This document shows, piece after piece, positions 1-64,000 of a DNA stretch of 64,000 nucleotides. Both the position numbers and the translations under genes were made by a program. The stretch is taken from the IMG/VR virus record IMGVR_UViG_3300048925_000129; one strand, written 5' to 3'. The first letter of the stretch is position 1; each line of letters starts with the position of its first letter. The stretch comes from a virus. Below the pieces are notes generated by a model, which was given only the letters and a program-made list of their open reading frames with translations, was not told the DNA's origin and ran no database searches.

Positions 1-1629
1 GGCTTTCTTTAAAACGTTCTGGAAAGAGTCCCAACTTAAGGAACCATCTTCTCTAATTCTCCCTCCAACTGGAATAAATTTATCTAAAGCATAATAGGCT
101 TTTCCTGCCTTAACTTTTGATGAAGGCATGTTAGCATAGAAATTATAGAAATCTTCTCCATCTTCTTGATACTTCTTAAGTCTAATCTCTTCTGTATTTA
201 GATATTCTGCTTCATCTATTGGGTCCCACTCTGGTACGTTTTGGTACACCGAAATCTCATCTGGACTCTCAGCCATTCTTCTCATCTTTAATCCATTACC
301 CATTTCAACCTCTACACCATTAGGTTTTCCCATTCTTTTATATCCTGTTAGCCAATCTCTTTGATATCTGTTTACATTTGGTCCTAGGATGTCTACATCT
401 TTGTTGGATAGATAAACATTGTCAGCTCCAGATAGAAGATCCTCAACAGGAGTAAAGTTACTTGACTGGTTTCTGGCTTCGATAAGCATCTCTGGAGTAT
501 TGTTCCCTGTATAGGTTGCTCCTTTACTGAAAGAAGCTGGACCAAAGTCTGACCCTTTAACAAGACCCATAGATTCATCTAGAGCCCCTACTGCATCTCC
601 TTCGAGCTGTCTATAGAAAGCATCTGATTTAGGTCTGAAAGCAAATGGATTGTATTTATAAGCATTGGGAAGTTTAGCTTCTCCAAACTTATCAATGACG
701 ACCATTGCTTCGGCCTCTGTTGGAATCTTACTAAGAACTCTACCTGCTGCTCCAGTAATCTTTCCAGCATTCTCAGCTATACCAAGACCTGCATAAGTTA
801 GTGGGTCAGTTAATATGTCTTCAGCTAAAGTGGCGTTGTTTTTTCTACCAGCTATGGCATCCTCAAATTGATAGTCGTTCATGTAAGCTGACTGGACAAC
901 CTTTGCTGGAACTGCAAGAGGTGCAAGTACTCCAAGTTTATCTGCTACCTTTCTTGTTCCTCCATAATTACCATACTGGATATCATATATTAGTTTATTT
1001 CTCTCACTACTAGTAAGGTTTGGATCTTGGTTTATACTTTTAATAAGCTGCTGGTCTCCTCCTCCAAATTGATCAGACATAGTTGTATAAAGCCCTCTTC
1101 TAAAGTCTGCCCAGTACCCAGGTTCTACCCCTGAGTTTCCTGAATCCATAATGAAGTCTCTTACTTCATTTGGTAGCATTTTATTTATCCTATTAAAGTA
1201 GGCTCCCCTTTCCTCATCACTTTGTCTTGGATTATTTTTCAGATATTGATTAACCAGTTGCTGCTGCATCTCATTATCATAGTTTTGCTTATAAGAAGGA
1301 TTAACTTCCCAGAACTTATCCATACTCTGACCAAGACCTTTAGCTATTGAACCAGTCATCTCATCATCAAAGTATGGCTTCATATAATTCTCAAAACTAT
1401 TTTGTTGAGTAAGCTGCTGGTACTGTTTAAGAATATCGTGAGCTCCTTCTTGTGGATAGAAATTACCTCTTTCATCTTCTCCATAAAGAAGACCTTCTGC
1501 ATAGTAATCCTGATAGTCTGAAGAATCTGTGGCCAGAGTCTCACCTGTGCTTAGCTGCACGTATGTTTTTCCGTCCTCCCCTTGATATTGTTTTAAGACC
1601 CTGATTCCAGGTCCCTGAAATGTTGCCAT
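1..1629 (-). CDS. Large hypothetical protein, possibly virion-associated; runs off the window edge (missing from ORF track)
   Basis: Manual translation from ATG at 1629 (MATFQGPGIRVLKQYQGEDGKTYVQLS...) stays open for 543 codons to base 1; own promoter at 1651-1682. Confidence 0.85.
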   Translation of the reverse strand, partial: MATFQGPGIRVLKQYQGEDGKTYVQLSTGETLATDSSDYQDYYAEGLLYGEDERGNFYPQEGAHDILKQYQQLTQQNSFENYMKPYFDDEMTGSIAKGLGQSMDKFWEVNPSYKQNYDNEMQQQLVNQYLKNNPRQSDEERGAYFNRINKMLPNEVRDFIMDSGNSGVEPGYWADFRRGLYTTMSDQFGGGDQQLIKSINQDPNLTSSERNKLIYDIQYGNYGGTRKVADKLGVLAPLAVPAKVVQSAYMNDYQFEDAIAGRKNNATLAEDILTDPLTYAGLGIAENAGKITGAAGRVLSKIPTEAEAMVVIDKFGEAKLPNAYKYNPFAFRPKSDAFYRQLEGDAVGALDESMGLVKGSDFGPASFSKGATYTGNNTPEMLIEARNQSSNFTPVEDLLSGADNVYLSNKDVDILGPNVNRYQRDWLTGYKRMGKPNGVEVEMGNGLKMRRMAESPDEISVYQNVPEWDPIDEAEYLNTEEIRLKKYQEDGEDFYNFYANMPSSKVKAGKAYYALDKFIPVGGRIREDGSLSWDSFQNVLKKA

Positions 1630-1650
1630 GTATTATTGATTTTTATTTCA

Positions 1651-1682
1651 CAAAGATAAGAAATTATTTTGTATTGTGCAAG
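1651..1682 (-). promoter_or_regulatory. Bacteroidota sigma-A type promoter
   Basis: Minus strand CTTG-N20-TATCTTTG, matching the -33 TTTG / -7 TAnnTTTG consensus. Confidence 0.7.
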
Positions 1683-1690
1683 TATATAAT

Positions 1691-1723
1691 AAAAAATCCT
1701 ACCCAATTCATTTTAGGTAGGAT
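1691..1723 (-). terminator. Intrinsic terminator ending the tRNA island transcript
   Basis: ATCCTACC/GGTAGGAT stem followed by a T-tract on the minus strand. Confidence 0.7.
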
Positions 1724-1742
1724 CATATAGTTAATTATGAAT

Positions 1743-1892
1743 TTAAAGGGAATCAATTTCCCTGAGTTGAGATTTCATTTTAGCTCTAAATTTTTCTTTA
1801 TGGAAAGGAGCCCAAATACCTTTGTGAGGCTTACATAGTTTGCAGCCACAACCTTTCTTTCGTTTTCTTTTATTATGTCTGTTAGGTCCCAA
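1743..1892 (-). CDS. Small basic CxxC protein, 49 aa (below ORF-track cutoff)
   Basis: TTG start; MGPNRHNKRKRKKGCGCKLCKPHKGIWAPFHKEKFRAKMKSQLREIDSL; overlaps the stop of the upstream gene. Confidence 0.6.
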   Translation of the reverse strand: MGPNRHNKRKRKKGCGCKLCKPHKGIWAPFHKEKFRAKMKSQLREIDSL

Positions 1893-2340
1893 TAGGTTTT
1901 GATATTATTTTATATGCTATTTCAACTAGGTCCATGTTATGAACCATTGTTACAACATCTTGTCTTCCAGGTCTGGTATATTTTTTATACAAAGCTTTAA
2001 AAGATCTATCAACTTGAATGTTGGAGACTTTCTCTTGAATCAGCCTTTGTAAGTCTTCTTTTTTAACTAGAAGCCATTTATTTTTAGTTTCAAATGCAAA
2101 AGCATCTGCCTTACCATAAGCCCATCCCGTGTTCCCTCTTACATTTTTAAGCTCAATAAAATTAAAGAGATTTGTAGGTTGATCATCGGATCTATTTATC
2201 CTCTTCATAGCTTTAACATCAAATTTTAAACCTTGGACCTCTACATCCCAATGCTCAAACATGTCTTGCTCTCTTGTTGGATAAACTATATTGCACCCTT
2301 TAAATAAACTAGCAAACTCTTTTTCCTTTTCTACTGACAT
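1882..2340 (-). CDS. PD-(D/E)XK-like phage nuclease
   Basis: E...HWD...FDVK motif plus IELKNVRGNTGW. Confidence 0.55.
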   Translation of the reverse strand: MSVEKEKEFASLFKGCNIVYPTREQDMFEHWDVEVQGLKFDVKAMKRINRSDDQPTNLFNFIELKNVRGNTGWAYGKADAFAFETKNKWLLVKKEDLQRLIQEKVSNIQVDRSFKALYKKYTRPGRQDVVTMVHNMDLVEIAYKIISKPIGT

Positions 2341-2357
2341 CTCTTATTTATTTTTAG

Positions 2358-2432
2358 TGGTCTAGGTGGGGATTGAACCCACGTCCTTCTGTTTATGAGA
2401 CAGTTGCTTCGAACCAACCGAGCTCCTAGACC
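2358..2432 (-). tRNA. tRNA-CAT (Met or Ile2)
   Basis: GGTCTAG/CTAGACC acceptor, anticodon loop CTCATAA, T-loop TTCAATC. Confidence 0.85.
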
Positions 2433-2468
2433 TTTTAACCAGGATTAGCTAAGGAATCTTTTCTTATG

Positions 2469-2540
2469 AACCCCCACCAGGAATCGAACCTGAATCGTCT
2501 GTTTAGAAGACAGATGCTCTATCCGTTGAGCTATGAGGGC
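2469..2540 (-). tRNA. tRNA-Arg(TCT)
   Basis: TCTGT-CTTCTAA-ACAGA anticodon arm, canonical D and T loops. Confidence 0.85.
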
Positions 2541-2751
2541 AAGTTTCGGTTGTTATGCAAAGACAACCTGTAGTTTAGCTGGTTTAATCAAGAAAAACCA
2601 ATTACTCATCTCGGAGGTTTAAAAACTTCACTGTTTTAAAGATGGGGAGAGGTCGTGACTACCAAACCTTATTCCATTCTTACTACCTACATACCTCAGG
2701 GCAGTTAAGAGAAAGTGATTTAACGTTACACTTATACACGGCTCTGCATTG

Positions 2752-2823
2752 TCCCGATACTAGGAATCGAACCTAGATTTCAACTTTATGAGAGTTGTGT
2801 AATAGCCACTATACCATATCGGA
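2752..2823 (-). tRNA. tRNA-CAT (Met or Ile2)
   Basis: CAACT-CTCATAA-AGTTG anticodon arm, CTAGG-TTCGATT-CCTAG T arm. Confidence 0.9.
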
Positions 2824-3014
2824 AGTTGAGGGCGTTAAGTTAATCAGACTAATACCCTCTTTTAATTTCTTGCTTCCATTTTTTAGGGAAAAGGAAGCAC
2901 CCTGCAACCAAACCTAAGTTTTTTGAACACAAAAACTCATAAAGTACCTCGTATGCCCAGTGTTATTTAACCTTACACACCTCACTCCAAGGCTGAACTA
3001 TTTCAAGGGATTTG

Positions 3015-3087
3015 TAGCTCCACCAGGACTCGAACCTGGATCTTCAGCTTATGAGACTGACGAGGTAACCTATTTCTCCATGTAGCA
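3015..3087 (-). tRNA. tRNA-CAT, initiator-like
   Basis: TCAGT-CTCATAA-GCTGA arm, mismatched 1:72 pair, fMet-like TGGAG...TCGTC D region. Confidence 0.8.
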
Positions 3088-3094
3088 ATATTAG

Positions 3095-3174
3095 AGCAGA
3101 GTTGTGGAATCGAACCACTAGTCTAGACTACCTTACTCTTCACGACTAAGACCCTGCCTTCGGGTGACTCTGCT
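3095..3174 (-). ncRNA. Atypical tRNA-like element (8-bp acceptor, long variable hairpin, non-canonical anticodon loop)
   Basis: AGCAGAGT/ACTCTGCT, D arm ACCC/GGGT, T-loop TTCGATT, anticodon region CGTGAAG lacks U33. Confidence 0.55.
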
Positions 3175-3185
3175 TATAAAAACTA

Positions 3186-3434
3186 CTACTCTATAAGAGC
3201 AGTAGTTGTATTGTTTTCTTTAATAATTTTTAATGACCCTTTAAACTGGAGGCTGCCTTTAGTATGACTACTGTCAGGGGTCTCCTTTGTTGTGAAGCCG
3301 ACTCTGGAATCTAGATGATCCACATAGTAAGTTTCACCTTTACACTTCACTACCCAGGCAGGAATGCTCTGGTCCTCGTTGTGTTTCTTATTGAAGTGGA
3401 ATACTATTCTGGAGCTATTACAAATTGTCTCCAT
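3186..3434 (-). CDS. Hypothetical protein
   Basis: 82-aa ORF, translationally coupled to the upstream gene, ends TAG TAG. Confidence 0.7.
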   Translation of the reverse strand: METICNSSRIVFHFNKKHNEDQSIPAWVVKCKGETYYVDHLDSRVGFTTKETPDSSHTKGSLQFKGSLKIIKENNTTTALIE

Positions 3435-3684
3435 ACTTCTCTACAAGTTTAGTCACATAAGATTCAGAAATTTCCTTTCTCTTTGTTGTTTGTCTCTCCT
3501 TTCCTTTCAGAACCGAGTAAGCCTGGAAGAGATGTCTAAGCTCATACCTGTTAGTTTCTCTTTCCGAAACTGGATTTGTAGATGTTCTTTCTCCTGTAAA
3601 GGATTGTTTAATCTGAGGCTTAAGAGTTTTCTGTGCCTCTGATAATGTTTTTATTGCTTGTCTGATTGTTTCAAATTTTTTCAT
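3418..3684 (-). CDS. Hypothetical basic protein
   Basis: 88-aa ORF with A-rich start, directly after the PTH2-like gene. Confidence 0.7.
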   Translation of the reverse strand: MKKFETIRQAIKTLSEAQKTLKPQIKQSFTGERTSTNPVSERETNRYELRHLFQAYSVLKGKERQTTKRKEISESYVTKLVEKYGDNL

Positions 3685-3691
3685 GATAATT

Positions 3692-4042
3692 TTAATTTAA
3701 TGTTAGATTAAGATTTTTAAATAAAGACTTGTGTTGAGATCTTGAGATTGCTTCGATGGCTACTGCCGTCATTTGGTTTCCTATGTCAGGTTCCAGGAAC
3801 TTATGATACTTGATTTCCAAGTCATCCAGTTTATGGAGTATCCTTTCAATTTTGGATTCCGAAGCTTCAAGACAACACAGGTAGTTACTACCCATCTGCC
3901 ACTGCTTAAATTCATCGTTAAACTTGACTGCAAAATCAGCCAATGCATGTGCACTTTGCACAACTTTGTAACCTGGAGTTAAATCATCTCTGGTGATGAT
4001 TGTCATAAACTCGTTACCTGTCTAAATACCTGTCTTTGTCAT
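3692..4042 (-). CDS. Peptidyl-tRNA hydrolase type 2-like protein; probable start at 4042 with in-frame TAG at 4022-4024 (alternative start 4006)
   Basis: IITRDDLTPGYKVVQSAHALADF...FLEPDIGNQMTAVAI resembles phage PTH2-like proteins; upstream in-frame MTKTGI*TGNEF. Confidence 0.75.
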
Positions 4043-4061
4043 AATATAAAACTTTTGGTTG

Positions 4062-4134
4062 TTCTTTCAACGGGATTCGAACCCGTGACACACAGTTTTA
4101 GAGACTGCTGTTCTAACCACTGAACTATGAAAGA
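4062..4134 (-). tRNA. Amber suppressor tRNA (anticodon CTA)
   Basis: TCTTTCA/TGAAAGA acceptor, GCAGT-CTCTAAA-ACTGT anticodon arm, ACGGG-TTCGAAT-CCCGT T arm. Confidence 0.9.
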
Positions 4135-4140
4135 ATATTG

Positions 4141-4203
4141 CTTCGTATAAGGACTCGAACCTCACCTGCTAACTGCCGTGCTCCCAATTACACCATCACG
4201 AAA
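4141..4203 (-). pseudogene. tRNA-like element with collapsed anticodon arm
   Basis: TTCGT/ACGAA acceptor, D arm TGGTGTAATTGGGAGCAC, T arm AGG-TTCGAGT-CCT, only ~15 nt between D and T arms. Confidence 0.55.
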
Positions 4204-4296
4204 AACTTATCTCTCCCACACGGCAATGCAGTTAAAATAAGATTGATATAAGTTAAGGAGGCTTGCCGACCAACCTTATTTGCCATCAATTTTTTG

Positions 4297-4368
4297 TAGT
4301 CCATAGGGGAGTCGAACCCCTCTTCTTAGATCGAAAATCTAATGTCCTAACCGATAGACGAATGGACC
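4297..4368 (-). tRNA. tRNA-Glu(TTC)
   Basis: TTAGA-TTTTCGA-TCTAA arm, AGGGG-TTCGACT-CCCCT T arm. Confidence 0.9.
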
Positions 4369-4373
4369 AAGTA

Positions 4374-5194
4374 CAAGCTACAGGTCTTGTTAGTTAATAT
4401 TCCACACCGAGTGCCTCAACCAAGGCTTTGGGAATCGAACCCTCTTCGTCTTTTTTCCAAATAAAAATGTTTTAAACTTTGTATTTGCTGTGTGTAGCTT
4501 TATCAAATTACCGTTTGATGTTAAAATTCCAATTTTTAGCTTTGTTTAATTTGCTGTAGGTAATTTTGTCAGATTGCATACTAAACGTGTGTTTGATTAA
4601 AATTCAAGTGTTTGTTTAATTTGCTGTTAGCAATCTTTTCAGAATAGTATGTTTGAGGATTTGAACCCCTTGAACTGTTTATGAGACAATTGTTTTAACC
4701 AAATTTTTTAGATTTGCTGTAACTATTCTTATCAAGTTTCTATTGTTTTTGGACTATTGCTCTACCAACTGAGCTACTGAAATCCTAAGACTCCAGAAGG
4801 GACTCGAACCCTTGACCCACAGTGTTACATTCCTAAATTTGCTGTTAGAAACTTTATCAAAACTCATTTTTTGTTTTATACGTTGTACTAACCACTATAC
4901 TATCTCCCAAATTTTTCTAGATTAACTTTGTTGGGAGAGGAGGAGTCGAACCTCCGTCTACGGCTCTGAATGCATAACTTTGTATTTGCTGTATGAGTTT
5001 TTATATATTCAGGTTACTTGGGGACGATAAAAGGTCCCGTTAAGTTAAGATTTAAGTCATTCTAGGACTTTCCTATACAATTTTACTTCTCACATACAGG
5101 ACCCGAAGTGTAGAGATGTCTGTGCTTTTGCATTCTACAGTTTCCGTTATTTGAATCAATTATAGTTGTGTGTTGTATTTGCTGATAGTAACCT
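4374..5194 (-). ncRNA. Tandem array of 7 Y-RNA-like ncRNA units
   Basis: Units 4375-4500, 4505-4566, 4571-4636, 4641-4729, 4734-4854, 4859-5001, 5011-5194; each closed by a different 7-9 bp terminal stem with (A/U)CAGCAAAU just inside the 5' strand; adjacent to the TROVE-like gene. Confidence 0.8.
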
Positions 5195-5207
5195 TATAAT
5201 AACACTG

Positions 5208-5239
5208 CAAAGATATGAAAACTTTTTGAGATATGCAAA
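5208..5239 (-). promoter_or_regulatory. Promoter driving the ncRNA array
   Basis: TTTG-N20-TATCTTTG ending 14 nt before the first unit. Confidence 0.8.
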
Positions 5240-5276
5240 TCTTGCAGTGTTAAATTTATGTTAAAGGATTTTCACC

Positions 5277-6953
5277 TTATAGAACTTCTACTCTTTGAAT
5301 CAGTTCCTGAGACAATGCCTCTCTCACTAATTCGGCTGCTGTTTTAATCTTGGTGTTAGTCAAGAATCCTACAGTGGTAGCAGAGTACCCACTGAAGTAG
5401 AATACGTTTTGAACGTCTCCGTAAGTTTCGAACTTCTCTCCAGTCCCTCTACCATAGTATCCTGACTGTAGGTTCCAAAGAACGATTACGAAGCTATCTA
5501 CATACTCTTTAGAGAACCCAGCTCTTCTCAAAGTTTCCTTTGCAGTTTCAACGTTAGTTTTACCTAATTGGCTTGGGTTAAATTCACTATCAGATATACA
5601 TAGGATTCCCGATGGGAAATCTTGTTCTGAAACTCCACTCTGTTTCAACCTAACGAATAGGTTAATTACTGATTGGAAGTTAGTACCCCCAATGTAAGAA
5701 GAGTGATCATTCTTCCATTTGTCTACTGGAGTTTGACCTTTCCAGGTATGCATCTGAGCATCAGAGTTGAACTCGATCCATGCATTTGCAAACTTACCAG
5801 TTAAGAACTCAGAGAAGTAAAGGGCAAGTGCTTTACCAATATCGTAGCAGCTCATCTTAGTTCCAGTAGCTACACTACTCATTGAACCAGATGTATCTCT
5901 TACAACAATTAGATTAGTCTGTCCAGATTCACCACCTTTTTGAACAAGAGTAGTAAACTGCTTGTTAATGGTTTCAACTTCATTAGGAGTAACTGATCTT
6001 CTAGACTGCTTACCTAGACCTTCGAATAACTCGTGAACGAATCCAGTATACTTCACCTCCTTAGTTTCTGGAGCCTTGATCCACTCTGCATACTTGTCAG
6101 AAAGTTTCTGGTTAAATAGGAACTTACCTTGAACAAGTTTTGAAAGAGCTCTACCATGAACTTTGTTGAAGTCAATTCTATCAAATTGCTTTGTAGAGAT
6201 TAGCTTCTGCCATTCATGAGCTGTACCAGAAGTTTTTAACTTTCTGTACTGCTTGTAAGTAGAACCTGCATTTTCTTTAGTACCAAACACAAGTGAGCAG
6301 ATCCACTTTGCAATCATTGTATCAGCCTGAGCTTCTACAGTTTTACAAGATGATTTAGCCTTGATTTGTGGCAAATACTTCTTAATTAAATCACTGGTGT
6401 TTGAATTTTCTAATCCTGAAAGGATAAGTTCACCAAACTTTTTCCAGTTTAATTTTCTTCCGTTCCAACCGTGATGAACAAGGTCATAAGAAAGCATCGT
6501 GAAGATATCTTTCCATGATCCTGCTGAGATCATCAATCCTACGTTAGCCCAGAAAGTTTTTTCATCCTTGAAGTGTAACCATAAGAATCTCATGATACCT
6601 TCATGTCTTAGCTCACCTCCTTTTTGTGATTCGGCAGTCATAGTACCATCTTGATACATTGTCTGTCTTGAGATCATTCTTAAGAAGATAGAGAAAGCTA
6701 CTGCATCCCACTTATCATCTGCCCATAACATTTCGGCATCTCTGGTGATATCCTGGAAAGATCTTGGTGCTTTGAATTTACCCATAACTCCGAACTGGTC
6801 AACTAATGTTGAACCTGTTGAGGAATATTTTAGGGCTCCGTTCCCTGATAGTGTTTCTGCTCCTTTCTTTAAAGATGCATTAACGAATGCAGATGTTGCT
6901 TGTGTGTTTTTTGGAGTTACCTCGAATAAACTTTTTTGTTTGCTGTCGAACAT
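5277..6953 (-). CDS. TROVE-like/vWA protein (DUF2828 family, Ro60-related)
   Basis: N-terminal SGNGALKYSSTG..LVDQF, GSWKD, KKYLP, YRKL motifs; C-terminal vWA MIDAS DTSGS, GGTNF, ISDSEF, IVLWN. Confidence 0.8.
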   Translation of the reverse strand: MFDSKQKSLFEVTPKNTQATSAFVNASLKKGAETLSGNGALKYSSTGSTLVDQFGVMGKFKAPRSFQDITRDAEMLWADDKWDAVAFSIFLRMISRQTMYQDGTMTAESQKGGELRHEGIMRFLWLHFKDEKTFWANVGLMISAGSWKDIFTMLSYDLVHHGWNGRKLNWKKFGELILSGLENSNTSDLIKKYLPQIKAKSSCKTVEAQADTMIAKWICSLVFGTKENAGSTYKQYRKLKTSGTAHEWQKLISTKQFDRIDFNKVHGRALSKLVQGKFLFNQKLSDKYAEWIKAPETKEVKYTGFVHELFEGLGKQSRRSVTPNEVETINKQFTTLVQKGGESGQTNLIVVRDTSGSMSSVATGTKMSCYDIGKALALYFSEFLTGKFANAWIEFNSDAQMHTWKGQTPVDKWKNDHSSYIGGTNFQSVINLFVRLKQSGVSEQDFPSGILCISDSEFNPSQLGKTNVETAKETLRRAGFSKEYVDSFVIVLWNLQSGYYGRGTGEKFETYGDVQNVFYFSGYSATTVGFLTNTKIKTAAELVREALSQELIQRVEVL

Positions 6954-6982
6954 CTTATTATGATTTTTGGTTAATTTTTGAT

Positions 6983-7279
6983 TTAGTTTTTACCATTTCC
7001 CTTTTCTGGAAATTTATGAATTCTAATTGGAAGAAATCCTAATTCTTCACATAAGTTTCTTAAAACTTCTAACTTAGAATCATCTCCTTTTTCTATTTTC
7101 CCATCAAACAAAGCTTCAATTACTTCTCCATCTCCTAAGGAAATAAATCCATTTTGAATATGTCTTTCAGCTAGAAGTGAATATGCTTGAATTTTTGCCT
7201 GAAACTTTACCTGCTCTTTGTTAGCTTCTAATTGAATTCTAATTAGTTCTGCTTGTCTATAAAACTCTTGATCTGTCAT
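6983..7279 (-). CDS. Hypothetical protein (start revised to MTDQEF)
   Basis: Track start at 7309 lies inside the promoter at 7299-7330. Confidence 0.6.
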   Translation of the reverse strand: MTDQEFYRQAELIRIQLEANKEQVKFQAKIQAYSLLAERHIQNGFISLGDGEVIEALFDGKIEKGDDSKLEVLRNLCEELGFLPIRIHKFPEKGNGKN

Positions 7280-7298
7280 TTGTTTAATTATTACTTTG

Positions 7299-7330
7299 CA
7301 AAGATACAAAAAGTTTTCTTAATATGCAAA
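7299..7330 (-). promoter_or_regulatory. Bacteroidota-type promoter for the TROVE operon
   Basis: TTTG-N20-TATCTTTG. Confidence 0.75.
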
Positions 7331-7498
7331 TTTATTTTGTTAAAGTTTTGTTAAAGTTTTTCGATTATAGAGAAGACAATAAAAATTATGTTCTCAACTG
7401 GTATGTTATAAATCCATCTCATAGTATGTAAAATAAAAAATGTTGCTAATATAAGACTTCACATACTAACAACATTCAATCTACCTTCTTGTAGTTTG

Positions 7499-7570
7499 TG
7501 TGATAACGGGACTCGAACCCTGACTACCAATTTCACAGGTTGGCATGCTAACCTTTACATCATTATCACC
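7499..7570 (-). tRNA. tRNA-His(GTG)
   Basis: CCAAC-CTGTGAA-ATTGG arm, T-loop TTCGAGT. Confidence 0.85.
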
Positions 7571-7627
7571 ATATAAAGTATCTTTTATTTAAGGGGTTGA
7601 AAGATACAAAACTATCCCTAATTTTAT

Positions 7628-8020
7628 TTAGTAGTTCACTACTCTTACTGGTTTACCAAGATTTTTCATGAGGTCTATCATATTTTTTGTTCCTCTACTC
7701 TTGCCATCCCAAAAAGCTATAAGTACATCTCCTACTTCGGACATCTCTTCATTCCTAATTGGACCAGCAGCATTCCCATACATTTTCCAGTCGGCTGGCA
7801 TAGGAATAACATTGTGATTACTCTCAGCAGCATAAAGCTCTCCAAGTCCATCTGCTCCAAAGACATTAATACCATCTGATGTGGTAAAAGTCTTGGTTCC
7901 CGTGGAGCATCTTCCTGAAACTATTTCGATGTCTCTATGATTCCTAAGGAAATTATCACATTTTGTTTTAACGAGACGATAATCATTCAGATCTCTGCCT
8001 CCTGCTATTATGACTTTCAT
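7628..8020 (-). CDS. SLOG-family protein (DUF2493/YspA-like)
   Basis: KVIIAGGRD, IVSG, GADGLGE, AAGPIRNEEM, AFWDGKSRGTKNMI. Confidence 0.85.
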   Translation of the reverse strand: MKVIIAGGRDLNDYRLVKTKCDNFLRNHRDIEIVSGRCSTGTKTFTTSDGINVFGADGLGELYAAESNHNVIPMPADWKMYGNAAGPIRNEEMSEVGDVLIAFWDGKSRGTKNMIDLMKNLGKPVRVVNY

Positions 8021-8442
8021 TAGGCTTCAGCAATTGCTTGCTTGATCTCATCAGCTTTATTAATACCTTTACACTCCTTGTTGATCATACCAAATAGTTT
8101 ACCTTCGTGGATGCCTGGATTATCTTCTTTAGTTTGTTTAACCAAAGACACTAATTCAGAATAGGTTAAGGCCTGAGGTAAGTACGACTCAAGAACTTTT
8201 AATTCTGATTCTTCCTTAACAGCAAGATCTATTCTTTTAGAAAGAGTGTAGGCATCAATAGATTGATTCCTTTTCTTAATTTCCCTAGAGATAAGTTTCG
8301 TAACTTCATCTTCAGTTAAATCTCTTCTTAAAGCTATTTTCTCGTTGTCTACTACACTTATTAAAAGTGACAGGGTTGTTTTTGCTACTATATCTTTTGC
8401 CTTTAAAGCTTTTACGTAGTCTTGTCTGATCTTTGATTCCAT
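8020..8442 (-). CDS. YqeY/GatB-domain tRNA-binding protein
   Basis: KALKAKD...EIKKRNQSIDAY..SKRIDLAVKEESELKVLESYLPQ. Confidence 0.85.
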   Translation of the reverse strand: MESKIRQDYVKALKAKDIVAKTTLSLLISVVDNEKIALRRDLTEDEVTKLISREIKKRNQSIDAYTLSKRIDLAVKEESELKVLESYLPQALTYSELVSLVKQTKEDNPGIHEGKLFGMINKECKGINKADEIKQAIAEA

Positions 8443-8469
8443 TTTACTTTTGTTTTAATTATTGATTAG

Positions 8470-8540
8470 TGCAGGTAGGGAGAATCGAACTCCCGACTAA
8501 ACATTGGAAGTGTCCCGTGATACCACTTCACCACACCTGC
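8470..8540 (-). tRNA. tRNA-Gly(TCC); 5' half overlaps the HNH gene 3' end
   Basis: GCAGGTG/TACCTGC acceptor, loop CTTCCAA, GGGAG-TTCGATT-CTCCC T arm. Confidence 0.85.
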
Positions 8541-8958
8541 CTATTCTTTCCTGATAATGTAAGTCCCTATGACAGTTGGAACATAAAACCTCACATTTCT
8601 CTATTTCTTTTAATGCTCTAGATTTAGAACCACTCTTAAACAGAGCTCCAACTTCAGTATCCTTCTCGTCTGGATTAATATGGTGAAAATCTAAGACCCA
8701 CCATCTATCCTCTGGACATCTATTACATTTTAAATTTTTCTTTATTTCGAAAAATTCTTCCATAGAAGTTTGTCTATAAGCTTTAGATTTAGAAATATAT
8801 TTAGCTTTGTTAGCTTCATAATGTTTCTTTCTATATTCTTTCTGACATTCTCTACATTGCCACTGTAGAATTGTTTTTGTTTTCAATTTTTTAGTAGCAA
8901 AAAACTCTTCTGTCTCTGGTAATTCTTTTTTACAAGAACCACATATCTTCGTACACAT
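8497..8958 (-). CDS. HNH homing-type endonuclease with N-terminal Zn finger
   Basis: CGSC...CREC; CNRC...LDFHHINP.EK...EIEKCEVLCSNCHRDLH; start revised to MCTKIC, downstream of promoter 8974-9005. Confidence 0.85.
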   Translation of the reverse strand: MCTKICGSCKKELPETEEFFATKKLKTKTILQWQCRECQKEYRKKHYEANKAKYISKSKAYRQTSMEEFFEIKKNLKCNRCPEDRWWVLDFHHINPDEKDTEVGALFKSGSKSRALKEIEKCEVLCSNCHRDLHYQERIGRCGEVVSRDTSNV

Positions 8959-8973
8959 ATTTATTAATTTATA

Positions 8974-9005
8974 CAAAGATACAAAAAAGGTATCGAACTT
9001 CCAAA
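8974..9005 (-). promoter_or_regulatory. Promoter of the HNH cassette
   Basis: TTTG-N20-TATCTTTG. Confidence 0.7.
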
Positions 9006-9022
9006 CACATAAAATTAATTAT

Positions 9023-9065
9023 TAGGCTTGGAAGGCTAGAGTATTAACCACTATACGATACCTGC
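9023..9065 (-). pseudogene. Orphan 5' half of tRNA-Gly(TCC)
   Basis: GCAGGTA TCGTATAGTGGTTAATAC T CTAGC CTTCCAA GC, then AT-rich sequence with no T arm. Confidence 0.8.
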
Positions 9066-9160
9066 AATTATAATAGACCATCATACTCTCACTAATGTGA
9101 TTCGTGCACCTGATATACCTTGGGTATATAAGTAGATAGTTTTAGGGGCAACTATTATTG

Positions 9161-9234
9161 TCTCCAGTATAGGATTTGAACCTATGACAACTTCCTTATC
9201 AGAGAAGTGCTCTACCAGACTGAGCTAACTGGAG
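9161..9234 (-). tRNA. tRNA-Ile(GAT)
   Basis: CTCCAGT/ACTGGAG acceptor, loop CTGATAA. Confidence 0.9.
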
Positions 9235-9259
9235 TTAAACCAGGTTTCCCTGGTATGTT

Positions 9260-9496
9260 TTATTTTTTATAGTGAATGTAAGATTTCACTCCTTTCATGG
9301 CTGCATCTTCTACAAGCCTCAAAGCTAAAGTTTTCAAACTCAAAATTTCAGAAGCTTCGTCTGGATTTAAATCTGCTGTCACATTATCATTAATGTAGTC
9401 GAAAAGCTCAATAGCTCTTTGTTTAATTCCATCAATTACTCCTTCACCTGAAGGGTTGAAATCACCAATTCTTTTTTGTCCTAAAGTTTTTTCCAT
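9260..9496 (-). CDS. Acb2/Tad1-like helical-hairpin anti-defence sponge candidate
   Basis: TLGQKRI..FNPSG...IDGIKQRAIEL...LALRLVEDAAM.GVK pattern. Confidence 0.55.
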   Translation of the reverse strand: MEKTLGQKRIGDFNPSGEGVIDGIKQRAIELFDYINDNVTADLNPDEASEILSLKTLALRLVEDAAMKGVKSYIHYKK

Positions 9497-10257
9497 TATA
9501 TATCTTTTCTTGTTACAATAAAATCTTCTATTGAGTTATCCTCTTCTAAAATTAGCTTACCAAATCCTGGAGCTATAATAAAATGTGTCCTATCATTTTG
9601 GTCTTCAGCAGGAATAATATCTGAAAAACCTGATTTTTTTGAAATTTCCATTTGGTCTTTAGTAAGTAGATAGATAAGTTCCATTAACTTCAAGTGGTTA
9701 GTTTTAACTTCCATTACTCTTTCTGTCCAAGGAATATGTCTTCCAGTATAATACACAAAGTGAATATGATTCCTTAATGTACCTCTTATATCAGTTTCAT
9801 CTGGATAAGGTTCTGTATTAAATCCATGTGAATGCCACATGTATTCACCTTTATCATTGGTTTCTTTATACTCAACATATAATTTACCCGTTTCACCAGC
9901 ATAGTACCTTTTCAAAACTTCTTCATGTTGTTTAGAAACATCAAATTGTACAGTATCAAATAAGTTTCCAGTAGAAGAATATTCTCCTAATACAAAACCA
10001 ATTCTTATCCATTTATCTGTACTTTGGATATCTTCTTTTGCTAAATAGACATCAGGATCAGTTGTTACTAACACAACTGCTTTAGCATCTTCAGTGACTA
10101 TAAATTGAACACCGTACATGGCATCATCTGTATAAACAGTATTTGGATCACTGAATATTCCTTTGAATATCTCTATTGGAATTCTAGATCCATCAATACC
10201 TAAGTAAATACTTGGGTCTCTTCCTTCTTTTTCTTTGTAAAATCTTTCTCGTATCAT
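9496..10257 (-). CDS. Hypothetical protein
   Basis: 253-aa ORF coupled to both neighbours. Confidence 0.75.
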   Translation of the reverse strand: MIRERFYKEKEGRDPSIYLGIDGSRIPIEIFKGIFSDPNTVYTDDAMYGVQFIVTEDAKAVVLVTTDPDVYLAKEDIQSTDKWIRIGFVLGEYSSTGNLFDTVQFDVSKQHEEVLKRYYAGETGKLYVEYKETNDKGEYMWHSHGFNTEPYPDETDIRGTLRNHIHFVYYTGRHIPWTERVMEVKTNHLKLMELIYLLTKDQMEISKKSGFSDIIPAEDQNDRTHFIIAPGFGKLILEEDNSIEDFIVTRKDI

Positions 10258-10463
10258 TTGTTAAAAATTTCATCTGAAAATAAATCAAGAATCCTATCTG
10301 GTTCTCCCCAATCGTGACCTCCATATTTGTGCACTTTAAACTCTTCAAAAGAGGCTATATTATAACCCTCTTGACCATGAATTACTTTTAGGTAAATAAA
10401 TCTTAATCTATACCACCAGTAAACCCTGAATTTATCATACTCATCTAATTCCTGAAATTTCAT
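10254..10463 (-). CDS. Hypothetical protein
   Basis: 69-aa ORF immediately after promoter-like motif 10468-10499. Confidence 0.6.
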   Translation of the reverse strand: MKFQELDEYDKFRVYWWYRLRFIYLKVIHGQEGYNIASFEEFKVHKYGGHDWGEPDRILDLFSDEIFNK

Positions 10464-10521
10464 TTTACAAATTTAAGAAACTTTTTTGACATGTGCAAGT
10501 TTTTAACAAACTTTAACATTG

Positions 10522-10593
10522 TAGACCTACTAGGATTCGAACCTAGATACCCTGAGTCAAAGTCAGGTGTACTAACCGTTGTACGATAGGTCT
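10522..10593 (-). tRNA. tRNA-Gln(TTG)
   Basis: CCTGA-CTTTGAC-TCAGG arm. Confidence 0.9.
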
Positions 10594-10596
10594 GTT

Positions 10597-10670
10597 TGGA
10601 GCCCAGAACAGGATTCGAACCTGTGTACCTAGTTTTGCAGACTAGTGTCTAACCACTCGACCACCTGGGC
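10597..10670 (-). tRNA. tRNA-Cys(GCA)
   Basis: CTAGT-CTGCAAA-ACTAG arm, U73, encoded CCA. Confidence 0.9.
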
Positions 10671-10676
10671 AGCTTG

Positions 10677-10748
10677 AGCCTCTATCAGGAATCGAACCCG
10701 AATCTCAAGATTACAAATCATGTATAATAGCCGTTATACTACAGAGGC
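10677..10748 (-). tRNA. tRNA-Thr(TGT)
   Basis: GCCTCTG/TAGAGGC acceptor, loop TTTGTAA. Confidence 0.88.
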
Positions 10749-10752
10749 AAAT

Positions 10753-10793
10753 AAAAAATCCCTTGCAAAGTCGGTTGAGGATTCACAAGGGAT
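10753..10793 (-). terminator. Attenuator terminator B, directly upstream of tRNA-Thr
   Basis: ATCCCTTGTGAA/TTTGCAAGGGAT 12-bp stem plus T-tract. Confidence 0.85.
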
Positions 10794-10825
10794 AGAAATT
10801 TATAAAAAATAAATTTGTGTATTGT

Positions 10826-10915
10826 CTATTCATAAATGACATCAGACAAAATCATCCCTGTTGAGTGCCCCTGGCAGCCAATAGTTATCTCGATATGTTG
10901 TCTAGTTGTTGTCAT
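10826..10915 (-). CDS. Leader peptide B (29 aa): MTTTRQHIEITIGCQGHSTGMILSDVIYE*
   Basis: A-rich start context, lies between promoter and terminator; first 17 codons are only M,T,R,Q,H,I,E,G,C. Confidence 0.8.
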   Translation of the reverse strand: MTTTRQHIEITIGCQGHSTGMILSDVIYE

Positions 10916-10935
10916 TGTTTAAATTTTTACTTCTG

Positions 10936-10967
10936 CAAATATACAAAATGTTTTTGACATATGCAAA
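10936..10967 (-). promoter_or_regulatory. Promoter for leader B / tRNA block B
   Basis: TTTG-N20-TATATTTG. Confidence 0.8.
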
Positions 10968-10998
10968 TTTCTAAAAGAAATTATTAGTTAAAGTTTTG

Positions 10999-11220
10999 TT
11001 AAAAATAATAATACCAGTATTCATCGTGGAATAGCTGCATTTCTTGTTTTAAATTAATCTGCTTTTGGTGCTTATACATCCTATTGCCCTCACAAATGTT
11101 GCATCCACCATTATGTTCACAGAATTTAGATGGTCTTGTTCTGCTTCCATCTCTTACTGTTTTTAAGTGGTTAACACCCATCCATCTATGCTGAGATGGT
11201 TTTCTATAAGTTCTACTCAT
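10999..11220 (-). CDS. Small Cys/His-rich hypothetical protein
   Basis: MSRTYRK...CEHNGGCNICEGNR. Confidence 0.7.
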   Translation of the reverse strand: MSRTYRKPSQHRWMGVNHLKTVRDGSRTRPSKFCEHNGGCNICEGNRMYKHQKQINLKQEMQLFHDEYWYYYF

Positions 11221-11236
11221 AAAAATAATTTAAGTG

Positions 11237-11320
11237 AGGAAGACAGAGAGCACGATTCCCAGACCCTGAGGTCCCATTTGTTTAGCAAACAAAGTCTATA
11301 CCCCGATAGATTTAACTTCC
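11237..11320 (-). tRNA. tRNA-Ser(GCT), somewhat degenerate
   Basis: TTTGT-TTGCTAA-ACAAA arm, long variable arm, atypical T-loop. Confidence 0.7.
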
Positions 11321-11328
11321 ATAATATG

Positions 11329-11409
11329 AGGAGGAAGTGGGACTCGAACTCTCAGACCCAGAGGGTCACAGTTTTCAAGACTGCTGCAATACCATTCTGC
11401 CAATCCTCC
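11329..11409 (-). tRNA. tRNA-Ser(TGA), chimeric-looking T stem
   Basis: GCAGT-CTTGAAA-ACTGT arm, GACCC/GGGTC variable arm, mismatched T stem GAGAG/CCCAC. Confidence 0.8.
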
Positions 11410-11415
11410 GAATTG

Positions 11416-11772
11416 TTATTTTACAAAGATAGCCGTCTTACCAATAACTTCGTCTATATTTAGGTAGACAATTCTATCTTCTTTTTGTATATAGATGGCT
11501 AAAATGTCAAACTCATCAACTTCTATTTTATAGATAGTATTAGTATTTTTGTTTGATCTAATTCTTCTTAGCTCTATGTTATATTTGCCCAAACTATTTG
11601 GATCTTTGATAGTTGATTTAACAGATACTCTTTTAGACTCTCCATCTTTATAGATGAACAAATCAAAAGGTGCTTTACCACTCACTTGATTAAAAATGTG
11701 ATAACCTTTACTAGCTAAATCAGCCATTACTTTAATCTCACCTAATTGAGAATACATTGTTTTATTATCCAT
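11416..11772 (-). CDS. PD-(D/E)XK homing-type endonuclease (I-Ssp6803I / PDDEXK_5-like)
   Basis: GEIKVMADL..KGY.IF....GKAPFDLFIYKDG..KRVSVKST...FDILAIY. Confidence 0.75.
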   Translation of the reverse strand: MDNKTMYSQLGEIKVMADLASKGYHIFNQVSGKAPFDLFIYKDGESKRVSVKSTIKDPNSLGKYNIELRRIRSNKNTNTIYKIEVDEFDILAIYIQKEDRIVYLNIDEVIGKTAIFVK

Positions 11773-11799
11773 AGCTCTTCATCCAGCCAGATTCCCTCC
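11773..11799 (-). pseudogene. Probable orphan 5' fragment of a tRNA-Ser
   Basis: GGAGGGAATCTGGCTGGATGAAGAGCT directly abuts the endonuclease ATG; GGAGGGA pairs with the 3' acceptor strand TTCCTCC of the downstream tRNA-Ser. Confidence 0.55.
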
Positions 11800-11856
11800 A
11801 ATTAAAAGCCCCAGAAATTGTGCATGCAAGCAAAGGCATCTGGGGGATTGATATTT

Positions 11857-12369
11857 TTATTTTAGCAAGTACTGCTCCCAATCTTTAGGAATTGTACCTA
11901 GATGTTTTATAAACATCAAGTAATGTGGTCTTTTAGGATTTGGATGTTCCTTACCCCACTCTTCTATTGTTAAGTCATTTTTTTCCGAGTTACACGGTTT
12001 ACATGCAGTAACTAAGTTGTCCCAAGTGTCTTTTCCACCTTTCGATTTAGGAATAACGTGGTCGATAGTCATTGCTCTTATTTCGTCTTCTCCACAATAC
12101 ACACAAGTGTAGTTATCTCTTTTGAAAACATTGTCCCTGTTACAAGGAACTTTGTGGATATCCAGGTTAATGAACCTTGGAACCCTGATAACTGATGGTC
12201 TGAAGATCTCTAAATCTGGATTAACCAAACCAAACTTCTCTGGGTGTTCATGCAGGATGTCTGCATTACCCTTAAGAGAAACTACATAAGCTCTTTCAGA
12301 TGTCACAATTTGTCTGGGTAAGTACTGTGAATCTAACACCAAGCACTTACGAAAATCTACTTTTTTCAT
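11857..12369 (-). CDS. HNH endonuclease (McrA-like); start revised to MKKVDF
   Basis: CLVLDSQY, NVFKRDNYTCVYCG, TIDHVIPKSKGG..TWDNLVTACKPCNSEK; track extension overlaps tRNA-Leu. Confidence 0.85.
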   Translation of the reverse strand: MKKVDFRKCLVLDSQYLPRQIVTSERAYVVSLKGNADILHEHPEKFGLVNPDLEIFRPSVIRVPRFINLDIHKVPCNRDNVFKRDNYTCVYCGEDEIRAMTIDHVIPKSKGGKDTWDNLVTACKPCNSEKNDLTIEEWGKEHPNPKRPHYLMFIKHLGTIPKDWEQYLLK

Positions 12370-12389
12370 TGTTACACTTTTTTGATTAG

Positions 12390-12470
12390 TACTGATAGTA
12401 GGACTCGAACCTACACCCCTTTCGGGAACAGTTTCTAAGACTGCCGTGTCTACCATTCCACCATACCAGC
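12390..12470 (-). tRNA. tRNA-Leu(TAG)
   Basis: GCAGT-CTTAGAA-ACTGT arm, long variable arm. Confidence 0.9.
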
Positions 12471-12586
12471 ATTTCCCCTAATTGCTTTTTGATACCAACC
12501 ACTGTCAGGCTATGAACCTTCATAAGTCAAGGGGATCGAACCCTTAGTTCATCAATATCCTACTACTTCAATTTGGATAGGATTTG

Positions 12587-12666
12587 TACTCCCACTGGGA
12601 CTCGAACCCAGACCCCGAAGGATAAGATTTTAAGTCTTACGTGTCTACCAATTCCACCATGAGAGC
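12587..12666 (-). tRNA. tRNA-Leu(TAA)
   Basis: TAAGA-CTTAAAA-TCTTA arm. Confidence 0.9.
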
Positions 12667-12672
12667 ATTTTG

Positions 12673-12745
12673 TGGACCGACAGGGGATCGAACCCTGGTT
12701 TAAAGTTTGCAAAACTTTGGTTTTAGCCAATTAAACTACCAGCCC
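12673..12745 (-). tRNA. tRNA-Ala(TGC)
   Basis: Loop TTTGCAA, G3:U70 pair present. Confidence 0.9.
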
Positions 12746-12747
12746 AA

Positions 12748-13023
12748 TTATTTATTATCTTTGTTTCTTCCAATGTGATACCCATCACAGAAGACACATT
12801 TGTAAGTGCTAAAGTGCACTCCTTTCTTTTTCCCCATACTAATTGCTGACTTCAAAGCAGTCTCCTTGGTATTATACATAACCTTAGGCTTACCTGTATC
12901 TGCCCTCTGATGAGAATTTTTATGGAACATTCCCCAGGCATTTCTGGTAATAAAGAAATTTTTAATGAATCTCTTGAGTGGAAGCTGATCCTTCAATGCT
13001 ATTACTATGTTCTTTAGTTTCAT
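12748..13023 (-). CDS. Small Zn-ribbon protein
   Basis: YKCVFCDGYHIG. Confidence 0.7.
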   Translation of the reverse strand: MKLKNIVIALKDQLPLKRFIKNFFITRNAWGMFHKNSHQRADTGKPKVMYNTKETALKSAISMGKKKGVHFSTYKCVFCDGYHIGRNKDNK

Positions 13024-13231
13024 ACTCTCCTTTTATAATTCTTACTATGTCCTTTGGTGATACTACTGTGCATCGTTTCATTACATCTTGAATTCTACCT
13101 TTAGGTATATCGTAATGATTTTTATGAAACCAGCAAATGTTGATCCCAAGGTCTCTAGCCATTTTATGCAGATTCTGTTTAGAATATGGCAAGCAGACTA
13201 GATGTCTTTTGTTATCACAAATATATTTCAT
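12962..13231 (-). CDS. DUF4031-like protein
   Basis: HLV......LHKMARDLGI...WFH..HYDIP. Confidence 0.65.
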   Translation of the reverse strand: MKYICDNKRHLVCLPYSKQNLHKMARDLGINICWFHKNHYDIPKGRIQDVMKRCTVVSPKDIVRIIKGEYETKEHSNSIEGSASTQEIH

Positions 13232-13233
13232 TG

Positions 13234-13304
13234 TACCTCGTAAAGGAATCGAACCTTTTCCACTTGTATGTAAGACAAGGAAGCTACCGTTACATCAACG
13301 AGGC
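13234..13304 (-). tRNA. tRNA-Val(TAC)
   Basis: CTTGT-CTTACAT-ACAAG arm. Confidence 0.88.
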
Positions 13305-13365
13305 ATACAACTATGTGAGTCCTAACTAAACTTATCTCACTTTTACTGGAACCCGTAGGTAGTTT

Positions 13366-13563
13366 TTAAATGTTGTTATTCCAGGTTCTATATCCTGTGG
13401 AAGGGTCAGTATCGACTTTCTTTCCAACAAATGTTATCTCCCAGAATTCTTCACCCAACTCTAGTAGTTGAACAAAATTTCCTTTCTTGGCATGTTTAGA
13501 ATCAATCCAGCATTGTGTGAATTCTTCTTTGCCTTTTTTCTTAAATGTGCATTGTGCCCACAT
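13366..13563 (-). CDS. Hypothetical protein
   Basis: 65-aa ORF with A-rich start between tRNAs. Confidence 0.65.
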   Translation of the reverse strand: MWAQCTFKKKGKEEFTQCWIDSKHAKKGNFVQLLELGEEFWEITFVGKKVDTDPSTGYRTWNNNI

Positions 13564-13580
13564 AACTTTAATTTTTACTG

Positions 13581-13654
13581 TGCCCCCAGAAGGACTCGAA
13601 CCTTCAGTCTACATCTTAAAAGGATGTTGCTTTAACCAATTCAGCTATAGGAGC
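13581..13654 (-). tRNA. tRNA-Lys(TTT)
   Basis: ACATC-CTTTTAA-GATGT arm. Confidence 0.9.
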
Positions 13655-13766
13655 TTTTCTTTCGATTTAGAGCAGAAATCGAACCCGAAACATATACTGC
13701 CTAGATTTCTTAATCCCCGAAAACGACCTTGCCTCAAGGCTTACAGCTTTAACTGATGGATTTTTG

Positions 13767-13838
13767 TCGGGTAGACAGGACTCGAACCTGCATCCTCTTG
13801 CTTCCAATGCAAGTAATCGACCATTGATATACTACCCG
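13767..13838 (-). tRNA. tRNA-Pro(TGG)
   Basis: CGGGTAG/CTACCCG acceptor, loop ATTGGAA. Confidence 0.9.
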
Positions 13839-13845
13839 TAATATG

Positions 13846-13927
13846 TGAGGCATGTAGGATTCGAACCTACTCAGCAATTGCAACTGTTTTACAGACAGTC
13901 TCAGCTCTCCAACTCTGACGATACCCC
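13846..13927 (-). tRNA. tRNA-Tyr(GTA)
   Basis: ACTGT-CTGTAAA-ACAGT arm, long variable region. Confidence 0.9.
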
Positions 13928-13935
13928 GTTTAAAT

Positions 13936-14013
13936 TGGTGGGTCCACTGGGAATCGAACCCAGTCCTACAGTTTTTCAGACTATCGTGCAGACCTTAATT
14001 ACACCTTAGACCC
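13936..14013 (-). tRNA. tRNA-Phe(GAA)
   Basis: ATAGT-CTGAAAA-ACTGT arm, encoded CCA. Confidence 0.9.
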
Positions 14014-14065
14014 AATCGTACAGTTACGTTTCCAAATAGGAAAGAGGCTTGACTGTACATCATTG

Positions 14066-14138
14066 AGGGAGAAGTGGGATTCGAACCCACACAAATCGAC
14101 TTAACAGGTCGGTGCTCTACCATTACAGCTATTCTCCC
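14066..14138 (-). tRNA. tRNA-Asn(GTT)
   Basis: CCGAC-CTGTTAA-GTCGA arm. Confidence 0.9.
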
Positions 14139-14151
14139 GAATAAAAATTTG

Positions 14152-14223
14152 CACGTCCCACAGGATTCGAACCCGTACCAAAAGTTTTGGAGACTCCTAT
14201 GCTACCATTAACACCAGAGACGT
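14152..14223 (-). tRNA. tRNA-Trp(CCA)
   Basis: GGAGT-CTCCAAA-ACTTT arm, G73. Confidence 0.88.
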
Positions 14224-14230
14224 ATGTTTG

Positions 14231-14306
14231 CCGTGATAGAGGGATTCGAACCCTCGTTTTTGAAGAGTGACAGTCTAAATCCCCATCCAATGGAGCATAT
14301 ACCACG
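14231..14306 (-). tRNA. tRNA-Asp(GTC), irregular D arm
   Basis: Loop CTGTCAC, GAGGG-TTCGAAT-CCCTC T arm. Confidence 0.75.
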
Positions 14307-14314
14307 AGTTATAT

Positions 14315-14352
14315 AAAAATAAAAATCCCTACGAATTTTACTAAGTAGGGAT
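14315..14352 (-). terminator. Attenuator terminator A, directly upstream of tRNA-Asp
   Basis: ATCCCTAC/GTAGGGAT stem followed by TTTTATTTTT. Confidence 0.85.
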
Positions 14353-14385
14353 ATTAATCAAAAAAACTAAAACTATGAACCAAAA

Positions 14386-14502
14386 TCATGTTTGTGTGCT
14401 TTTACTTAATCCTACTATTGTAGAGCTATTATCCCATAACTTATCTGCCCCCAGTACACTAGGGTTAAAGGCAAACGAATAAAAGTTATAAGAGTTTTTC
14501 AT
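14386..14502 (-). CDS. Leader peptide A (38 aa): MKNSYNFYSFAFNPSVLGADKLWDNSSTIVGLSKSTQT*
   Basis: A-rich start, lies between promoter and terminator; codons 2-27 contain all 11 amino acids of the downstream tRNA block and only one other (Gly). Confidence 0.82.
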   Translation of the reverse strand: MKNSYNFYSFAFNPSVLGADKLWDNSSTIVGLSKSTQT

Positions 14503-14520
14503 TGTATATTTTTTACTTTG

Positions 14521-14621
14521 CAAAGATATGAAATTAATTTCACATATGCAAATTTAATTGGTTAAATTTTTGTTAAATTTTTAGTAATGCAAAGATAGGA
14601 AATAAAATCCAAAAAAGCAAA
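14521..14621 (-). promoter_or_regulatory. Two tandem promoters for leader A / tRNA block A
   Basis: TTTG-N20-TATCTTTG at 14521-14552 and 14590-14621. Confidence 0.8.
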
Positions 14622-14637
14622 TACATAAAACTTTTTA

Positions 14638-14847
14638 TTAAAAGTATTCTTCATCAATGAAGAAATCCTCTTCATCTTCCTCCTCATCAATAAGGTGTAG
14701 TAGAGACTCATCTAAGTTTGAGTAAATACTACTGAACAAGGTTTTATCCTTATCCCAAATTCCAGTAGCTTCTGGTAAAACTGATTCCAGTTCACCTGAG
14801 TCCAGGAATGTATCATACAGATCTCTAAGTTTTGGGTTGTTCTCCAT
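14638..14847 (-). CDS. Small acidic hypothetical protein
   Basis: 69-aa ORF with D/E-rich tail. Confidence 0.7.
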   Translation of the reverse strand: MENNPKLRDLYDTFLDSGELESVLPEATGIWDKDKTLFSSIYSNLDESLLHLIDEEEDEEDFFIDEEYF

Positions 14848-15088
14848 AACCTTTCTTTTTTAAATCATTAATTATAAATAGATACTCATCTTCCATTTTA
14901 GTAGAAGGTTCCTCATCTAATCTATAATTTATCACTTCTTTCCCACTTCCATTATCAAGGACTGTTTTGACTAAGAATTTAGGGGGTTTGGTAGCAGTTT
15001 TTACGTGCAATACACTTTTAACCCCCTTCATTTTTCTTATTACATTTAGCCAATGATTATGGAAAGCCATATCATATAAGCCTTTCAT
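14825..15088 (-). CDS. Hypothetical protein
   Basis: 87-aa ORF in operon. Confidence 0.65.
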   Translation of the reverse strand: MKGLYDMAFHNHWLNVIRKMKGVKSVLHVKTATKPPKFLVKTVLDNGSGKEVINYRLDEEPSTKMEDEYLFIINDLKKKGYGEQPKT

Positions 15089-15099
15089 ACTTCAAATTT

Positions 15100-15912
15100 T
15101 TAGAATGGACTATCATCATCTTCTGCTACTGCATTGGCTGCAAAAGGATTTTCACCTGTTGTAGTTGCTGTAACTGGAGTTTGTGTAGCCACTGGTGTTG
15201 TAGTTGGTTGAGTTTCTTCAGGAGCAGCTTCTGCCCATTCTTTGTAAAACTCAGATTGGTATACATTACCAGCTTTGAAATCTTCGTATCTCTTTAACTC
15301 ATACATTAGAACTTTAGACAGGAAAGTATCCTGAGCTTTGTAGTCCATTGTTTTTTGGCTTGGATTGATTGGGTCCTGTTCAACTATGAACATAGGAACG
15401 TTTCCTTTCTCTCCGAACTTTAATGAGAATTTGATTGGTTGATCTTTGTCTTGTCCTTCCTCTTGCTTATATCTGAAGTAAAGAATCTTGTCAACATATC
15501 CTCTTTGATTTTTATCCCTGTTTGAAGAGATGATAATCGACTTAGAGTAATCTAAGCTAGGAAGGATAGCAATTAGTTTCTTAACTTCATCATTTAATCC
15601 ACCTTTTATACTTTTAAGTGGTAGCTGAATTACATCAACTCCCGAAGGATCTTCATCAGATTGTACTGACAATTCTACGTAGCTAACTTTTCCTTTTGGG
15701 AATGTTTTCTCAGTAATTGCAAGGTATGAAACCTTACCGTAGTCTGTACTCTTATAAGGCTTTTGATAAGTCTTTCTTTCGTTTGCAGTACCTGCATCTA
15801 GAACGATCTCATTAAATCCTTCTTTAGGCTCTTTTGAGCTCTCATATAGTTCCCCTTTAGAGTTGATTCTTAGAAATGTAAAATTTCTCCCTGTTCCGAA
15901 TTCTTTTGCCAT
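15100..15912 (-). CDS. Probable single-stranded DNA-binding protein
   Basis: P/T-rich linker and acidic C-terminal tip AEDDDSPF; own promoter 15951-15982; near recA. Confidence 0.65.
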   Translation of the reverse strand: MAKEFGTGRNFTFLRINSKGELYESSKEPKEGFNEIVLDAGTANERKTYQKPYKSTDYGKVSYLAITEKTFPKGKVSYVELSVQSDEDPSGVDVIQLPLKSIKGGLNDEVKKLIAILPSLDYSKSIIISSNRDKNQRGYVDKILYFRYKQEEGQDKDQPIKFSLKFGEKGNVPMFIVEQDPINPSQKTMDYKAQDTFLSKVLMYELKRYEDFKAGNVYQSEFYKEWAEAAPEETQPTTTPVATQTPVTATTTGENPFAANAVAEDDDSPF

Positions 15913-15998
15913 GTTGTAAACTTTTTATTAATTAGTTATTTATTAGATTGCAAATGTACAACTTTATTTTGACATATGCAAATACATAAAAGTTAATT

Positions 15999-16496
15999 TT
16001 ATGTTAAAAATTTTTGTATTTCTTCTGTAGTTAAAAATATGTCTTCGTCATTCTCGTAAGCCTCCCACTCTTCTTTAGTTAAAATACTTGGTAATCTAGC
16101 TTCAACTGCTTCCACTAAAGGGTACTTTACTTTATAAAGTAACTTATCTTCTGTGAAATCCAATTTAATTTTACCTGTTCCAGGTCTTACGGATACTCTT
16201 CTTGATGTCGTGTGTACCATTCCTGTAGTTCCAGGAACAAGATACTTTGGGCATTTAACAGTAACAAATAAGTCGAACGCTGCACTAAAGATACTGCCAC
16301 ATGCAACTAACTGAAATTGTTCTGGGTCATATGATTCGAAAAGCTCTCTAAGCATTTCTGCAATTATACATTTACCTCCTGGGGAATCAAGCCATACTTC
16401 AAACTTCATCCCTTCTGGTAACTCGTTCTGAAACTGAAGAAATGTTTCAAACACATCCTCGTTCAATTCATCATTCCAATAAAATCTCCTTATCAT
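15999..16496 (-). CDS. ClpP-like serine protease
   Basis: WLDSPGG, GSIFSAA (Ser), GMVH (His), EDIFLTTEE. Confidence 0.75.
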   Translation of the reverse strand: MIRRFYWNDELNEDVFETFLQFQNELPEGMKFEVWLDSPGGKCIIAEMLRELFESYDPEQFQLVACGSIFSAAFDLFVTVKCPKYLVPGTTGMVHTTSRRVSVRPGTGKIKLDFTEDKLLYKVKYPLVEAVEARLPSILTKEEWEAYENDEDIFLTTEEIQKFLT

Positions 16497-16929
16497 AATC
16501 TAAATCTCTTCTATAAAATTTACCTAAAATATTGTCATTATAAAAGTCATCTGACTCAAGAACACCATAAGAGAATAAACATTGAGATTCATAATAAGTG
16601 ATTTGTTTCTTAGTGAAACACACTTTTAGAATTTCTTTCTTAACTAAATGAGCTCCATCATCCATTGATCCTTTCATTTCTCTTCCAGATGACCCTGCAT
16701 AGGTCTGCCACCTGACTTCCTTCTGGACTATTTCATAGGTTTTTAATCTTTTGTCTGTAATTAGAGCCAACTCCTTTTTAGTAAAATTTCTTTTAGTATA
16801 AGAGTACATAGATTTTCTTCCAATGTATTTCTTCCCATTTGAGAAGTGTAACATGTAAATAAACCCTATGGCTCCTTCAGGGAAGTCTTTAATGTGTTTG
16901 ACTTCCCTTCCTTTAAGAGTCCAATTCAT
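16471..16929 (-). CDS. GIY-YIG family endonuclease-like protein
   Basis: GFIY...GKKYIGRK, WQTYAGSS, FYNDNILGKF. Confidence 0.7.
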   Translation of the reverse strand: MNWTLKGREVKHIKDFPEGAIGFIYMLHFSNGKKYIGRKSMYSYTKRNFTKKELALITDKRLKTYEIVQKEVRWQTYAGSSGREMKGSMDDGAHLVKKEILKVCFTKKQITYYESQCLFSYGVLESDDFYNDNILGKFYRRDLDYDKEILLE

Positions 16930-16935
16930 TTTGTG

Positions 16936-17901
16936 TTATTTTAATTTTTGAGTAATCTCCTCAACTAACTCAGGATTATCCTTAAGCATTTGAGCAGCCT
17001 TTGGAGCCCCTTGTGCAATGTTTGTTCCATCATAGCTAATCCAAGATCCATTCTTTTGAACGACACCTTTTTTGATAGCAAATTCTAGGAAATCTTGCAT
17101 CTTGTCAACTCCTTCGTTGTAGTATACACTAACAACTGTTTCTTTAAAAGGAGCAGCAATTTTATTCTTGATCACTTTAATTTTCATCAAGTAACCAATA
17201 ACAAGATCTCCATCCTTTATTAATTGTCCTTTTCTTACATCAATTCTCTGAGAAGCATAAAACTTCATTGCATTACCACCAGTTGTAGTCTCAGGATTAC
17301 CAAACATAATTCCAATCTTTTCCCTTAACTGGTTAATGAAAATCACAGTAGTGTGAGTTTCATTTGTTTTTGCTGTAATTTTTCTAAGTGCTTGAGCCAT
17401 AAGTCTTGCAACCTCACCCATTTTCTTAGTTCCCATTTCATCTTCAAGTTCTGATTTAGGAGTCACAGCAGCAATGGAGTCAAAAACAATGATGTCAAAC
17501 AATCCTGACTCAATCATTTTATCTAAAATTTGTAATGCTTCTTCTCCAAATCCTGGTTGGTTTACAACTAGCTTATCTAAATCAACTCCTAATTTCTTAG
17601 CATAACTTGCATCAAAAGCCTGCTCAACATCCACGAAAGCACAAATTTTTCCTTCCTTCTGAGCTTCTGCAATAGCCATAAGAGTTAATGAAGTTTTCCC
17701 AGAAGACTCTGGACCATAAATCTCAATAATTCTACCTTTAGCAAAACCTCCTCCCATACAATCATCAATAGAGTAAACTCCAACTGGATTACATTCTACT
17801 TGTTGAGTGTTTGCATTTCCTAGAACTATTAAACTTCCTTCTCCAAAGCTTTTATTCATAGATGTTAGGAACTCATCTAAACTTAATTTCTTTTCTGCCA
17901 T
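16936..17901 (-). CDS. recA: RecA recombinase
   Basis: GRIIEIYGPESSGKT, DSIAA, FINQLREKIGIMFGNPETTTGGNAMKFYASQR. Confidence 0.97.
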   Translation of the reverse strand: MAEKKLSLDEFLTSMNKSFGEGSLIVLGNANTQQVECNPVGVYSIDDCMGGGFAKGRIIEIYGPESSGKTSLTLMAIAEAQKEGKICAFVDVEQAFDASYAKKLGVDLDKLVVNQPGFGEEALQILDKMIESGLFDIIVFDSIAAVTPKSELEDEMGTKKMGEVARLMAQALRKITAKTNETHTTVIFINQLREKIGIMFGNPETTTGGNAMKFYASQRIDVRKGQLIKDGDLVIGYLMKIKVIKNKIAAPFKETVVSVYYNEGVDKMQDFLEFAIKKGVVQKNGSWISYDGTNIAQGAPKAAQMLKDNPELVEEITQKLK

Positions 17902-17902
17902 A

Positions 17903-18640
17903 TTATTTTACTTTGTCTATTTTATCTAATTCTTTTTGTATGTAAAACTTTGTGGATTTTGGGAAGTCAGCAGTTAAAGCCCACCTTGCATATGAAGGGT
18001 CTTTAATAACAGGTTGATCTTTACATTTACCCATAGCCCAACATATTTCTCCATCAATGTATTTTAGTTTACCTAGAGGATCTACAAGATCATCCTTAAT
18101 ACCAAATGCAAAATTAAAATCTGCTGAATGGATGTCTAGGTTATGTGTTTCTATTTGTGCTTTTAAAACCTCCATAGAAGCTTTACAATCGGCTAATGCT
18201 GAGTGTGCATCATCTAAGTCTTTTCCAGTATATTGTTTGTATAGATATGATAGATTTCTAGGCTTGAGGACGGACTCAATTACAAGAGTATCCAATGTCC
18301 TATATTCACTAATATCAAAAGGAAAATCACTTAACAAACATTTCTCCGCAAGTAAAGGTAAATCAAACCGTCTGATATTCTGTCCACAGATAATTTTTCC
18401 TTTAATGAGTTGTAAAACAGTTGGTATAACCTCATGAAAATAAGGCATATGTTCAACCATTTCATTTGTTATTCCATGAATTGCAGATACATCTTCTGGT
18501 ATTGGCTTGAAGGTCTTACAAAGAGTTCTGAATTCTTTTTCTATTTTAAAATCTTTGTCATAATTGACAACAGCTACCTCACAAATCTCGTCTAGAGTTA
18601 GGTTTAATCCTGTTGTCTCAAAATCTATTGTTGAAAACAT
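17903..18640 (-). CDS. DEDDh 3'-5' exonuclease (DnaQ/epsilon-like)
   Basis: IDFETTG, IHGIT, NIRRFDLP, DAHSALAD. Confidence 0.92.
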   Translation of the reverse strand: MFSTIDFETTGLNLTLDEICEVAVVNYDKDFKIEKEFRTLCKTFKPIPEDVSAIHGITNEMVEHMPYFHEVIPTVLQLIKGKIICGQNIRRFDLPLLAEKCLLSDFPFDISEYRTLDTLVIESVLKPRNLSYLYKQYTGKDLDDAHSALADCKASMEVLKAQIETHNLDIHSADFNFAFGIKDDLVDPLGKLKYIDGEICWAMGKCKDQPVIKDPSYARWALTADFPKSTKFYIQKELDKIDKVK

Positions 18641-18731
18641 AATTTACTTTTTTGCAAATATAAGAAAAATTTCTGACATATGCAACAAAAAAATGAGAAA
18701 GTACAAAAAAATTTATACTTTCCCAAATTAA

Positions 18732-18980
18732 CTAACAATTAATACTTGACTTGAAATTTTTTATGAAGGATTCAATAATCCTTGCACATACCTTTGGTGT
18801 TAGGAGTTCCTGCCTTTCTCCATTGGGAAAGGTGATGCTTGCCTTCGAATACAAGTCATAAAGGTCGAAGGTCATAGCATAGAATTCATCCTCATGCCTT
18901 TGCCATAATTCGTCATCCACAATGTGTTCGGATACATAATCCCAAACATCATTGAAGAATTCATCGTAACTTACTATCAT
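18732..18980 (-). CDS. Hypothetical acidic protein (start revised to MIVSY)
   Basis: ORF downstream of promoter-like 18999-19030. Confidence 0.6.
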   Translation of the reverse strand: MIVSYDEFFNDVWDYVSEHIVDDELWQRHEDEFYAMTFDLYDLYSKASITFPNGERQELLTPKVCARIIESFIKNFKSSINC

Positions 18981-18998
18981 TGTGTGTGTGGTTTTGTG

Positions 18999-19172
18999 CA
19001 AAGGTATGCAAAAATTTTGAGATCACCAAATTTATAACAAAAAATATTTTTAAAATAATACTTGCATAATTCAAAATAATTTCGTACATTTGCAAAACGA
19101 TTGAAAATTCTACCAAAAACATAAAATTTTTTGTTAGGTATTTGGTCATGTTAAAAAAAAGTATTATATTTG
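18999..19172. promoter_or_regulatory. Divergent promoter cluster at the strand switch
   Basis: Minus-strand motif 18999-19030; plus-strand motifs 19061-19092 and 19141-19172. Confidence 0.75.
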
Positions 19173-19192
19173 CAAAGTCAAATGTGACACTT

Positions 19193-19447
19193 TCTATGTT
19201 GGTCGGTTGAATACGGTGGCAACATAGATTAAAAACTCACTACCATGAGGGTCCCTAAAGTGAGTAGGCAAGGTGACAGTCTTAATGCCTGGGAGAGGAA
19301 ATACCTCAAATATAAGACAAGTTCGGAATTTGTAAAAGTTAAATTAATCAAGCAAAAGTAATCTCAATCTAAACAAGAGTTACACAACCGAGCCCCAAAG
19401 AGTAGGGAATGAAAACATCATAGCCCTATAAGGGGAAGGTGTGTTCA
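19193..19447 (+). ncRNA. Candidate structured RNA or long 5' leader
   Basis: Stems TCTATGTTG/CAACATAGA, ACTCACT/AGTGAGT, GAGG/CCTC, long-range TCGGTTG/CAACCGA; no ORF. Confidence 0.45.
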
Positions 19448-19601
19448 AACGTTAACCTTTAAGGTTTAGTTTAACCTTTAGTTTTTAGTTATACTATTGG
19501 TTTATTTCAGTAATAGTTTACCTAATAATTTAGTATAACTATAATAACCACTATGCAAAAGTCAGAAATAGATGGCCTTTGTTTTTATTTAACTTAAAAG
19601 T

Positions 19602-19997
19602 ATGAGTGAAGAAAAGAAAATAGATAGTATCTATGCCTACCCAGTTAAGACTGATAGTAGACTGGATCTAATGAAAAAGGCAGTAGCAATATTTGCTACT
19701 CTGGAACGAGTGAGAACGGGGAGAGTAAAAATTAGAAGAAAACTGGAACAAGTGCTTGCATTTTATGCCCTTCAGGGATACAATACTGAAGCTAAGCAAA
19801 TGATAACTCAAACTCTAGGTATTTCTTCTGACAATTTGACACAGATCAATGCAGAGCTGACCAGAAATGGTTATCTAATCAGAGATAAGAATAACTTTAG
19901 AAAAAAATATTTGCATCCAGATATTTTGAGACTGAAAGACACTTTGGCTTCCCCAGTAATAGACAGCAAGAAAGCTATATTAGTTTATTTTGAATAA
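19602..19997 (+). CDS. Hypothetical protein, possible winged-helix
   Basis: ITQTLGISSDNLTQINAELTRNGYL. Confidence 0.65.
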   Translation: MSEEKKIDSIYAYPVKTDSRLDLMKKAVAIFATLERVRTGRVKIRRKLEQVLAFYALQGYNTEAKQMITQTLGISSDNLTQINAELTRNGYLIRDKNNFRKKYLHPDILRLKDTLASPVIDSKKAILVYFE

Positions 19998-20521
19998 TGA
20001 AAAAAGGTGAAATTAAAAAAGAAATTTACTTTACAAATGATATCTTCCGAGAGGTCTCTAAAAGGATTTCAGTGCAAGAGCCATTGGTAAAAGAAGTTTT
20101 CAATGATTTCATTAAAGACTTCAAGCAGTATATTCTAGATACAGATGGTTTATTTTATGGACTTACTCCTCTTGGAATATTGTCAATAAACAAAAAAGAT
20201 TTGGATAAAAATATCAAAAAATTATCTAATAAGCATTACAAAGAGACTGATGAGGAGAAAAAACAAGAGCTCAAACAATATCTGGAAAATTTCAAGGTGA
20301 GAGAGAAAAGGATGAGAGTAGAACAAGAAAAATTTAAGGTCATCTATCCTGATTTGATATCAAAAGTATTTTTAGATAAAACAAGAAATGCCATGTTTAA
20401 ACCTTCTAAGTTTGAATCTAGTTACTATACTGACAAAGTAAGACTAAAAGAAGCAGAGAAAGAACAAAACAATTATGCTTACAACTGGTATAAAAAGCAG
20501 GGTAAGCCAATCAACCATTAA
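19997..20521 (+). CDS. HU/IHF-like DNA-binding protein candidate
   Basis: DIFREVSKRISVQEPLVKEVFNDF...LTPLGILSI pattern. Confidence 0.5.
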   Translation: MKKGEIKKEIYFTNDIFREVSKRISVQEPLVKEVFNDFIKDFKQYILDTDGLFYGLTPLGILSINKKDLDKNIKKLSNKHYKETDEEKKQELKQYLENFKVREKRMRVEQEKFKVIYPDLISKVFLDKTRNAMFKPSKFESSYYTDKVRLKEAEKEQNNYAYNWYKKQGKPINH

Positions 20522-21168
20522 TGAAGGAAATAAATAAAGCAAGAAAGATCTTCAAAGGCTTTTTTCCTGATGAGACGGTATCCGATAAGGTGATGGAAGA
20601 GAGAAGATCTCTTTGTGGAGCCTGTGAGTACAACAGTGTTAATACACCATCAGAAAAGCTAAGTCCTATAGACTATCTCAGAAGTAATGTAACATCTGCT
20701 TTTTGTACTCTATGCAAGTGTCAAATTAAAGAAAAGACACAATCTCCTTTTGAGGAGTGTGCAGCTTACATGGCAGGAAAAGAAAAAAAATGGTTTAAGA
20801 CCAGATTAGAAACAATGAAAAACGAAGATTTAAATATAACCAATGTATCTGATGTTAAGGTAGATTTAAGTTTAGTTGGTAACAAATTTGTGGTAGACTA
20901 TGGAGTTCTACATTTCGGAGATAATACCGAGCTAGAATTGTTACTGGATATAAACAGTCCCGACAACTTCAAGATTCATTCAGTACAACCGAGCTGTGGA
21001 TGCACAGTAACAAAATATCACACTATTGAAAATAGGGGAACAATTTACTTTAGATTGGACCTGGGAGCAGTAGCTATAGGAAAGTTTTCAAAAGAAGTAA
21101 GTGTTGAGTATGTAGTTGGTAACCAGCCACATACAGTAGTAATATCATTAACAGGTTTTAGACAATAA
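20521..21168 (+). CDS. Zn-finger plus Ig-like (DUF1573-like) protein
   Basis: CGAC...CTLCKC...C; VQPSCGCT. Confidence 0.6.
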   Translation: MKEINKARKIFKGFFPDETVSDKVMEERRSLCGACEYNSVNTPSEKLSPIDYLRSNVTSAFCTLCKCQIKEKTQSPFEECAAYMAGKEKKWFKTRLETMKNEDLNITNVSDVKVDLSLVGNKFVVDYGVLHFGDNTELELLLDINSPDNFKIHSVQPSCGCTVTKYHTIENRGTIYFRLDLGAVAIGKFSKEVSVEYVVGNQPHTVVISLTGFRQ

Positions 21169-21172
21169 GATT

Positions 21173-21409
21173 ATGAGTGATAGAACTAACTACGGAACAC
21201 TGATTATATCCTCATTAAAGGACTTTCAGACTACATTTCCTAACATGAGTTTTGGTGAGATAATGTATTCTTTCTTAAGGCAAAATGATTTATCAGGTAA
21301 GACTCTACAAGAAATTAGAGCTTTATCAGATGAGGAAATATACCAGTCAATAGAAAAATCAATTAAGTACGAACAAGACGAACCTTTAAACACAGAAGAT
21401 ATTAAGTAA
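21173..21409 (+). CDS. Hypothetical protein
   Basis: 78-aa coupled ORF. Confidence 0.7.
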   Translation: MSDRTNYGTLIISSLKDFQTTFPNMSFGEIMYSFLRQNDLSGKTLQEIRALSDEEIYQSIEKSIKYEQDEPLNTEDIK

Positions 21410-21891
21410 TGGAGATTAAAGATCTACTAGAAAAAAGATTACAGGAGTTAATGACGGTTACCAAAACTCTGTCAGCACAATCTTCTGACCATAAATTCAG
21501 GACAGCCGAAATTATTAAGGAGATTAAATCATCTGGAACTTCAAATACAGACAGAGACAACAACAGAAGATTAGTCACTGAAATGAAAAAGATAAACTCT
21601 TTTTCCTTTGTAAAATCTAACGAGGTAGGAATCAATGTAAGAATCATGAATGAAATTTATGCATTTATGAAATTCATTGATCATGAACCTAACCTTGCTC
21701 CAGAAGATATTGAAGTTTTAGAGTTTAACCTGGCAAACATAAAACCAACTTTCATTCTTGATAAAGGAGAAGTTGTTTTTTTCAGTAAAGAAGCTGAAGA
21801 TTTTGTTATGGAAAAGATGAATCAACCTGATTCTAGGGATGATGAGTATATTGAAAAAATAAGAAACTTTAAGGAGGATGGCAAAAGCTAA
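21409..21891 (+). CDS. Hypothetical protein
   Basis: 160-aa coupled ORF. Confidence 0.7.
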   Translation: MEIKDLLEKRLQELMTVTKTLSAQSSDHKFRTAEIIKEIKSSGTSNTDRDNNRRLVTEMKKINSFSFVKSNEVGINVRIMNEIYAFMKFIDHEPNLAPEDIEVLEFNLANIKPTFILDKGEVVFFSKEAEDFVMEKMNQPDSRDDEYIEKIRNFKEDGKS

Positions 21892-22237
21892 GAATCTAAC
21901 ACCCCATATTGATTACGTTGAGCATTGTCTGGACCTACTTAGAGATAGACTAGATGAATGTAATGACTACATGGCTACAGTCAAATGGACTGAGAAGAAC
22001 ACAGAAGATGAAAGAGAGAAGGAATTCAAGTTTCAGGCTGGTCTTATGAACAACTATATTACATGGATTTCTCAGTATGCCGACCTTTCTGGTATGGTAT
22101 CAGAATTAAAAGAGCTTACCAACACAGGAGATGTGAAGGAAGTAAGAAAAGGATCTAACAAAAGTGCTTATGCAGATATGCTTAAGGCTGGAGAGTTGGG
22201 TGAGCAGCAGAATGATGATGACGATGATGATTATTAA
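21878..22237 (+). CDS. Hypothetical helical protein (terminase small subunit candidate by position only)
   Basis: Immediately upstream of terL. Confidence 0.55.
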   Translation: MAKAKNLTPHIDYVEHCLDLLRDRLDECNDYMATVKWTEKNTEDEREKEFKFQAGLMNNYITWISQYADLSGMVSELKELTNTGDVKEVRKGSNKSAYADMLKAGELGEQQNDDDDDDY

Positions 22238-22277
22238 AAAATTACTCCCACTACAAAAGTAGTGGGTTTTATTGTAT

Positions 22278-24395
22278 ATGAAGTATAGCAGTCAGTTATA
22301 TATTAACATGAAAGATAAGCCTATTTGGGCTAAAGATAAATCTTTTGAAGAGCAAAAAAGAATTGTACAGCAATTCTATATAGAGGAAGCTAAAAAATTA
22401 CAAACAGGTATTACTATTGGAGGAGTTAAAATTCACCCATGGTTATATTGGCACATTAATTTTTGGAAGTTCCTAAAAGATTTACCACCAGATAAAGATG
22501 GTAACTTTAAATCGGTTAAAGCAAACCCAGATTTAAGGGATAATGAATGGATGCTACAGCAAGCTTTATTTAGAGCTCAAGAAGAGAATAAAGGTATTGT
22601 AGGGGTAGGAGCCAGAAGGATCACTAAATCTGTGTTTATTTCTTCCTGGTTAGGGTTTAATGCCACTACTAAATATGGAGGGGAATTAAGGGTTAATTCA
22701 GTTATTGGAGGTACACAAAAAGACTTAGATAACATTGCAGATTATGTGGATTATGGACTTGACAACATTCATCCTTTCTTTAGAATGGACAAAGTTGGTA
22801 AGGATTGGGGAACAGGTGTAACCTTAGGAACTAGAAACTCAGATAACAGTAAGGAAATCTTTTCTAAGATGACCATTACCAACGTTAACATGGGTACTAA
22901 AAAGTCTACACAGAAGGCTGCTGGATCTACTCCAAACTCTATTGTATTTGACGAAATTGGAAAATATTCTTTCCTAAAAACGTTTAACACAGCTAAATAT
23001 TCCATTGCTACTGAGCACGGTTGGAGAACAATTCCTATTCTATTTGGGACTTCAGGAGAAATGTCTGAAGCAGGAGATGCTCAGAAAATGGTTAACAATC
23101 CAGAGGTTTATAAAATGATTACAATGGATTGGGAATGGTTAGAGAGAAGAAATAGAAAAACTACATGGGTTAGAAAACAATCTTGGGGAGTATTCTTTCC
23201 AGGACAGATGTCATTGGATGCAGGAGTTCCAAAGAAGAAAATCAGCTTAGGTGAATACTTGGAATTAGAGGACCCAGAACTTGCAGAAATAGACTTTTAT
23301 GAGACTCAATGGGCAGAGTCATCTAAAGTTATGCTAGAAAGAAGAAAGCTCCTAGAAAGGACTGATAAGAAGGCATATGAGGATGAACTGATGTTTATGC
23401 CATTAGACCCTGAGGACTGCTTCTTAGATGGAGGCTCAAATCCTTTCCCTATGGCTGAAGCTACAAGACATAGAAGTAGAATTCTAGAAGATGGAAATGT
23501 AGGTAGAGTTATGGATGTATTCAAGAAACATGGTCAGAACGATACTCAAATTCAGTTTGATTTCTCTCACAAACCTATTGCAGAGTTTCCATTTGAAGGT
23601 GGAATTTTAGATTGTGGGATTCAGGTATTTGAAGATCCACCAGAAGAGAATGACTTTGACTATACATATGTTGCTGGTCTTGACCACTATAAGCATATTG
23701 AATCTACAGGAGACTCTATTGGAGCTTTATATATCTTCAAGAGGTTTGTCAACATTAATGATAAATTTGCAAATAGAATAGTTTGTTCTTTTGTTTCAAG
23801 ACCAGCTTCGATGAACACTTTCAATAGAACATGTGAGATGCTTCTTGAAGGGTATGGAGCAGAATGTTTACAAGAAAATGCCGATATCTCTTTCCAGCAG
23901 TATCTTGAGGCAAAAGGTAAGGATATTAAGTTACTTGCTAATGGGGAAGTTATTGCTCAAAGAATGATTTCTGGTACGGCTAGACAGACTAATAAATATG
24001 GACTTACTCCAACTCAAAAGAATAAAGAATACTTACTAAAAGTTATAATTAATTATTGTTGGGAAATTGTTGATTCATATATTGATCACGATGGAAATGA
24101 AGTCTCAGTACTAGGTATTGAGAGGATTAATGATGTCCAATTGTTAGATGAGATAATTGGGTACAAACCTGGTAAGAACGTGGATAGAATTATTGCTTTT
24201 GCTCATGCACTTGTTTGGGCTAGATACCTTGACGATATCAGAGTACTTCCAAGAATTAAGGCAAAGAAACCTACAGATACAGAAAGGTTAAAAAGAGAAG
24301 ACAAGGTAACAAGAATTAAAGATGTTGTTAGAAGAAATTCATATGGTAAAGGAAGACAGTCAAGTCCTAGAAGACCTGGAAGATATGGCTTCTAA
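22278..24395 (+). CDS. terL: Terminase large subunit
   Basis: GARRITKS Walker A-like, IVFDEIGK Walker B, FGTSG, YVAGLDHY RNase H-like domain, NVDRIIA. Confidence 0.9.
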   Translation: MKYSSQLYINMKDKPIWAKDKSFEEQKRIVQQFYIEEAKKLQTGITIGGVKIHPWLYWHINFWKFLKDLPPDKDGNFKSVKANPDLRDNEWMLQQALFRAQEENKGIVGVGARRITKSVFISSWLGFNATTKYGGELRVNSVIGGTQKDLDNIADYVDYGLDNIHPFFRMDKVGKDWGTGVTLGTRNSDNSKEIFSKMTITNVNMGTKKSTQKAAGSTPNSIVFDEIGKYSFLKTFNTAKYSIATEHGWRTIPILFGTSGEMSEAGDAQKMVNNPEVYKMITMDWEWLERRNRKTTWVRKQSWGVFFPGQMSLDAGVPKKKISLGEYLELEDPELAEIDFYETQWAESSKVMLERRKLLERTDKKAYEDELMFMPLDPEDCFLDGGSNPFPMAEATRHRSRILEDGNVGRVMDVFKKHGQNDTQIQFDFSHKPIAEFPFEGGILDCGIQVFEDPPEENDFDYTYVAGLDHYKHIESTGDSIGALYIFKRFVNINDKFANRIVCSFVSRPASMNTFNRTCEMLLEGYGAECLQENADISFQQYLEAKGKDIKLLANGEVIAQRMISGTARQTNKYGLTPTQKNKEYLLKVIINYCWEIVDSYIDHDGNEVSVLGIERINDVQLLDEIIGYKPGKNVDRIIAFAHALVWARYLDDIRVLPRIKAKKPTDTERLKREDKVTRIKDVVRRNSYGKGRQSSPRRPGRYGF

Positions 24396-24460
24396 CTAAT
24401 AGTTTCTTTTATCATTTTGTATAATTTAATGATTTTTTTTATCTTTGCAAAAAATATTTA

Positions 24461-27268
24461 ATGAGTGATTTAGGATATTGGTATGGTTCTGCTCTGCAAG
24501 GCAGCAGAGATAATTTTATACCACCCCAAGCTATTCCATTGTCAAAGAAAAATGATAAATGGAGGGAGAGATGCCTTGATGCTTTTGAAAGTATTGGTTT
24601 AAGACAGTTTAAAAAGAATTTAAAATATACGGACATCTTCAGAATGATCAATGGAAAAATGTCATTCTCTGAGATGTCTGAAGCAATGCCTCAGTATAGA
24701 GAACTAGAAAGAGTTTTGAATGACGTTGAGATCCCAACTTTCTTAAGACACTATGATATCATAGGCATCATTATAAATGCATTGGCTGGAGAGCTAATGT
24801 CTAATAGTGATAAATTTTCTATTAATACAAATGATGATGTATCTAGTAATGAGTATCTTAGAACTAAGACAGATAAATTATGGGAAACCATACAAACTGA
24901 TTTAGAAAGAGAACTTGAAACTAGGCTACTTAATCTAGGTATTAATCCTAATGTTCCACAGGAAGCTTTCCAGGACCCACAACAATATCAGCAATATCTT
25001 CAGCAAATACAAAGTAAGAAAGCTGAGATGACTCCTGCTGCAATTCAAACTTATATGGATGCAGACTGGAAAACAGTTGCAGCTAAATGGGCATCCCTTA
25101 AACTAGAAGAGGATAGAATAAATCATGACATGGACATGATGGACTATGAAAACTTCATTGAGTATCTAGCTACAGGAAGATGTTTCAGACATATGTTTGT
25201 ATCCTATGATTATTATAAACCTGAGAAATGGAGTATGATGAATACCTTTTTTTCAGAGGATTTAGAAACTAAGAGAGCTGAAAAAGGAGATTATGTTGGG
25301 AGAGTTCATCAGTTTTCAAGATCCCAAGTTCTTACAAGATATGGTCATAAACTAACTGCTAAGCAGAAGGAAGATATGGCAGGAGTTAATAATATGTTTT
25401 ATAACGACAATGATTATAACTTCGACAGAGATAACAATGTTTCTTACAAGAAAATGTTTGAAAGTCATTTCCATAATCTACAAATTGTTCCTTTTGAAAA
25501 TTATCCTGAGTATCAGTTTAATCTAGATATGCAAGATGCCCTAGGAGTTCCTTTAGGAGAGCAGAAGATTATGAACAGACACGGTGAATATGAAACCGTT
25601 CCAGTAATGCTGCCAAAACTTGCAGATGTTACAGGAGATCTAGGATACAGAGGACACACTAATTTCCAGATGTTAAGAAATGACATCTCAATTAGAAATG
25701 ATTTAATGACAGTAACGGAGGTTTACTGGAAGTCTTTTAAAAAGATAGGTTACCTTAGTTATTATGATGAAAATAATAATTTAACTTCTGCTTTAGTTAC
25801 AGAAGATATTCTACCAGAATTTCTTTCTGAAAACGAAATTAAGAAGCTTAAAAATATTTCTCTAATGGATTTAGAGAAAAAACAAGAAGCAAACACAATA
25901 GTTTGGGACTACATGCCTGAGGTATGGCAAGGAACCAAGATTACAGGTGTTTTAAATGGTCCATCTCAGGGTGGTACTCCAGAAACCTATTATCTTGATA
26001 TTAAACCTTGTGAGTTCCAGATTAAGGGTGATGGAAATATGTTCGATGTGCTTCTTCCAGTAGCAGGTATGATTGATGTAGGTTTAGCACCTAAGATTGA
26101 GCCATACCAAGTAACATATAATCTGGTAATGAATCAGATCTTCAACTTACTGGAAAAAGAGATTGGGTTATTCTTTATTTTTGATATCAACTTTTTACCT
26201 TCAGAGTTTAGAGATTGGGGAGATACAGAGGACACCTTGCTTTACATGAGAGATATTGCAAAGGATATAGGAATTGTTCCTGTAGATTCATCTAAGCAGA
26301 ACCTTGTAGGAGGAGCTAACTTTAACCAGTTTGCTGCTCAGAATTTATCTTTCTCTTCACAAATTCAGGATAGAGTTAATCTAGCTGAGTTTATTAAGAA
26401 TAAAGCCTTTGAGCAAGTTGGAATGACTCCTCAGAGATTGGGAAGCCCGACTAAATATGAAACTGCTGAGGGAGTTAGACAATCTCAGGATGCTTCTTAT
26501 TCTCAAACAGAACAATATTTCTCTAAGTTCTCTTCATTTAAGAAGAATGCTTTAGAACTTCAGTTAAGTGTAGCTCAGTACTGCCAGAAAGAGGGAATTG
26601 ATTTACAAGTATTTTATACTCAGATTGATGCTACCCAGGCTTTCTTAAGAGAGTCAGATCCTGACTTCCACCTTAGAAATTTAGGTATCACTCCGATATC
26701 AAACTCTAAGAAAAGAAAAGAACTTGAAGTGTTTAAACAGTACTTACTTAATACAAACACCTTAGGAACAGATGAGCTTTCTTTAGCTGAACTAATTTCA
26801 TCTGATGCAATGTCAGAAGTTATTGAAGCTGCCAGAGGAGCTAGAGTTGCTAGACAACAACAAGAGCAAGCTGCTTCAGAGCAAAGAATGCAAGAGATTC
26901 AAACTCAACAGGAAGAGCTTAGAAAGACAGAACAACAAAAATGGCAGTTGGAAGAAATGTCTAAAGATAAAGACAGAGAAACTGATATCAGAGTTGCTGC
27001 TATTAATGCTGCTGGTAGAGCTTCAGACAAACAGTCTGATCAGGAAGGATTTGATTATATCACCAACCTTACTAATTTATCTCTACAGCAAACTAAGATG
27101 CAGTCTGATGCTACTAATAAACAATTGGAAACAGAGATCAAGAGAGAAAAAGTACAATCAGACAAAGAGATTGCTATGAAAGAGATTCAATTGAAAATTG
27201 CCGAACTAGCAAACAGAAGAGCTATCTCAAAAGACAACGTTCAGATTGCTAGAATGAATAAAAACTAA
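24461..27268 (+). CDS. Portal protein (crAss-like)
   Basis: PPQAIPLSKKNDKW start, HYDIIG, EVWQGTKI, GMTPQRLG, C-terminal coiled coil; follows terL; promoter 24416-24447. Confidence 0.88.
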   Translation: MSDLGYWYGSALQGSRDNFIPPQAIPLSKKNDKWRERCLDAFESIGLRQFKKNLKYTDIFRMINGKMSFSEMSEAMPQYRELERVLNDVEIPTFLRHYDIIGIIINALAGELMSNSDKFSINTNDDVSSNEYLRTKTDKLWETIQTDLERELETRLLNLGINPNVPQEAFQDPQQYQQYLQQIQSKKAEMTPAAIQTYMDADWKTVAAKWASLKLEEDRINHDMDMMDYENFIEYLATGRCFRHMFVSYDYYKPEKWSMMNTFFSEDLETKRAEKGDYVGRVHQFSRSQVLTRYGHKLTAKQKEDMAGVNNMFYNDNDYNFDRDNNVSYKKMFESHFHNLQIVPFENYPEYQFNLDMQDALGVPLGEQKIMNRHGEYETVPVMLPKLADVTGDLGYRGHTNFQMLRNDISIRNDLMTVTEVYWKSFKKIGYLSYYDENNNLTSALVTEDILPEFLSENEIKKLKNISLMDLEKKQEANTIVWDYMPEVWQGTKITGVLNGPSQGGTPETYYLDIKPCEFQIKGDGNMFDVLLPVAGMIDVGLAPKIEPYQVTYNLVMNQIFNLLEKEIGLFFIFDINFLPSEFRDWGDTEDTLLYMRDIAKDIGIVPVDSSKQNLVGGANFNQFAAQNLSFSSQIQDRVNLAEFIKNKAFEQVGMTPQRLGSPTKYETAEGVRQSQDASYSQTEQYFSKFSSFKKNALELQLSVAQYCQKEGIDLQVFYTQIDATQAFLRESDPDFHLRNLGITPISNSKKRKELEVFKQYLLNTNTLGTDELSLAELISSDAMSEVIEAARGARVARQQQEQAASEQRMQEIQTQQEELRKTEQQKWQLEEMSKDKDRETDIRVAAINAAGRASDKQSDQEGFDYITNLTNLSLQQTKMQSDATNKQLETEIKREKVQSDKEIAMKEIQLKIAELANRRAISKDNVQIARMNKN

Positions 27269-27392
27269 TATAATAAAAAATCTTAAGGGGTAGATAATAA
27301 AAAATTTTACCCCTAATATTTAATTTTAAAATTATGATAATTTATTACATATTTTGAAATTACGTTAATTAATCTTAAATTTGCAAATATAA

Positions 27393-28598
27393 ATGGAAGA
27401 AAACCACATCACAGACGATTTTTCTGGATTAGAGAGTTTAGGCAATAGTCAAATAGTAGAAAACTTAGGAACTTTTTTAAGTCTTGAAGATTTAGGACTT
27501 AAGCCAGGATCTGAAAATGAAGATTATATTCCTCTTGATAATGTTAACATAACAAAAGAAGACGAGGAAGAAGATACTACTAAACCTACAGAAGGAGCTG
27601 TTACAGCAGAAGCTACTCCAACTACAGAAGAAGTAACTGGGTTAGAAGGTTTAAATGCCTTAGATGAAGGGATTCCTACAGAAGATGTAGAAGTTATTAT
27701 CCCAACAGGAGAAACTGATTACAAATCCATTCTTAAGGATTTGATTGCTGAGGGAGTTCTGCCTGAAATAGGATCTTTTGAAACAGAAGATGGCGATGTC
27801 AGTTTTGATGACATGGCTATTGACAAAGATGCCTTATTATTCCTTATTAAAGACCACCAAGACAAGATTAAAGAAGAGCTAAAATCTTCATCTATTGATG
27901 TTAATGGGGTTTCTGAATTCACAAAGAAATTAATCAGTATTGAGAAACACGGAGGTAATGTTCAACAAGCACTTGAAACTTACCAACAGGTTAAACATCC
28001 AATTGAGTCAATTGACTTAAATGATCCAGTAGGACAAAAAGCTATGTGTTATCTAAGATTCAAAGCTAATGGAATAGAAGATTCTATGGCTAGAGACTTG
28101 ATTAATGCTTATGAAATTAAAGGAGTACTTGAAGAAAAGGCTGCTGAATCTAAAGAACAACTAGATGAAGCATTTAAGCAGAGTATGATCCAACAAGAAG
28201 AGTTGGCTATTAAACAAGAGCAGGAATTCAAAGCTGCCCTTAAAACTTATAGAGGAACTTTAGATAGTGTATTGAAAGATCAACAAATTTCAGATACCCA
28301 CAGAAGAAAGTTACTTGATATAGCAACTAAACAGACTGCTCAAGGAGATTTTGAACTTGATGAATACATTGAGAATTTTAGAAAAAATCCTATTGATGCG
28401 GTTGATTTGTTGATGTTCGTTACAAACAAAGAGGAATTTATTAAGAAGAAAGCTGAGGAAATGATGAAGGAAGAAAGGAAAAAAACCCTTCAAAGAGTTG
28501 CCCTTATTCCTAAAGGAAAATCTTCTAGCCTTACTGTTCCAGAACAAACCAATACAAAACAAGATCCTTACTTACTTGACTTAAGTAAGCTGCAATAA
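27393..28598 (+). CDS. Probable scaffolding/capsid assembly protein
   Basis: Acidic N-terminus and helical C-terminus, between portal and MCP. Confidence 0.65.
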   Translation: MEENHITDDFSGLESLGNSQIVENLGTFLSLEDLGLKPGSENEDYIPLDNVNITKEDEEEDTTKPTEGAVTAEATPTTEEVTGLEGLNALDEGIPTEDVEVIIPTGETDYKSILKDLIAEGVLPEIGSFETEDGDVSFDDMAIDKDALLFLIKDHQDKIKEELKSSSIDVNGVSEFTKKLISIEKHGGNVQQALETYQQVKHPIESIDLNDPVGQKAMCYLRFKANGIEDSMARDLINAYEIKGVLEEKAAESKEQLDEAFKQSMIQQEELAIKQEQEFKAALKTYRGTLDSVLKDQQISDTHRRKLLDIATKQTAQGDFELDEYIENFRKNPIDAVDLLMFVTNKEEFIKKKAEEMMKEERKKTLQRVALIPKGKSSSLTVPEQTNTKQDPYLLDLSKLQ

Positions 28599-28633
28599 AA
28601 CAAACAACAAACAATTAATAATTTAAGTAACAA

Positions 28634-30334
28634 ATGAGTTTACAAGCTAGTGGTGTTCCTAGAGTAATAAACGGTGACTATGTTATCGGATATACGAATG
28701 GAAAGAGAATTAAACACATGGGTTGGGAAGATATCTCTTCAATGAGTAAGTGGTATCAGGAGGACCCTAATGAGAGACACTTAGGATTGATCAACCTATA
28801 TGAAAATATGGGAGCTAAACCATTACCAATGTATAAGAATTTCTTTAAAGATAAAGCTATTCTAGAGGTAAATGGTGTTAATGGTTCATTTACTTATGAT
28901 CTTCCAGTAACGAAGAAAAAATCAGGAGTTTATACTACTGAAGATACTTCTGATTACTCTGAAGCTCCAGGTATTGATGGAACTTTATTCCCAATCAAAT
29001 TAGATCAGCCTTATACAAAAGGAGACATTTTAACATATGATGCTTTCCACGGATCACAAGTAATTGTATCTGAAGATAGACACGTTACACAAGAAGGTGA
29101 TTCTTGGGTACATTGGGTTACTTTAGTAGATAACAATTCAGCAGCTTGGTTCCCTATTGACAAATTGAAAGCTGGTATCCAGTACTTCAAAATTGGTCAC
29201 TCTTTAGGAGAGTATTCTACAGACTTCTCAAACATTCAGTCACCTGATACAAACGGAACCATTAAGTGTGAGTTCAGATTAGGTAACCACAGAGGTGTTG
29301 AGACTTACTATACTTACTATGCAAATAGTAGAGACTTCAACGGTGCTACTTTAACAAGTAGAGACTACATCGACCAATGGATGAGAGAAGCCGAAACTAT
29401 TGAAAAAGATGAGAATGGTAAGCCTTTAGATATGTTCTACGTTGGTAGACTTAGAGAAGGAAAACTAGATATGAGAACCGTTAGAATCGGAGCTGTTCTT
29501 GAAAGACTAGCTGTTTTAGAATTGATGAGATTAGAAGCATATTCATTAATCTTCCAAAAAGGTGCATTGATCAATAACATCAATGGTACTAAGAGATTAA
29601 ATGAAGGTATCTATCACCAAATCAGAAGAGGTAGAATTATCAAGTATGCTAAGCCAGGGGCTATCTCAATCAGTCATCTAAGACAAGCTATGGCATTCCT
29701 TTACAGATTCAGAAGAAATGTACCACTTGATCAAAGAAGAATTAGATTCAAAGCTGGATCTATGGCTTATGATAATATCATGAGACTTATCCAGGAAGAA
29801 GCTTTAAGACAAGTAGGAAACCTAGCAATGTTCAACGGTTACGAAAGAACATTACCATCAAACCCAGTAACTGGATCAAGTTTAACAGACCTAAGAGTTA
29901 ACCCTGTTAGATTCGTTGAAGCTTTATTCCCAGGAATTGGTTGGATCGAGGTAGAGCACGACCCATCATTAGACTTCCAACCTCTAACAGACAGAATGTC
30001 TAGAGGATTCTTCGGAGAGGAAGGTTATGCAGATTCTTCTTACTCAGCAGTTATCTGGGATGTCCTAGATCAAGAGTATGCAGATGTAAGCAAAACTATC
30101 GGTGGAGATGCTAGACTTATGGCAGGTGGTAATTCTAGAGCTAACATTTACTATGTTAAGCCAGAAGGAGAAGGATACTTCATGGGATACTCTGAAGGTA
30201 GATGGTCTCCAAATAAAGCAACTGACATTGCTTCATCATTGAAACACATGGCTAGAGAATTCTGGTGTCACTCTGTTTCAGCAGGATGGGTAAAAGATAT
30301 CAGTAGATTTGTTATCATCGAGTTAAAAAGATAA
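28634..30334 (+). CDS. Major capsid protein (crAss-like)
   Basis: 566 aa, biased codon use, EVEHDPSLD motif, position after scaffold, followed by a terminator. Confidence 0.85.
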   Translation: MSLQASGVPRVINGDYVIGYTNGKRIKHMGWEDISSMSKWYQEDPNERHLGLINLYENMGAKPLPMYKNFFKDKAILEVNGVNGSFTYDLPVTKKKSGVYTTEDTSDYSEAPGIDGTLFPIKLDQPYTKGDILTYDAFHGSQVIVSEDRHVTQEGDSWVHWVTLVDNNSAAWFPIDKLKAGIQYFKIGHSLGEYSTDFSNIQSPDTNGTIKCEFRLGNHRGVETYYTYYANSRDFNGATLTSRDYIDQWMREAETIEKDENGKPLDMFYVGRLREGKLDMRTVRIGAVLERLAVLELMRLEAYSLIFQKGALINNINGTKRLNEGIYHQIRRGRIIKYAKPGAISISHLRQAMAFLYRFRRNVPLDQRRIRFKAGSMAYDNIMRLIQEEALRQVGNLAMFNGYERTLPSNPVTGSSLTDLRVNPVRFVEALFPGIGWIEVEHDPSLDFQPLTDRMSRGFFGEEGYADSSYSAVIWDVLDQEYADVSKTIGGDARLMAGGNSRANIYYVKPEGEGYFMGYSEGRWSPNKATDIASSLKHMAREFWCHSVSAGWVKDISRFVIIELKR

Positions 30335-30348
30335 TAAATATTCATATT

Positions 30349-30385
30349 AGATTCCCTAGGGCAACTTAGGGAATCTTTTGTTTTT
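30349..30385 (+). terminator. Intrinsic terminator after MCP
   Basis: AGATTCCCTA/TAGGGAATCT plus T-tract. Confidence 0.8.
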
Positions 30386-30556
30386 AATAAAAATTTTTAT
30401 ATTTTTAATATTATTTTAGGTACTTGTATTTAGCATTTTATTGTTGTATCTTTGTATTTAGAAAGTTAACCATAGAGATAAGTTAATAATAACTTTTATC
30501 TTTTTGTCTAAGTCATAAATTTTTCTTATTTTTGCAAGAAAATAAAATCACAATTT

Positions 30557-31504
30557 ATGTCAGATAAGATAATCATAGAGGTTAACGGACTTAAGATTAA
30601 AGAAAACTCACTTTATAAAGTAATCGACAAGCCAGATGCCAATGCAGTAGCTGGACTTAGAGAACATGGTTCTACTAAAGTTCCTGTGGAGTATATGTAT
30701 AATACAGCAGGATGTAGATTCGATAAAGCAAAGAACGTTTTTGATACAGGTTTCTATACCCAATCACCATGTTATTCTAACTTAGAGAAATCAGTTAGAG
30801 AACAGAAAATAAGATCTCTTAGAGAGCACATCATTGAACCATATGAATTAGTTCATGGTGAAAATATTCTTGACAACAAAAATCATGACTTTTGGGAAAA
30901 TTATACCTATGATTTATTTGAAGGTAGAGTTTTTAACACAGAAAATATTGATGATCTATTAGCTCTTTATATTGCTATTTTAGGTTATGAATTAACTCCA
31001 AAAGAAGCACTAGGTAATCCAGCATTTAATGAGTCACAATTCTGTGTAGAAGATAAAGAAGTTACTTCTAAGAAGAGAAATGAAAGAACTCATAATTACA
31101 TGAGAGCAATGACAGCATTTGCACTTATGTTGACTTCTGAGAAAAATAAACTAATTGCTTGTTTAAGATTTGCCAGAATGAATGGTTCAGATAATCTTGA
31201 TGTTAATACACAAGATTCAACTTTCCAAGCATTCTTCCACGACTGGGTTAATGCAGATGTTAAGAATGTAGATGACTTCTTAAGAGCAACAGACATGATC
31301 ACTAAAAAACCAGGTTTAGAAGAAGTAATTATCTTCAGTCATTTACTTGATTTAGTGAGTTCTAACAAGGTAGTTAAGATCGGAGGGGAATATTCTTTCA
31401 AAGAAAATCCACTAGGTGCTGACCTTAAAACAGCAGCTAAGAACTTAGCAACTAGACCAACGTTAAAAGAAATAAAAACACAAATCTATAAAGAAATTGA
31501 ATAA
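30557..31504 (+). CDS. Conserved capsid-module protein, function unknown
   Basis: 315-aa ORF in the position occupied by a conserved gene next to MCP in crAss-like phages. Confidence 0.65.
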   Translation: MSDKIIIEVNGLKIKENSLYKVIDKPDANAVAGLREHGSTKVPVEYMYNTAGCRFDKAKNVFDTGFYTQSPCYSNLEKSVREQKIRSLREHIIEPYELVHGENILDNKNHDFWENYTYDLFEGRVFNTENIDDLLALYIAILGYELTPKEALGNPAFNESQFCVEDKEVTSKKRNERTHNYMRAMTAFALMLTSEKNKLIACLRFARMNGSDNLDVNTQDSTFQAFFHDWVNADVKNVDDFLRATDMITKKPGLEEVIIFSHLLDLVSSNKVVKIGGEYSFKENPLGADLKTAAKNLATRPTLKEIKTQIYKEIE

Positions 31505-32172
31505 TGCATCCTGAGCTAGTCTATCAAAGAATGTTGGAGAAAACAAACAAGAACCTGAATAATGGTTCTATTGCTTTAGATAGAGCCAGAGCAGTTTCGA
31601 TTTATAGAGAAGAAGAAGGTAAGTTTATTGAGTACTGTCTTCAAAAGAGAAATACTTTTGATATTCAGGATATTCAAATCTTACTAACAACTGAAAAATT
31701 AAAACTAAAGGAGGATACACTAAACTATTCCTCTTTTAGTTTACCTAATAAAGATAAATTCTTTGCATTTTCCAATGTAAAAATTAAAGCCTCATCTGGA
31801 GGCTGCTCTGATTACCTACTTCCTGTAGGTATTAAATCAGAAAACATAGAGGAAGTTCTATTCGATGTGAATAATGAACCCTCTTTTCCATACAGAGAAA
31901 CACCTTATACTATTAGAGATAATTCAATTGTAGTCTTTAAGAAAGATTTCAAGGTAGATAATGTAGATTTAATTTACTATAGATATCCCAAGAAATTTGA
32001 TCTGGAAGGTTATATTGATGAGGAAGATAGACAATCTTTTAATTCTGAACCAGAATTTGATGATAAGATCGTTAATAGAATCATATCAATGGTAGCAACA
32101 TCATTTGACATAAATAATGAAAATTTAAACAAAGTTCAAGTTGATGTTAACAGGGTAATTTCAAAACTTTAA
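31504..32172 (+). CDS. Tail ring/adaptor protein candidate
   Basis: YYRYP motif, size and position. Confidence 0.6.
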   Translation: MHPELVYQRMLEKTNKNLNNGSIALDRARAVSIYREEEGKFIEYCLQKRNTFDIQDIQILLTTEKLKLKEDTLNYSSFSLPNKDKFFAFSNVKIKASSGGCSDYLLPVGIKSENIEEVLFDVNNEPSFPYRETPYTIRDNSIVVFKKDFKVDNVDLIYYRYPKKFDLEGYIDEEDRQSFNSEPEFDDKIVNRIISMVATSFDINNENLNKVQVDVNRVISKL

Positions 32173-32203
32173 ACAACAAACAATTAATAATTAATTTTTA
32201 AAA

Positions 32204-34510
32204 ATGGCAATACACAAACCTTGGGACAGACCTTTCTTTGTATTAGGAGGTTCTGTTATGAAAAATGGTTTCTCGTTGAACCTTGCTGAAGGACAATTTG
32301 GTATTTTCGATGTGACAAAACAGACTCAAAGAGGTTCTGTAGCTGTTGAATCTTTCAAAGGGGGTCCTATTAACCAGTTTCCTAGAGGAGAAGCTTCATA
32401 CGAATTAAAATTAGGACACAACGGACCAGGAAGTATTCCAGGTGTAAGAAGTGTTTCTGACAAAAAATACAGTTCATTCCCATTCCATATTAAGGATGTA
32501 TTGGATGTAAGAGTTTCCGTACCAAAAAGAAAAGATCAATCTGTAGATGAGCTTATTATTGGATATAATGGTATAGATCCTACAACTTCAATTCAGCTTA
32601 TTCCTGGAGATGAGAAAGAGCTTTACGTTGAATTATCAGGTAAAGCTTTAGAATATATTGGTGCTCCAGAAGGAATTCTTGGATTAACAGTTCCATTATC
32701 AGCTCCAGCTTTATTACCAGATCAATGTTCTCCAGTTCAAGATCTTTGTGCTCCAGTTGATATGTTACCTATTATTTTAGGTGCTGTTGATTACATTAGA
32801 GATTATGATGTAATGGGAGTTCCATTTGAAACATTTGCAGATGTTACTCCAATTATTGAACTGTCTGGATTAACTAGAACAGGGACTACAACTTCAACGT
32901 TGTTTACATTACAAGTTTGTGATACTGGAGATGCTGGTGCATTAGCACTAGTTCAACAACAGTACGGAGATTTACAAGTAATTAGAGTATCTAGAAAAGG
33001 ACCTATTTCTACTTATCAAGTAGCTAAAACTGGTACTACAACTACTCCAGCTACAGCTCCAGCAGCATTTACTCAAACTATTCCTTCAATTATGAAAGGA
33101 TGTGAGAGTTGTCCAGCAGGATATACTGAGCTTCCAGGAGGACTTTTATATGCAGTTGCATTAGAAGATGATGGCGTAGATAAAACATCTGTTATTCAGG
33201 CTTTACCAGGAGCAGTTGCAGGTACAGCTAAAAAAGCTGATGGACAAGAATTCGGTGTAGGTTTCTATACTGTTGTAACTGACAATGCATTAACTGATGC
33301 AGAGATCACTACTTTCATGACTGCAAACCCTACAGCAATTGTAGAATTTGTAAATGATATTCTTCCAATCTGTGAAAATGGAACTGTAACAACAGCAACA
33401 TGGGCTACAGGATCAACAGTAACAGCATCTACTCAATCATATACTATTGATTTACCAGATAATGAGTGTGGTCAATCAAGACTTGCAGAACTACAAGTTG
33501 CTTTTCCTAATTTAGTTATCACATTAGCTGATTCAACTAAATCAACCAGAACAGTTACCTTAACAGGGACAAGTGGAACAGCTAATATTGTGGTTGGTGG
33601 AGTAAACTACTTAGCTACTTTTGCAACTAATTTAACTACTACAGCTAACAACTTTGTATCTACACATGGTGCAGCAATTAATACAGCCACAGGAGCTACA
33701 GTAACAGCATCTAACGGTGTAATTACATTTACTGATACTACAGTAGGTTTTCCAACTTTAAGTGTTGCTAACGTAACTACAAACTTAGCAGGAACTGTAG
33801 GAACTATTACTGCTATTCCAGTTACAGGAGGATGTCAAAGAAGATATAGAACAGTTGTTCCAACTAATTTCTTGGGAACTGAATGTTCAGAAATTTTTGT
33901 GGACTTATACAGAAGTGAAGCTCCAGCTTCATTTGATGGTCATAAATGGAAAGAGGATTTCACTCAAGTTAGTGGAGTTGGAGGGTTCTACGGAATCAGA
34001 CTAAAAGGTAAGAAGTTCAAGCTTGCTTCTGGAGAATGTCTTAGAGATATGATTGGATACACTGAAGATTCAGTTAAGATCCAAGCTTCAGGAGGTTACA
34101 TTAGAGATTTTAATCTAGGTGTTAACTTTGCAAGAAATATTAAGGATACTCCTTTCAATGTAGAATATCTAACTCAATGGAAACCAAGAACTCACGTTCT
34201 AGGTAACATGTTAGACGAAGAAAAAGTATCAAGAGCATTCTTCTCAGGTATGCATATTGACTACAACTACATGGGTAGAATTCTTACTGGGAATGAATCT
34301 AACATACTTGACTTAGATGCACAGTTTGTAGATTATGCAATCACCATTAGAAGAAGAAACTTCAGTCAAGGACTTTCATCTGTTAAGGATGAATACATCG
34401 ACTACCATATTAACGTAGAGTTAGGTAGACACCAAGATGTAGAAGACCTTGTTAATGCTTTAGCTGCTGGTGCAGGACTTCCAGGTGTACAAGCTTTTGG
34501 AAATGCATAA
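32204..34510 (+). CDS. Abundant structural protein (auxiliary capsid-like) with Thr-rich insertion
   Basis: 768 aa, same upstream AAACAACAAACAATTAATA motif as MCP, terminator after. Confidence 0.65.
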   Translation: MAIHKPWDRPFFVLGGSVMKNGFSLNLAEGQFGIFDVTKQTQRGSVAVESFKGGPINQFPRGEASYELKLGHNGPGSIPGVRSVSDKKYSSFPFHIKDVLDVRVSVPKRKDQSVDELIIGYNGIDPTTSIQLIPGDEKELYVELSGKALEYIGAPEGILGLTVPLSAPALLPDQCSPVQDLCAPVDMLPIILGAVDYIRDYDVMGVPFETFADVTPIIELSGLTRTGTTTSTLFTLQVCDTGDAGALALVQQQYGDLQVIRVSRKGPISTYQVAKTGTTTTPATAPAAFTQTIPSIMKGCESCPAGYTELPGGLLYAVALEDDGVDKTSVIQALPGAVAGTAKKADGQEFGVGFYTVVTDNALTDAEITTFMTANPTAIVEFVNDILPICENGTVTTATWATGSTVTASTQSYTIDLPDNECGQSRLAELQVAFPNLVITLADSTKSTRTVTLTGTSGTANIVVGGVNYLATFATNLTTTANNFVSTHGAAINTATGATVTASNGVITFTDTTVGFPTLSVANVTTNLAGTVGTITAIPVTGGCQRRYRTVVPTNFLGTECSEIFVDLYRSEAPASFDGHKWKEDFTQVSGVGGFYGIRLKGKKFKLASGECLRDMIGYTEDSVKIQASGGYIRDFNLGVNFARNIKDTPFNVEYLTQWKPRTHVLGNMLDEEKVSRAFFSGMHIDYNYMGRILTGNESNILDLDAQFVDYAITIRRRNFSQGLSSVKDEYIDYHINVELGRHQDVEDLVNALAAGAGLPGVQAFGNA

Positions 34511-34539
34511 TAAAATAAGTTTAAAAACACTTTAAATAT

Positions 34540-34574
34540 AAAGGGGAGGGTTAATTCAAACCTTCCCTTTTTTT
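34540..34574 (+). terminator. Intrinsic terminator
   Basis: AAGGGGAGG/CCTTCCCTT plus T-tract. Confidence 0.75.
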
Positions 34575-34587
34575 AATCCCATAGTAT

Positions 34588-35127
34588 ATGTCACAAATAA
34601 ATATAGATTTTCAGGTACTTACCAATTACAATCCAAAATATTTAGTTGTTGTTGACACATCTGATTGGCAAAATATAAAAGGAAAACCCTCTATTATAGA
34701 GATTACTCTTCCAGGATTTAGTGATCCTATTGTACACTACTTCTCTCAGGGGCAAGTTAATGTATTTAACTCAGTTAACTTAGGATTAAACTGTAAAGAG
34801 TGTGGTATAAAGGAACAGGATTTTAATGATCTTCCTGATGGTATATACCAAATAACTGTTAAAGGATCTCCTTCAAACTTTCAGAACACAAGATACTTCT
34901 TAAAGAATGATAGTCTTAGATTAAAGCTAGATATGGCTTTCATGAAATTCAATTTAGGTTGTAATGAATTCGATAAAACATTACTGGAAAAACTTCAAAA
35001 GATTGACTTCCTAATAAAGGCAGCAGAATCTAATGTAAGATTAGGACATCAATGTGAAGCTCAAGAACTAATGTTTAGAGCAGAAAAAGAAATCAACAAA
35101 TTAAAAAATTGTAAATCATGTGTTTAG
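34588..35127 (+). CDS. Virion structural protein (tail hub-like candidate)
   Basis: LPDGIYQIT motif, structural module. Confidence 0.55.
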   Translation: MSQINIDFQVLTNYNPKYLVVVDTSDWQNIKGKPSIIEITLPGFSDPIVHYFSQGQVNVFNSVNLGLNCKECGIKEQDFNDLPDGIYQITVKGSPSNFQNTRYFLKNDSLRLKLDMAFMKFNLGCNEFDKTLLEKLQKIDFLIKAAESNVRLGHQCEAQELMFRAEKEINKLKNCKSCV

Positions 35128-35381
35128 CCTGTCAGAAATCAACAGCATCTACACCTATGAGAAAGAAATCCGAATGTGGATATCTTTTTACCGAATTAAC
35201 TAATTTGGATCTACAGGTTTTAGATTTGTATAAAATTAATAAAGATGCAAATCTATTAGGAGTTAATAAAACTTTAAGATCTTGGATCACGGCCTTAAAT
35301 AGGGAGTGTCCTCCAAGTGATGAATTAAACGTAGTTAGAGAATTTATAAGAAATGAGTACCCAAAGTATTTTCCAGAATGA
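35118..35381 (+). CDS. Hypothetical Cys-containing protein
   Basis: Coupled ORF. Confidence 0.65.
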   Translation: MCLACQKSTASTPMRKKSECGYLFTELTNLDLQVLDLYKINKDANLLGVNKTLRSWITALNRECPPSDELNVVREFIRNEYPKYFPE

Positions 35382-35604
35382 TTTAGAAGACGTTAAGTCT
35401 AGATTAGATGAGCACTTTGCTTGTCTATCCAACAAGATGTTGCTGGAATCTAAGTTTGGATTCAAATTCTCTATGACTTCTACAGATACATTTTTATTTA
35501 ATTATTTATATGAGCTTATCAATAAGGACACCAATTGCTACTTGATTTTAAACGATGAGTGCACCTTAGAGAAAGTAAACAAATTACTACTAAAATATAA
35601 ATAA
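35353..35604 (+). CDS. Hypothetical protein
   Basis: Coupled ORF. Confidence 0.65.
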   Translation: MSTQSIFQNDLEDVKSRLDEHFACLSNKMLLESKFGFKFSMTSTDTFLFNYLYELINKDTNCYLILNDECTLEKVNKLLLKYK

Positions 35605-36053
35605 TGAATTGTAATAAAAAAATTAAATACACATGTGGGAACAAAGTTCCTTCAACTTGTGTTTTTTATAGCTTAGAAGAGACTATTCCAGAGTTTTCTA
35701 ACTTGAATGGAGAGTCTTGTATAGTGATTGAAGAAACAACACATGACCTTTATGAACTCATTAAGTCGATTAAACTTTCAATTGATTTAGATGATTTTGA
35801 TAAAGGGTGTTTAAACATAGATAAAGTAAAAGATCCTTATGATAAAAAAGATAAATATCTTATAAAGGATATTCTTACTGCATTAAAAGATAAAGCATGT
35901 GCTGACTCTTCAAATGGTTCTGATCAGCAGAACATAGAATGGATTTTAAATAATCTAGATTATAAGTGTTTAGTATTACCTTGTAACGCTAAACCTAAAA
36001 ATCTTTTCCAATTCTTTCAACTTTTAATTGATAAAATTTGTTCAAATGGCTAA
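35604..36053 (+). CDS. Cys-rich structural protein candidate
   Basis: CVFY...C...CL...LIDKIC pattern. Confidence 0.6.
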   Translation: MNCNKKIKYTCGNKVPSTCVFYSLEETIPEFSNLNGESCIVIEETTHDLYELIKSIKLSIDLDDFDKGCLNIDKVKDPYDKKDKYLIKDILTALKDKACADSSNGSDQQNIEWILNNLDYKCLVLPCNAKPKNLFQFFQLLIDKICSNG

Positions 36054-36321
36054 GAGAATATGTGGACAGGTAAACATACCTGAAGTAGATGAGACTTTAA
36101 GTAATTGTGATATTTTTCTTAATACTGAATGTATTATGGTCACTTACAAATCAAGTTTTGTTAAAAATAAAGTTGGAGGCAGCTTAAATGATTACTTAAA
36201 GCTATTGGATGATAGATTAAACAAAATGAACAACCAAATATTTCAACTAACAAAGACCGTTGAAATTTTACAACAAGGTATGACTCTTCCAGATGGAATT
36301 GGAGTTTTTCCAACAACTTAA
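36046..36321 (+). CDS. Small coiled-coil structural protein (start revised to MAKRICG)
   Basis: Overlaps the upstream stop; C-terminal heptads. Confidence 0.6.
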   Translation: MAKRICGQVNIPEVDETLSNCDIFLNTECIMVTYKSSFVKNKVGGSLNDYLKLLDDRLNKMNNQIFQLTKTVEILQQGMTLPDGIGVFPTT

Positions 36322-36330
36322 AGAATAAGA

Positions 36331-37755
36331 ATGAATAATTATAAAAAACCTTGTGGATGCAAGGATAAAAAAGTTCCATGTGGTTGTGAGGAACCACTGA
36401 TTTGTGGGTGTTCAAATAAATATGATTTACTTTGTTCTTTCTATAGTGGTAATCCATTAAATCCAATTGGTATTGAGCCAGGGATGGATGGAAACACTGT
36501 TGTTAGAATGATAGTTGAGTATATTGATTCTGAGATATCTCAAATACAAATGGACCCAACAGTAATAGAAAGTATTGGAGGTAAAATTCCTATATATAAG
36601 GGTTTATCCGATGGATTTATTCATCAAATTAAATCTATTCAAGGACAACCCAATGGAGGAGTTATTGTTGAGAATGCACAAGCCACTCCAAATGATTGTA
36701 ATGAAAAGGGGGATTATATTAATGTTAAAATAGATGAAACTTGGTTAACTAATTTCCTTAATCAGTGGATATTAACTATTGACTTGTGTCCTTTAGTAGC
36801 TAATTGTGGACAAGAAATACAAAACCCAACAGTTACAAATATTCCTATATCATTAGCTAACAGAGGTACAAAGACCTTTACATTATCAGACTTTACATCA
36901 CATTATGTTGACCCTCAGGGAGACCCATTAACATCAATTAGATTAATTGGTAATATAACAGGATATAAATTAAACGGAGTAGCTTATGTATCCAATACTG
37001 AAGTTACAGCAGCTAATTTAGCATCAGGGGCACTAACATATACTGGAGAAAATATAGACTCATTATATACTTATGATACTCCATACCAAGCTAAAGATTC
37101 TCAAAATAATTGGTCAAACATAGCTGATATTATAATAACAGTAGCTGCTAAACAATTTTTATCCTTTAGTACTCCTACTCTGTCTCTTATAAGAGAAGTA
37201 TCTAATACAAAAACATCTAGTATAGCATTTAGTAATGGTAATGGTCAGATTATGCCAAATGGATATATATTCGTATCTCAAGGTACTTCGGGACAGCCAG
37301 GATATTTAAGAATAACTTCAACTTCGCAAGTAACTTTAAATGGTACAGGTAATATTCCTATTCAAGTAGTATCAATACCAACCTCTACACAATCAAATCA
37401 AACTGTTAATTACGTTTTTGATGGTTCTAATGGAAGCATTAATTTAATATATAACTCAAATCCTGTAACGCAAGATATTGTAATTAATATACCTAATAGA
37501 GGAGAACATGTATTTACTTCACAAGAATTCCTTAATGCTTACTTTGATTACGATGGGGATTCCCTTACTGAATTCAGAGCAATGGTTCCTGTAGCAGGAA
37601 TGAAATTAAATGGACTTGATTATATTGCAGGTACTTGGATTCCTATTAATAATGCTACTCAATTATCATTTACTGGGGCTAATCAAAATGCAGCATACCA
37701 ACAAATAACTCCTTGGCAAGCCAAAGATTCTCAAGGTAATATTTCATCACTTTAA
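36331..37755 (+). CDS. Fibre-like protein: Cys-rich N-terminus plus two cadherin/Ig-like repeats
   Basis: Repeated NRG...F...Y.D..GD.L...AKDSQ.N.S units. Confidence 0.65.
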   Translation: MNNYKKPCGCKDKKVPCGCEEPLICGCSNKYDLLCSFYSGNPLNPIGIEPGMDGNTVVRMIVEYIDSEISQIQMDPTVIESIGGKIPIYKGLSDGFIHQIKSIQGQPNGGVIVENAQATPNDCNEKGDYINVKIDETWLTNFLNQWILTIDLCPLVANCGQEIQNPTVTNIPISLANRGTKTFTLSDFTSHYVDPQGDPLTSIRLIGNITGYKLNGVAYVSNTEVTAANLASGALTYTGENIDSLYTYDTPYQAKDSQNNWSNIADIIITVAAKQFLSFSTPTLSLIREVSNTKTSSIAFSNGNGQIMPNGYIFVSQGTSGQPGYLRITSTSQVTLNGTGNIPIQVVSIPTSTQSNQTVNYVFDGSNGSINLIYNSNPVTQDIVINIPNRGEHVFTSQEFLNAYFDYDGDSLTEFRAMVPVAGMKLNGLDYIAGTWIPINNATQLSFTGANQNAAYQQITPWQAKDSQGNISSL

Positions 37756-37766
37756 TATATTAAATA

Positions 37767-38198
37767 ATGATAGAATATAAGAATTTTAAATGGGCTGAAA
37801 TTATCGAAGATGAATCTCAGATAACTAAAACTAGTGCCTTATATATGATCCCTGTCGATAATACTACATTTAGAATAGTAGTAGCAGACGAGGATGGAAA
37901 TAGAAGAACAATATTTAGTACTGGACAACCAGGAGAAAATGCAACAATAGAAATTGGAAGTGTAGAAAAATTACCACCAGATGGGTTTCCTACAGTAAAT
38001 AATATAGGAACAGATACTCATGCTATTTTAGAGTTTGGAATACCCCAAGGAGGAAAGGGTGACCCAGGAGAGGCAGGAGATATATCTGCAATAAATTTTG
38101 AAGTAAACGATGATATGCATTTAATAATGCAATTAGAAACAAATACAAATTTAGATTTCATTTTAGATAGTGACGGACATTTAATATTGACAAATTAA
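37767..38198 (+). CDS. Short tail-fibre adaptor with collagen-like linker
   Basis: FGIPQGGKGDPGEAG; C-terminus shared with 40086-40391. Confidence 0.6.
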   Translation: MIEYKNFKWAEIIEDESQITKTSALYMIPVDNTTFRIVVADEDGNRRTIFSTGQPGENATIEIGSVEKLPPDGFPTVNNIGTDTHAILEFGIPQGGKGDPGEAGDISAINFEVNDDMHLIMQLETNTNLDFILDSDGHLILTN

Positions 38199-38199
38199 T

Positions 38200-40047
38200 A
38201 TGGCAATAGACTTAGGTAAAATAGCTATGACATTAGAAGGATCTTATGATAGTTCTATAACATATAATAAATTAGACACTGTTACATTTAATGGTAGCTC
38301 ATATACATCTAGTGTAGATAACAATAATGCACCTATAACAGATACAACAAGTTGGCAATTAATTGCTAAGAAAGGTCAAGATGGTAATGATGGTATCCCT
38401 GGTCCTATTGGTGAGAAAGGAGATAAGGGGGAAGACGGAATAGATGGTATCAATGGTACTAATGCTCAATCTTTTAACTATAAAGGAGAAGTAGTAAATT
38501 ATGCAGGGTTACCTGCAACAGGTAACATTATTAATGATGCTTATTTTAATAGAGCAGATAATTTGTGGTACATATATAATGGTACTAGTTTTCCTTCTAA
38601 TGGACAAGGATTACCTGTAGGTGTATTGAGTTTAACTACTACATTTGATAAAACAAATACAACTAAAGCAGAAAGTGGTAAAAATATTTATGATGCCTCA
38701 GAAGATTTAGTTAAAAAAGCACTAGAAAGTCCAGGAAGTGTTTATGCAAAATATGGATGGGATACAAATTATGTAGGAATAGCTGGTACTACTACAATGG
38801 TTTGTAATATGGCTTATTTAACAGGGTCTGCTACTATAGGTAGAGTAACTATTAATGCACCAGTATCTGGTAATTTTGAAATATATAAAGTTAATGGTGG
38901 TGTAACTCCTACTATAGGTAATGCTTTAACTAAAACTTATATAACTACAGTAGCTTTGACAGTAGGTATTAATGTAATAGATACTTCAATTCCTGGAGTA
39001 GCAGGAGATATGATTGCAATTAAAAACCTATCAGGATCTATTGGTTATACAGATGGAGGAACTCATCAATATTTTGATGCTTCACCAGCTACTATATTAA
39101 ATATAAATTCAGGTTATATTGCTTATTATTTTGAAACATCTGTTCAAGGATCAGTACAATATCCTTTAGATAATTTAAAAAAAGTAGTCACAATAAGTAC
39201 TACTGATTTTGATAAGATATTAGAGGGTTCAGATACAAGTTCATCAATACATTCAAGAATTACAATAGAAGGACAATCTAATGCTTTAGGTGTTGGTTTT
39301 GCTTCTGGGTTAACAGTACCTCCTTATAATACATCTTTATTTGATTGGACACTTGAGTTCTCAAGAGTTTTTATTTGGAATCCTAAAACAGATAAGTATG
39401 AAAATATACAAATAGGAGTTAATAATATGGCCTCTTGGGATTCATATTATACTATAGGTGCTCCTACACCTCAATCAACATTTGGTCCAGAAATAGGAGT
39501 TGCTTTAATTTGGTTACAAACACATAAATCAGGAAATCTATATATTGATAAGAATGTTGGCGATGGAAGACCTATCTCTTACTTTCAAAAAGGTACAGCT
39601 TATTATACTGAAAAAATAAATAGGAAAACAAAAGCTGATCTATGGTTAAAGGACAGAGGATTTTCTGTATCAGAAGTAGGATTTATATGGGTTCAAGGAG
39701 AAGCAGATATGTCTCAAACAGATACATATTATAAATCTCAGTTAGATATGTTAATTAATGATAGATTAACTGATGGTTTTATTGATTCTAAGACTAAATT
39801 AATTATTACTCAAATTCCAGTTGGATCAGGGAATTATGGAGCAGGTGTATTTAATGCAAAAAGTCAATTTGTAGCATCTAATAAAAATTCAATATTAGTA
39901 CCATATACAAATAATTTTAATGGGGATAATATACATTTGAATACTACAGGTCAAATTAATTTAGGGATGTTATCAGCTATTAAAATATTACCTTCTGATA
40001 ATTTAAACTATACAGATTTAGAAACCAAAATATATTGGAACAAATAA
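38200..40047 (+). CDS. Tail fibre/spike with collagen repeats and C-terminal SGNH acetylesterase (SASA/CE6-like)
   Basis: Gly-X-Y repeats; GQSNA, FGPEIG, WVQGEAD, DNIH. Confidence 0.8.
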   Translation: MAIDLGKIAMTLEGSYDSSITYNKLDTVTFNGSSYTSSVDNNNAPITDTTSWQLIAKKGQDGNDGIPGPIGEKGDKGEDGIDGINGTNAQSFNYKGEVVNYAGLPATGNIINDAYFNRADNLWYIYNGTSFPSNGQGLPVGVLSLTTTFDKTNTTKAESGKNIYDASEDLVKKALESPGSVYAKYGWDTNYVGIAGTTTMVCNMAYLTGSATIGRVTINAPVSGNFEIYKVNGGVTPTIGNALTKTYITTVALTVGINVIDTSIPGVAGDMIAIKNLSGSIGYTDGGTHQYFDASPATILNINSGYIAYYFETSVQGSVQYPLDNLKKVVTISTTDFDKILEGSDTSSSIHSRITIEGQSNALGVGFASGLTVPPYNTSLFDWTLEFSRVFIWNPKTDKYENIQIGVNNMASWDSYYTIGAPTPQSTFGPEIGVALIWLQTHKSGNLYIDKNVGDGRPISYFQKGTAYYTEKINRKTKADLWLKDRGFSVSEVGFIWVQGEADMSQTDTYYKSQLDMLINDRLTDGFIDSKTKLIITQIPVGSGNYGAGVFNAKSQFVASNKNSILVPYTNNFNGDNIHLNTTGQINLGMLSAIKILPSDNLNYTDLETKIYWNK

Positions 40048-40085
40048 TAACATACAATAAAACTAATATTAATTAATTAATTAAA

Positions 40086-40391
40086 ATGTCAACAGATTTA
40101 GGGAAGATATCTATAACTTTAGAAGGGGAATATAATGCCTCTATAGTTTATTCTAAGTTAGATATGGTTACGTTTAATGGTAGTTCTTACACTTCTAAAA
40201 AAGATAATAATACAGCACCAATAACAGATGTAACAAGCTGGCAATTGAGTGCTCAAAAAGGCGATACAGGGAATGTATCTACTATATCATTTAACATAAA
40301 TAATGATATGGATTTAATAATGGAATTAAGTACAAACAGTAATTTAAATTTTGTTATTGATAGTACAGGACATTTAATATTAATAAATTAA
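40086..40391 (+). CDS. Short fibre adaptor (shared N- and C-terminal modules only)
   Basis: DLGKI...VTFNGSSY...WQL N-module plus DMDLIM...GHLIL C-module. Confidence 0.7.
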   Translation: MSTDLGKISITLEGEYNASIVYSKLDMVTFNGSSYTSKKDNNTAPITDVTSWQLSAQKGDTGNVSTISFNINNDMDLIMELSTNSNLNFVIDSTGHLILIN

Positions 40392-40392
40392 T

Positions 40393-42093
40393 ATGGCAAT
40401 AAATTTAGGAAAGGTCTCAGTAACTCCAAAAGGAGTATACGTAAGTAGTCAAGCATATGAAAGACTTGATATTGTGGTGTCAAATGGTTCATCATATATA
40501 TCTTTGAAAGATAATAATTTAAGCCCTTTGACAGACACTTTATCCTGGCAAATAAATGCAGCAAAAGGAGACCCAGGTGCTCCAGGTATAAAAGGGGATA
40601 CAGGATATAAAACAATAGATCCTTATCCACTTTTACCAACTGATCCAACACCAACGGTTGTAGGATGGTATAAGCCTCAACAATCATCTGTAACACCTGG
40701 TACTAATTATCCTAATGCAGGGAATTTAAAATCTATTGAAGGATATGATACACTATTTTATTATAGTGGTACAACGTGGGTAAAATCAGAAAGCAAATTA
40801 CCTCAAGTCTCTCAAAATATAATTAAGTTTCAAAATTTAACATTTCCTGCTGCATCAGGCACACAGGCAACTTATAATGATGCTGTATGGGAAGTTAATC
40901 AAGGTATGTCTGCCAGTTCTTCAGATATACCTAGTTTGACAAGTACGATTTGGAAATTAATAAGTAAAGATGAATATTTAAGGACAGTAGTAACAGCTAA
41001 CTCAGTTCCAGAAAATGCTTATACTGAATTTTATAACTCAGGAACAGCATTAAATGGTTTCTATAATGCTTCAGGGGTTTTCACATCTAATACAGATTAT
41101 AAATGTACTCCAAAAATTCCTGTTACAGCAGGAGAAATTTGGAGATACAGAGGTAAACCTTATGCAGGATTAAGTGTTAGAGGGGTATATGGATATAAGG
41201 CAGATAATTCTATAGTTATATTAGTTAATGTAGTTGATGCTAATGCAGCATATGTAGAGTTCACAATCCCTACTGATATAATTCAAATAGCAGCTAATTA
41301 TAATGTTCCAACTACACAATATTATAGTATACAAAAAAAGACTGTAAATTATGTTTTTGTATCGGTAGCCAAAGATTTACTTGGAAATGTTACAGATATA
41401 AATAATAATAATGTTTCTAGAGTAAAAACAGGATTATCAATTGCATCAGTAGGTGATAGTATTACAGCTAATGGAGCAGCAGGATCACCATTAAAAGGAT
41501 ATCAGTGGTATTTAAAAGATTTTTATGATTTTACAACATATACCTCATATGGGTATAGTGGTAGAGCATTATCTACATTTATAACTCCAGATACTAATAG
41601 TATTATTGAACAATTTATAAATAATGCGGTTTCTCATGATGTTTTTACACTATTAGCAGGTACAAATGACTTTAGGAATAATATGAGAAACGGGGAAATA
41701 GGTACTTTAAATGATTATAAAAATTTAACATCTTATGGTGCTGTAGGTAGTGTAACATCACTTAATTTTTATCAAGCACTAAAAGCTTTTGTTTTAAGAT
41801 GTTATGAATTAAATCCCAAAGCAAAAATTATATTCATTACCCCATTACAAAGAGATAATGCAGGTTATACATCATGGTCAGTAAATCCAGTAGGAAGAAC
41901 ATTATCTGATTTTGTAAATGCCATTAGAGAAGTAGCTGAATATGAAAGCATACCTTTAGTTGATTCATTTAAGAATGGAGTAATAAATATGAGAAATATA
42001 ACTCAATATACATCAGATGGATTACATCCAAATAATGAGGGGTATAAGATTTTGGCAAGAAGCATGCAACCAGCAATTAATAAATTTATTTAA
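40393..42093 (+). CDS. Tail fibre/spike with C-terminal SGNH/GDSL esterase
   Basis: GDSIT, GYSG, GTND, DGLHP blocks. Confidence 0.82.
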   Translation: MAINLGKVSVTPKGVYVSSQAYERLDIVVSNGSSYISLKDNNLSPLTDTLSWQINAAKGDPGAPGIKGDTGYKTIDPYPLLPTDPTPTVVGWYKPQQSSVTPGTNYPNAGNLKSIEGYDTLFYYSGTTWVKSESKLPQVSQNIIKFQNLTFPAASGTQATYNDAVWEVNQGMSASSSDIPSLTSTIWKLISKDEYLRTVVTANSVPENAYTEFYNSGTALNGFYNASGVFTSNTDYKCTPKIPVTAGEIWRYRGKPYAGLSVRGVYGYKADNSIVILVNVVDANAAYVEFTIPTDIIQIAANYNVPTTQYYSIQKKTVNYVFVSVAKDLLGNVTDINNNNVSRVKTGLSIASVGDSITANGAAGSPLKGYQWYLKDFYDFTTYTSYGYSGRALSTFITPDTNSIIEQFINNAVSHDVFTLLAGTNDFRNNMRNGEIGTLNDYKNLTSYGAVGSVTSLNFYQALKAFVLRCYELNPKAKIIFITPLQRDNAGYTSWSVNPVGRTLSDFVNAIREVAEYESIPLVDSFKNGVINMRNITQYTSDGLHPNNEGYKILARSMQPAINKFI

Positions 42094-42094
42094 A

Positions 42095-42328
42095 ATGGCA
42101 GCAGATTTAGGAAAAATAACTACAACATTGGAGGGAGACTTTAATCCCTCTAATGTGTATGAGAGATTAGATATAGTAACATTTGATGGGAGTTCTTACA
42201 TTTCAAAAATAGATAATAATAACTTTCCTTTAACAGACACAACTGCTTGGCAATTAAGTGCTAAAAAGGGAGATACAGGAGCTGATGGAACTTTTATTTT
42301 AGAGTATAATGATATTTTTGATATTTAA
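42095..42328 (+). CDS. Stand-alone fibre N-terminal module (start revised to MAADLGK)
   Basis: Fourth copy of the DLGKI...GSSY...WQL module. Confidence 0.7.
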   Translation: MAADLGKITTTLEGDFNPSNVYERLDIVTFDGSSYISKIDNNNFPLTDTTAWQLSAKKGDTGADGTFILEYNDIFDI

Positions 42329-42331
42329 TAT

Positions 42332-44584
42332 ATGAGTATAGCTAACGATATAAAAAAAACTATTGATGTAGCATCAGGAGCTGATGTTAACTATAGAGTT
42401 ACTGGTACATGGTATGATGGTACTCTATTAAATGATACTAGGTTAGACCAAGATAAGTTTAGAAAATTAAATAATATATACTATAAGAAAACTATTGCTT
42501 CTGACTTAATGCCAAAGGTAGATACAATAGCTGATTTAAGACTATATAATGGTTATTTTGAAGGTCAGGTAGTTGATCTATTAGGATACTATGTTGCAGG
42601 GGATAAAGATACAGTAAGATATAAATTTACAGTAGCTAATTACTCAACTTTGGTTGATGATGGAGGAGGAGTTATTAAAACAGATAGAGGATCATGGATA
42701 GCTCAATTTGGTAACGTAATTGATGTTAGAGATTATGGATGTTCTGAATCATTACCTGATAACTCTACAATACTTAATACCATTATTCAAAAACAGTCTG
42801 GGAAAGAAATTTCCATAGGAACACTAAATTTGAAATTTACAAAATCTATTATTATAAATAATAAGATTAAAATTAGAGGAGTTGTCAGAAGTAGTATATT
42901 TGATTTTACAGGATTAACACCAGCAGATTATGCAATTAGAACAAACACTACAGCCGCAATTAATGGGTTAGAAATAGAGGGTCTAAGAGTAATTGGAGCC
43001 CCTACAGTAAATTTTATTAGAATCAATCAAAACAATAATATTAACTTCTCTTTAACTGATTCTATTTTTACTAACCTTAGAATAGAAGGATTTAATACAG
43101 GATTACAATCTAATTATATGTGGTGTAATACTTTCTTGAATGTAAGATTCAATGGATGTATTGAACCATTAGTATTAAACTCTCAATCTAATCAACTTGA
43201 CTTTATAAGATGCTCTTTTGTATCATACAAGAAAGCAATTAAACATACAAATTGTGAGGGTATTACATACACAACTTGTAATATAGCCAACTTTAATTTA
43301 GCAGGAGATGTAGATGCCACGCAGAGCTTTATGTCTTTATTTCAGAGTAATGTTACAATAATTAATCCTTATTTTGAACTTGTATCAAGTGCTGTTCTTG
43401 CAGTGGGTGGTAGTTCAGAAGTAAATAAATCATCTTTAAATATCCTAGGAGGAAAAACTACTGATGATAATGTTAGAGTAAAAATTAATGGAAATGATAC
43501 AAAAATATCTCTTAAAGGTCTTAACAATAAAAACGGTAAGGATATATATGTATTAGAGAATGCTGCTAATGATATTGCACCAACAAACTATGTAAGAGAA
43601 ATATATTTAGATAATGGGCAGACATCTGTTAATAATACGTTATTTAAATTTGATGGTAATCAAGAATGGAATTTCACAAACTTTGGTGGAGGAGCAATTA
43701 GTATTAGAACTGTAAACAAAGGTTTTAAAACTATTCAGATGAATGGTCCCGCTAACACTGGAGTAAGGTTAACTAACTCATTAGTATCAGGAAACTATTA
43801 TACTTTAGTCTACATGATTAATAAAAGAGCTGTTACAGGAACTCTAAGAATACATCATGGTGCTGATTACCAAGTTCTTCCAATACAAGAACTTACGGAT
43901 AATTTTGAAATGAGATATATACCATTCAAAGCAATGGGAACCAATCTTGATTTAGCATGTACTGTTACAGGAGATTCTTTTGATTTCAGATACTTAACTA
44001 TTGTAGAAGGAAACTATATTCCAAATAGCTTTGAAAAAACGTATATCCCACATTTCCCTTCAATACCAACATCTGTGGGTAACTTTGCAAATGGTGATAT
44101 TGTTAAGGATTCATTACTTGGAGATACTTACTACACATTAGTTTCAGGGGTATGGCAGACTGTTAAATTAATGAAGCAATCAGCAGCCGTTACAGATGTC
44201 ACAGCCACAAATAGTTCTCAGGTTTCTATAGCAGATTTAACATCTATATCAATAGCAGACTTGGTAACAATGTCTACTGCTGATCCTACGACTATATCAA
44301 CTACAGATGCAGGGTCTACTTATACTACTGCTGAACAAGCATTAATTAATGAACTGAAAGCAAAAGTAAATGTTTTAACTAGTTTTGTGATTGAATTAAA
44401 AGCTAAAGCTAATTTAAATGTTACATTAACTAATGATGAAAAAGCTAAGATAAATCTAGGAGTAACAATGTCAAACGATATTAAATCTAAGTATAATACA
44501 ACTTCTACTTTAGCTAACAGTAATAAGACTCAATTAAATGCACACATGGCGGCTGAAAGAACATCGGGGCAACAAGCACCTTAA
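42332..44584 (+). CDS. Tailspike, probable beta-helix depolymerase
   Basis: TIADLR, GYYVAGD, IDVRDYG..DNS motifs followed by N/I-rich beta repeats. Confidence 0.7.
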   Translation: MSIANDIKKTIDVASGADVNYRVTGTWYDGTLLNDTRLDQDKFRKLNNIYYKKTIASDLMPKVDTIADLRLYNGYFEGQVVDLLGYYVAGDKDTVRYKFTVANYSTLVDDGGGVIKTDRGSWIAQFGNVIDVRDYGCSESLPDNSTILNTIIQKQSGKEISIGTLNLKFTKSIIINNKIKIRGVVRSSIFDFTGLTPADYAIRTNTTAAINGLEIEGLRVIGAPTVNFIRINQNNNINFSLTDSIFTNLRIEGFNTGLQSNYMWCNTFLNVRFNGCIEPLVLNSQSNQLDFIRCSFVSYKKAIKHTNCEGITYTTCNIANFNLAGDVDATQSFMSLFQSNVTIINPYFELVSSAVLAVGGSSEVNKSSLNILGGKTTDDNVRVKINGNDTKISLKGLNNKNGKDIYVLENAANDIAPTNYVREIYLDNGQTSVNNTLFKFDGNQEWNFTNFGGGAISIRTVNKGFKTIQMNGPANTGVRLTNSLVSGNYYTLVYMINKRAVTGTLRIHHGADYQVLPIQELTDNFEMRYIPFKAMGTNLDLACTVTGDSFDFRYLTIVEGNYIPNSFEKTYIPHFPSIPTSVGNFANGDIVKDSLLGDTYYTLVSGVWQTVKLMKQSAAVTDVTATNSSQVSIADLTSISIADLVTMSTADPTTISTTDAGSTYTTAEQALINELKAKVNVLTSFVIELKAKANLNVTLTNDEKAKINLGVTMSNDIKSKYNTTSTLANSNKTQLNAHMAAERTSGQQAP

Positions 44585-44599
44585 TACTTTTAAAATAAA

Positions 44600-44974
44600 A
44601 TGGGAGGAAAAATAATTTTTAATGTGTCTGAGTTACAGTGTATTCCACCAAATATAACAAATACTTCCTGGACTGGTATAAGATATGTTTTTGATGTGGA
44701 TTGGACCTCTAATGGAAATGAATATCATAGTATTGATCCGACAACTAATTTGGAACTAAGTATGACTATAGTTGAAGTTGCAACTAGTACCACTGTATTT
44801 TCTGGTGTTATTGATTCATCAGTACCATTTATAACTACAGGATACCAGTTTGATGCTTATGATTATTATCCTACTTTTTCAGATAAATATCAGATAACAT
44901 TAACACTTAGTTTAACTTCAGTTATAGCATGTAATGAATCAACTTCGTTCATTATTCCTATAGACTATACATAA
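44600..44974 (+). CDS. Small beta-rich virion protein candidate
   Basis: Starts IIFNVSELQC; paralogous start to the next ORFs. Confidence 0.6.
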   Translation: MGGKIIFNVSELQCIPPNITNTSWTGIRYVFDVDWTSNGNEYHSIDPTTNLELSMTIVEVATSTTVFSGVIDSSVPFITTGYQFDAYDYYPTFSDKYQITLTLSLTSVIACNESTSFIIPIDYT

Positions 44975-44979
44975 ATACT

Positions 44980-45321
44980 ATGGCAAATATAATATATAAT
45001 ATAGCAGAATTTCAATGTGTATCACCTGTAATGGGTGATACATTTAGACAAGGAGGAGAGTGGAGATTTAATTGGACGTCTCAGTGGGATTTATATACAT
45101 CTTTAGGTTTAAATACAAATATTAAATTATTTTATTCAGGAGATGGTCAACCAGAAGTAGAATATACTAATCAAACTATACCAGCAAATGCAAATAGTTT
45201 TTTAATAGATGATATAATTAATTTTGATACAGTAAATTTTAGAGTTTTATTTACAATTGATAATGGAACTACTTGCTCTAAACAATTTATTATACCAAAT
45301 TCATCCATAATAATAACATAA
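44980..45321 (+). CDS. Small beta-rich virion protein candidate
   Basis: Starts IIYNIAEFQC. Confidence 0.6.
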   Translation: MANIIYNIAEFQCVSPVMGDTFRQGGEWRFNWTSQWDLYTSLGLNTNIKLFYSGDGQPEVEYTNQTIPANANSFLIDDIINFDTVNFRVLFTIDNGTTCSKQFIIPNSSIIIT

Positions 45322-45322
45322 T

Positions 45323-45973
45323 ATGTCTAATATAATTTTTAATGTAGCAGTTAAGCAATTTATTAACTTCTCTCCAGTAACTGTAACCTTAATAAGAGAA
45401 CAAACTAATTCAGTTCCTACTACTCTAAACTATAGTAATGGAACAGGGCAAACTATGACTGCTGGACAAGTTTTATACTCAGTAGGTACATCAGGAACTC
45501 TAGGATTTATTGAAGTTGTTGTTCAAAGTTCAGTTACGTTAAATGGTTCTGGTACTATTAACATAGTAGTGAACTCTTATCCAACAGCAACTCAAACAAA
45601 TCAAACTATAACACCTGTTTTTGATCAATCAAATATTACTATAAATCTAGTTTATAATTCAAAACCAGTAACTTCTAATGTTAACATTTCATTAGAGAAC
45701 AGAGGAACTCATAGTTTTACAACTACAGAATTCGTAAATAGTTATACTGATTATGATTCTGATGCTTTGTCAGCAATAATGGCTACAGGAGATGTAACTG
45801 GGTATCAATATGATATTAATGGTACAAATAACTGGGTAGCATACACAGCAGGTACATGGATTCCTGTGAGTAATATAACAAGATTAAGATATGTAGCATT
45901 AGATCAGAATGATGCTTATACTAAATCTAATCCATGGTTCGCCAAAGATTCTCAAGGTAATATTTCATCATAA
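45323..45973 (+). CDS. Paralogue of the C-terminal half of 36331-37755
   Basis: AKQF...LIRE...YNS.PVT...AKDSQGNISS shared. Confidence 0.7.
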   Translation: MSNIIFNVAVKQFINFSPVTVTLIREQTNSVPTTLNYSNGTGQTMTAGQVLYSVGTSGTLGFIEVVVQSSVTLNGSGTINIVVNSYPTATQTNQTITPVFDQSNITINLVYNSKPVTSNVNISLENRGTHSFTTTEFVNSYTDYDSDALSAIMATGDVTGYQYDINGTNNWVAYTAGTWIPVSNITRLRYVALDQNDAYTKSNPWFAKDSQGNISS

Positions 45974-45997
45974 TGTTTAATAATAATATAATTTAAA

Positions 45998-46507
45998 ATG
46001 GGAGGTTTAATAAATATAAGTGTTCAAGAGGAACCTATAAGTCCAATGAGTTATGATGGCTATAGTGTGGGACAAGCTACAATATGTAATAGTGCTGCAT
46101 CACAAAGAAATGTTAAATTTAATGATATTTTAGGTGACTTTGTAGTAGGGAAAAACTATAGCCATGCTCAAGGATTACCTGCACAGACCTTAAGAATTAT
46201 TAATTTTACAGATGATAATTTTTTTATTGAAAATTCATCAGGTAATCAATCTCCAGCTCCAGGGTTTGTTCCAAGAAGATTAAAAAATTTGACAACAAAT
46301 ACAGTTATTACTACATTTCCTTATGAAATATCTATAGCTAATTTAAGTCAATTAGGAGTGGAGAATATTGGGACAGAATTAATATGTCCTTCTGATACTG
46401 TAAATTACACAGGTAGAAGGGTAAGGCAATTATCTTATAGAATATTAGATTCTAATGGTGCAGTAGGACCTCTTAAAATTGCTGACTACATGAATACTCC
46501 TCAGTAA
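45998..46507 (+). CDS. Hypothetical virion protein
   Basis: 169-aa ORF in fibre cluster. Confidence 0.6.
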   Translation: MGGLINISVQEEPISPMSYDGYSVGQATICNSAASQRNVKFNDILGDFVVGKNYSHAQGLPAQTLRIINFTDDNFFIENSSGNQSPAPGFVPRRLKNLTTNTVITTFPYEISIANLSQLGVENIGTELICPSDTVNYTGRRVRQLSYRILDSNGAVGPLKIADYMNTPQ

Positions 46508-46551
46508 ATTAGCTATTGAATAATACTTAACAATTTAAATAGTAAATTAAA

Positions 46552-47235
46552 ATGACAATATATACTTTAAATAATAGAGTATTGATGATGGAGAAAAAAC
46601 TTCATGATTTATACTGCTATGTCAAGAATAATTCTGGGAGTACTGTGGAAACTGATCCAATATTTTCTGATTCCCCTGCTTTTTCTATCACTCAAACAAA
46701 TATAGATACATGGAACACAACCCCTACAGTTCCTAACTTACAACAAGTAACAGAACAGGGATTTACAACGGATAGAATAATTCAATCTGATTCAAGCATC
46801 ATAGCTTCTGAGTTTATTACTAGTGGTACAACAGCCCAAGGAACAATAAAAGCAGATAATTTAACTAACAATAGAACATATGAACTACCAAATATATCAG
46901 GGACTTTTGCTTTAGTAAGTGATATACCTGTTGATACAGGACCTCAAATAATAAGAACAAATGTATCAAGTTATAATTTAGTCCCAACAAAAAAAACTAT
47001 TCTAGTTACTTTTACAGGAACCACAACAACTTTTAATTTACCTTTGGTTGCACCTAATGTAGGAACAATTATATTATTATATAATGGAGGTACAGGAGGT
47101 GTTACTATTACAGGAAATGTAGCTGATGGAAATGTAATAATAGATGGAGGGGTAGCATCCCCAACTAGTGTTTTAACAGTAGGATCTCCTATAACCATAT
47201 TTAATGATGGATTTAATTGGATAAAAAAACCTTAA
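46552..47235 (+). CDS. Fibre-like protein (head/tail fibre trimer candidate)
   Basis: ETDPIF, NLQQVTEQG, YELPNISGTFAL motifs. Confidence 0.6.
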   Translation: MTIYTLNNRVLMMEKKLHDLYCYVKNNSGSTVETDPIFSDSPAFSITQTNIDTWNTTPTVPNLQQVTEQGFTTDRIIQSDSSIIASEFITSGTTAQGTIKADNLTNNRTYELPNISGTFALVSDIPVDTGPQIIRTNVSSYNLVPTKKTILVTFTGTTTTFNLPLVAPNVGTIILLYNGGTGGVTITGNVADGNVIIDGGVASPTSVLTVGSPITIFNDGFNWIKKP

Positions 47236-47285
47236 CAATTATGTTAAGAGCCCTATAGTAGATATAGTAATAACAGAAAAATAAT

Positions 47286-47828
47286 ATGCAAAAATATATT
47301 GATATTGCTGAAGCAAATCCAGAAGAATTTAAGTTCTTCTTAGAAAAAGTATTTCCTATTACTATGAAATGGGAAGGAGGAGGAAAGCTGCATAATGTTG
47401 CAGGAGATTCAGGAGGATGGACCATTTATGGAATTGCCTGGAATTTTAACAAAGAATATTTTAAAGACTTTGATGACTTTAAGAATATCTCTCAAGAGCA
47501 TGCTGCCATGTTTGCCTTTGCCAACTACTATCTGAAACTATCCCCAAGTTATCTTAAATCAAATGTTAAACTATTAGCTTTTGATATTGCTTATAACATG
47601 GGTGTAGCTAAAGCAATTCAGTATATCCAAGAGTGTGCTGGAGTTGTAGCAGATGGCAAAATAGGACCAAACACTAGAGCTAAAATGGGAACTGTTACCC
47701 CAGACTGTTTACAACAGAAAAGAGTGGCTTATTATAATGCCCTTAACAAACAATCTAAATTTCAGAAATTCTATAAAGGATGGATGAATAGAGCAAATGA
47801 TATTTTTAAAATAACAAAAACAAATTAA
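47286..47828 (+). CDS. Endolysin, glycoside hydrolase family 108 with peptidoglycan-binding domain
   Basis: WEGG...DSGGWTIYGI, FDIAYNMG, ADGKIGPNT, KFYKGWMNR. Confidence 0.88.
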   Translation: MQKYIDIAEANPEEFKFFLEKVFPITMKWEGGGKLHNVAGDSGGWTIYGIAWNFNKEYFKDFDDFKNISQEHAAMFAFANYYLKLSPSYLKSNVKLLAFDIAYNMGVAKAIQYIQECAGVVADGKIGPNTRAKMGTVTPDCLQQKRVAYYNALNKQSKFQKFYKGWMNRANDIFKITKTN

Positions 47829-47839
47829 TACACAATTAC

Positions 47840-48070
47840 ATGACACTTACCTTTCTTATTATTTTTTTCGGATTAATCCTGGTAGCACTAATCGGATTAT
47901 TAACACACAGAATCCATCAAGTCACTAGAAAATTCGATAAACTATATAACTACTTCATTAGATCAGAAAAAGATATTGATGAAAAAGTTAGTTTTATTTC
48001 ATTCATGAAAGGATTGCCTCCAACTAACAGTGAGTGTCCTACAAAGGAGGAACTAGATAAACTAGACTAA
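47840..48070 (+). CDS. Single-TM membrane protein (lysis cassette)
   Basis: N-terminal hydrophobic helix. Confidence 0.6.
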   Translation: MTLTFLIIFFGLILVALIGLLTHRIHQVTRKFDKLYNYFIRSEKDIDEKVSFISFMKGLPPTNSECPTKEELDKLD

Positions 48071-48489
48071 TGGAATCTTGGAAAAGGTTATTTAATAATA
48101 AATATGTTCTAACTTTCATTAAGTACTACAACTTAATTTTTTTAATAGTTTACACGATTGGATGTTATATATTTTTATTCAAATTTGAGTTTTACAAAAC
48201 CATATTTCAGGTTTTAGTGGCTCTGTTTGGATTTAATTTATCCAGTCAAGTTTTCGTAGGATACGTAATGTCCAGGTTGAACTTTTGTGGGTGGCAGAAT
48301 TTGGCTTTTCTATTTAATCTGATTATAAATATTCTAGCCCTTATATTAAAAGTACTTGGATTCTTTTTCGTCATCAAATTTGATTTGATAGCTATGACTG
48401 TCCTGTGTAGTATTTTTGTCACTTACTTTATTTTTTATTTCATCTCAAAACACCTAAAAACAAAAACTCATACAACAAATTCAAAATGA
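48070..48489 (+). CDS. Multi-TM membrane protein, holin candidate
   Basis: About four hydrophobic segments, basic C-terminus, next to endolysin. Confidence 0.55.
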   Translation: MESWKRLFNNKYVLTFIKYYNLIFLIVYTIGCYIFLFKFEFYKTIFQVLVALFGFNLSSQVFVGYVMSRLNFCGWQNLAFLFNLIINILALILKVLGFFFVIKFDLIAMTVLCSIFVTYFIFYFISKHLKTKTHTTNSK

Positions 48490-48887
48490 AGCTAAATTTT
48501 ATTGATAAAGTAATAAAGTTTTTCAATTGGTTCGTTGATTTCTTGGCAAAACCCTTAGGTATAGCCACCTGGTCAATTGTACTGATTCTTTCAGGAGTTT
48601 ATTATGGTAATGAACAAAGAGCACTAGGAACTGCTGCAAACAAAGAAAAAATGAATGCAGACGAAAATAGAATAATTTTACTAGAGAAAAAGATTGATAC
48701 TCTATCAAACAGGCTTATGAATAAGGACTGTACCGATGAAGTTCAAAAATATGTAAACCTAATACAAACCTTACAGATTCAAACAAGCCAAAACAAAGAG
48801 GAAGTCAAAAAGAGACTTGAATTGGAAAAGAAGAAAACCGAAGAATTAGAATCTTTAAATAAATCATTATATGATAAATCACATTAA
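48486..48887 (+). CDS. TM plus coiled-coil protein (holin/spanin-like)
   Basis: N-terminal TM then heptads. Confidence 0.5.
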   Translation: MKLNFIDKVIKFFNWFVDFLAKPLGIATWSIVLILSGVYYGNEQRALGTAANKEKMNADENRIILLEKKIDTLSNRLMNKDCTDEVQKYVNLIQTLQIQTSQNKEEVKKRLELEKKKTEELESLNKSLYDKSH

Positions 48888-49359
48888 AATAGTATGTTTA
48901 TTAATTGTATCAAGTTTGATACTAGCTCAGCCTACTCCTACACCTACAGATAGTAGTAAAGCTGTAAGTACAGAAATCCCTCCAACAGTTAAACCTGTGG
49001 TTGAAGAAATAGTAATCAATTCTAAAGAGTCTCAAGAGGCTACTGAACAGATTAGTAAAGAGATGAAAAAACAAATTTCTCTCATGAAACAGATTAAGAC
49101 TAAAATTAATGAACTTAAGAAGTCTTCTCCTGATAAGAAAGCTTCAAAAGTTCCTGTTAATATTGAGAAGGTAGTACCATCAGATACATTTGGGTTGAAG
49201 GCTAAAGATACTATAATTCAGGTACAAGGTCAAATAATTCAATTCGAACCTAAGAATAGATCTTGGGTGGGAAGACTACTACATAAGAGTGATATCATTT
49301 ATTACCCGTTCATTTATGATCTTGATGGTAATAAAATTTACTTAAAAATAACTGATTAA
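48871..49359 (+). CDS. Signal-anchored coiled-coil protein
   Basis: Signal-peptide-like N-terminus. Confidence 0.55.
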   Translation: MINHIKIVCLLIVSSLILAQPTPTPTDSSKAVSTEIPPTVKPVVEEIVINSKESQEATEQISKEMKKQISLMKQIKTKINELKKSSPDKKASKVPVNIEKVVPSDTFGLKAKDTIIQVQGQIIQFEPKNRSWVGRLLHKSDIIYYPFIYDLDGNKIYLKITD

Positions 49360-49404
49360 CAATAATACTTTTAAATTTACCTTTTTGTGGTTTTAGGTAA
49401 ATTA

Positions 49405-49435
49405 TGCCCCTTAGTGTAAATTAAGGGGCTTTTTA
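49405..49435 (+). terminator. Intrinsic terminator after lysis cassette
   Basis: GCCCCTTA/TAAGGGGC plus T-tract. Confidence 0.8.
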
Positions 49436-49486
49436 TTTGCATATGTCAAAAATAATTCCTATATTTGCAACGTTTAAATAAATTAT

Positions 49487-51082
49487 ATGGTTGGCTATAA
49501 AGTAACAGATTCAGATATTGAATTGATAAAAGAACTGATGCAAAAGCATCATGACAATATTACCAGGGCTACAAAAGAGTTCTGTGAGAAACTAGAAATT
49601 GTATTTACAGACTCTAGTAGAAAAAGAGTTTCCAGTCTTCTTCATTCAGCGGGATATTTTCCTGAAACTGACGAAGAGGTAAAAGATATTTCAGTATTAG
49701 ACAAAGACTACTTAATTGCTAAAGAAAGGGTACTTCCAGAGTCTAAATATTACATCATAACATGGGAGCAAAATGAGACTCCTTTACATTCCAAGCTTTG
49801 GAGAAACATCTTAGCCTATAAAGACTTCTTAGGAGCGGAGCTGAGTGTTATTCTTGGTAGGTATCAAAACCCAACATCTGTGTTTAGAGATGTACAACAT
49901 GAAAGTTGGAATCCTGCTACTAAGCCATACTGGGATACCAATAGGCACGACATCCATAAATACCTTACAATTTTGGGAGATGTTAAGATTCAGCCAACGG
50001 CTGCTAATCCATTGACAGGTTTAGAGTCTATCTCAGGAGAGACTACAACCATCATAGGACACCCAAAAATGCATTTAAAACCTGTTCCAGTATTGGAGGG
50101 TCACCCAAAAAAGATATTGCTTACAACAGGAGCTATTACACTCCCAAACTACACAGACTCTAAATCAGGTAAAAGAGGTGAATTCCATCATAAACTTGGA
50201 TTCACTATTGTTGAGATAAAGGATGAGGAAATATTCTTTATCAGGCAAGTAGAAGCAGATGAATCTGGAAACTTTATTGATCTTTATCATGAGGTTAAAA
50301 ATGGAAAGGTAAAACAGGTTCCAAAAGCTGAAGGAATTGTCTGGGGAGATACACACGTAAACTCCTTAAACCCAGAGATTCTTGAACCTACAGAAAATCT
50401 TATAAGAGACCTTGGAATTAAAGTAGAAATTCATCACGATCTAAGTGATGGTATTTCGGTAAACAATCACATTACCAATAATCCAGTTGAGCAGCATAAA
50501 AGGTTTATGAAAGGTTTAGATAGTGTTGAGGTTGAACTCCACAGAACAGCTAACTTCTTGAGAAGAAGACCTGACACTTTCAAAATCATAGTTCAATCTA
50601 ATCACAATGATAGATACGATAGATGGATAATCAACCAAGACTGGAGAAAGGATATTCCAAATGCTATTCCATTTATGAAGTATGGATTAGCTACTCTACA
50701 AGGTAAAGCTGATAAAGGGATTCTTGCATTCTTCCTGGAGGAACAATTCTCTGACAAAGAAATATTGTGCTTAGACTATGACGACTCATATATCTTAGGA
50801 GGGTTTGAGATAGCACATCATGGGCACATTGGTTCAAATGGTTCTAAAGGATCAATTGAGCAGTTTAGAAAGATGTCGATGAAGATGATCATTGGACATT
50901 ACCACAAACCTATGAGATTAGATAAAGTTCTGGCAGTTGGGACTTCTACCCATTTGAGAGAGGGGTACAACAAAGGAGCATCAGATTGGATGAACTCACA
51001 TGTCATCATCCACAGTAACGGGACAGCCCAACACATTATATTCATAAAAGGAGAATTTACAACCTTCAAGAGAGAGCTTTAG
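49487..51082 (+). CDS. T5 A1-like nuclease / calcineurin-like metallophosphoesterase
   Basis: TTGAITLPNY..KSGKRGEFHH; GDTH, HDLSDG, SNHNDR, HHGH, GHYH; own promoter 49436-49467 and terminator ~51068-51094. Confidence 0.75.
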   Translation: MVGYKVTDSDIELIKELMQKHHDNITRATKEFCEKLEIVFTDSSRKRVSSLLHSAGYFPETDEEVKDISVLDKDYLIAKERVLPESKYYIITWEQNETPLHSKLWRNILAYKDFLGAELSVILGRYQNPTSVFRDVQHESWNPATKPYWDTNRHDIHKYLTILGDVKIQPTAANPLTGLESISGETTTIIGHPKMHLKPVPVLEGHPKKILLTTGAITLPNYTDSKSGKRGEFHHKLGFTIVEIKDEEIFFIRQVEADESGNFIDLYHEVKNGKVKQVPKAEGIVWGDTHVNSLNPEILEPTENLIRDLGIKVEIHHDLSDGISVNNHITNNPVEQHKRFMKGLDSVEVELHRTANFLRRRPDTFKIIVQSNHNDRYDRWIINQDWRKDIPNAIPFMKYGLATLQGKADKGILAFFLEEQFSDKEILCLDYDDSYILGGFEIAHHGHIGSNGSKGSIEQFRKMSMKMIIGHYHKPMRLDKVLAVGTSTHLREGYNKGASDWMNSHVIIHSNGTAQHIIFIKGEFTTFKREL

Positions 51083-51171
51083 GCTCTCTTTTTTGTTTTG
51101 ATTAAATTTTATGTTTTTTGTAATTTGATAAAATTTTCTTATATTTGCATTTCATAAAAAAATATTTTACT

Positions 51172-51870
51172 GTGACAAATGCAAAATTTGTTTCTAGGGT
51201 AGTTAACGGCTTGAAGGCTCTGAATGTAGATGCCCACATTAGTAAAAGACACATCTTAGAAATAGGAAGAAATAAATCAAAATTCTATATCTCACAAAAA
51301 CTACTTGATAAATCTCTTTTCAAGGAGGATAACTTATTTAGATCTCTGAACTGTTTTAGGTTATTTGATGAAGACAGGATTAAATGTGGAATCTACGAGT
51401 TTGCAAGATGTGAATCTCTAATGAAATCAGCAAAGAAGATTCCTGGACTTGTTTATAGTAGATATGGGGCTTCTATAATTTCCATTACTTCGATTGATGG
51501 ACTAACTAAATTTGTCCCTACAACCCTGTCTAATTATGGGTTATTTCAAGACAGATCTAATGCTAATAAATTCAAAGATAGAACTAAGTTTTTTTATATC
51601 AAGGATGGATACCTTTATTTACCTAACTCAGAGATTGAGATGGTAAACATAGTTTACATTCCATACGATGAATCTGAATTAGATAAAGTTTCTGAATGTA
51701 GTGAAGCTAATCCATGTGAGTCAATGTGGGACAGGGAATTTATTGTTCCTGATAAACTTGGAGAACAGGTAATATCTGAAACTGTGAATGAAGTATTTAC
51801 TGGAAACAGAAATACCAAAGACGAGAATCCTAATGGAGATAATAACATAGTAAGTTCAACTACAAGATAA
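51172..51870 (+). CDS. Tail ring protein candidate (start revised to GTG 51172)
   Basis: YIKDGYLYL motif; promoter 51117-51147 overlaps the track start. Confidence 0.6.
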   Translation: MTNAKFVSRVVNGLKALNVDAHISKRHILEIGRNKSKFYISQKLLDKSLFKEDNLFRSLNCFRLFDEDRIKCGIYEFARCESLMKSAKKIPGLVYSRYGASIISITSIDGLTKFVPTTLSNYGLFQDRSNANKFKDRTKFFYIKDGYLYLPNSEIEMVNIVYIPYDESELDKVSECSEANPCESMWDREFIVPDKLGEQVISETVNEVFTGNRNTKDENPNGDNNIVSSTTR

Positions 51871-52349
51871 TGAAGTTTTTAACCGAAGACAACAGGGAGG
51901 TAAATTATTATGACAGAAGTAAATCTTGGTTGAAGTATAAGGAAAAGACTAAGAACAGACCAAAGTACCATAAAGTAAGAGAGGAAGCAACATACAGAAA
52001 AATTATTGATACAGTTTTAAGAGTACTTAGAGAAAGGTGGGTAACAACTACTGGAGGAATTTATATGAGAAATATGGGTTATTTTGCAGTGTATAGAACC
52101 CCCCATAAGACAGTCTCTCACAAGAATAGATTTTCTTATGTTGACAGACTTATAACAGATGGTTATATGTACATTCCTAGTCATTTCACTACACTTAGAA
52201 AATCAGATGATTTCTTTGGCTTTAATTTCAATGAGACCTTCCCTCACAGAATGACCCAGGATCTTTACAAGAACCTTAAGGAGGGTAGAAGATATACACT
52301 TAATTACTTCTTACTGAAGGAGTATCTAAAAAATAGAACAAACCTATAA
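51870..52349 (+). CDS. IHF/HU-like protein of the crAss-like tail module
   Basis: Basic; GGIYMRNMGYF motif; position before the tubular protein. Confidence 0.55.
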   Translation: MKFLTEDNREVNYYDRSKSWLKYKEKTKNRPKYHKVREEATYRKIIDTVLRVLRERWVTTTGGIYMRNMGYFAVYRTPHKTVSHKNRFSYVDRLITDGYMYIPSHFTTLRKSDDFFGFNFNETFPHRMTQDLYKNLKEGRRYTLNYFLLKEYLKNRTNL

Positions 52350-53209
52350 TGACATTTACCGAGTTCCTATCTGATTTAAAGGTAGAATTTAGACAATATT
52401 ACGATGCCAATCTAATTGATGACCTGCTTGTTTATAAGTGGGTCAATCAGGCTTTAAAGAAGTTTGGTGCAACTATAATGGTTGAACAAGACTATATGGT
52501 TTCTGTGGAGAATAACCAAGGTAAATTACCTGAGGGATTTTTCCAGTTGAAGTCAGCCATTCTCTGTGAACCTGATTTTATCCAATGTAGAAAAGAAGAT
52601 GAAAAAGTTCTTTTAAACTCTTTCTTTTGGACTGATGTAGTTAGGAAACAGAAATCCTGGGACATCTGTACTGATGACTGTTGTGAGAATGCAGTAGAAG
52701 AATTTACCATCAGAGAAAAGACTTATATGAATGAGTGTGCAATTACAAAGGTTTATAAGAGCCCAATGCCGCTAAGATTAGGAAAATCATTCAAATCAAG
52801 CTATTGTGCACCAGATTGCCTAAACAAATATACTTCAAGAGCTGCAAATGAGATTAACATTGTGGGAACAACTCTTCAAACCAACTTTAAAGATGGAGAA
52901 GTTTATTTGAAGTATAAAGGACTAGAGCTGGATGATGAAGGGCTTGCAATTATTCCTGAAACTCCAAAGGGGGAAGTATCTACTTATGTGATGGTTTTTG
53001 TTAAGAGAAACATCTTAGAGTATATTCTAGCTAATGGAGAAGACACAAACATAATTACAATATTCCAATACTATAACCAACAAGTACAATCACAATTAGG
53101 GTTAGCTTTAACGGATGCCAAGTTCAGCAGCTTAACTCCTAGATCAATGTACAAATTAAAATTAAGACCTTACTTAGAAAGGCAAGTATTCGAAAATAGA
53201 ATTCACTAA
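52349..53209 (+). CDS. Tail tubular/ring protein
   Basis: KLPEGF...LQTNFKDGEVYLKY....DDEG...IP, upstream of muzzle. Confidence 0.7.
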   Translation: MTFTEFLSDLKVEFRQYYDANLIDDLLVYKWVNQALKKFGATIMVEQDYMVSVENNQGKLPEGFFQLKSAILCEPDFIQCRKEDEKVLLNSFFWTDVVRKQKSWDICTDDCCENAVEEFTIREKTYMNECAITKVYKSPMPLRLGKSFKSSYCAPDCLNKYTSRAANEINIVGTTLQTNFKDGEVYLKYKGLELDDEGLAIIPETPKGEVSTYVMVFVKRNILEYILANGEDTNIITIFQYYNQQVQSQLGLALTDAKFSSLTPRSMYKLKLRPYLERQVFENRIH

Positions 53210-53211
53210 AC

Positions 53212-56200
53212 ATGCAAAATAACCAAAATAGTATCTACATTCCAACAATGGGAATGGATAGAGATTCTCACCCTATAAGACTAAAGGACGGATCTTATAC
53301 TTTTGCAAAAAACATTTCAATAGAAGATTCATCAGGTAACGGTATTCCAATCGTTCAAAATGAGCCTTCTAATATTTTATGTCAAGAAATCAAGGGTGGA
53401 AGAAACGTAATAGGGTTTAAGTATGAACCTTCTTTAAGAAAGACGTTCTTATTTATTACTAACACCATTACCAATGTTTCAGAAGTAGGTTATATTAGTC
53501 ATGATAACTATACATACAACCAGGAAGGAGAAATCCAAGATTGTAATTGTGAGCCAAGTATAGAGCTTGGAACACCTTTAGAAGATCTGATAGAATATAC
53601 AGAGAATTGTGAGTATACCATGCTTATCTCTGATGGATGTACTCAGGCAAACAAATGCTTAAACTTCTCAATAAATCACCCAGTAAAACCAAATAACATA
53701 GTTTTTAAAAATGAACAGTGTGGTAAAAGATTATATTGGACTGATGGTTACAATCCACCTAGATATATTCACTTAGAAGAATTAGAAGAAGGGTTTGCAG
53801 GAGACAAATGGAAGACTAACAGGTATTATCATAATGGAGCTTTAGTTTGTAAACAAGAAATTGATTTAGTTCAGACTTGTTTAAACTGTGAGGCTTTAAA
53901 GATTTTTCCTGATTTTTCTATTCCATGTATTGATATCAAGACAGTAGTAGCAGGAGGTAATCTTTTTGAAGGAACTTATGAGTTTTACATTGCATTTTGT
54001 GATGAAGAAGGAAACGAGATCTCTAACTATTACTCACATACATTCCCTACTCCTATTTTTAACTTCGAAAATGTTGTGGTTGATTCATGGGATATGTCAA
54101 GACAGACAACCTATGGGATTAACATAGAAATGTCTTATTTAGATACAAGTTTCTCATACTACAAAATAGTGTGTGTTTTCAAAAGTGCCCAAGGCCAAAC
54201 TGAAAGGTATTATGATTTAGGAGTTTTTCCTATTTCACAAACTGTTGTTGCCATTTCTACAATGGGTAACTCTAAAGATATCACTTTATCTAAAATCATC
54301 ACTAAGAAGCAGGAAGTAGCTGTAGTTGACAAAATGTCAGAAGCTAATGGATTCCTATTCATGGGAGGATTAACAGCTAAAACTCCACTAAATTTACAAC
54401 CTATTGTAGCTTTAATGGGACCATTTGCTAGATGGAACACTTTAATAGCAAATGAGAAGTTGTATAAGAATGCAGCCTTCTCACAGAAGTTTAGAAGTTA
54501 TATGAGAGATGAATCTTACACTTTCTCATTGACTTTCGGTTATTCAGATGGTACTGAATCAAGTGATTTCATTTTGATTAACAGAGGACCTTATACGGCT
54601 GCTGATTACCAAGCTCTAGGACAAACTATGCCTGGAGACTTAACAGTGGTAGTAAATAACTCTGGAGATGTTCCAGTACCAATTGGTAATGACAAAAACG
54701 TAGCAGCTATGCTTAATAGTAATTTAGCTTGCTTTGATACAAATAGAATTTACAGATGGCAGTACTATAACACTGCTTTAAATAAAGGTATGTCCCTAGC
54801 AAGTTTAGTGGACACAGATATTGATTTATCTAATACCACAGGATTAATTAAAAGGGTAATTCATTCTACCTGTTCATCAGTTGACTTGAATGGATTGAAC
54901 ATAATTCCAGATACGAACATCAGAATAGATGGAGACTACCAGTTCTTTAATGGAACACCAGCAGAGTATCTGAATTCTCACTATGCAGACTTTACAAATC
55001 CTGGATATCCATTCTATTCATCTTATCTTCATGAATTTTTGAAGTTAACTAGATATAATGGTTTAGGATGTTTCTACACATTAAGTGGAACTAGTAGTAA
55101 TTGTAATAATTTCATTTTGGAATCAGAGAATGTTAACTTCTCTCAAGCTGATTTTGTTACTCTTACACCAACTATGTTGCCTTTCTCTAACTACACTTAT
55201 ATGCAGTTAGATTATGTAGAGACTCAGTTTACTAATGGTAACAGGGTAGTAGATACTACCATGAGTACAGCTCTTGGGTTGAAAGGGTATCCACAGATTC
55301 AATTAAGAATTGACACTCAATTAGGGTATACATGTGCTACATCTATTGCTGCATATTCACTAAATAACATCACCCCAGTAGATACTGATGGTTTTATTTT
55401 TAAAAATTTAGGTACTACTATTGATAATTACACTCCAGACTTAGTTTTCTCAGAATATATCACAGGATCTATGCCAGATACCTATGAATATTCATTGAGA
55501 CCTTTGTATGTAAGTGGTAGTGGAATTAAAATGAATGATGCTCCATTAGGTTCTAAGTTTAAATCATCGAATGAAGTATGGAAATTCTTAAAAGTTAAGC
55601 AACAATTTAGTACCAATGTAGCAAAAAATGCCCAATGGTTTAAACTAAATAGCTTAGATACATATCCATACCTGCAAATTAACTTTAAATCTTTAAGTTC
55701 AGTTCCTATTAGTGATTCAGATTTGAATGTTTACTATGTAGTAACAGGAGAAACTGATGTTACAATGAATAGATTGGGTAAAGTTAGAATGTCAATCTTT
55801 GATGGGTGTGCTACTTCAGGTAATAAAACTGCTATTCATTCACAATTTTTCAACTTGACAGACAATCCATTAATTGATGTTAAAACCATTATTAATAATT
55901 TAGGATTAATAACTAATAAATCGTATATAATTTCTTTTGATTGTCCTATACAAAGAGTAGAAAAACAGATTATAAACTTCACTAGAAGATACCATTCTGA
56001 TACTCCTATGCAAGAAAACCAGATTCCACAAGGTGCATACTTACACATGGAAAAAATGGGTATGGGTCAAAATACATACTATAGAGCTAGAAACTTTAAC
56101 CAAAATGATCAACCAGCAACTACATGTATTGATCCTTTAATTCAAATGAACCCAATAGCATGGTCAAGCTCTGGTAACTATACCGAACTTGGAGTCTGTA

Positions 56201-59200
56201 CTGGACCAATTGAATCATTATTTGTACCACCTCCAGCCCCAGTAGCCGATGGCTTTATTTGGACGACTACTTCTCTAGAGAATTCCTTTATGGTAACTCA
56301 GAGAGGTGAGGAGGTTGATTACTATGATTTGACATTATCTAATGCTTTAATAGCTAAAACTCAAGAGTTTCAAAAAGATTGTTACTATAAGGATATTACA
56401 GGACAGGTTTGTGATTATGAAAACTATGAAAATGGTATTTTTGCCTACACAGAATCTACAGAAACTTATCCAGATAATCCTTACCTGTTTGATGCAAGTA
56501 AATTACCTACAAAGATTACTGAGCAATTAGTAAACTCATCAATTTCAGAAACACTAGGAAGTGGAATAAATGACTTTGATATTTTTGAAGGAGTTAAATT
56601 TAAGGACCTATTTAGATTGAACTTTGGGTCCAATTCTAAGTTTGTAGAGGATGCCAAAATAGACTTCACTTGTAAGCCTATTAGACACTTTAAATTTCCA
56701 GATAATACCATAAGTCCATTCATTTATACTAATGAAGTGTTTGACTTTAATGAGACCTTTATTCACCCTCTAGGTGTGAGTATTGATTCAAATGTTGTAA
56801 ACGTATTCTTAAACCTGGCTGTAAAAACAGGTCAGATTACACAAGAGCAAAGAGACTCTATTGTGTATTTCAAAGTTAACAGAGGTACTAGAGGAATTAA
56901 CAGAACAGTTCTATCTAAAGGTTTCTTGTCAGATATGATTAAGTATTCTGATACAGACGGCCCTGAGAATTATTATTCAAATTTTCCATATAACTCACTA
57001 AATAACAAAGAGTTAATATATGCAAATGGAACGAGTCCAATCTCTCATCAAAATGGTAAGAAAGGAAATAGTAGATTCTCTTTCATTTCTCCAGAAGTTA
57101 TGAGTGGAGTTTCAGTAACTCCTACTGAATTTAAACTAGATGGATATGTTTATGGTGGAGGAGTGAGACAGGCTGACGAAGTTAAAGAACATGCTTTAAT
57201 GACTGTATTAACTCAGAATGCTAAAGACCTAGCTATAAAGTTAGGTAAAGCTGAAGCATCTTTTGAGCTTGCCATGAATATTGCTAATGGATTACTCAAT
57301 AGTGTTGAGGCATTTGATATGTTCTATGGATGGACTGGGGTTGGTATCAATATTGGTGGTATGATTAATTTTACTTTAGGTATGGGAACTTTGATTGCTT
57401 TTGAATCGTCAGAGTTCAACAGAAAACTTTACAGTTATGCCTATAAGTGGATGGAAGCTTTTAAAGAAGCAGGTAAAGGAGCAAACTTTGCTTATTATCT
57501 TGCCAGTTCAGGCTACTATAATAATTTCTCTCCTTTGGATAGAATGTCTCAGGAGCAGCTTAGAAGTCTTAGAATATCTAAGGTACTAGAAGATGGAAAT
57601 TATCAAATTAATCATGACTTTGGTACAGTTGTTGATATTAACAATATTGATAGGGAAAAATCTATGTATCTTTACATGGGACCAAATTATCAAACAAATG
57701 GATTCACCTATCCTGACGATTACATTGGGAAAGACAATTCAAATAAGGAACCAACTGAAGATGTAATTAAGAAGAATGAATCATTAAATATAGCCAATCT
57801 CTACGGAGGTCTTAAAATATATAATCCAGCTCAATATGGAAGAATACACAATATTACTTGGGTTCCAGTTCCTGGATGTTTCTATTTAAAGAATGATGAT
57901 ATCAACATTTTTTTTGGAGGTGACACATATATTTCTAGGTTTTCTTATAAGAAGAAATATAACTTCTATTTAGTTACAGAACTTTGGCAGAAGAATTATA
58001 CTCCTATAAAGTATTCCAGATATGATAATGTAGGTAAGAATAAGTATTTTATTGATTATGATTCTGAGGTTACTGATATTGGAAGTTATGGATTACCATT
58101 TGCTGATTCAGCTTATAGACTTCAGTTTAAACAAGAACATGGTAAGTATGTAGATGGGGGTAGATTCTACCATTATGAATATGGATTCCATGATCAATTA
58201 GTAGAATCAGAGATTAACTGTTGGACAAGAGTAGCACTCCCACAAGCTAAGGATAATTTCTTCCCGAACTTCCCAGACTTTATGAAGTTCACTCAAGAGA
58301 CTTATTTAAGCATTAGAGAAAGAGAATCCTTCTTGTATAACAATGTTTATAGTAATGAGGGAGTTAGATATGTAGGTAGATTTCTACCAGACAGTTACGA
58401 GCCAAAATTCTATAATTGTATTAATAACTCACCAAGTGGAATCATAAGATCTCAAGTAGATAGATCAGAAAAAAGAAAAGTTGATCCTTGGTTAATTTAC
58501 AAAGCATTAGATTTTGATAACTTTAAAGCTGCTTATGGTAAGTTCATCTCATTAAAATCAATTGAATCAGAACAATTACTAGCTCTATTTGAGCACAAGT
58601 TAGTTCTTTTAAATAAGATTGATGTTATCAGAGAGAGAACTACTCCAGAGAATGTAGATCTTGGACAGGGTATATTTAATACCAGACCAATTGAGTTTCA
58701 TAGTACAGATAATGGTTATGGAGGATCTCAACACTCTGACATTTTAAGTAATGAATTTGGTCACTTCTATGTAGATGCAAGAAGGGGCCAGGTGTTTCAA
58801 GTTGATCCAAATGGGGAAAACATGACTGAAATTACTACAGGAGTTAGAAACTGGTTTAAAGAACATCTACCATTTAAAATATTAAGAGCTAATATTGATG
58901 GATTAACTGATCTAGATCTAGATAACAACTTTAAAGGAATAGGTATTACTCTAGGATGGGATTCTAGATATAAAAGAGTATTTTTAACTAAATTAGATTA
59001 CGTAGTTAAACCTGAATACAAAGGTAAATTAGAATATAGAGAGATAACAGATGGTAATTCTCTGATTGTAACAAAGGTAATTGTAGATAAAGTAACAGGG
59101 CAGGAAGTAAAATTCTCTAACAGAAATGTTTTTACACCTGCTCACTTTACTATTGCATACAACCCATTGTTTAAAACTTGGATATCGTACTATGCATTCT

Positions 59201-59877
59201 CTCCAAATTATTACATTTCATATGATAACTACTTTAGAACAGGATTAAACGAGTCAAATAATGTAGTAGGTAAAAGTAATGATGGTATGGTTAAAACAGG
59301 TATATGGTCTCACCTATTGACTAATAAGTCTTATGGTGTATTCTATGGTAAGAAACATTTATGGGGTGTAGAGATTGTTTCAAAAGAACAATTTAATCAG
59401 AAGATCATGTCCGATGTCAACTACTGGCTAGATTCCCTAGTGTACCACAATGATTATGACTATGCTCAGAATACAAACTTAGGTTTAGATTCAGCTATTA
59501 TCTATAATAATACTAACAATTCAGGTAAACTGAATTTAATTAGAAGACAGGAAAATAATAGATTCCAGTACACTAAGTATCCTATCTATAATACAGATGG
59601 AAGCTCAGATATTCTGGCATCTTATGATGAAGGAAGTTGGAGATTTAATGACTTCTTCAACAGAACCATAAATGAAAATAATAATGTTCCAATTTGGAAT
59701 TACGATATCAATGCTATCGACAAAGTAATCAATCCAAGAGCTATCTCATTCAAGAGAACCTGGTTGGATAGATTAAGAGGAGATTACTTTATGGTAAGAT
59801 TTGAAGGAGGTAGTGATACAAGATATAAGCAAATTTTCAAGTGGAATTATAACAACGAACAAATAGTAGTATCATAA
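53212..59877 (+). CDS. Muzzle / tail stabilisation protein
   Basis: GMDRD start, YWTDGYNPPRYI, YMRDESY, IRHFKFPD, GGDTYISRF, YGGSQH, WISYYAFSP, RLRGDY. Confidence 0.85.
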   Translation: MQNNQNSIYIPTMGMDRDSHPIRLKDGSYTFAKNISIEDSSGNGIPIVQNEPSNILCQEIKGGRNVIGFKYEPSLRKTFLFITNTITNVSEVGYISHDNYTYNQEGEIQDCNCEPSIELGTPLEDLIEYTENCEYTMLISDGCTQANKCLNFSINHPVKPNNIVFKNEQCGKRLYWTDGYNPPRYIHLEELEEGFAGDKWKTNRYYHNGALVCKQEIDLVQTCLNCEALKIFPDFSIPCIDIKTVVAGGNLFEGTYEFYIAFCDEEGNEISNYYSHTFPTPIFNFENVVVDSWDMSRQTTYGINIEMSYLDTSFSYYKIVCVFKSAQGQTERYYDLGVFPISQTVVAISTMGNSKDITLSKIITKKQEVAVVDKMSEANGFLFMGGLTAKTPLNLQPIVALMGPFARWNTLIANEKLYKNAAFSQKFRSYMRDESYTFSLTFGYSDGTESSDFILINRGPYTAADYQALGQTMPGDLTVVVNNSGDVPVPIGNDKNVAAMLNSNLACFDTNRIYRWQYYNTALNKGMSLASLVDTDIDLSNTTGLIKRVIHSTCSSVDLNGLNIIPDTNIRIDGDYQFFNGTPAEYLNSHYADFTNPGYPFYSSYLHEFLKLTRYNGLGCFYTLSGTSSNCNNFILESENVNFSQADFVTLTPTMLPFSNYTYMQLDYVETQFTNGNRVVDTTMSTALGLKGYPQIQLRIDTQLGYTCATSIAAYSLNNITPVDTDGFIFKNLGTTIDNYTPDLVFSEYITGSMPDTYEYSLRPLYVSGSGIKMNDAPLGSKFKSSNEVWKFLKVKQQFSTNVAKNAQWFKLNSLDTYPYLQINFKSLSSVPISDSDLNVYYVVTGETDVTMNRLGKVRMSIFDGCATSGNKTAIHSQFFNLTDNPLIDVKTIINNLGLITNKSYIISFDCPIQRVEKQIINFTRRYHSDTPMQENQIPQGAYLHMEKMGMGQNTYYRARNFNQNDQPATTCIDPLIQMNPIAWSSSGNYTELGVCTGPIESLFVPPPAPVADGFIWTTTSLENSFMVTQRGEEVDYYDLTLSNALIAKTQEFQKDCYYKDITGQVCDYENYENGIFAYTESTETYPDNPYLFDASKLPTKITEQLVNSSISETLGSGINDFDIFEGVKFKDLFRLNFGSNSKFVEDAKIDFTCKPIRHFKFPDNTISPFIYTNEVFDFNETFIHPLGVSIDSNVVNVFLNLAVKTGQITQEQRDSIVYFKVNRGTRGINRTVLSKGFLSDMIKYSDTDGPENYYSNFPYNSLNNKELIYANGTSPISHQNGKKGNSRFSFISPEVMSGVSVTPTEFKLDGYVYGGGVRQADEVKEHALMTVLTQNAKDLAIKLGKAEASFELAMNIANGLLNSVEAFDMFYGWTGVGINIGGMINFTLGMGTLIAFESSEFNRKLYSYAYKWMEAFKEAGKGANFAYYLASSGYYNNFSPLDRMSQEQLRSLRISKVLEDGNYQINHDFGTVVDINNIDREKSMYLYMGPNYQTNGFTYPDDYIGKDNSNKEPTEDVIKKNESLNIANLYGGLKIYNPAQYGRIHNITWVPVPGCFYLKNDDINIFFGGDTYISRFSYKKKYNFYLVTELWQKNYTPIKYSRYDNVGKNKYFIDYDSEVTDIGSYGLPFADSAYRLQFKQEHGKYVDGGRFYHYEYGFHDQLVESEINCWTRVALPQAKDNFFPNFPDFMKFTQETYLSIRERESFLYNNVYSNEGVRYVGRFLPDSYEPKFYNCINNSPSGIIRSQVDRSEKRKVDPWLIYKALDFDNFKAAYGKFISLKSIESEQLLALFEHKLVLLNKIDVIRERTTPENVDLGQGIFNTRPIEFHSTDNGYGGSQHSDILSNEFGHFYVDARRGQVFQVDPNGENMTEITTGVRNWFKEHLPFKILRANIDGLTDLDLDNNFKGIGITLGWDSRYKRVFLTKLDYVVKPEYKGKLEYREITDGNSLIVTKVIVDKVTGQEVKFSNRNVFTPAHFTIAYNPLFKTWISYYAFSPNYYISYDNYFRTGLNESNNVVGKSNDGMVKTGIWSHLLTNKSYGVFYGKKHLWGVEIVSKEQFNQKIMSDVNYWLDSLVYHNDYDYAQNTNLGLDSAIIYNNTNNSGKLNLIRRQENNRFQYTKYPIYNTDGSSDILASYDEGSWRFNDFFNRTINENNNVPIWNYDINAIDKVINPRAISFKRTWLDRLRGDYFMVRFEGGSDTRYKQIFKWNYNNEQIVVS

Positions 59878-61271
59878 TGCCAAGATTAAAAGATAAAGAC
59901 GGAACACCAGCCTGGAAGTGGAATAAAAAAGCTTCCAGTGTGAATGTTGCCAATTTGAACCCAAATATTATTCAGTACTTTGATACACTCCCTCAGGAGA
60001 TTCAAAGTAGGATTCTGGCAACATCTGGCAATGATTCTGGACATGCAAAAACCAGTAGACACTATGCTGACAATGCAATTGACTTAAGATATGATGATGT
60101 TATCTGGCAATATGTGGCAAAAGACCCAAACAGATTAAAATACGGATTGACTTTGTTAGACCCTGATCATGGGTCTGCAAAGCATATCCATTTGAGTCAT
60201 GGAGATGGTAGTGAAAACAAGAAAGATGTTTGGATGAACCCTTATTCTCCAGAGGCAAGGGATATAATTGGGATGCAGCCAACTGAGGTTAAAAATCCTA
60301 ATCCAACTTTAGTTGGAACAACCAATACTCAGATCATTATGAATGACACTAGTAAAAGGGATGAGTTTTTAAAAGGCTTACAAGATCAGATAAGATTTGA
60401 CTCTCAAGTTGATGCTCAACAGAAGCAGCTTATAGCTCAAGAACAAGAAAGACAACAGATAGCAGCCCAAAGATTTCAAGAAAGAAATGCCATACTGGAT
60501 GCCATAGGTAATAACAACTTGGAGTTTGAAGGTAGAAATTATAAGCCCAATCAACAATTTGCTGATGGGGGAATAGTTGAGGGATTAGATGAGGACATAA
60601 ACTTTATGATTCAAAATCTTAAACAGGATGTTCCTAACTTTGAAAGTCCAGAGTATTTGGCTTTAGTTCAGGAGAATCAAGCTACACAAAATAGACTTTC
60701 TAAAAATATGGAGCTATACGATAAAGCTTATTCTCAATATCAAATGAGTCAGCCTACTATCATCAACAATGAAACATATGGTGCACTTCCTGTTGCAGCC
60801 CCTCAACCACAAGTAGAAGCAAACCCTGAAAAGGTTTCCAGTCTTTCTTCAACAAAAGGAATGCTCTATTCTGAATTAAAAAATTTAGGATTAAATAACT
60901 TTCAAGTTGCAGGTGTGATAGGATCTCTAGGAGGGGAATCCCATGAGAAGATATCCCATACAGCTAGAAATAGTTCTTCAGGAGCTTTTGGTATTGCACA
61001 GTGGTTAGGACCAAGATATAGAAATTTAGTTAAGTTCTCTAATGAACAGGGACTTGATTTTAACTCTCCCGAAGCTCAAGTGAAGTTTCTTATCAGTGAG
61101 TTGAAAGGAAGTGAGAAAGGAACACTAAACAGTATTCTTAAGACTAAGAATCTTTCAGAAGCAACTGAGACATGGACTAGAAAATATGAGAGACCAAGTG
61201 AACAAGAAATTAGAGGTTCCTTAGGTAGAAGAATAAATTTTGCACAAAATTTCTTAAACAGTATAAGTTAA
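59877..61271 (+). CDS. Virion cargo protein with M15-like Zn peptidase and phage tail lysozyme domains
   Basis: SRHYADNAIDL...HIH (N-terminal); AGVIGSLGGES...GAFGIAQW...YERP (C-terminal). Confidence 0.75.
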   Translation: MPRLKDKDGTPAWKWNKKASSVNVANLNPNIIQYFDTLPQEIQSRILATSGNDSGHAKTSRHYADNAIDLRYDDVIWQYVAKDPNRLKYGLTLLDPDHGSAKHIHLSHGDGSENKKDVWMNPYSPEARDIIGMQPTEVKNPNPTLVGTTNTQIIMNDTSKRDEFLKGLQDQIRFDSQVDAQQKQLIAQEQERQQIAAQRFQERNAILDAIGNNNLEFEGRNYKPNQQFADGGIVEGLDEDINFMIQNLKQDVPNFESPEYLALVQENQATQNRLSKNMELYDKAYSQYQMSQPTIINNETYGALPVAAPQPQVEANPEKVSSLSSTKGMLYSELKNLGLNNFQVAGVIGSLGGESHEKISHTARNSSSGAFGIAQWLGPRYRNLVKFSNEQGLDFNSPEAQVKFLISELKGSEKGTLNSILKTKNLSEATETWTRKYERPSEQEIRGSLGRRINFAQNFLNSIS

Positions 61272-61332
61272 TAGTTTTCTTTATACTTTTTATATTTTGT
61301 TATTTTTTTTGTAAATTTGTAAAAATTTTATT

Positions 61333-64000
61333 GTGATTGATATATCAAAACTATACAAAAAACTTCAAGAATCCAACCTAGACTTTTTCGAGGATGGAGG
61401 ACCATATGACCCTTATACAGATACTCCTGATGGAGTTCTAGAGAGTCAGTACTTAGGGAATGATACTTTATCAATCCCTTTTCCTGTTCCTAGTCAAAGG
61501 GACATAGACTATGCTTTAAACTACACAGGAGATCCAGATTTACAACCTATTGATCAAAGTGATGCTCCAGGTGTAATGATTCCTAATATTGATTTATCAC
61601 AAGGTAATACCAGTTCTGTTTTTCAAAGGGTAGGTACGACTCCACATGAGATAGGTACACTAGCTGATGAGCTTAAGGCTTCTTTAGGTATAAGTGTTCC
61701 TACCAATAATTCTATGGTTCCAACTCCTGGTCAAAGACCTGCACCAGTAGCTCCTACCAACCATGATGTTAGAAACTATGATAGTGGATCTTTTGCTGAT
61801 GCTTGGAAACAGGCTAGAAGTTCAGTAGGACCAAATGGAACATTCACATACAAAGGTAAAAGATATAATACTTTAGCTGCTACAGATTCTGGAGCAAAAG
61901 TTTCTGTTGGATCTGGAGCAAGAATTCCTTCAAGATCTTCAAGTGGTTTATCAGGAGAACAGGTTGATTATAACAATTTGGTCAACTTAGTTGAAGGAAC
62001 CCCTAATATAGCTGCTCTTAAAAATTATAGCCCACAAGCACTTAGACAAATTCTTTCAGATAATGTCGGTTCTGGTGAGGCTCAGCAACTAGTTAGACAG
62101 GCTCTTAATGGGACCTCAACTCCAAGCTCAGCTTCTGTTATTAATCAGTCTGACATCAATAAGTTATCTGATATTGGTTTACCTAAGAAAAGAGATGTTG
62201 CTCAAAAACCAGCTTCAACCAATCCTGGAAAACCAGCAGACGGATACAACCCAAAAAACGATACATTTACTATTAATGGTACATCATATACCAGAGCAAG
62301 ATTAAATGCTGTAAATGCCCAGTTAGCTAAGTCTATAGAGGGTGGAGAATCTAAACATGGGTTCCCTAAAATTTATAGAACCCAACAAATCATTAACAGA
62401 AATAAAGAGTTAATGGAAGATGCTCAAAATTATAAAAATGAGCAGAAGATAAATGACATGAGATTTGATTCAGCTTCTCAGTCAATTATCTACAACGGTA
62501 AAAGATACAATGTGAATAACAAATCAGAACAAGATAAATTAACTGGACTACTAGGAGAACTACCATTATTCGGTAGAGGTAACTATGGTAGTGGTTATGA
62601 TAAATACAACAAAATTAAGAATGCTCTTCCAAAGAAAGCCTTAGGGGGAGAAATTCCTAGTATGGCTATAGGAGGACCCCTTCCTTTACCATTAAATAGA
62701 ACTTCTACTTTCCCAGGACTTCAGGATGCCATGTCATCTTTAGTTGATCCTACAACAGGGCAAGTGGTGAGTTCTAATACTAATCAACCTAATCAAGGAC
62801 AGTTACAACTAACTCCAGAGATGGATGCTAGATTACAGGCATCTGGACAGAATCAGTTTCAAAGTTTTATTGGAGATAACGGACAGATGAGAATTCAAAC
62901 CGATGCCGACAGGAACTTAAATATTGGAACTGCTCAAAGTGATATTGAAAGATATTATGTTGACCCAAAAACAGGGCAGCCAAGACCAATAACCATTAAG
63001 CAAGGTCAAAATTATGATCTGGGATTAGATGCTTTGTATAACTCACAAGGAGTACAAAACACTGTTAATGCTAATAGTGATAAAGCATATAACCAGCAAA
63101 TGGCAATGTTAGGAATGCTTCAGAATCAGCAGTCTTATGATGTTCCAGAAGACTTAAGAATGTTAGGTCAATCTTTAGCTTTTAATGCTAACAAAAATTC
63201 TAAATACACGAATGATGTTGACAGAGGTATTGCAACAGGATTAAACGTTACCAGAGGTGTAGCTGCTGGATTAGATGCACTAGTTGGAGGAGCCAGAGAA
63301 CTTTACTCAGGATATGCCTACCAACAAAGACAACAAAATACTGAAGATGCTTTCTATAGAGGTCAAAGAAGAAGATTGGAAAATCAGCAACTAAGATATG
63401 CTGATGGTGGTGAAGTTGTGAATCAACTTTTAGCAATGTTTGCTGAGGGAGGACAAAACCCTAAAGATCTAGCTGCTGCTTTCGGAAAACAGGATGATAG
63501 ACCAGACCTATCTGAATCTGCTTTATTAACAGGAGAATACATTCAACAAGCTCCTCCTCAAGCAGTGGTGGAACCTAATGCTGAACTAGAAAGAAATGAG
63601 TTTGTGCAACATACTGATGGAGAAGTTCAACAGGTAGTTGGTAGAACTCACGGACAAGGAGGTGAAAGACTTGCTTTAGAACCAGGAACAATGGTTGTTT
63701 CAGATAAAGTTAAGCTTGGAGCAAAGAATGCTAAACTAATTAATAAAGAGTATGACCTTGGAATTAAAGCTGGAGACACTTATGCAAAAGTGGTTGAAAA
63801 GTATACTAAGAAAATAGGATTATCTAAATTAAATGATGATCAAGAAGGATACTTTGACAAGCTTAAGAAAGTTTCTGATCAAGCTGAAGCTGGAGCTGGA
63901 AACGAAAAAGAGTCTCAAACTGCTGAAATTAACAACTCATTCTTATCAGACAAGATAAACGATTTGGAGCAGCAAAAAGCACTTGCAGAACAATATAGAA
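61333..64000 (+). CDS. Large virion cargo/ejection protein, truncated by window end (missing from ORF track)
   Basis: GTG start MIDISKLY; repeated FEDGG/KALGG/MAIGG/YADGG/FAEGG motifs; PNAELERNE...GRTHGQGG motif. Confidence 0.8.
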   Translation, partial: MIDISKLYKKLQESNLDFFEDGGPYDPYTDTPDGVLESQYLGNDTLSIPFPVPSQRDIDYALNYTGDPDLQPIDQSDAPGVMIPNIDLSQGNTSSVFQRVGTTPHEIGTLADELKASLGISVPTNNSMVPTPGQRPAPVAPTNHDVRNYDSGSFADAWKQARSSVGPNGTFTYKGKRYNTLAATDSGAKVSVGSGARIPSRSSSGLSGEQVDYNNLVNLVEGTPNIAALKNYSPQALRQILSDNVGSGEAQQLVRQALNGTSTPSSASVINQSDINKLSDIGLPKKRDVAQKPASTNPGKPADGYNPKNDTFTINGTSYTRARLNAVNAQLAKSIEGGESKHGFPKIYRTQQIINRNKELMEDAQNYKNEQKINDMRFDSASQSIIYNGKRYNVNNKSEQDKLTGLLGELPLFGRGNYGSGYDKYNKIKNALPKKALGGEIPSMAIGGPLPLPLNRTSTFPGLQDAMSSLVDPTTGQVVSSNTNQPNQGQLQLTPEMDARLQASGQNQFQSFIGDNGQMRIQTDADRNLNIGTAQSDIERYYVDPKTGQPRPITIKQGQNYDLGLDALYNSQGVQNTVNANSDKAYNQQMAMLGMLQNQQSYDVPEDLRMLGQSLAFNANKNSKYTNDVDRGIATGLNVTRGVAAGLDALVGGARELYSGYAYQQRQQNTEDAFYRGQRRRLENQQLRYADGGEVVNQLLAMFAEGGQNPKDLAAAFGKQDDRPDLSESALLTGEYIQQAPPQAVVEPNAELERNEFVQHTDGEVQQVVGRTHGQGGERLALEPGTMVVSDKVKLGAKNAKLINKEYDLGIKAGDTYAKVVEKYTKKIGLSKLNDDQEGYFDKLKKVSDQAEAGAGNEKESQTAEINNSFLSDKINDLEQQKALAEQYR

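Follow-up and report, generated by a model that had tools for sequence, protein, structure and literature searches.

The 64,000-nt stretch of DNA analyzed here (IMG/VR record IMGVR_UViG_3300048925_000129; hereafter the window) comes from a phage of ~160 kb with a Bacteroidota-type host and contains two sets of tRNA genes, each of which, as we propose with good confidence, is headed by a ribosome-mediated transcription attenuator. Both cassettes lie on the minus strand and exhibit the same order of elements: a Bacteroidota-type promoter, a short ORF (38 aa in cassette A and 29 aa in cassette B), an intrinsic terminator and a tRNA block. This arrangement was postulated in the original prediction for each of the two blocks, and all its elements could be located. 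The tRNA block would probably be made only when ribosomes read slowly the codons for the amino acids carried by these tRNAs. At its core, this interpretation sees ribosome-mediated attenuation in which the codons of the leader sample the tRNAs of the block behind it. Support for it comes from composition statistics, conservation of the ORFs, set-restricted substitutions, co-variation of Arg, the conserved terminator, complementarity of an upstream segment to the terminator arm, and the recurrence of the design in the unrelated phage LR745206.1. Both leaders show three features of the attenuator class, namely a promoter-adjacent short ORF ahead of the regulated genes, enrichment of sensing codons in the leader, and an intrinsic terminator that the polymerase meets after the leader and before the regulated genes.

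Architecture of the cassettes and the tRNA blocks

The leader A promoter (14521–14552, minus strand) was identified by a pattern match to the Bacteroidota type (-33 TTTG, -7 TAtcTTTG) and is kept in all nine sequences of alignment A1; a second promoter-like site, also a pattern match, lies upstream (14590–14621, minus strand). The pattern TTTG N15-25 TAnnTTTG has 23 matches in the window versus 7.05 expected. The leader A ORF (14386–14502, minus strand, ATG at 14502 and the TGA ending at 14386) comprises 38 codons and a stop, and gene callers report it as a gene of 36–43 aa in seven relatives. Its N-terminal sensor (codons 2–26/27) uses the set K, N, S, Y, F, A, P, V, L, D and W plus one Gly, and the tail from codon 28 is unconstrained in composition. 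Codons 13–18 (Asn-Pro-Ser-Val-Leu-Gly) form an internal hairpin (14449–14464, minus strand), which is probably a pause or timing hairpin and accounts for the one out-of-set Gly codon. Its pairing is complete (100%) in all nine sequences, and two of the pairs covary (UA in 6 and CG in 3; UA in 4, UG in 3 and GU in 2). The intrinsic terminator of attenuator A (14313–14352, minus strand) is composed of AUCCCUAC, a 12-nt loop and GUAGGGAU, followed by UUUUUAUUUUUAU; its 8-bp stem (14325–14352; hairpin energy -8.8 kcal/mol), which precedes the U tract, is kept in relatives, with some compensatory changes. A long conserved stretch is also found downstream of the leader A stop codon.

In cassette B, the promoter (10936–10967, minus strand; TTTGCATATGTCAAAA...TAtaTTTG) is followed by an ORF of 29 codons and a TAG stop (10826–10915, minus strand), the sensor of which (codons 1–17) contains only M, T, R, Q, H, I, E, G and C, with Arg encoded as AGA and all three Ile codons used. 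Codons 12–19 contain an internal hairpin (10861–10881, minus strand). Region 2 (10852–10863, minus strand; CAACAGGGAUGA) is complementary to the 5' arm of the terminator, AUCCCUUGUG, and the best duplex of this arm with the ORF falls at codons 18–22. The intrinsic terminator of attenuator B (10749–10793, minus strand) comprises the stem AUCCCUUGUG...GCAAGGGAU (10758–10793; hairpin energy -12.8 kcal/mol) and the U tract UUUUUUAUUU, and its arms co-vary in relatives (UUGU/GCAA vs UUAC/GUAA). Both terminators consist of a G+C-rich stem followed by a U tract. Both leader ORFs are preceded by A-rich 5' leaders.

ARAGORN with default settings identified 22 tRNAs. A gene for tRNA-Phe(GAA) at 13939–14013 was found only by Rfam (54.5 bits), and Asp(GTC) at about 14230–14306 is a weak candidate (26.2 bits, under the Rfam cut-off, matched by ARAGORN only with relaxed settings), syntenic with robust tRNA-Asp genes of relatives; Ser(GCT) at 11236–11320 is degenerate and was matched only at a relaxed threshold. 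Block A (11236–14306, minus strand) comprises Asp(GTC, degenerate), Trp, Asn, Phe, Tyr, Pro, Lys, Val, Ala, Leu(UAA), Leu(UAG), Ser(UGA) and Ser(GCU, degenerate); with Phe and the weak Asp included, its amino acids are D, W, N, F, Y, P, K, V, A, L (twice) and S. Its tRNA genes are interspersed with small ORFs and genes for an HNH endonuclease and a PD-(D/E)XK endonuclease, and a terminator-like hairpin at 11807 may cut off the Ser tRNAs from leader A.

The remaining tRNAs are those for T, C, Q, I, G, H and E, an amber suppressor (CUA), three with the CAT anticodon, and R(TCT). The proximal part of block B (7498–10748, minus strand) encodes Thr, Cys and Gln, then Ile, Gly and His, with a promoter-like site near 10468–10500 and protein genes between Gln and the latter three, and ends at a terminator-like hairpin near 7440. 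The distal genes (2357–4368, minus strand) encode Glu, the amber suppressor (CUA), CAT, CAT, Arg(UCU) and CAT. The Glu, suppressor, Met and Arg genes are separated from leader B by terminator-like hairpins (at 7440, 4205 and 3182) as well as by internal promoters and are therefore not simply under its control; direct gating by leader B would be limited to Thr, Cys and Gln, and perhaps also Ile, Gly and His.

The tRNA calls and the ORF composition bear out the other central claims of the original prediction, i.e. that codons 2–27 of leader A specify, apart from a single Gly, the same 11 amino acids as block A, and that codons 1–17 of leader B specify no amino acid beyond the 9 for which the remaining tRNAs are encoded. 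The division of the 20 amino acids into 11 and 9 likewise holds, although the statement that block A encodes "exactly those 11" depends on the sub-threshold tRNA-Asp. Together, the two leaders would audit all 20 amino acids.

Composition and conservation of the leaders

Of the 360 window ORFs that begin with ATG and have 20 aa or more, leader B ranks first and leader A second in N-terminal enrichment for the own downstream tRNA set (-log10 P of 6.96 and 4.42, i.e. P about 1e-7 and 4e-5, compared to 3.59 for the next ORF). With the cut-offs at codon 27 (A) and codon 17 (B), which were picked post hoc in the original prediction and match the positions where the RNA structure changes its role according to folding, the probability of at least 25/26 residues belonging to set A with all 11 members present is 1.5e-6, and that of 16/16 residues belonging to set B is 3.4e-7 (1.9e-8 if all eight non-Met members are required). 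The whole ORFs, taken without any cut-off, are also enriched (B: 22/28, P=2.9e-5; A: 30/37, P=0.0065). The agreement extends to codons: Arg is always encoded in the leaders by AGA, fitting tRNA-Arg(UCU), and both Leu families (CUN and UUA) are read, fitting tRNA-Leu(UAG) and (UAA). Both Ser families are read as well, tRNA-Ser(UGA) being robust and Ser(GCU) a relaxed-threshold call, and an AUA codon is present in the leader, with three CAU tRNAs downstream.

Leader A was found in nine and leader B in eight relatives (57–86% protein identity of the flanking protein), with the start, frame and stop of both ORFs retained. Across these sequences, residues of the respective set account for 206/221 positions in the sensor vs 47/103 in the tail of leader A, and for 128/129 vs 45/108 in leader B, the tails of both peptides being free of the constraint. 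At the variable sensor columns the minority residues also stay within the set (leader B: 14/15 vs 36% expected, P=7e-6; leader A: 25/31 vs 53% expected, P=0.0016). Many of these substitutions are radical and yet remain in the set (T to R, I to G, A to Y), and synonymous changes are frequent, which argues that the leader ORFs are read in frame. The relative L006 provides one clean case of co-variation: tRNA-Arg(UCU) has moved to the head of block A, two AGA codons were gained in leader A, and leader B, having lost its own, contains none. Out-of-set exceptions include Thr at codon 3 of leader A in L001 and Asn at codon 2 of leader B in L006. In block A of L007, tRNAs for Asp, Trp, Asn and Phe were not detected, though leader A retains the corresponding codons.

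The published 634-kb phage in GenBank entry LR745206.1 contains six cassettes composed of a promoter, a short ORF, a terminator and a tRNA block. When whole, untrimmed leader peptides were compared with the blocks, the true assignment came out on top among 720, with each of the six column maxima on the diagonal. The leaders follow the same composition logic with unrelated sequences, and LR745206.1 is an independent lineage with the same design.

The predicted switch and competing explanations

Transcription from each promoter would yield an RNA with the short ORF as its first element, the N-terminal codons of which (2–26 in A, 2–17 in B) are drawn from the amino acids, and largely from the codons, of the downstream phage tRNAs. 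The segment right after the sensor codons would be able to pair with the 5' arm of the intrinsic terminator. If a cognate charged tRNA were scarce, the leading ribosome would be delayed in the sensor codons and this segment would stay free to pair with the emerging arm, thereby blocking the terminator and allowing RNA polymerase to read into the tRNA block; with fast decoding, the ribosome would cover the segment in time, the terminator would form and transcription would stop. Because the product is the very tRNA that is tested, such a switch would provide a negative-feedback, demand-driven tRNA supply, multiplexed for 11 amino acids in cassette A and 9 in cassette B.

When a ribosome footprint was placed on the sensor codons, folding predicted that the terminator 5' arm is paired upstream (P 0.5–0.9), and that this pairing drops to 0.0–0.3 as soon as the A site is beyond codon ~26 in leader A or ~15 in leader B; the switch point coincides with the end of the composition constraint in the window and in nearly all relatives. 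Folding with the footprint, the alignment and a duplex test place regions 1 and 2 of leader A at 14405–14423 (minus strand), where CUAC-loop-GUAG makes a small hairpin (14412–14423) and AGUAGGAUUAAG (14405–14416) is an alternative partner of the terminator A 5' arm and the preceding bases, forming one candidate antiterminator. UGGGAUAA at 14429–14436 is a second candidate. In leader A of L007 the complementarity is kept with different sequences (CAGGGA with UCCCUG). The best duplexes of the arm with the ORF in the window (-8.8 kcal/mol for A and -9.9 for B) are not better than those of dinucleotide shuffles (p about 0.25); those in L006_A, L007_A, L003_B and leader 1 of L010 are stronger than shuffles (p 0.002–0.04). 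Full-length equilibrium folding always favors the terminator, so that the switch would have to be kinetic. For the untranslated RNA the folding model predicts read-through, unlike in the trp attenuator. The original interpretation is partly supported, namely by composition, ORF conservation, Arg co-variation, the terminator and LR745206.1, but not by the strength of the antiterminator duplexes in the window.

We infer that the leader ORFs are translated, in which direction the switch works, that the mid-leader hairpins act in timing, and what the biological trigger might be. Cleavage of host tRNAs, a mismatch in codon usage and shut-off of the host are candidates for this trigger. The proposed device would answer to any slow decoding. 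That it serves counter-defence, by supplying substitutes for tRNAs cleaved by anticodon nucleases of the host, is wholly conjectural.

Could the polarity be reversed, with efficient translation of the leader causing read-through, e.g. by a ribosome that melts the terminator, in leader B after suppression of its TAG by the phage tRNA(CUA)? Such a device would act as a timer or by positive feedback, and the appearance of the first phage tRNAs would commit the phage to making more of them. TAG indeed ends leader B in 7/8 relatives and closes only 3/52 long ORFs of the window, block B encodes an amber suppressor, and past the TAG the reading frame is open across the terminator. However, footprint folding indicates that a ribosome on the sensor codons favors the antiterminator and that the terminator arm becomes free when the ribosome has moved past them. 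In addition, the stop codon of leader A is a TGA, 40 nt ahead of its terminator, with no TGA suppressor encoded, and positive feedback gives no reason to sample each amino acid of the block; we regard this version as highly improbable. It is likewise highly improbable that the leaders are translation-independent riboregulators, directly bound by a protein or a tRNA (like a T-box or the target of a phage antiterminator protein), with incidental ORFs. High nucleotide conservation in parts of both leaders, the covarying hairpin in leader A and the conserved stretch after its stop codon would fit such elements, but the constraint acts at the level of amino-acid sets and requires in-frame reading, and the composition logic recurs in LR745206.1 with unrelated sequences. 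Moreover, the Rfam cmscan search (window 1–20000, E up to 1) revealed no match to T-box or known leader families in 10749–10967 or 14313–14552.

We find it scarcely credible that the leader ORFs arose by chance or represent ordinary small genes, that the hairpins serve simply in termination, insulation or processing, and that the match is a coincidence sharpened by cut-offs. The post hoc choice of codons 27 and 17, the sub-threshold tRNA in the "exact" match and the chance-level antiterminator duplexes of the window speak for it. Nonetheless, the enrichment of whole ORFs, the first and second ranks among 360 ORFs, the set-restricted substitutions in relatives and the cut-off-free test in LR745206.1 all point the other way, and a plain terminator would be senseless between a promoter and the only genes that this promoter could serve.

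Relationship to known systems and implications

The attenuators of enterobacterial amino-acid operons, among which multivalent leaders are known for ilvGMEDA (Ile/Leu/Val), thr (Thr/Ile) and ilvBN (Val/Leu), share with the cassettes described here the promoter, the codon-enriched leader, the mutually exclusive RNA pairings and the intrinsic terminator, as well as read-through upon slow decoding of any of several amino acids. However, here the regulated genes are tRNAs rather than biosynthetic enzymes, so that the feedback would act on the decoder itself; each leader covers 9–11 amino acids, each present 1–4 times, instead of runs of one to three; two leaders jointly cover 20 amino acids; and the host is of the Bacteroidota type, without Shine-Dalgarno sequences. 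No sequence similarity to the enterobacterial attenuators was found (no match to Rfam leader families). The Phe-rich leader of pheST, the phenylalanyl-tRNA synthetase operon of E. coli, is similar in that leader-peptide attenuation controls a component of the translation apparatus and not a biosynthetic pathway, but it concerns a single amino acid and a protein-coding synthetase operon, and is cellular, not viral. T-box riboswitches also sense the tRNA status and choose between a terminator and an antiterminator upstream of translation-related genes, but they bind uncharged tRNA directly and do not need translation, whereas here the encoded amino acids are constrained.

Phage tRNAs are known to replace depleted or cleaved host tRNAs, as exemplified by T4 and PrrC, T5 tRNAs and PARIS, and mycobacteriophage tRNAs resistant to anticodon nucleases; these studies provide a context in which a demand-driven tRNA supply pays, but concern the tRNAs themselves. 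Phage tRNA arrays are usually treated as constitutive cargo, and we know of no regulatory leader for them; a full-text literature search found no description of leader-peptide attenuation controlling phage tRNA genes. In the engineered "speedometer" assay based on a his leader with a His run, read-through reports the transit time of ribosomes over the leader codons (PMC4046918). The same race logic is proposed here for sensor codons far from the antiterminator, the difference being an apparently natural test strip of mixed codons in place of an engineered His run.

A leader-peptide attenuator in front of tRNA genes represents a textbook mechanism acting on a new class of targets. We consider it likely that large phages of Bacteroidota-type hosts in general keep their tRNA arrays under such "codon test-strip" attenuators, which would sample each amino acid and isoacceptor family of the block and allow its transcription only upon slow decoding, resulting in a self-tuning supply and possibly in a sensor of host defences that target tRNAs. 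In the phage studied here, leader B may even sample the amber suppressor, by way of its conserved TAG stop. If the attenuators work as proposed, the ribosome transit time over a mixed-codon ORF can act as a multiplexed sensor, and the expression of phage tRNAs is linked, in a directly testable way, to stress in decoding, whether caused by codon mismatch, host shut-off or anticodon nucleases. The prediction of block content from leader composition offers a rule for annotation, which could help to detect degenerate tRNA genes in phages, of which the weak Asp and Ser(GCU) are examples here. Being compact and of natural origin, the cassettes could also find use as sensors that report on tRNA availability inside cells.

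Two leader cassettes and the tRNA genes behind them

All features of the region, including both cassettes and the tRNA blocks, lie on the minus strand. The first cassette, upstream of the first tRNA block (block A), consists of a Bacteroidota-type promoter identified by pattern match (TTTG...TAtcTTTG, 14521–14552), the 38-codon ORF of leader A (14502–14386) and a stem-loop followed by a U tract (14313–14352); the second, which precedes tRNA-Thr, consists of a promoter (10936–10967), the 29-codon ORF of leader B (10915–10826) and a terminator (10749–10793). The promoter pattern occurs 23 times in the window, compared with 7 occurrences expected. Both terminators were missed by the standard scan because their loops exceed 8 nt, and both were recovered by a custom scan.

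ARAGORN called 22 tRNA genes (spanning 2357–14223), to which the Rfam search added tRNA-Phe(GAA) (13939–14013, 54.5 bits). A weak tRNA-Asp(GTC) (14230–14306; a relaxed ARAGORN call, with a sub-threshold Rfam match of 26.2 bits at 14236–14300) sits where related phages have robust tRNA-Asp genes, a degenerate tRNA-Ser(GCU) (11236–11320) has good syntenic counterparts in two relatives, and a Ser/Sec-like element (3094–3173) is seen only with Rfam or relaxed ARAGORN. Several tRNA genes in this phage family are thus degenerate (Asp, Phe, Ser(GCU) and the Ser/Sec-like element all require Rfam or relaxed ARAGORN), and the tRNA set of the phage is under-counted by standard callers. Isolated T-arm motifs (GGTTCGAT) also occur in two spacers (13655–13765 and 12471–12585). 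Block A encodes tRNAs for D, W, N, F, Y, P, K, V, A, L, L and S (S), and the genes downstream of it encode tRNAs for T, C, Q, I, G, H and E, an amber suppressor, three tRNAs with the CAU anticodon and R(UCU). The original prediction that the two groups partition the 20 amino acids as 11 + 9 is correct according to these tRNA calls, if the weak tRNA-Asp is counted.

Genes for HNH and PD-(D/E)XK endonucleases, which are probably homing elements, are also found in the tRNA region, together with YqeY-like, SLOG/YAcAr-like and weak PTH2-like (peptidyl-tRNA hydrolase) genes (11416–12369, 3692–4006 and 7628–8442). A match to the Rfam YrlA (Y RNA-like) family (4730–4841, 39.4 bits, sub-threshold against the cut-off of 69) lies downstream of a gene for a 558-aa DUF7788 protein (5277–6953) and a phage promoter (5208–5239); the two may possibly form a phage Ro/Y-RNA-like module within the tRNA region.

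Leader composition in the window, its relatives and LR745206.1

When all ATG-initiated ORFs of at least 20 aa in the six frames of the window (n = 360) were scored for the best N-terminal enrichment in either amino acid set (A: K, N, S, Y, F, A, P, V, L, D, W; B: M, T, R, Q, H, I, E, G, C), leader B ranked first and leader A second, in both cases for the set matching the tRNAs encoded downstream (-log10 P of 6.96 and 4.42, with 3.59 for the next ORF). This confirms the original observation of two leader cassettes whose composition matches their own tRNA blocks. The N-terminal codons of each leader (the sensor: 2–26/27 in A, 1–17 in B) account for the match: the probability that set A supplies at least 25 of 26 residues and is represented by all 11 of its members is 1.5e-6, and that of 16 of 16 residues falling in set B is 3.4e-7, or 1.9e-8 if all eight non-Met members are also required. 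Enrichment persists in the whole ORFs with no cut-off (B 22/28, P = 2.9e-5; A 30/37, P = 0.0065), and the match exceeds chance. The codons fit the anticodons as well, with Arg AGA corresponding to tRNA-Arg(UCU) and Leu CUN and UUA to tRNA-Leu(UAG) and (UAA); Ser is represented in the leaders by UCN and AGY codons, and Ile by AUC, AUU and AUA.

A 270-aa protein encoded just upstream of leader A has homologs (57–86% identity), the longest of their contigs reaching 160 kb, and the DNA of nine relatives' loci was compared. One 157-kb relative record, rated complete, has 23 of its 24 tRNA hits in this single region. Leader A (36–43 aa) is kept in all nine relatives, seven of which have it already called as a gene by independent gene callers, and leader B (29 or 42 aa) in all eight with sequence extending that far; lengths differ by multiples of three. 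Across the relatives, 206/221 (A) and 128/129 (B) sensor residues belong to the leader's own set, and the remaining codons (the tail) are at background (47/103 and 45/108). Synonymous changes are frequent, and many substitutions at sensor positions swap chemically dissimilar residues (T to R, I to G or R, H to E, A to Y, S to P). Among minority residues (at each variable sensor column, every residue type except the most frequent one), 14/15 in leader B are in the set, versus 36% expected from single-nucleotide neighbors (P = 7e-6), and 25/31 in leader A, versus 53% (P = 0.0016). Replacements that are radical but remain in the set are the signature of selection for set membership rather than for a folded peptide.

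A single clean co-variation of leader codons and tRNA content was found in the relative L006, in which tRNA-Arg(UCU) lies near the head of block A, leader A has gained two AGA codons and leader B has lost its own. Counter-examples also exist: codon 3 of leader A in relative L001 is Thr and codon 2 of leader B in L006 is Asn, both out of set, and in relative L007 leader A retains codons for Asp, Trp, Asn and Phe, although tRNAs for these were not detected in block A. Most of the tRNAs missing from the L006 locus were recovered by relaxed ARAGORN. In the tRNA-Gln position of that locus (L006:16293–16365), a Gln-type acceptor stem (AGACCT...AGGTCT) is combined with a UUU (Lys) anticodon, which may represent an anticodon switch.

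A blastn search in 'distant' mode found no close relatives among GenBank phages, the matches being limited to tRNAs and small genes. One weak match led to the published sequence of an uncultured 634-kb phage, LR745206.1, which has 61 tRNA hits and promoters of the same type. In all six of its tRNA blocks examined, the tRNA genes follow a promoter, a short ORF and a terminator (in pieces L010, L011 and L012 of the record: L010:18224–18340, L010:37227–37322, L011:881–976, L011:2131–2205, L012:1030–1116 and L012:2082–2165). When whole, untrimmed peptides were used to score every leader–block pairing, the true assignment was the best of 720 possible, with 6/6 column maxima on the diagonal; the correspondence between leader and downstream tRNAs expected from the original prediction therefore holds in this phage too. 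In one of the leaders, 23 of 24 residues belong to the seven-member set of its own block (P = 5e-9). All six peptides open similarly whatever the block (M-[K/T/N]-[T/N]-[I/M/N/L]-[N/S/T]), perhaps reflecting an initiation-friendly A-rich start.

Predicted folding of the leader RNAs

Full-length equilibrium folding proved non-discriminating as a test: the terminator dominates at every ribosome position (P of at least 0.88, with a small dip at codons 24–25), and any switch would therefore have to be kinetic. In its place, the nascent transcript was folded as far as the terminator loop, at the stage when the 3' arm has yet to emerge, and a ribosome footprint covering -15 to +12 relative to the A site was moved stepwise along the ORF. 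As long as the A site lies within codons 1 to about 25 in leader A, or 1 to about 15 in leader B, the predicted partner of the terminator 5' arm is a segment immediately past the sensor, namely AGUAGGAUUAAG (14405–14416) in leader A, which would extend a conserved intermediate helix, and CAACAGGGAU (10852–10863) in leader B; once the ribosome covers this segment, the 5' arm is predicted to be free. The drop in pairing coincides with the end of the compositional constraint in the window and in nearly all relatives. These predictions support a race model, in which any slow sensor codon would delay the ribosome, allowing the antiterminator to form and the tRNA block to be transcribed, while fast decoding would let the ribosome mask the antiterminator, so that the terminator forms.

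The antiterminator duplexes in the window are short and do not outperform shuffled controls (p ~ 0.25), and leader A has two candidate segments. In the LR745206.1 leader with 23 of 24 residues in set, codons 27–30 are a perfect copy of the terminator 3' arm (duplex -15.6 kcal/mol, p = 0.002). A hairpin within codons 13–18 of leader A shows 100% pairing across nine sequences, and two of its pairs covary; it accounts for the lone out-of-set Gly codon and is plausibly a polymerase pause element. The small CUAC/GUAG hairpin of leader A (14412–14423) resembles the 1:2 pairing of the trp attenuator, from which the present system differs in that untranslated RNA is predicted to read through. A long minimum-free-energy hairpin pairing codons 4–7 with 21–24 of leader A is not claimed, as it contains mismatches in relatives (e.g. 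TCG for TCT). The 33 nt between the leader A stop and the terminator (14353–14385, CATGATTTTGGTTCATAGTTTAGTTTTTTGATTA...), which form the predicted intermediate helix, are near-invariant among the relatives, the most divergent one included.

Scope of the proposed control and relation to known attenuators

Terminator-like hairpins with U tracts, identified by the custom scan (11807–11845, 7440–7475, 4205–4240, 3182–3205 and 1695–1724), sit within and at the end of the tRNA region, which also contains pattern-matched promoters (8974–9005, 7299–7330 and 5208–5239) and a promoter-like site near 10468–10500. The hairpins split 'block B' into several transcription units. Given these internal hairpins and promoters, the tRNAs within direct reach of leader B would be those for Thr, Cys and Gln, with Ile, Gly and His perhaps reached by read-through; any coupling of Glu, the suppressor, the CAU tRNAs and Arg to it would be indirect at best. 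The caveat attached to the original prediction, that distal tRNAs may not depend on leader B, is hence borne out more strongly than it was put. Codons for the distal tRNAs (GAG/GAA, AGA, AUA) are conserved in leader B. A third attenuator before the distal Met/Arg tRNAs was rejected, as an 82-aa ORF ends at the hairpin at 3182, which is accompanied by neither a leader-like ORF nor a promoter match.

The stop codon of leader B (10826–10828 in the window) is TAG in 7/8 relatives, whereas among the 52 window ORFs of at least 100 aa TAG is the stop in just 3. Block B includes an amber suppressor tRNA-CUA (4061–4134), and the leader B frame stays open past the TAG and across the terminator; judging from the sequence, leader B may also sample the suppressor.

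Neither leader matched an Rfam leader family or T-box model in the Rfam search. The logic is that established for the multivalent leader-peptide attenuators of ilvGMEDA and thr and for the pheST attenuator. Full-text literature searches returned no description of leader-peptide control of tRNA genes, and neither tRNA genes as the target nor a test strip of 9–11 amino acids is described in the literature searchable in this way. The identification of the leaders as ribosome-mediated attenuators of the tRNA blocks is well supported in silico, and we consider it likely to be correct. Counter-defence would be one possible purpose of such control, and its extension to the distal tRNAs is likewise a proposal. 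In five relatives (L003:7190–7350, L006:15780–15975, and L007, L008 and L009) a tRNA-Met(CAU) gene is interposed between the promoter and the ORF of leader B, about 20 nt before the ATG; this tRNA would be made whatever attenuation does, and its processing would release the leader mRNA.

Follow-up and report, generated by a model that had tools for sequence, protein, structure and literature searches.

Why should a phage place a short open reading frame (ORF) and an apparent intrinsic terminator between a promoter and its tRNA genes? The question is raised by a locus in an IMG/VR virus record (IMGVR_UViG_3300048925_000129), of which a stretch of 64,000 nucleotides, called the window here, was analyzed. 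The window is phage-like, with minus-strand transcription in its left arm (1-19000), where 22 tRNA genes are detected by ARAGORN with default settings and three more (Asp, Phe, and Ser-GCU) appear with relaxed settings or Rfam. On this strand, a promoter (10966-10936) is followed by a 29-codon ORF, a spacer, a hairpin, the run U6-A-U3, and the genes for tRNA-Thr, tRNA-Cys, and tRNA-Gln (Table 1). The answer that we hold to be probable is that the locus is a ribosome-mediated (leader-peptide) transcription attenuator, which senses the decoding of the codons listed in the ORF and gates transcription of the tRNAs. Such an element calls for an ORF that adjoins a promoter and lies upstream of the regulated genes, for codons in that ORF cognate to what those genes supply, for a terminator between the ORF and the first gene, and for an antiterminator that excludes the terminator and overlaps the ORF. 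The layout satisfies the first of these.

Table 1. Coordinates of the features of the attenuator locus, its surroundings, and its homologues (window positions unless a contig is named).
Feature	Position	Strand	Description
Promoter B	10936..10966	-	Extended -33 motif 10966-10951 and TAnnTTTG-type -7 box 10943-10936
Leader ORF B	10826..10915	-	29 codons and TAG stop
Listing ("roll-call") codons 2-17 of leader B	10865..10912	-	Only T, R, Q, H, I, E, G, C
Antiterminator 5' strand	10853..10864	-	Core AGGGAUG 10859-10853, codons 19-21
Small A/U hairpin	10796..10816	-	In the 32-nt spacer between stop codon and terminator; from MFE structures
Intrinsic terminator	10749..10793	-	Hairpin 10793-10758, 14 pairs, one bulge, dG ~-14 kcal/mol, then U6-A-U3
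tRNA-Thr(UGU), tRNA-Cys(GCA), tRNA-Gln(UUG)	10521..10748	-	Directly 3' of the terminator; tRNA-Thr from 10748
Remainder of tRNA block B	2357..9234	-	Ile(GAU), Gly(UCC), His(GUG), Glu(UUC), amber suppressor (CUA), three CAU tRNAs, and Arg(UCU), mixed with protein genes, two more promoters (10498, 5238), and terminator-like hairpins
Sister attenuator A	14303..14551	-	Promoter, 38-codon leader 14502-14386, hairpin and U-run, then tRNA-Asp
Leader B homologue	L127:6465-6554		Same place in locus
Leader B homologue	L131:6524-6613		Same place in locus
Leader B homologue	L153:14079-14168		Before tRNA-Thr
Leader B homologue	L145:7555-7632		Before tRNA-Thr
Leader B homologue	L150:6357-6434		Before tRNA-Thr
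Leader B homologue	L159:12677-12769		Before tRNA-Thr

The promoter motif with its -7 box is of the Bacteroidota promoter type, and transcription is inferred to start near 10931. The 16-nt motif has minus-strand copies at 5238, 10498, 10966, 15981, and 18685 and a plus-strand copy at 49437, each followed by a -7 box and then an ORF downstream; 11 matches were counted against 3.4 expected, and the motif is conserved in relatives. The next promoter after the tRNA-Thr, tRNA-Cys, and tRNA-Gln genes is the one at 10498, and the space between the U-run (10758-10749) and tRNA-Thr (10748) is too small to hold another. These single-copy, conserved tRNAs have no promoter of their own and are therefore transcribed only through the terminator, which must thus be read through at least sometimes. 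The window DNA is present in root metagenomes, and one metatranscriptome contig spans 10510-10733, where these tRNAs lie; the search covered assembled contigs only, which are blind to transcript starts, ends, and read-through.

The composition of the ORF follows what the downstream genes supply. Residues 1 to 17 consist of exactly M, T, R, Q, H, I, E, G, and C, the nine amino acids of the tRNAs that come after it (T, C, Q, I, G, H, E, M, and R, with an amber suppressor in addition), and all eight non-Met residues of the set are already present within codons 2 to 14. The initial annotation had described a Thr/Ile/Gln/His/Gly/Cys/Arg/Glu leader at this site, and the first 17 residues of the ORF at 10915-10826 (minus strand) are indeed as it quoted them. 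For a random peptide with the phage's own composition, the probability of showing the full eight-residue set before any outsider is 8.7e-7, and the statistic requires no cutoff. By this set-match measure, the ORF, designated leader B, and a second one, leader A, both rank first among the 362 ATG ORFs of the window. The agreement extends to individual codons: the claimed use of all three Ile codons is borne out by the presence of ATC, ATA, and ATT, the Arg codon is AGA, matching the downstream tRNA-Arg(TCT) at 2468-2540, and the three CAT tRNAs said to lie downstream were found at 2357-3087, with mutually different sequences. That one of these carries a lysidine modification and reads ATA is an inference.

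The match has its limits. Each amino acid is represented by only 1 to 4 codons, a weak point, as this implies a low sensitivity to mild starvation compared with classical leaders. There are also exceptions to the match: N, F, L, or K is found at positions 2 to 3 in some B leaders, and Arg(ACG) and Pro(CGG), both accessory tRNAs, go unlisted. Attenuator B directly gates only the Thr, Cys, and Gln tRNAs, although its list also includes Glu, Met, and Arg, with genes as far as 8 kb away, and the internal promoters (10498 and 5238) and hairpins (7440, 4205, and 3182) of block B count against simple gating. Strong hairpins with U-runs were seen elsewhere in the tRNA arm at 7440, 4205, 3182, and 1696 (minus strand), and sites of this kind adjoin tRNAs, lying after the His tRNA, before the suppressor tRNA, and before a tRNA-like gene. 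This suggests that block B is subdivided by several leaky or conditional stops.

Leader A, the ORF of the sister attenuator upstream, is composed in the same manner. The tRNAs between leader A and leader B are those for D, W, N, F, Y, P, K, V, A, L, and S, and residues 2 to 27 of leader A are these eleven block A amino acids and one Gly (P = 7.6e-5, with one outsider allowed), such that the two leaders together partition all 20 amino acids. Substitutions in leader A are 9 synonymous versus 2 nonsynonymous, and 10 of 13 base changes fall at third positions, from which it follows that the frame is read as codons. The exceptions in this leader are an invariant Gly18 and a Thr in some of its homologues. 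That the leader ORFs are translated rests on evolutionary evidence only, namely this third-position bias and the set-preserving changes described below, and no ribosome profiling is at hand.

Two phages in IMG/VR of about 160 kb, G001 and the L131 contig, are syntenic with the window; G001 shows about 85 to 91% nucleotide identity to it, and the neighboring proteins of L131 are 48 to 89% identical. A profile built from three leader A peptides retrieved ten small proteins among 1.8 billion representatives, and a second search raised the family to more than 45 members, on whose contigs the order is again promoter, leader A, hairpin with U-run, and tRNA-Asp. Leader B is kept in six further phages, seven with the window, and the layout of promoter, short ORF, hairpin with U-run, and first tRNA is conserved. 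An initiator-like tRNA-Met gene stands between promoter B and the leader B ORF in three phages (L131:6431-6502, L153:13986-14060, and L159:12582-12655), and a place upstream of the terminator makes sense for it, as stalling offers no means of sensing an initiator shortage.

Beyond this family, no close relative of the window was found among INPHARED phages, and IMG/VR searches with the promoter motif, a Ro60-like protein, leader patterns, and a 91-amino-acid protein returned only the two close relatives and unrelated large phages without leaders. A 270-amino-acid neighbor used against JGI metagenomes gave one 1.9-kb contig, which lacks the leader, and a 73-amino-acid neighbor matched only itself and G001 in the protein collection. 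Pattern matches in L135 and L163/L164 were rejected as chance hits rather than leader relatives, and three distant large phages that were examined lack the cassette. Six IMG/VR phages (L022, L026, L027, L032, L062, and L090) carry the exact 16-nt promoter motif and 14 to 20 tRNAs in a different order. In phages of this kind, the promoter lies directly before the first tRNA and there is no leader; in L022, L026, L027, and L032, the four in which the spacing was worked out, the promoter abuts the first tRNA with no leader ORF between them. Phages of this type are a natural comparison group without an attenuator. As the cassette is missing both from phages with another tRNA order and from distant ones, the element is specific to one clade.

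Within that clade, the set of listed amino acids is kept while their order drifts. Between the window and L131, all 5 nonsynonymous changes in codons 1 to 17 of leader B remain inside the nine-residue set, compared with 36% expected from the share of possible single-base nonsynonymous changes that stay in the set; in the 12-codon tail, only 1 of 6 does so. The AGA codon for Arg is found at codon 5, 10, 17, or 18 of leader B in different phages, and Glu and Gly also shift, yet the whole set is listed in every complete leader B.

The phage L159 extends this comparison, as its tRNA-Arg(UCU) is the second gene of block A and no Arg tRNA was seen in its block B. In leader A of this phage, AGA stands in place of the Lys codon of the window, and all 12 block A amino acids are listed with one outsider (P = 7.8e-5). 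The other eight make up the list of its leader B, again with one outsider (P = 1.2e-5), and Arg occurs there only in the tail, inside the antiterminator strand. L159 is an independent replicate with a different partition and the sharpest test of the codon/tRNA match; richness in codons cognate to the supplied tRNAs is a property satisfied in the window and replicated in L159. In L147 and L149, which have an Arg-type leader A, tRNA-Arg(UCU) directly follows tRNA-Asp, and in phages with a Lys-type leader A it does not. Block B is incomplete in L145, L150, and L153, and the Arg switch rests on the one phage that is fully visible, L159. Genes for HNH and PD-(D/E)XK endonucleases lie among the tRNAs of the window (11416-12456, minus strand), and genes of the SegE type (GIY-YIG) lie upstream of leader A in relatives. 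All of these are probably homing endonucleases by which tRNA blocks are shuffled, a possible reason why tRNAs such as Arg(UCU) change block.

Both leaders end in a rare stop codon, TAG in leader B (10826-10828) and TGA in leader A (14386-14388), both on the minus strand; the stops of the long ORFs in the window are 45 TAA, 3 TAG, and 3 TGA (n = 51), and an amber suppressor tRNA is encoded in block B (4061-4134). The TAG of leader B is kept in the four closest phages. The idea that it is itself a sensed codon, for the amber suppressor, was rejected since L145, L150, and L159 use TAA.

Not every conserved feature is accounted for by listing. Residues of about 13 to 23 of leader A (window 14434-14466, minus strand) are nearly invariant in the more than 45 family members, Gly18 included, although Gly is outside the block A set and its tRNA is located in block B; a C-terminal DYDG(I/V) is common to many members. 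The listing model alone does not explain this conservation, for which a role as nascent peptide or RNA is possible. The same residues would be expected if the peptides themselves were functional, for example as microproteins or as nascent-chain arrest peptides acting on the translation apparatus, a function that would constrain their composition. We give this explanation hardly any credence: no order is conserved in leader B, where the positions of Arg, Glu, and Gly vary, most of the residues held invariant in leader A are list members present in single copy, which a listing function would freeze as well, and a functional peptide would leave unexplained why the set tracks the tRNA block.

The hairpin that follows the ORF has the properties of an intrinsic terminator. 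Its U-run reaches to 1 nt before tRNA-Thr, which places a terminator between the ORF and the first gene as an attenuator demands; termination itself has not been measured, and transcript 3' ends near 10753 are inferred without RNA data. The stem is supported by two two-sided covariations (alignment columns 147/169 and 150/166) among three close phages. Across 17 leaders, a terminator of -9 to -17 kcal/mol was present in each case, ending 6 to 18 nt before the tRNA, and terminator sequences differ between lineages. The spacer upstream of the terminator contains a small A/U hairpin whose stem is kept in G001, with a variable loop, and is shifted in L131; it could be a pause element or simply a spacer.

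An alternative pairing is available to the 5' arm of the terminator. The initial annotation had paired UCAACAGGGAUG (10864-10853), within the ORF, with UAUCCCUUGUGA (10794-10783), and both strands are present at these positions. The duplex comprises 3 bp, a 2x2 internal loop, and 7 bp, with a dG of -11.8 kcal/mol. Its two parts fared differently in the comparison. The outer 3 bp (UCA/UGA) are not conserved and are lost in L131. The 7-bp core (columns 74-80 against 145-139) keeps all seven pairs in three close phages and covaries at two of them, column pair 79/140 being U-A, U-A, and G-C and column pair 80/139 being G-U, U-A, and U-G. These changes alter codon 21, which encodes M, I, or S, and this indicates that the tail of leader B follows the RNA pairing and not the peptide sequence. 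A strand complementary to the 5' arm of its own terminator lies just 3' of the listing codons in all 17 leaders, and the analogous strand of distant members is at codons 20 to 25. Shuffle tests on single leaders were weak (P = 0.007 to 0.26). In a cross test, the cognate arm was the best partner for 4 to 5 of 9 ORFs versus about 1 expected, a specificity across lineages that is only partial because all arms are pyrimidine rich and similar. The proposed antiterminator thus excludes the terminator and overlaps the ORF, as required of an attenuator, and its statistical support is moderate, as are the specificity tests.

These results bear on a simpler explanation, in which the ORF is merely a small phage gene of the ordinary kind with a leaky terminator behind it, read-through is constitutive, and the match in composition has no regulatory meaning. 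Terminator-like hairpins before tRNAs also follow normal genes in the window, as at 3182, where the preceding ORF has about 80 codons, the leader is absent from phages that share the promoter motif but not the tRNA order, and leader A has a strongly conserved peptide motif, all of which would fit such a gene. However, the agreement in two leaders greatly exceeds what chance would give and recurs in L159, where the partition is shifted, substitutions preserve the set, and the tail is under the constraint of RNA pairing rather than of the peptide. In light of this, we consider an ordinary gene very unlikely.

The effect of ribosome position was modeled by folding the leader RNA as far as the terminator loop, with the nucleotides under the ribosome masked. 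The 5' arm of the terminator in the window, L153, L145, and L150 is predicted to pair with the ORF at 0.6 to 0.98 when the ribosome is on codons 2 to 12, and at 0.03 to 0.4 when it is on codons 16 to 24 or at the stop. The folding check proposed by the initial annotation thus gave a trp-like response in these phages and failed to do so in G001, L131, and L159, where the modeled ribosome-free and at-stop states do not differ from the stalled state. A 1:2-type (anti-antiterminator) hairpin is predicted in the window and not robustly in those three. In most members, about 24 nt separate the antiterminator strand from the stop codon downstream, and a ribosome terminating there would leave the strand uncovered; it is covered only in L145 and L150.

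The features just described leave room for a different use of the same parts, in which the leader is translated and the terminator is conditional, and either the polarity is the other one, with efficient translation, in place of stalling, opening the terminator as a checkpoint of translation competence, or the regulated step is another, such as the processing or stability of the tRNA precursor. The distant stop codon fits such a variant, as do the models of G001, L131, and L159, in which the antiterminator forms both without a ribosome and with one at the stop and is lost only with codons 16 to 24 covered. Furthermore, the initiator-like tRNA-Met of L131, L153, and L159 is upstream of the leader on the same transcript, so the leader RNA must be processed. 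The other polarity is nevertheless hard to rationalize, as a shortage would switch off the very tRNAs that are short, a positive feedback on failure, and four of six B leaders yield a trp-like polarity in the folding models. A U-run directly after a strong hairpin is, moreover, the signature of termination and not of processing. This variant therefore appears unlikely to us, without being negligible.

Attenuation relieved by slow decoding, the reading that we prefer, would operate as follows. Host RNA polymerase would begin at promoter B, and a ribosome would translate the 29-codon leader, codons 2 to 17 of which hold at least one codon for each amino acid of the downstream tRNAs. Were decoding slow because a tRNA is missing, uncharged, or cleaved, the ribosome would be kept on the 5' part of the ORF, and AGGGAUG would then be free to pair with the 5' arm of the terminator, blocking it and allowing the polymerase to enter tRNA-Thr, tRNA-Cys, tRNA-Gln, and what lies beyond. 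With fast decoding, the ribosome would pass over the strand to the stop codon, the terminator would form, and transcription would end before tRNA-Thr. The phage thus probably makes these tRNAs only when ribosomes read the listed codons slowly. Leaders A and B together would sample all 20 amino acids, with the output of tRNAs matched to the decoding capacity.

The layout, the codon/tRNA match and its conservation, the selection on the reading frame, the terminator, and the covarying alternative pairing on which this scheme builds are observed. That the terminator is conditional, that a stall leads to read-through, that the response is to cognate tRNA supply, and what the physiological trigger might be are inferred in the absence of RNA data, and the polarity in particular rests on regulatory logic and on four of six folding models. 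The attenuator proposed by the initial annotation is nonetheless supported by the conserved layout, by a set that is kept while its order drifts, by the Arg of L159, and by the covarying core of the antiterminator; the comparative evidence is strong, and there is no experimental evidence.

A more far-reaching possibility, which we regard as doubtful, is that the two leaders form a sensor of decoding capacity that polls every amino acid and isoacceptor that the phage can supply and serves as a counterdefense module. The matching half of a tRNA set for 20 amino acids would then be switched on only when host tRNAs fail, the trigger being tRNA cleavage by a host anticodon nuclease or phage-induced decay of host tRNA. 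If true, the module would be an inducible one, going beyond a measure of economy.

The general principle of leader-peptide attenuation has been treated elsewhere (PMC1183508). The phage element shares with trpL, hisL, leuL, thrL, pheL, and the multivalent ilvGMEDA and thr leaders of enterobacteria a promoter-proximal short ORF with cognate codons, an intrinsic terminator, and an alternative helix between the terminator's 5' arm and the 3' region of the ORF, so that the position of the ribosome would decide the outcome. It is unlike them in regulating tRNAs and not enzymes, in belonging to a phage of a Bacteroidota-type host, in listing 8 to 9 amino acids one to four times each where the enterobacterial leaders have runs of one to three, in a stop codon that is usually too far downstream, and in having no conserved 1:2 pause or anti-antiterminator hairpin. 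Expression of pheST, the phenylalanyl-tRNA synthetase genes of E. coli, is an example of leader-peptide attenuation of a component of the translation apparatus. That system is cellular, senses a single amino acid, and has a protein-coding target, whereas the phage element is viral, covers multiple amino acids, and would act on tRNA genes. T-box riboswitches likewise tie tRNA supply to the choice between terminator and antiterminator; however, a T-box binds uncharged tRNA directly and needs no ORF, while the phage frame is under selection at the level of codons. In a cmscan of positions 1-20000 of the window (E <= 1), no Rfam leader family (Thr, His, Leu, Trp, etc.) was found at 10749-10967 and the T-box model had no match. 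The tRNA region of phage T5, considered as a possible case with codon-matched ORFs, was rejected because its annotated small ORFs are ordinary and no terminators precede the tRNAs.

A search of the full-text literature found no account of a leader-peptide attenuator before tRNA genes and, to our knowledge, this form of control has been known for about 50 years only for amino acid and synthetase genes. If the attenuator is real, it extends leader-peptide attenuation to tRNA genes and to viruses, and it would offer an answer to the open question of how phage-borne tRNAs are regulated. It points to phage tRNA sets that are put to use as needed, a matter relevant to current work on tRNA-targeting antiphage defense and viral tRNA rescue. 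The compact design could serve as a natural reporter for identifying limiting codons in a cell, and the family is small and modular, with natural variants in which the lists are swapped, and thus easily tested.

Several other features of the tRNA arm were seen in passing. An odd tRNA-like gene at 3094-3173 (minus strand) directly follows the hairpin and U-run at 3206-3182; its acceptor and T arms are good, its anticodon loop has about 11 nt, Rfam scores it as tRNA-Sec at 26.9 bits, below threshold, and ARAGORN with relaxed settings reports Ser(UGA). A normal tRNA-Ser(UGA) is present in block B of L145, and leader B has UCA as its codon 18. The region 4374-6953 (minus strand) holds a Ro60-like gene, recognized only through a Pfam DUF7788 match, and after it a promoter and an array of structured RNAs, one of which matches YrlA (Y RNA-like) at 4730-4841 below threshold (39 bits against 69). 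A 91-amino-acid protein encoded at 12748-13023 (minus strand) appears to be a tRNA-array-associated protein of unknown function: it is 89 to 96% identical in the close relatives, and counterparts with 52 to 67% identity lie within the tRNA arrays of L141-L143, three distant large phages.

Follow-up and report, generated by a model that had tools for sequence, protein, structure and literature searches.

The multivalent attenuators of enterobacteria sense more than one amino acid: the ilvGMEDA leader senses isoleucine, leucine and valine, and the thr leader senses threonine and isoleucine. In the pheST attenuator, a phenylalanine-rich leader controls a synthetase, while T-box riboswitches work without a ribosome, through direct binding of uncharged tRNA. 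Phage tRNA genes, for their part, are mostly seen as aids to codon usage or as spares against the tRNA-cleaving defences of the host. To our knowledge, the control of their expression is largely unknown, and transcription-translation coupling has been little studied in Bacteroidota-type phages.

Here, we describe a cassette (cassette A) found upstream of 13 tRNA genes (block A) in a crAss-like phage. We read it, with moderate confidence, as a ribosome-mediated leader-peptide transcription attenuator gating these genes. The DNA analysed, hereafter the window, is a single stretch of 64,000 nucleotides. Like the ilv and thr leaders, cassette A appears to place a translated short leader, with codons for more than one amino acid, between a promoter and an intrinsic terminator, and to use an alternative helix that engages the 5′ arm of that terminator. 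Unlike these leaders, its targets would be tRNAs and not biosynthetic enzymes. Where ilv and thr use runs of two to three amino acids, the phage leader samples 11–12, mostly with one to four codons each; moreover, no effective protector helix is predicted in the phage, and its untranslated state would be one of read-through. As in trpL, the position of the ribosome is predicted to govern the sequestration of the 5′ arm in the nascent RNA, the terminator being favoured at equilibrium. In trpL, however, only stalls at the two Trp codons free the antiterminator and the absence of a ribosome means termination, whereas the phage antiterminator would be present with a ribosome up to codon 25 or with none, and would be removed only by a ribosome on the last 12 codons. 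With pheST, other synthetase leaders and the T-boxes, cassette A would share the control of translation-supply genes by the charging or availability of specific tRNAs; it differs from pheST, whose target is a synthetase, and from the T-box, to which it has no match, in that it would rely on a translating ribosome. A full-text literature search, in a corpus outside which most subscription journals lie, turned up no description of tRNA genes controlled by a leader peptide.

If our reading is correct, the phage takes a direct reading of how fast codons are decoded and produces tRNAs as they are needed. Classic attenuation would then extend to new target genes, to a sensor for 11–12 amino acids and to a logic free of a protector, and leader-peptide attenuation would extend to Bacteroidota-type phages. 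The element is small (about 240 nt) and easily testable, and it is a very clean experimental case because two leaders divide all 20 amino acids between them. A mini-ORF whose composition equals the tRNA set behind a terminator would also serve as a rule for finding others.

Layout of the Locus

The phage was identified as crAss-like from a weak Crass_capsid match, a UvsX-like recombinase and a DNA polymerase exonuclease subunit, and its G+C content of 34% was counted toward the same identity. A pattern scan (TTTG-N19-21-TAnnTTTG) gave 15 promoter matches of the Bacteroidota type in the window, with 1.8 expected, and these too speak for a crAss-like phage. All features of cassette A are on the minus strand, where they follow each other in the order P_A1, P_A2, leader ORF, H4 (a long hairpin described below), terminator hairpin, U-run and tRNA-Asp. 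These parts and their order were read directly from the sequence:

14590..14621, minus strand: promoter-like site P_A1, TTTG-N20-TATCTTTG, Bacteroidota −33/−7 type (pattern scan)
14521..14552, minus strand: promoter-like site P_A2, TTTGCATATGTG...TATCTTTG (pattern scan)
14386..14502, minus strand: leader ORF A, 38 codons plus TGA (ATG at 14502, TGA at 14386), peptide MKNSYNFYSFAFNPSVLGADKLWDNSSTIVGLSKSTQT
14422..14499, minus strand: matched ("sensing") block, codons 2-27 (codons 2-25 in the relatives L003 and L041)
14325..14352, minus strand: terminator hairpin, AUCCCUAC-12 nt-GUAGGGAU, 8 bp, 12-nt loop, −9.9 kcal/mol
14352-14345, minus strand: 5′ arm of the terminator, ATCCCTAC, overlapped by the antiterminator 3′ strand
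14314..14324, minus strand: U-run of the terminator, U5AU5 (from the sequence)
14230..14306, minus strand: tRNA-Asp(GTC), first gene of block A, beginning 8 nt past the U-run (relaxed ARAGORN)
11236..14306, minus strand: tRNA block A, 13 tRNAs with small ORFs interspersed
10749..10967, minus strand: sister cassette B, consisting of promoter, leader, antiterminator and terminator, followed by tRNA-Thr
10913-10824, minus strand: leader B, 29 codons, MTTTRQHIEITIGCQGH..., the first 17 residues being only M, T, R, Q, H, I, E, G and C

The promoter class of P_A2 is shared by the leader B promoter and by several ordinary gene promoters. The ATG of leader A lies 18 nt past the −7 box, a distance that is 15–20 nt in four ordinary phage genes and 38 nt in one. 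The pattern scan gave no promoter match of the Bacteroidota type between 14521 and 10967, and hence none inside block A, so the 13 tRNAs are predicted to depend on transcription passing terminator A. A third cassette was considered and rejected, the remaining promoters of the same class preceding ordinary ORFs or RNA genes.

Block A holds tRNAs for Asp, Trp, Asn, Phe, Tyr, Pro, Lys, Val, Ala, Leu(TAA), Leu(TAG), Ser(TGA) and Ser(GCT), and thus serves 11 amino acids (D, W, N, F, Y, P, K, V, A, L, S). Those for Trp, Asn, Tyr, Pro, Lys, Val, Ala, Leu(TAA), Leu(TAG) and Ser(TGA) were called by default ARAGORN and Rfam; tRNA-Phe was added by Rfam, and ARAGORN at a relaxed threshold adds Asp(GTC), Phe(GAA) and Ser(GCT). 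The score of tRNA-Asp in Rfam, 26.2 bits, is under the threshold of 29, and its cloverleaf shows three compensatory pairs in relatives. Block B comprises tRNAs for Thr, Cys, Gln, Ile, Gly, His and Glu, three CAT tRNAs, tRNA-Arg and a CUA suppressor, and serves the nine amino acids outside the block A set.

Separately, a class-II tRNA-like element, weak and with an unusual anticodon loop, was observed at 3094-3173, a possible exception to the A/B partition.

Relatives of the Cassette

Four variants of leader A are known, all of them close: that of the window and those of the relatives L001, L003 and L041. A search of 5.8 billion protein clusters with leader A returned three clusters only, and the protein search gave no named homologue or family match for the peptide. 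DNA and neighbour searches retrieved two contigs from IMG/VR, together with a handful of short ones from ENA and Logan. With the neighbouring 270-aa protein as query a single contig was found; the recombinase gave 39 loci, with the tRNA array on two contigs only. Scans of viral contigs with 17-mers returned chance matches except for the two known contigs, and a metagenome scan gave 69 chance matches and zero real cassettes. The crAss-like phage cr7_1 carries a single tRNA, has no such array and is uninformative as an independent example. Since the protein clusters and two DNA collections yielded just four close variants of leader A, conservation counts as weak evidence in what follows.

The full leader is retained on L041, a 6.6-kb contig rich in HNH genes on which tRNA-Asp is reduced to a remnant and tRNAs for Pro, Lys, Ala, Leu(TAG) and Ser are absent. 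As judged from this one comparison, L041 counts against a strict tracking of the tRNA set by the leader, and it suggests that leader composition may lag behind gains and losses of tRNAs.

Composition and Evolution of the Leaders

The composition of each leader mirrors the tRNA block behind it. In leader A, 25 of the 26 residues at positions 2-27 belong to the block A set and all 11 amino acids of the set are present, the sole outsider being Gly18; given the amino-acid frequencies of the phage itself (0.605 for set A), the chance of such a composition is about 8e-6. Leader B draws its first 17 residues only from the nine block B amino acids, all nine of which are present (chance about 3.5e-7, coverage not counted). 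The joint chance of both compositions is below 1e-10. When the ATG-started ORFs of 20 aa or more in the window, 360 in all, were ranked, each leader came first for its own set, with 26 versus 20 for the next ORF in the case of A and 16 versus 7 in the case of B. The partition of the amino acids into A and B was set by the gene order and was not picked afterwards.

The first-pass annotation of the sequence had pointed to a match at the level of isoacceptors, leader A using both families of Leu codons (CTG, TTA) and both of Ser codons (TCT/TCG, AGT/AGC). These codons are as it described them and both families of each amino acid are kept in all four variants: Leu is encoded by CTG (codon 17) and TTA (codons 22 and 32), and Ser by TCT (4, 27), TCG (9), AGT (15, 33) and AGC (26, 35). 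The corresponding tRNAs are the following:

12389-12470, minus strand: tRNA-Leu(TAG) (default ARAGORN)
12586-12666, minus strand: tRNA-Leu(TAA) (default ARAGORN)
11328-11409, minus strand: tRNA-Ser(TGA) (default ARAGORN)
11236-11320, minus strand: tRNA-Ser(GCT) (ARAGORN at relaxed threshold only, with no Rfam match)

The match to isoacceptors is real and carries no statistical weight, being expected from the codon usage of the phage with p of about 0.37. Its Ser(GCT) part depends on a low-scoring tRNA with a conserved stem and loop: in two relatives, the acceptor stem is kept with two compensatory changes, and the UUGCUAA loop (GCT) is kept as well. The signal that stands above chance is the amino-acid composition of the leaders, and not the use of codon families or bare complementarity; the pairing described below, retained in four variants and placed where the matched codons end, adds to it.

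Comparison of the window with L003 revealed 13 nucleotide changes in codons 1-25, 10 of the 13 at third positions, with nine synonymous changes and two replaced codons. Changes that are mostly synonymous and concentrated at third positions indicate that leader A evolves as coding sequence, and by this comparison it behaves as a small ORF, predicted to be translated, that separates the promoter from the tRNA genes. Despite many synonymous changes, 22 of 24 residues are the same in the two variants. The peptide is more conserved than a constraint on composition would require, and the helices H1 and H2 described below explain part of this.

The replacements seen in leader A are Y8N, A11Y and A11P, inside the set, and N3T (L001), outside it; the conserved Gly18 and the Thr3 of L001 are thus the exceptions to the match. 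Leader B is found to evolve faster than leader A in these comparisons. All six of its replacements in 17 codons (T2I, T4I, R5T, I10R, I8T and H17Q) remain in the set, the expected in-set fraction being 0.36. Five of 16 residues have undergone non-conservative changes, such as R to T, I to R and T to I, without leaving the set. Its only Arg shifts from codon 5 to codon 10 among the variants. Full coverage of its own set is kept by each leader in every variant.

Terminator and Alternative Helices

An intrinsic terminator is predicted between leader A and the first tRNA gene. Its hairpin, including the loop, is identical at 27 of 28 positions in the window and L003, variants in which about 40% of the leader synonymous sites have changed. 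The motif ATCCCT...AGGGAT occurs only at cassettes A and B. As a side observation, a simple terminator scan missed terminator A because of its 12-nt loop.

Minimum free energy (MFE) folding placed several further helices in the leader transcript:

14406..14416, minus strand: 5′ strand of the antiterminator, AGUAGGAUUAA, codons 29-33, with the conserved core AGUAGG at 14416-14411
14344..14357, minus strand: 3′ strand of the antiterminator, UUAAU-[AUC]-CCUACU (sequence and MFE folds)
14432..14493, minus strand: structured domain inside the sensing block (MFE folds)
14493-14483 with 14442-14432, minus strand: H1, in which UCUUAUAACUU pairs with AAGUUAUGGGA, enclosing H2
14464-14449, minus strand: H2, hairpin CCCUAG/CUGGGG (MFE folds)
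14411..14424, minus strand: H3, weak hairpin UCUAC-AAUA-GUAGG, a possible anti-antiterminator (MFE folds)
14353..14410, minus strand: H4, a long hairpin with imperfect pairing; the UGA stop falls in its apical stem, and its base is where the antiterminator core stacks

The complementarity of AGTAGGATTAA (14416-14406) to TTAAT-[ATC]-CCTACT (14357-14344), proposed in the first-pass annotation to compete with the terminator, was confirmed at exactly these coordinates, as was its overlap with the 5′ arm, and the helix is the best candidate for the antiterminator in our folds. Its two parts behave differently in the homologues. The core AGUAGG:CCUACU is conserved: five of its pairs are invariant and the other is changed on one side (A to G, a G.U pair being kept). 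As the core never loses its pairing, this is conservation without covariation, and of the conservation or covariation sought in homologues only the former was found for attenuator A. The extension AUUAA:UUAAU is out of register in relatives, where other pairs stand in. Mononucleotide shuffles of the upstream part matched the observed pairing probability of the 5′ arm in 22% of cases for the window and 14% for L003.

Covariation was observed elsewhere. H2 has undergone a compensatory synonymous change of a C-G pair to U-A, as well as a change from U.G to U-A. In cassette B, four of the nine antiterminator pairs are changed on both sides, a level reached by six of 500 shuffles, slid controls having at most 64% paired cells; two pairs of terminator B are likewise changed on both sides. 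For H3, CUAC-N4-GUAG is kept in all four variants. With cmscan over 1500-14700 at E up to 1, neither the T-box nor any Rfam leader family (Trp_leader, His_leader, Leu_leader, Thr_leader and others) was matched, and the leader-terminator stretch was free of matches of any kind; those in the scanned region were mostly tRNA-related, and a run at the gathering threshold likewise gave no leader or T-box.

Folding with Modelled Ribosomes

The nascent transcript was modelled as RNA ending before the 3′ arm of the terminator, with modelled ribosome footprints. In all four variants the MFE fold of this truncated transcript is the AGUAGG:CCUACU antiterminator on the base of H4, with additional pairs that extend into the terminator loop (11 bp in the L003 version). 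Without a ribosome, or with the A site on codons 1 to 24/25, the computed probability that the 5′ arm is paired is 0.65–0.8. With the A site on codons 27-38 it falls mostly to 0.1–0.3 in the window, L001 and L003. This low stretch is not reproduced in L041, where the 5′ arm is paired again (0.7–0.95) at codons 30-37 via other partners. The boundary of the predicted switch stays within codons 24-26 whichever footprint edge from +9 to +15 nt is assumed, and coincides with the end of the matched block, at codon 25 in L003 and L041 and codon 27 in the window and L001.

These computed folds bear out one half of the mechanism put forward in the first-pass annotation and correct the other, so that its attenuator interpretation is partly supported. 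A ribosome stalled in the sensing codons had been expected to leave the antiterminator free; in silico, ribosomes on codons 1-25 do leave AGUAGG and H4 free. A ribosome reaching the stop had been expected to mask the segment. With its A site on UGA, the ribosome covers about 14403-14376, and 14416-14406 is left exposed; the pairing probability of the 5′ arm is then 0.25–0.84 depending on the variant, and 0.69–0.84 in L003 and L041. Masking is predicted instead at codons 26-38.

Folding under simulated footprints, which had been suggested as a check, indicated that the antiterminator is competitive. The energy gained by forming the terminator is about 10 kcal/mol with the ribosome on codons 28-39 versus 3.6–6 with no ribosome or one at codon 25 or before; by the same measure the gains for E. 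coli trpL are 13.5 and 12.0 kcal/mol, so that trpL looks less competitive. The full-length antiterminated state, in which CUCUAC may pair with the freed 3′ arm, lies 2.4–4.8 kcal/mol above the terminated state. In the full-length equilibrium fold the terminator wins at all ribosome positions (P about 0.85–0.96), with a dip when H3 is masked (A site on codons 24-25), which takes P to 0.85 for the window and to 0.76 for L041. The full-length trpL control is flat at 0.97, and equilibrium folding therefore cannot reject an attenuator. In the truncated-transcript script, trpL behaves as the textbook says: the 5′ arm is paired with a probability of 0.08 generally, including without a ribosome, and of 0.73 at the second Trp codon and the next one.

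A protector (1:2) helix is part of the classical scheme that the folds do not recover, no effective anti-antiterminator being predicted. H3, with 4–5 bp, loses to the antiterminator in all ribosome-free truncated folds, in which the 5′ arm is paired with a probability of 0.65–0.75; it is too weak, and the untranslated state is therefore predicted to be read-through.

Proposed Mechanism and Alternatives

We propose that transcription starts from P_A2 (and P_A1) and that a ribosome loads at the AUG at 14502. Codons 2 to 25/27 would then sample each amino acid that has a tRNA gene downstream, plus Gly. As the polymerase advances, H4 would form and CCUACU would pair with AGUAGG at its base, giving an antiterminator by default. 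With a ribosome delayed in codons 2-25, or absent, the 5′ arm would stay sequestered and transcription would read through into tRNA-Asp and the 12 further tRNAs. Under fast decoding, a ribosome on codons 26-38 would melt AGUAGG and H4, the 8-bp terminator would form and transcription would stop. The net effect would be a feedback, slow decoding of the codons read by the phage tRNAs leading to the synthesis of these tRNAs; probably, the block A tRNAs are made only when ribosomes decode those codons slowly. In this scheme we infer that ribosomes stall and are coupled to the polymerase, and we infer the physiological trigger as well. Since any delay would keep the default antiterminator, the logic would suit a sensor spread over 25 codons.

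The same folds could also describe a general sensor of translation capacity, one that reports whether ribosomes are translating at all (for example during host shut-off or under ribosome-targeting toxins or antibiotics) and not the state of particular aminoacyl-tRNAs. They predict read-through without a ribosome or for a stall anywhere in the 25 codons, and most amino acids occur only once or twice in leader A, so that sensitivity to any one codon would be weak. We nevertheless think this explanation quite unlikely, as it accounts neither for the exact split of the 20 amino acids between two leaders that match their tRNA blocks nor for replacements that stay in the set with full coverage. Leader A might instead be an ordinary small phage protein gene followed by a leaky terminator. 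Its peptide would then have a function of its own, read-through into block A would be constitutive, and the match in composition would have arisen by coincidence or as a by-product. The strongly conserved order of the leader A peptide between the window and L003, the survival of the leader in L041 after the loss of tRNAs, and the weakness of a terminator with an 8-bp stem and a 12-nt loop would all fit such a gene. Against this stand the joint chance of the two compositions, the non-conservative changes of leader B that remain in its set, the covariation of antiterminator B and a protein search that yielded neither family nor named homologue, and we regard an ordinary gene as very improbable.

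Cassette A might also be an attenuator that works through other helices. GGGAU at 14435-14431, in the conserved Trp-Asp codons, is invariant and complementary to AUCCC of the terminator arm, and could act as the antiterminator once H1 is opened; yet GGGAU:AUCCC is used in no fold, constrained or free. Alternatively, H3 could be the true protector, with only stalls at codons 23-25 antiterminating, as its presence in all variants and the lower equilibrium probability of the terminator upon its masking (in the window and, more so, in L041) would suggest. Its few base pairs are, however, outcompeted by the antiterminator in every fold of the truncated transcript, and a sensor confined to codons 23-25 would leave a matched block of 25 codons unexplained. 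We give little credence to either variant, and retain as our preferred reading the attenuator with a default antiterminator formed by AGUAGG and CCUACU.

A wider reading joins the two cassettes. Cassettes A and B may together form a 20-amino-acid decoding checkpoint, in which each leader acts as a default-ON timer that needs complete translation for shut-off; we offer this tentatively and consider it rather doubtful. Were it true, the loss of any one host tRNA would turn on a replacement set within one round of transcription, and the triggers could be anticodon nucleases or other tRNA-targeting defences, starvation or mismatched codon usage. The rare stop codons of the two leaders (UGA in A, UAG in B) would, under this checkpoint reading, tune the dwell of the ribosome at the end of the leader. 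Recoding of TAG or TGA as the reason for the unusual stops was considered and rejected, since reading TAG as sense lengthens no long ORF by more than 60 aa. Leader A ends in UGA, and leader B in UAG, with the CUA suppressor tRNA carried by block B.

Sister cassette B

The second tRNA block, block B, which serves the nine amino acids that block A does not, is preceded by a sister cassette made up of a promoter, leader B, a predicted antiterminator and terminator B. Four variants are known, one in the window and three on contigs of relatives (L001, L003 and L041).

10749-10967, minus strand: sister cassette B, window copy
L001:12451-12629, L003:7830-8009, L041:4837-5014: sister cassette B, relatives' copies
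10824-10826: leader B stop codon, TAG
4061-4134: amber-suppressor tRNA of block B, anticodon CUA
L003:7750-7821: tRNA-Met(CAT) gene, between promoter B and leader B
L041:866-1040: region of complete leader A, its terminator and, directly after it, a truncated tRNA-Asp

Leader B has 29 codons, and its residues 1-17 are drawn exclusively from the nine amino acids of block B. In the predicted antiterminator, AGGGA plus 2-4 nt pairs with the 5′ flank of UCCCU; when the four variants were compared, four of the nine pairs proved to be altered on both sides.

TAG is the stop codon of leader B in all four variants, and a ribosome reading past it would travel through terminator B. Elsewhere, TAA terminates most long ORFs (31/35), and leader A ends with TGA, a rare stop here. 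Taking TAG as a sense codon lengthened no long ORF by more than 60 aa.

Given its tRNA-Met(CAT) gene, the L003 arrangement suggests that the leader B mRNA would come after a tRNA in the transcript. Several genes for HNH endonucleases lie on the L041 contig, where block-A tRNAs are less numerous; as its coverage is low, an assembly artefact is possible there.

Fold within leader A

14432-14493, minus strand: folded domain within the matched codon block of leader A

Codons 4-7 of leader A pair with codons 21-24 in a long-range helix of 11 bp, enclosing a hairpin at codons 13-18 that is maintained by compensatory synonymous changes. The folded block may perhaps have a role in pacing the ribosome or the polymerase.

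Promoter subclass

5208-5239, 7299-7330, 10936-10967, 14521-14552, 15951-15982, minus strand: promoter subclass sites
49436-49467, plus strand: promoter subclass site

Predicted promoters of a subclass with an extended, TTTGCATATGTCAAAA-like upstream box precede leaders A and B as well as several further genes, and possibly represent one temporal class.

Sub-threshold RNA elements

3094-3173, minus strand: tRNA-like element, found by ARAGORN as Ser(TGA) at a relaxed threshold only
4730-4841, minus strand: YrlA (Y RNA-like) match, Rfam, sub-threshold

In the tRNA-like element the acceptor stem is 7 bp, the variable arm is long and the anticodon loop is odd (c-g-tga-a-g); its score against the Rfam tRNA-Sec model, 26.9 bits, falls short of the threshold. 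Were it a functional Ser tRNA, the partition of amino acids between the two blocks would be blurred. The YrlA match, which scores 39.4 bits where the gathering cut-off is 69, lies downstream of, and adjoins, the ORF at 5277-6953, whose 558-aa product matches DUF7788.
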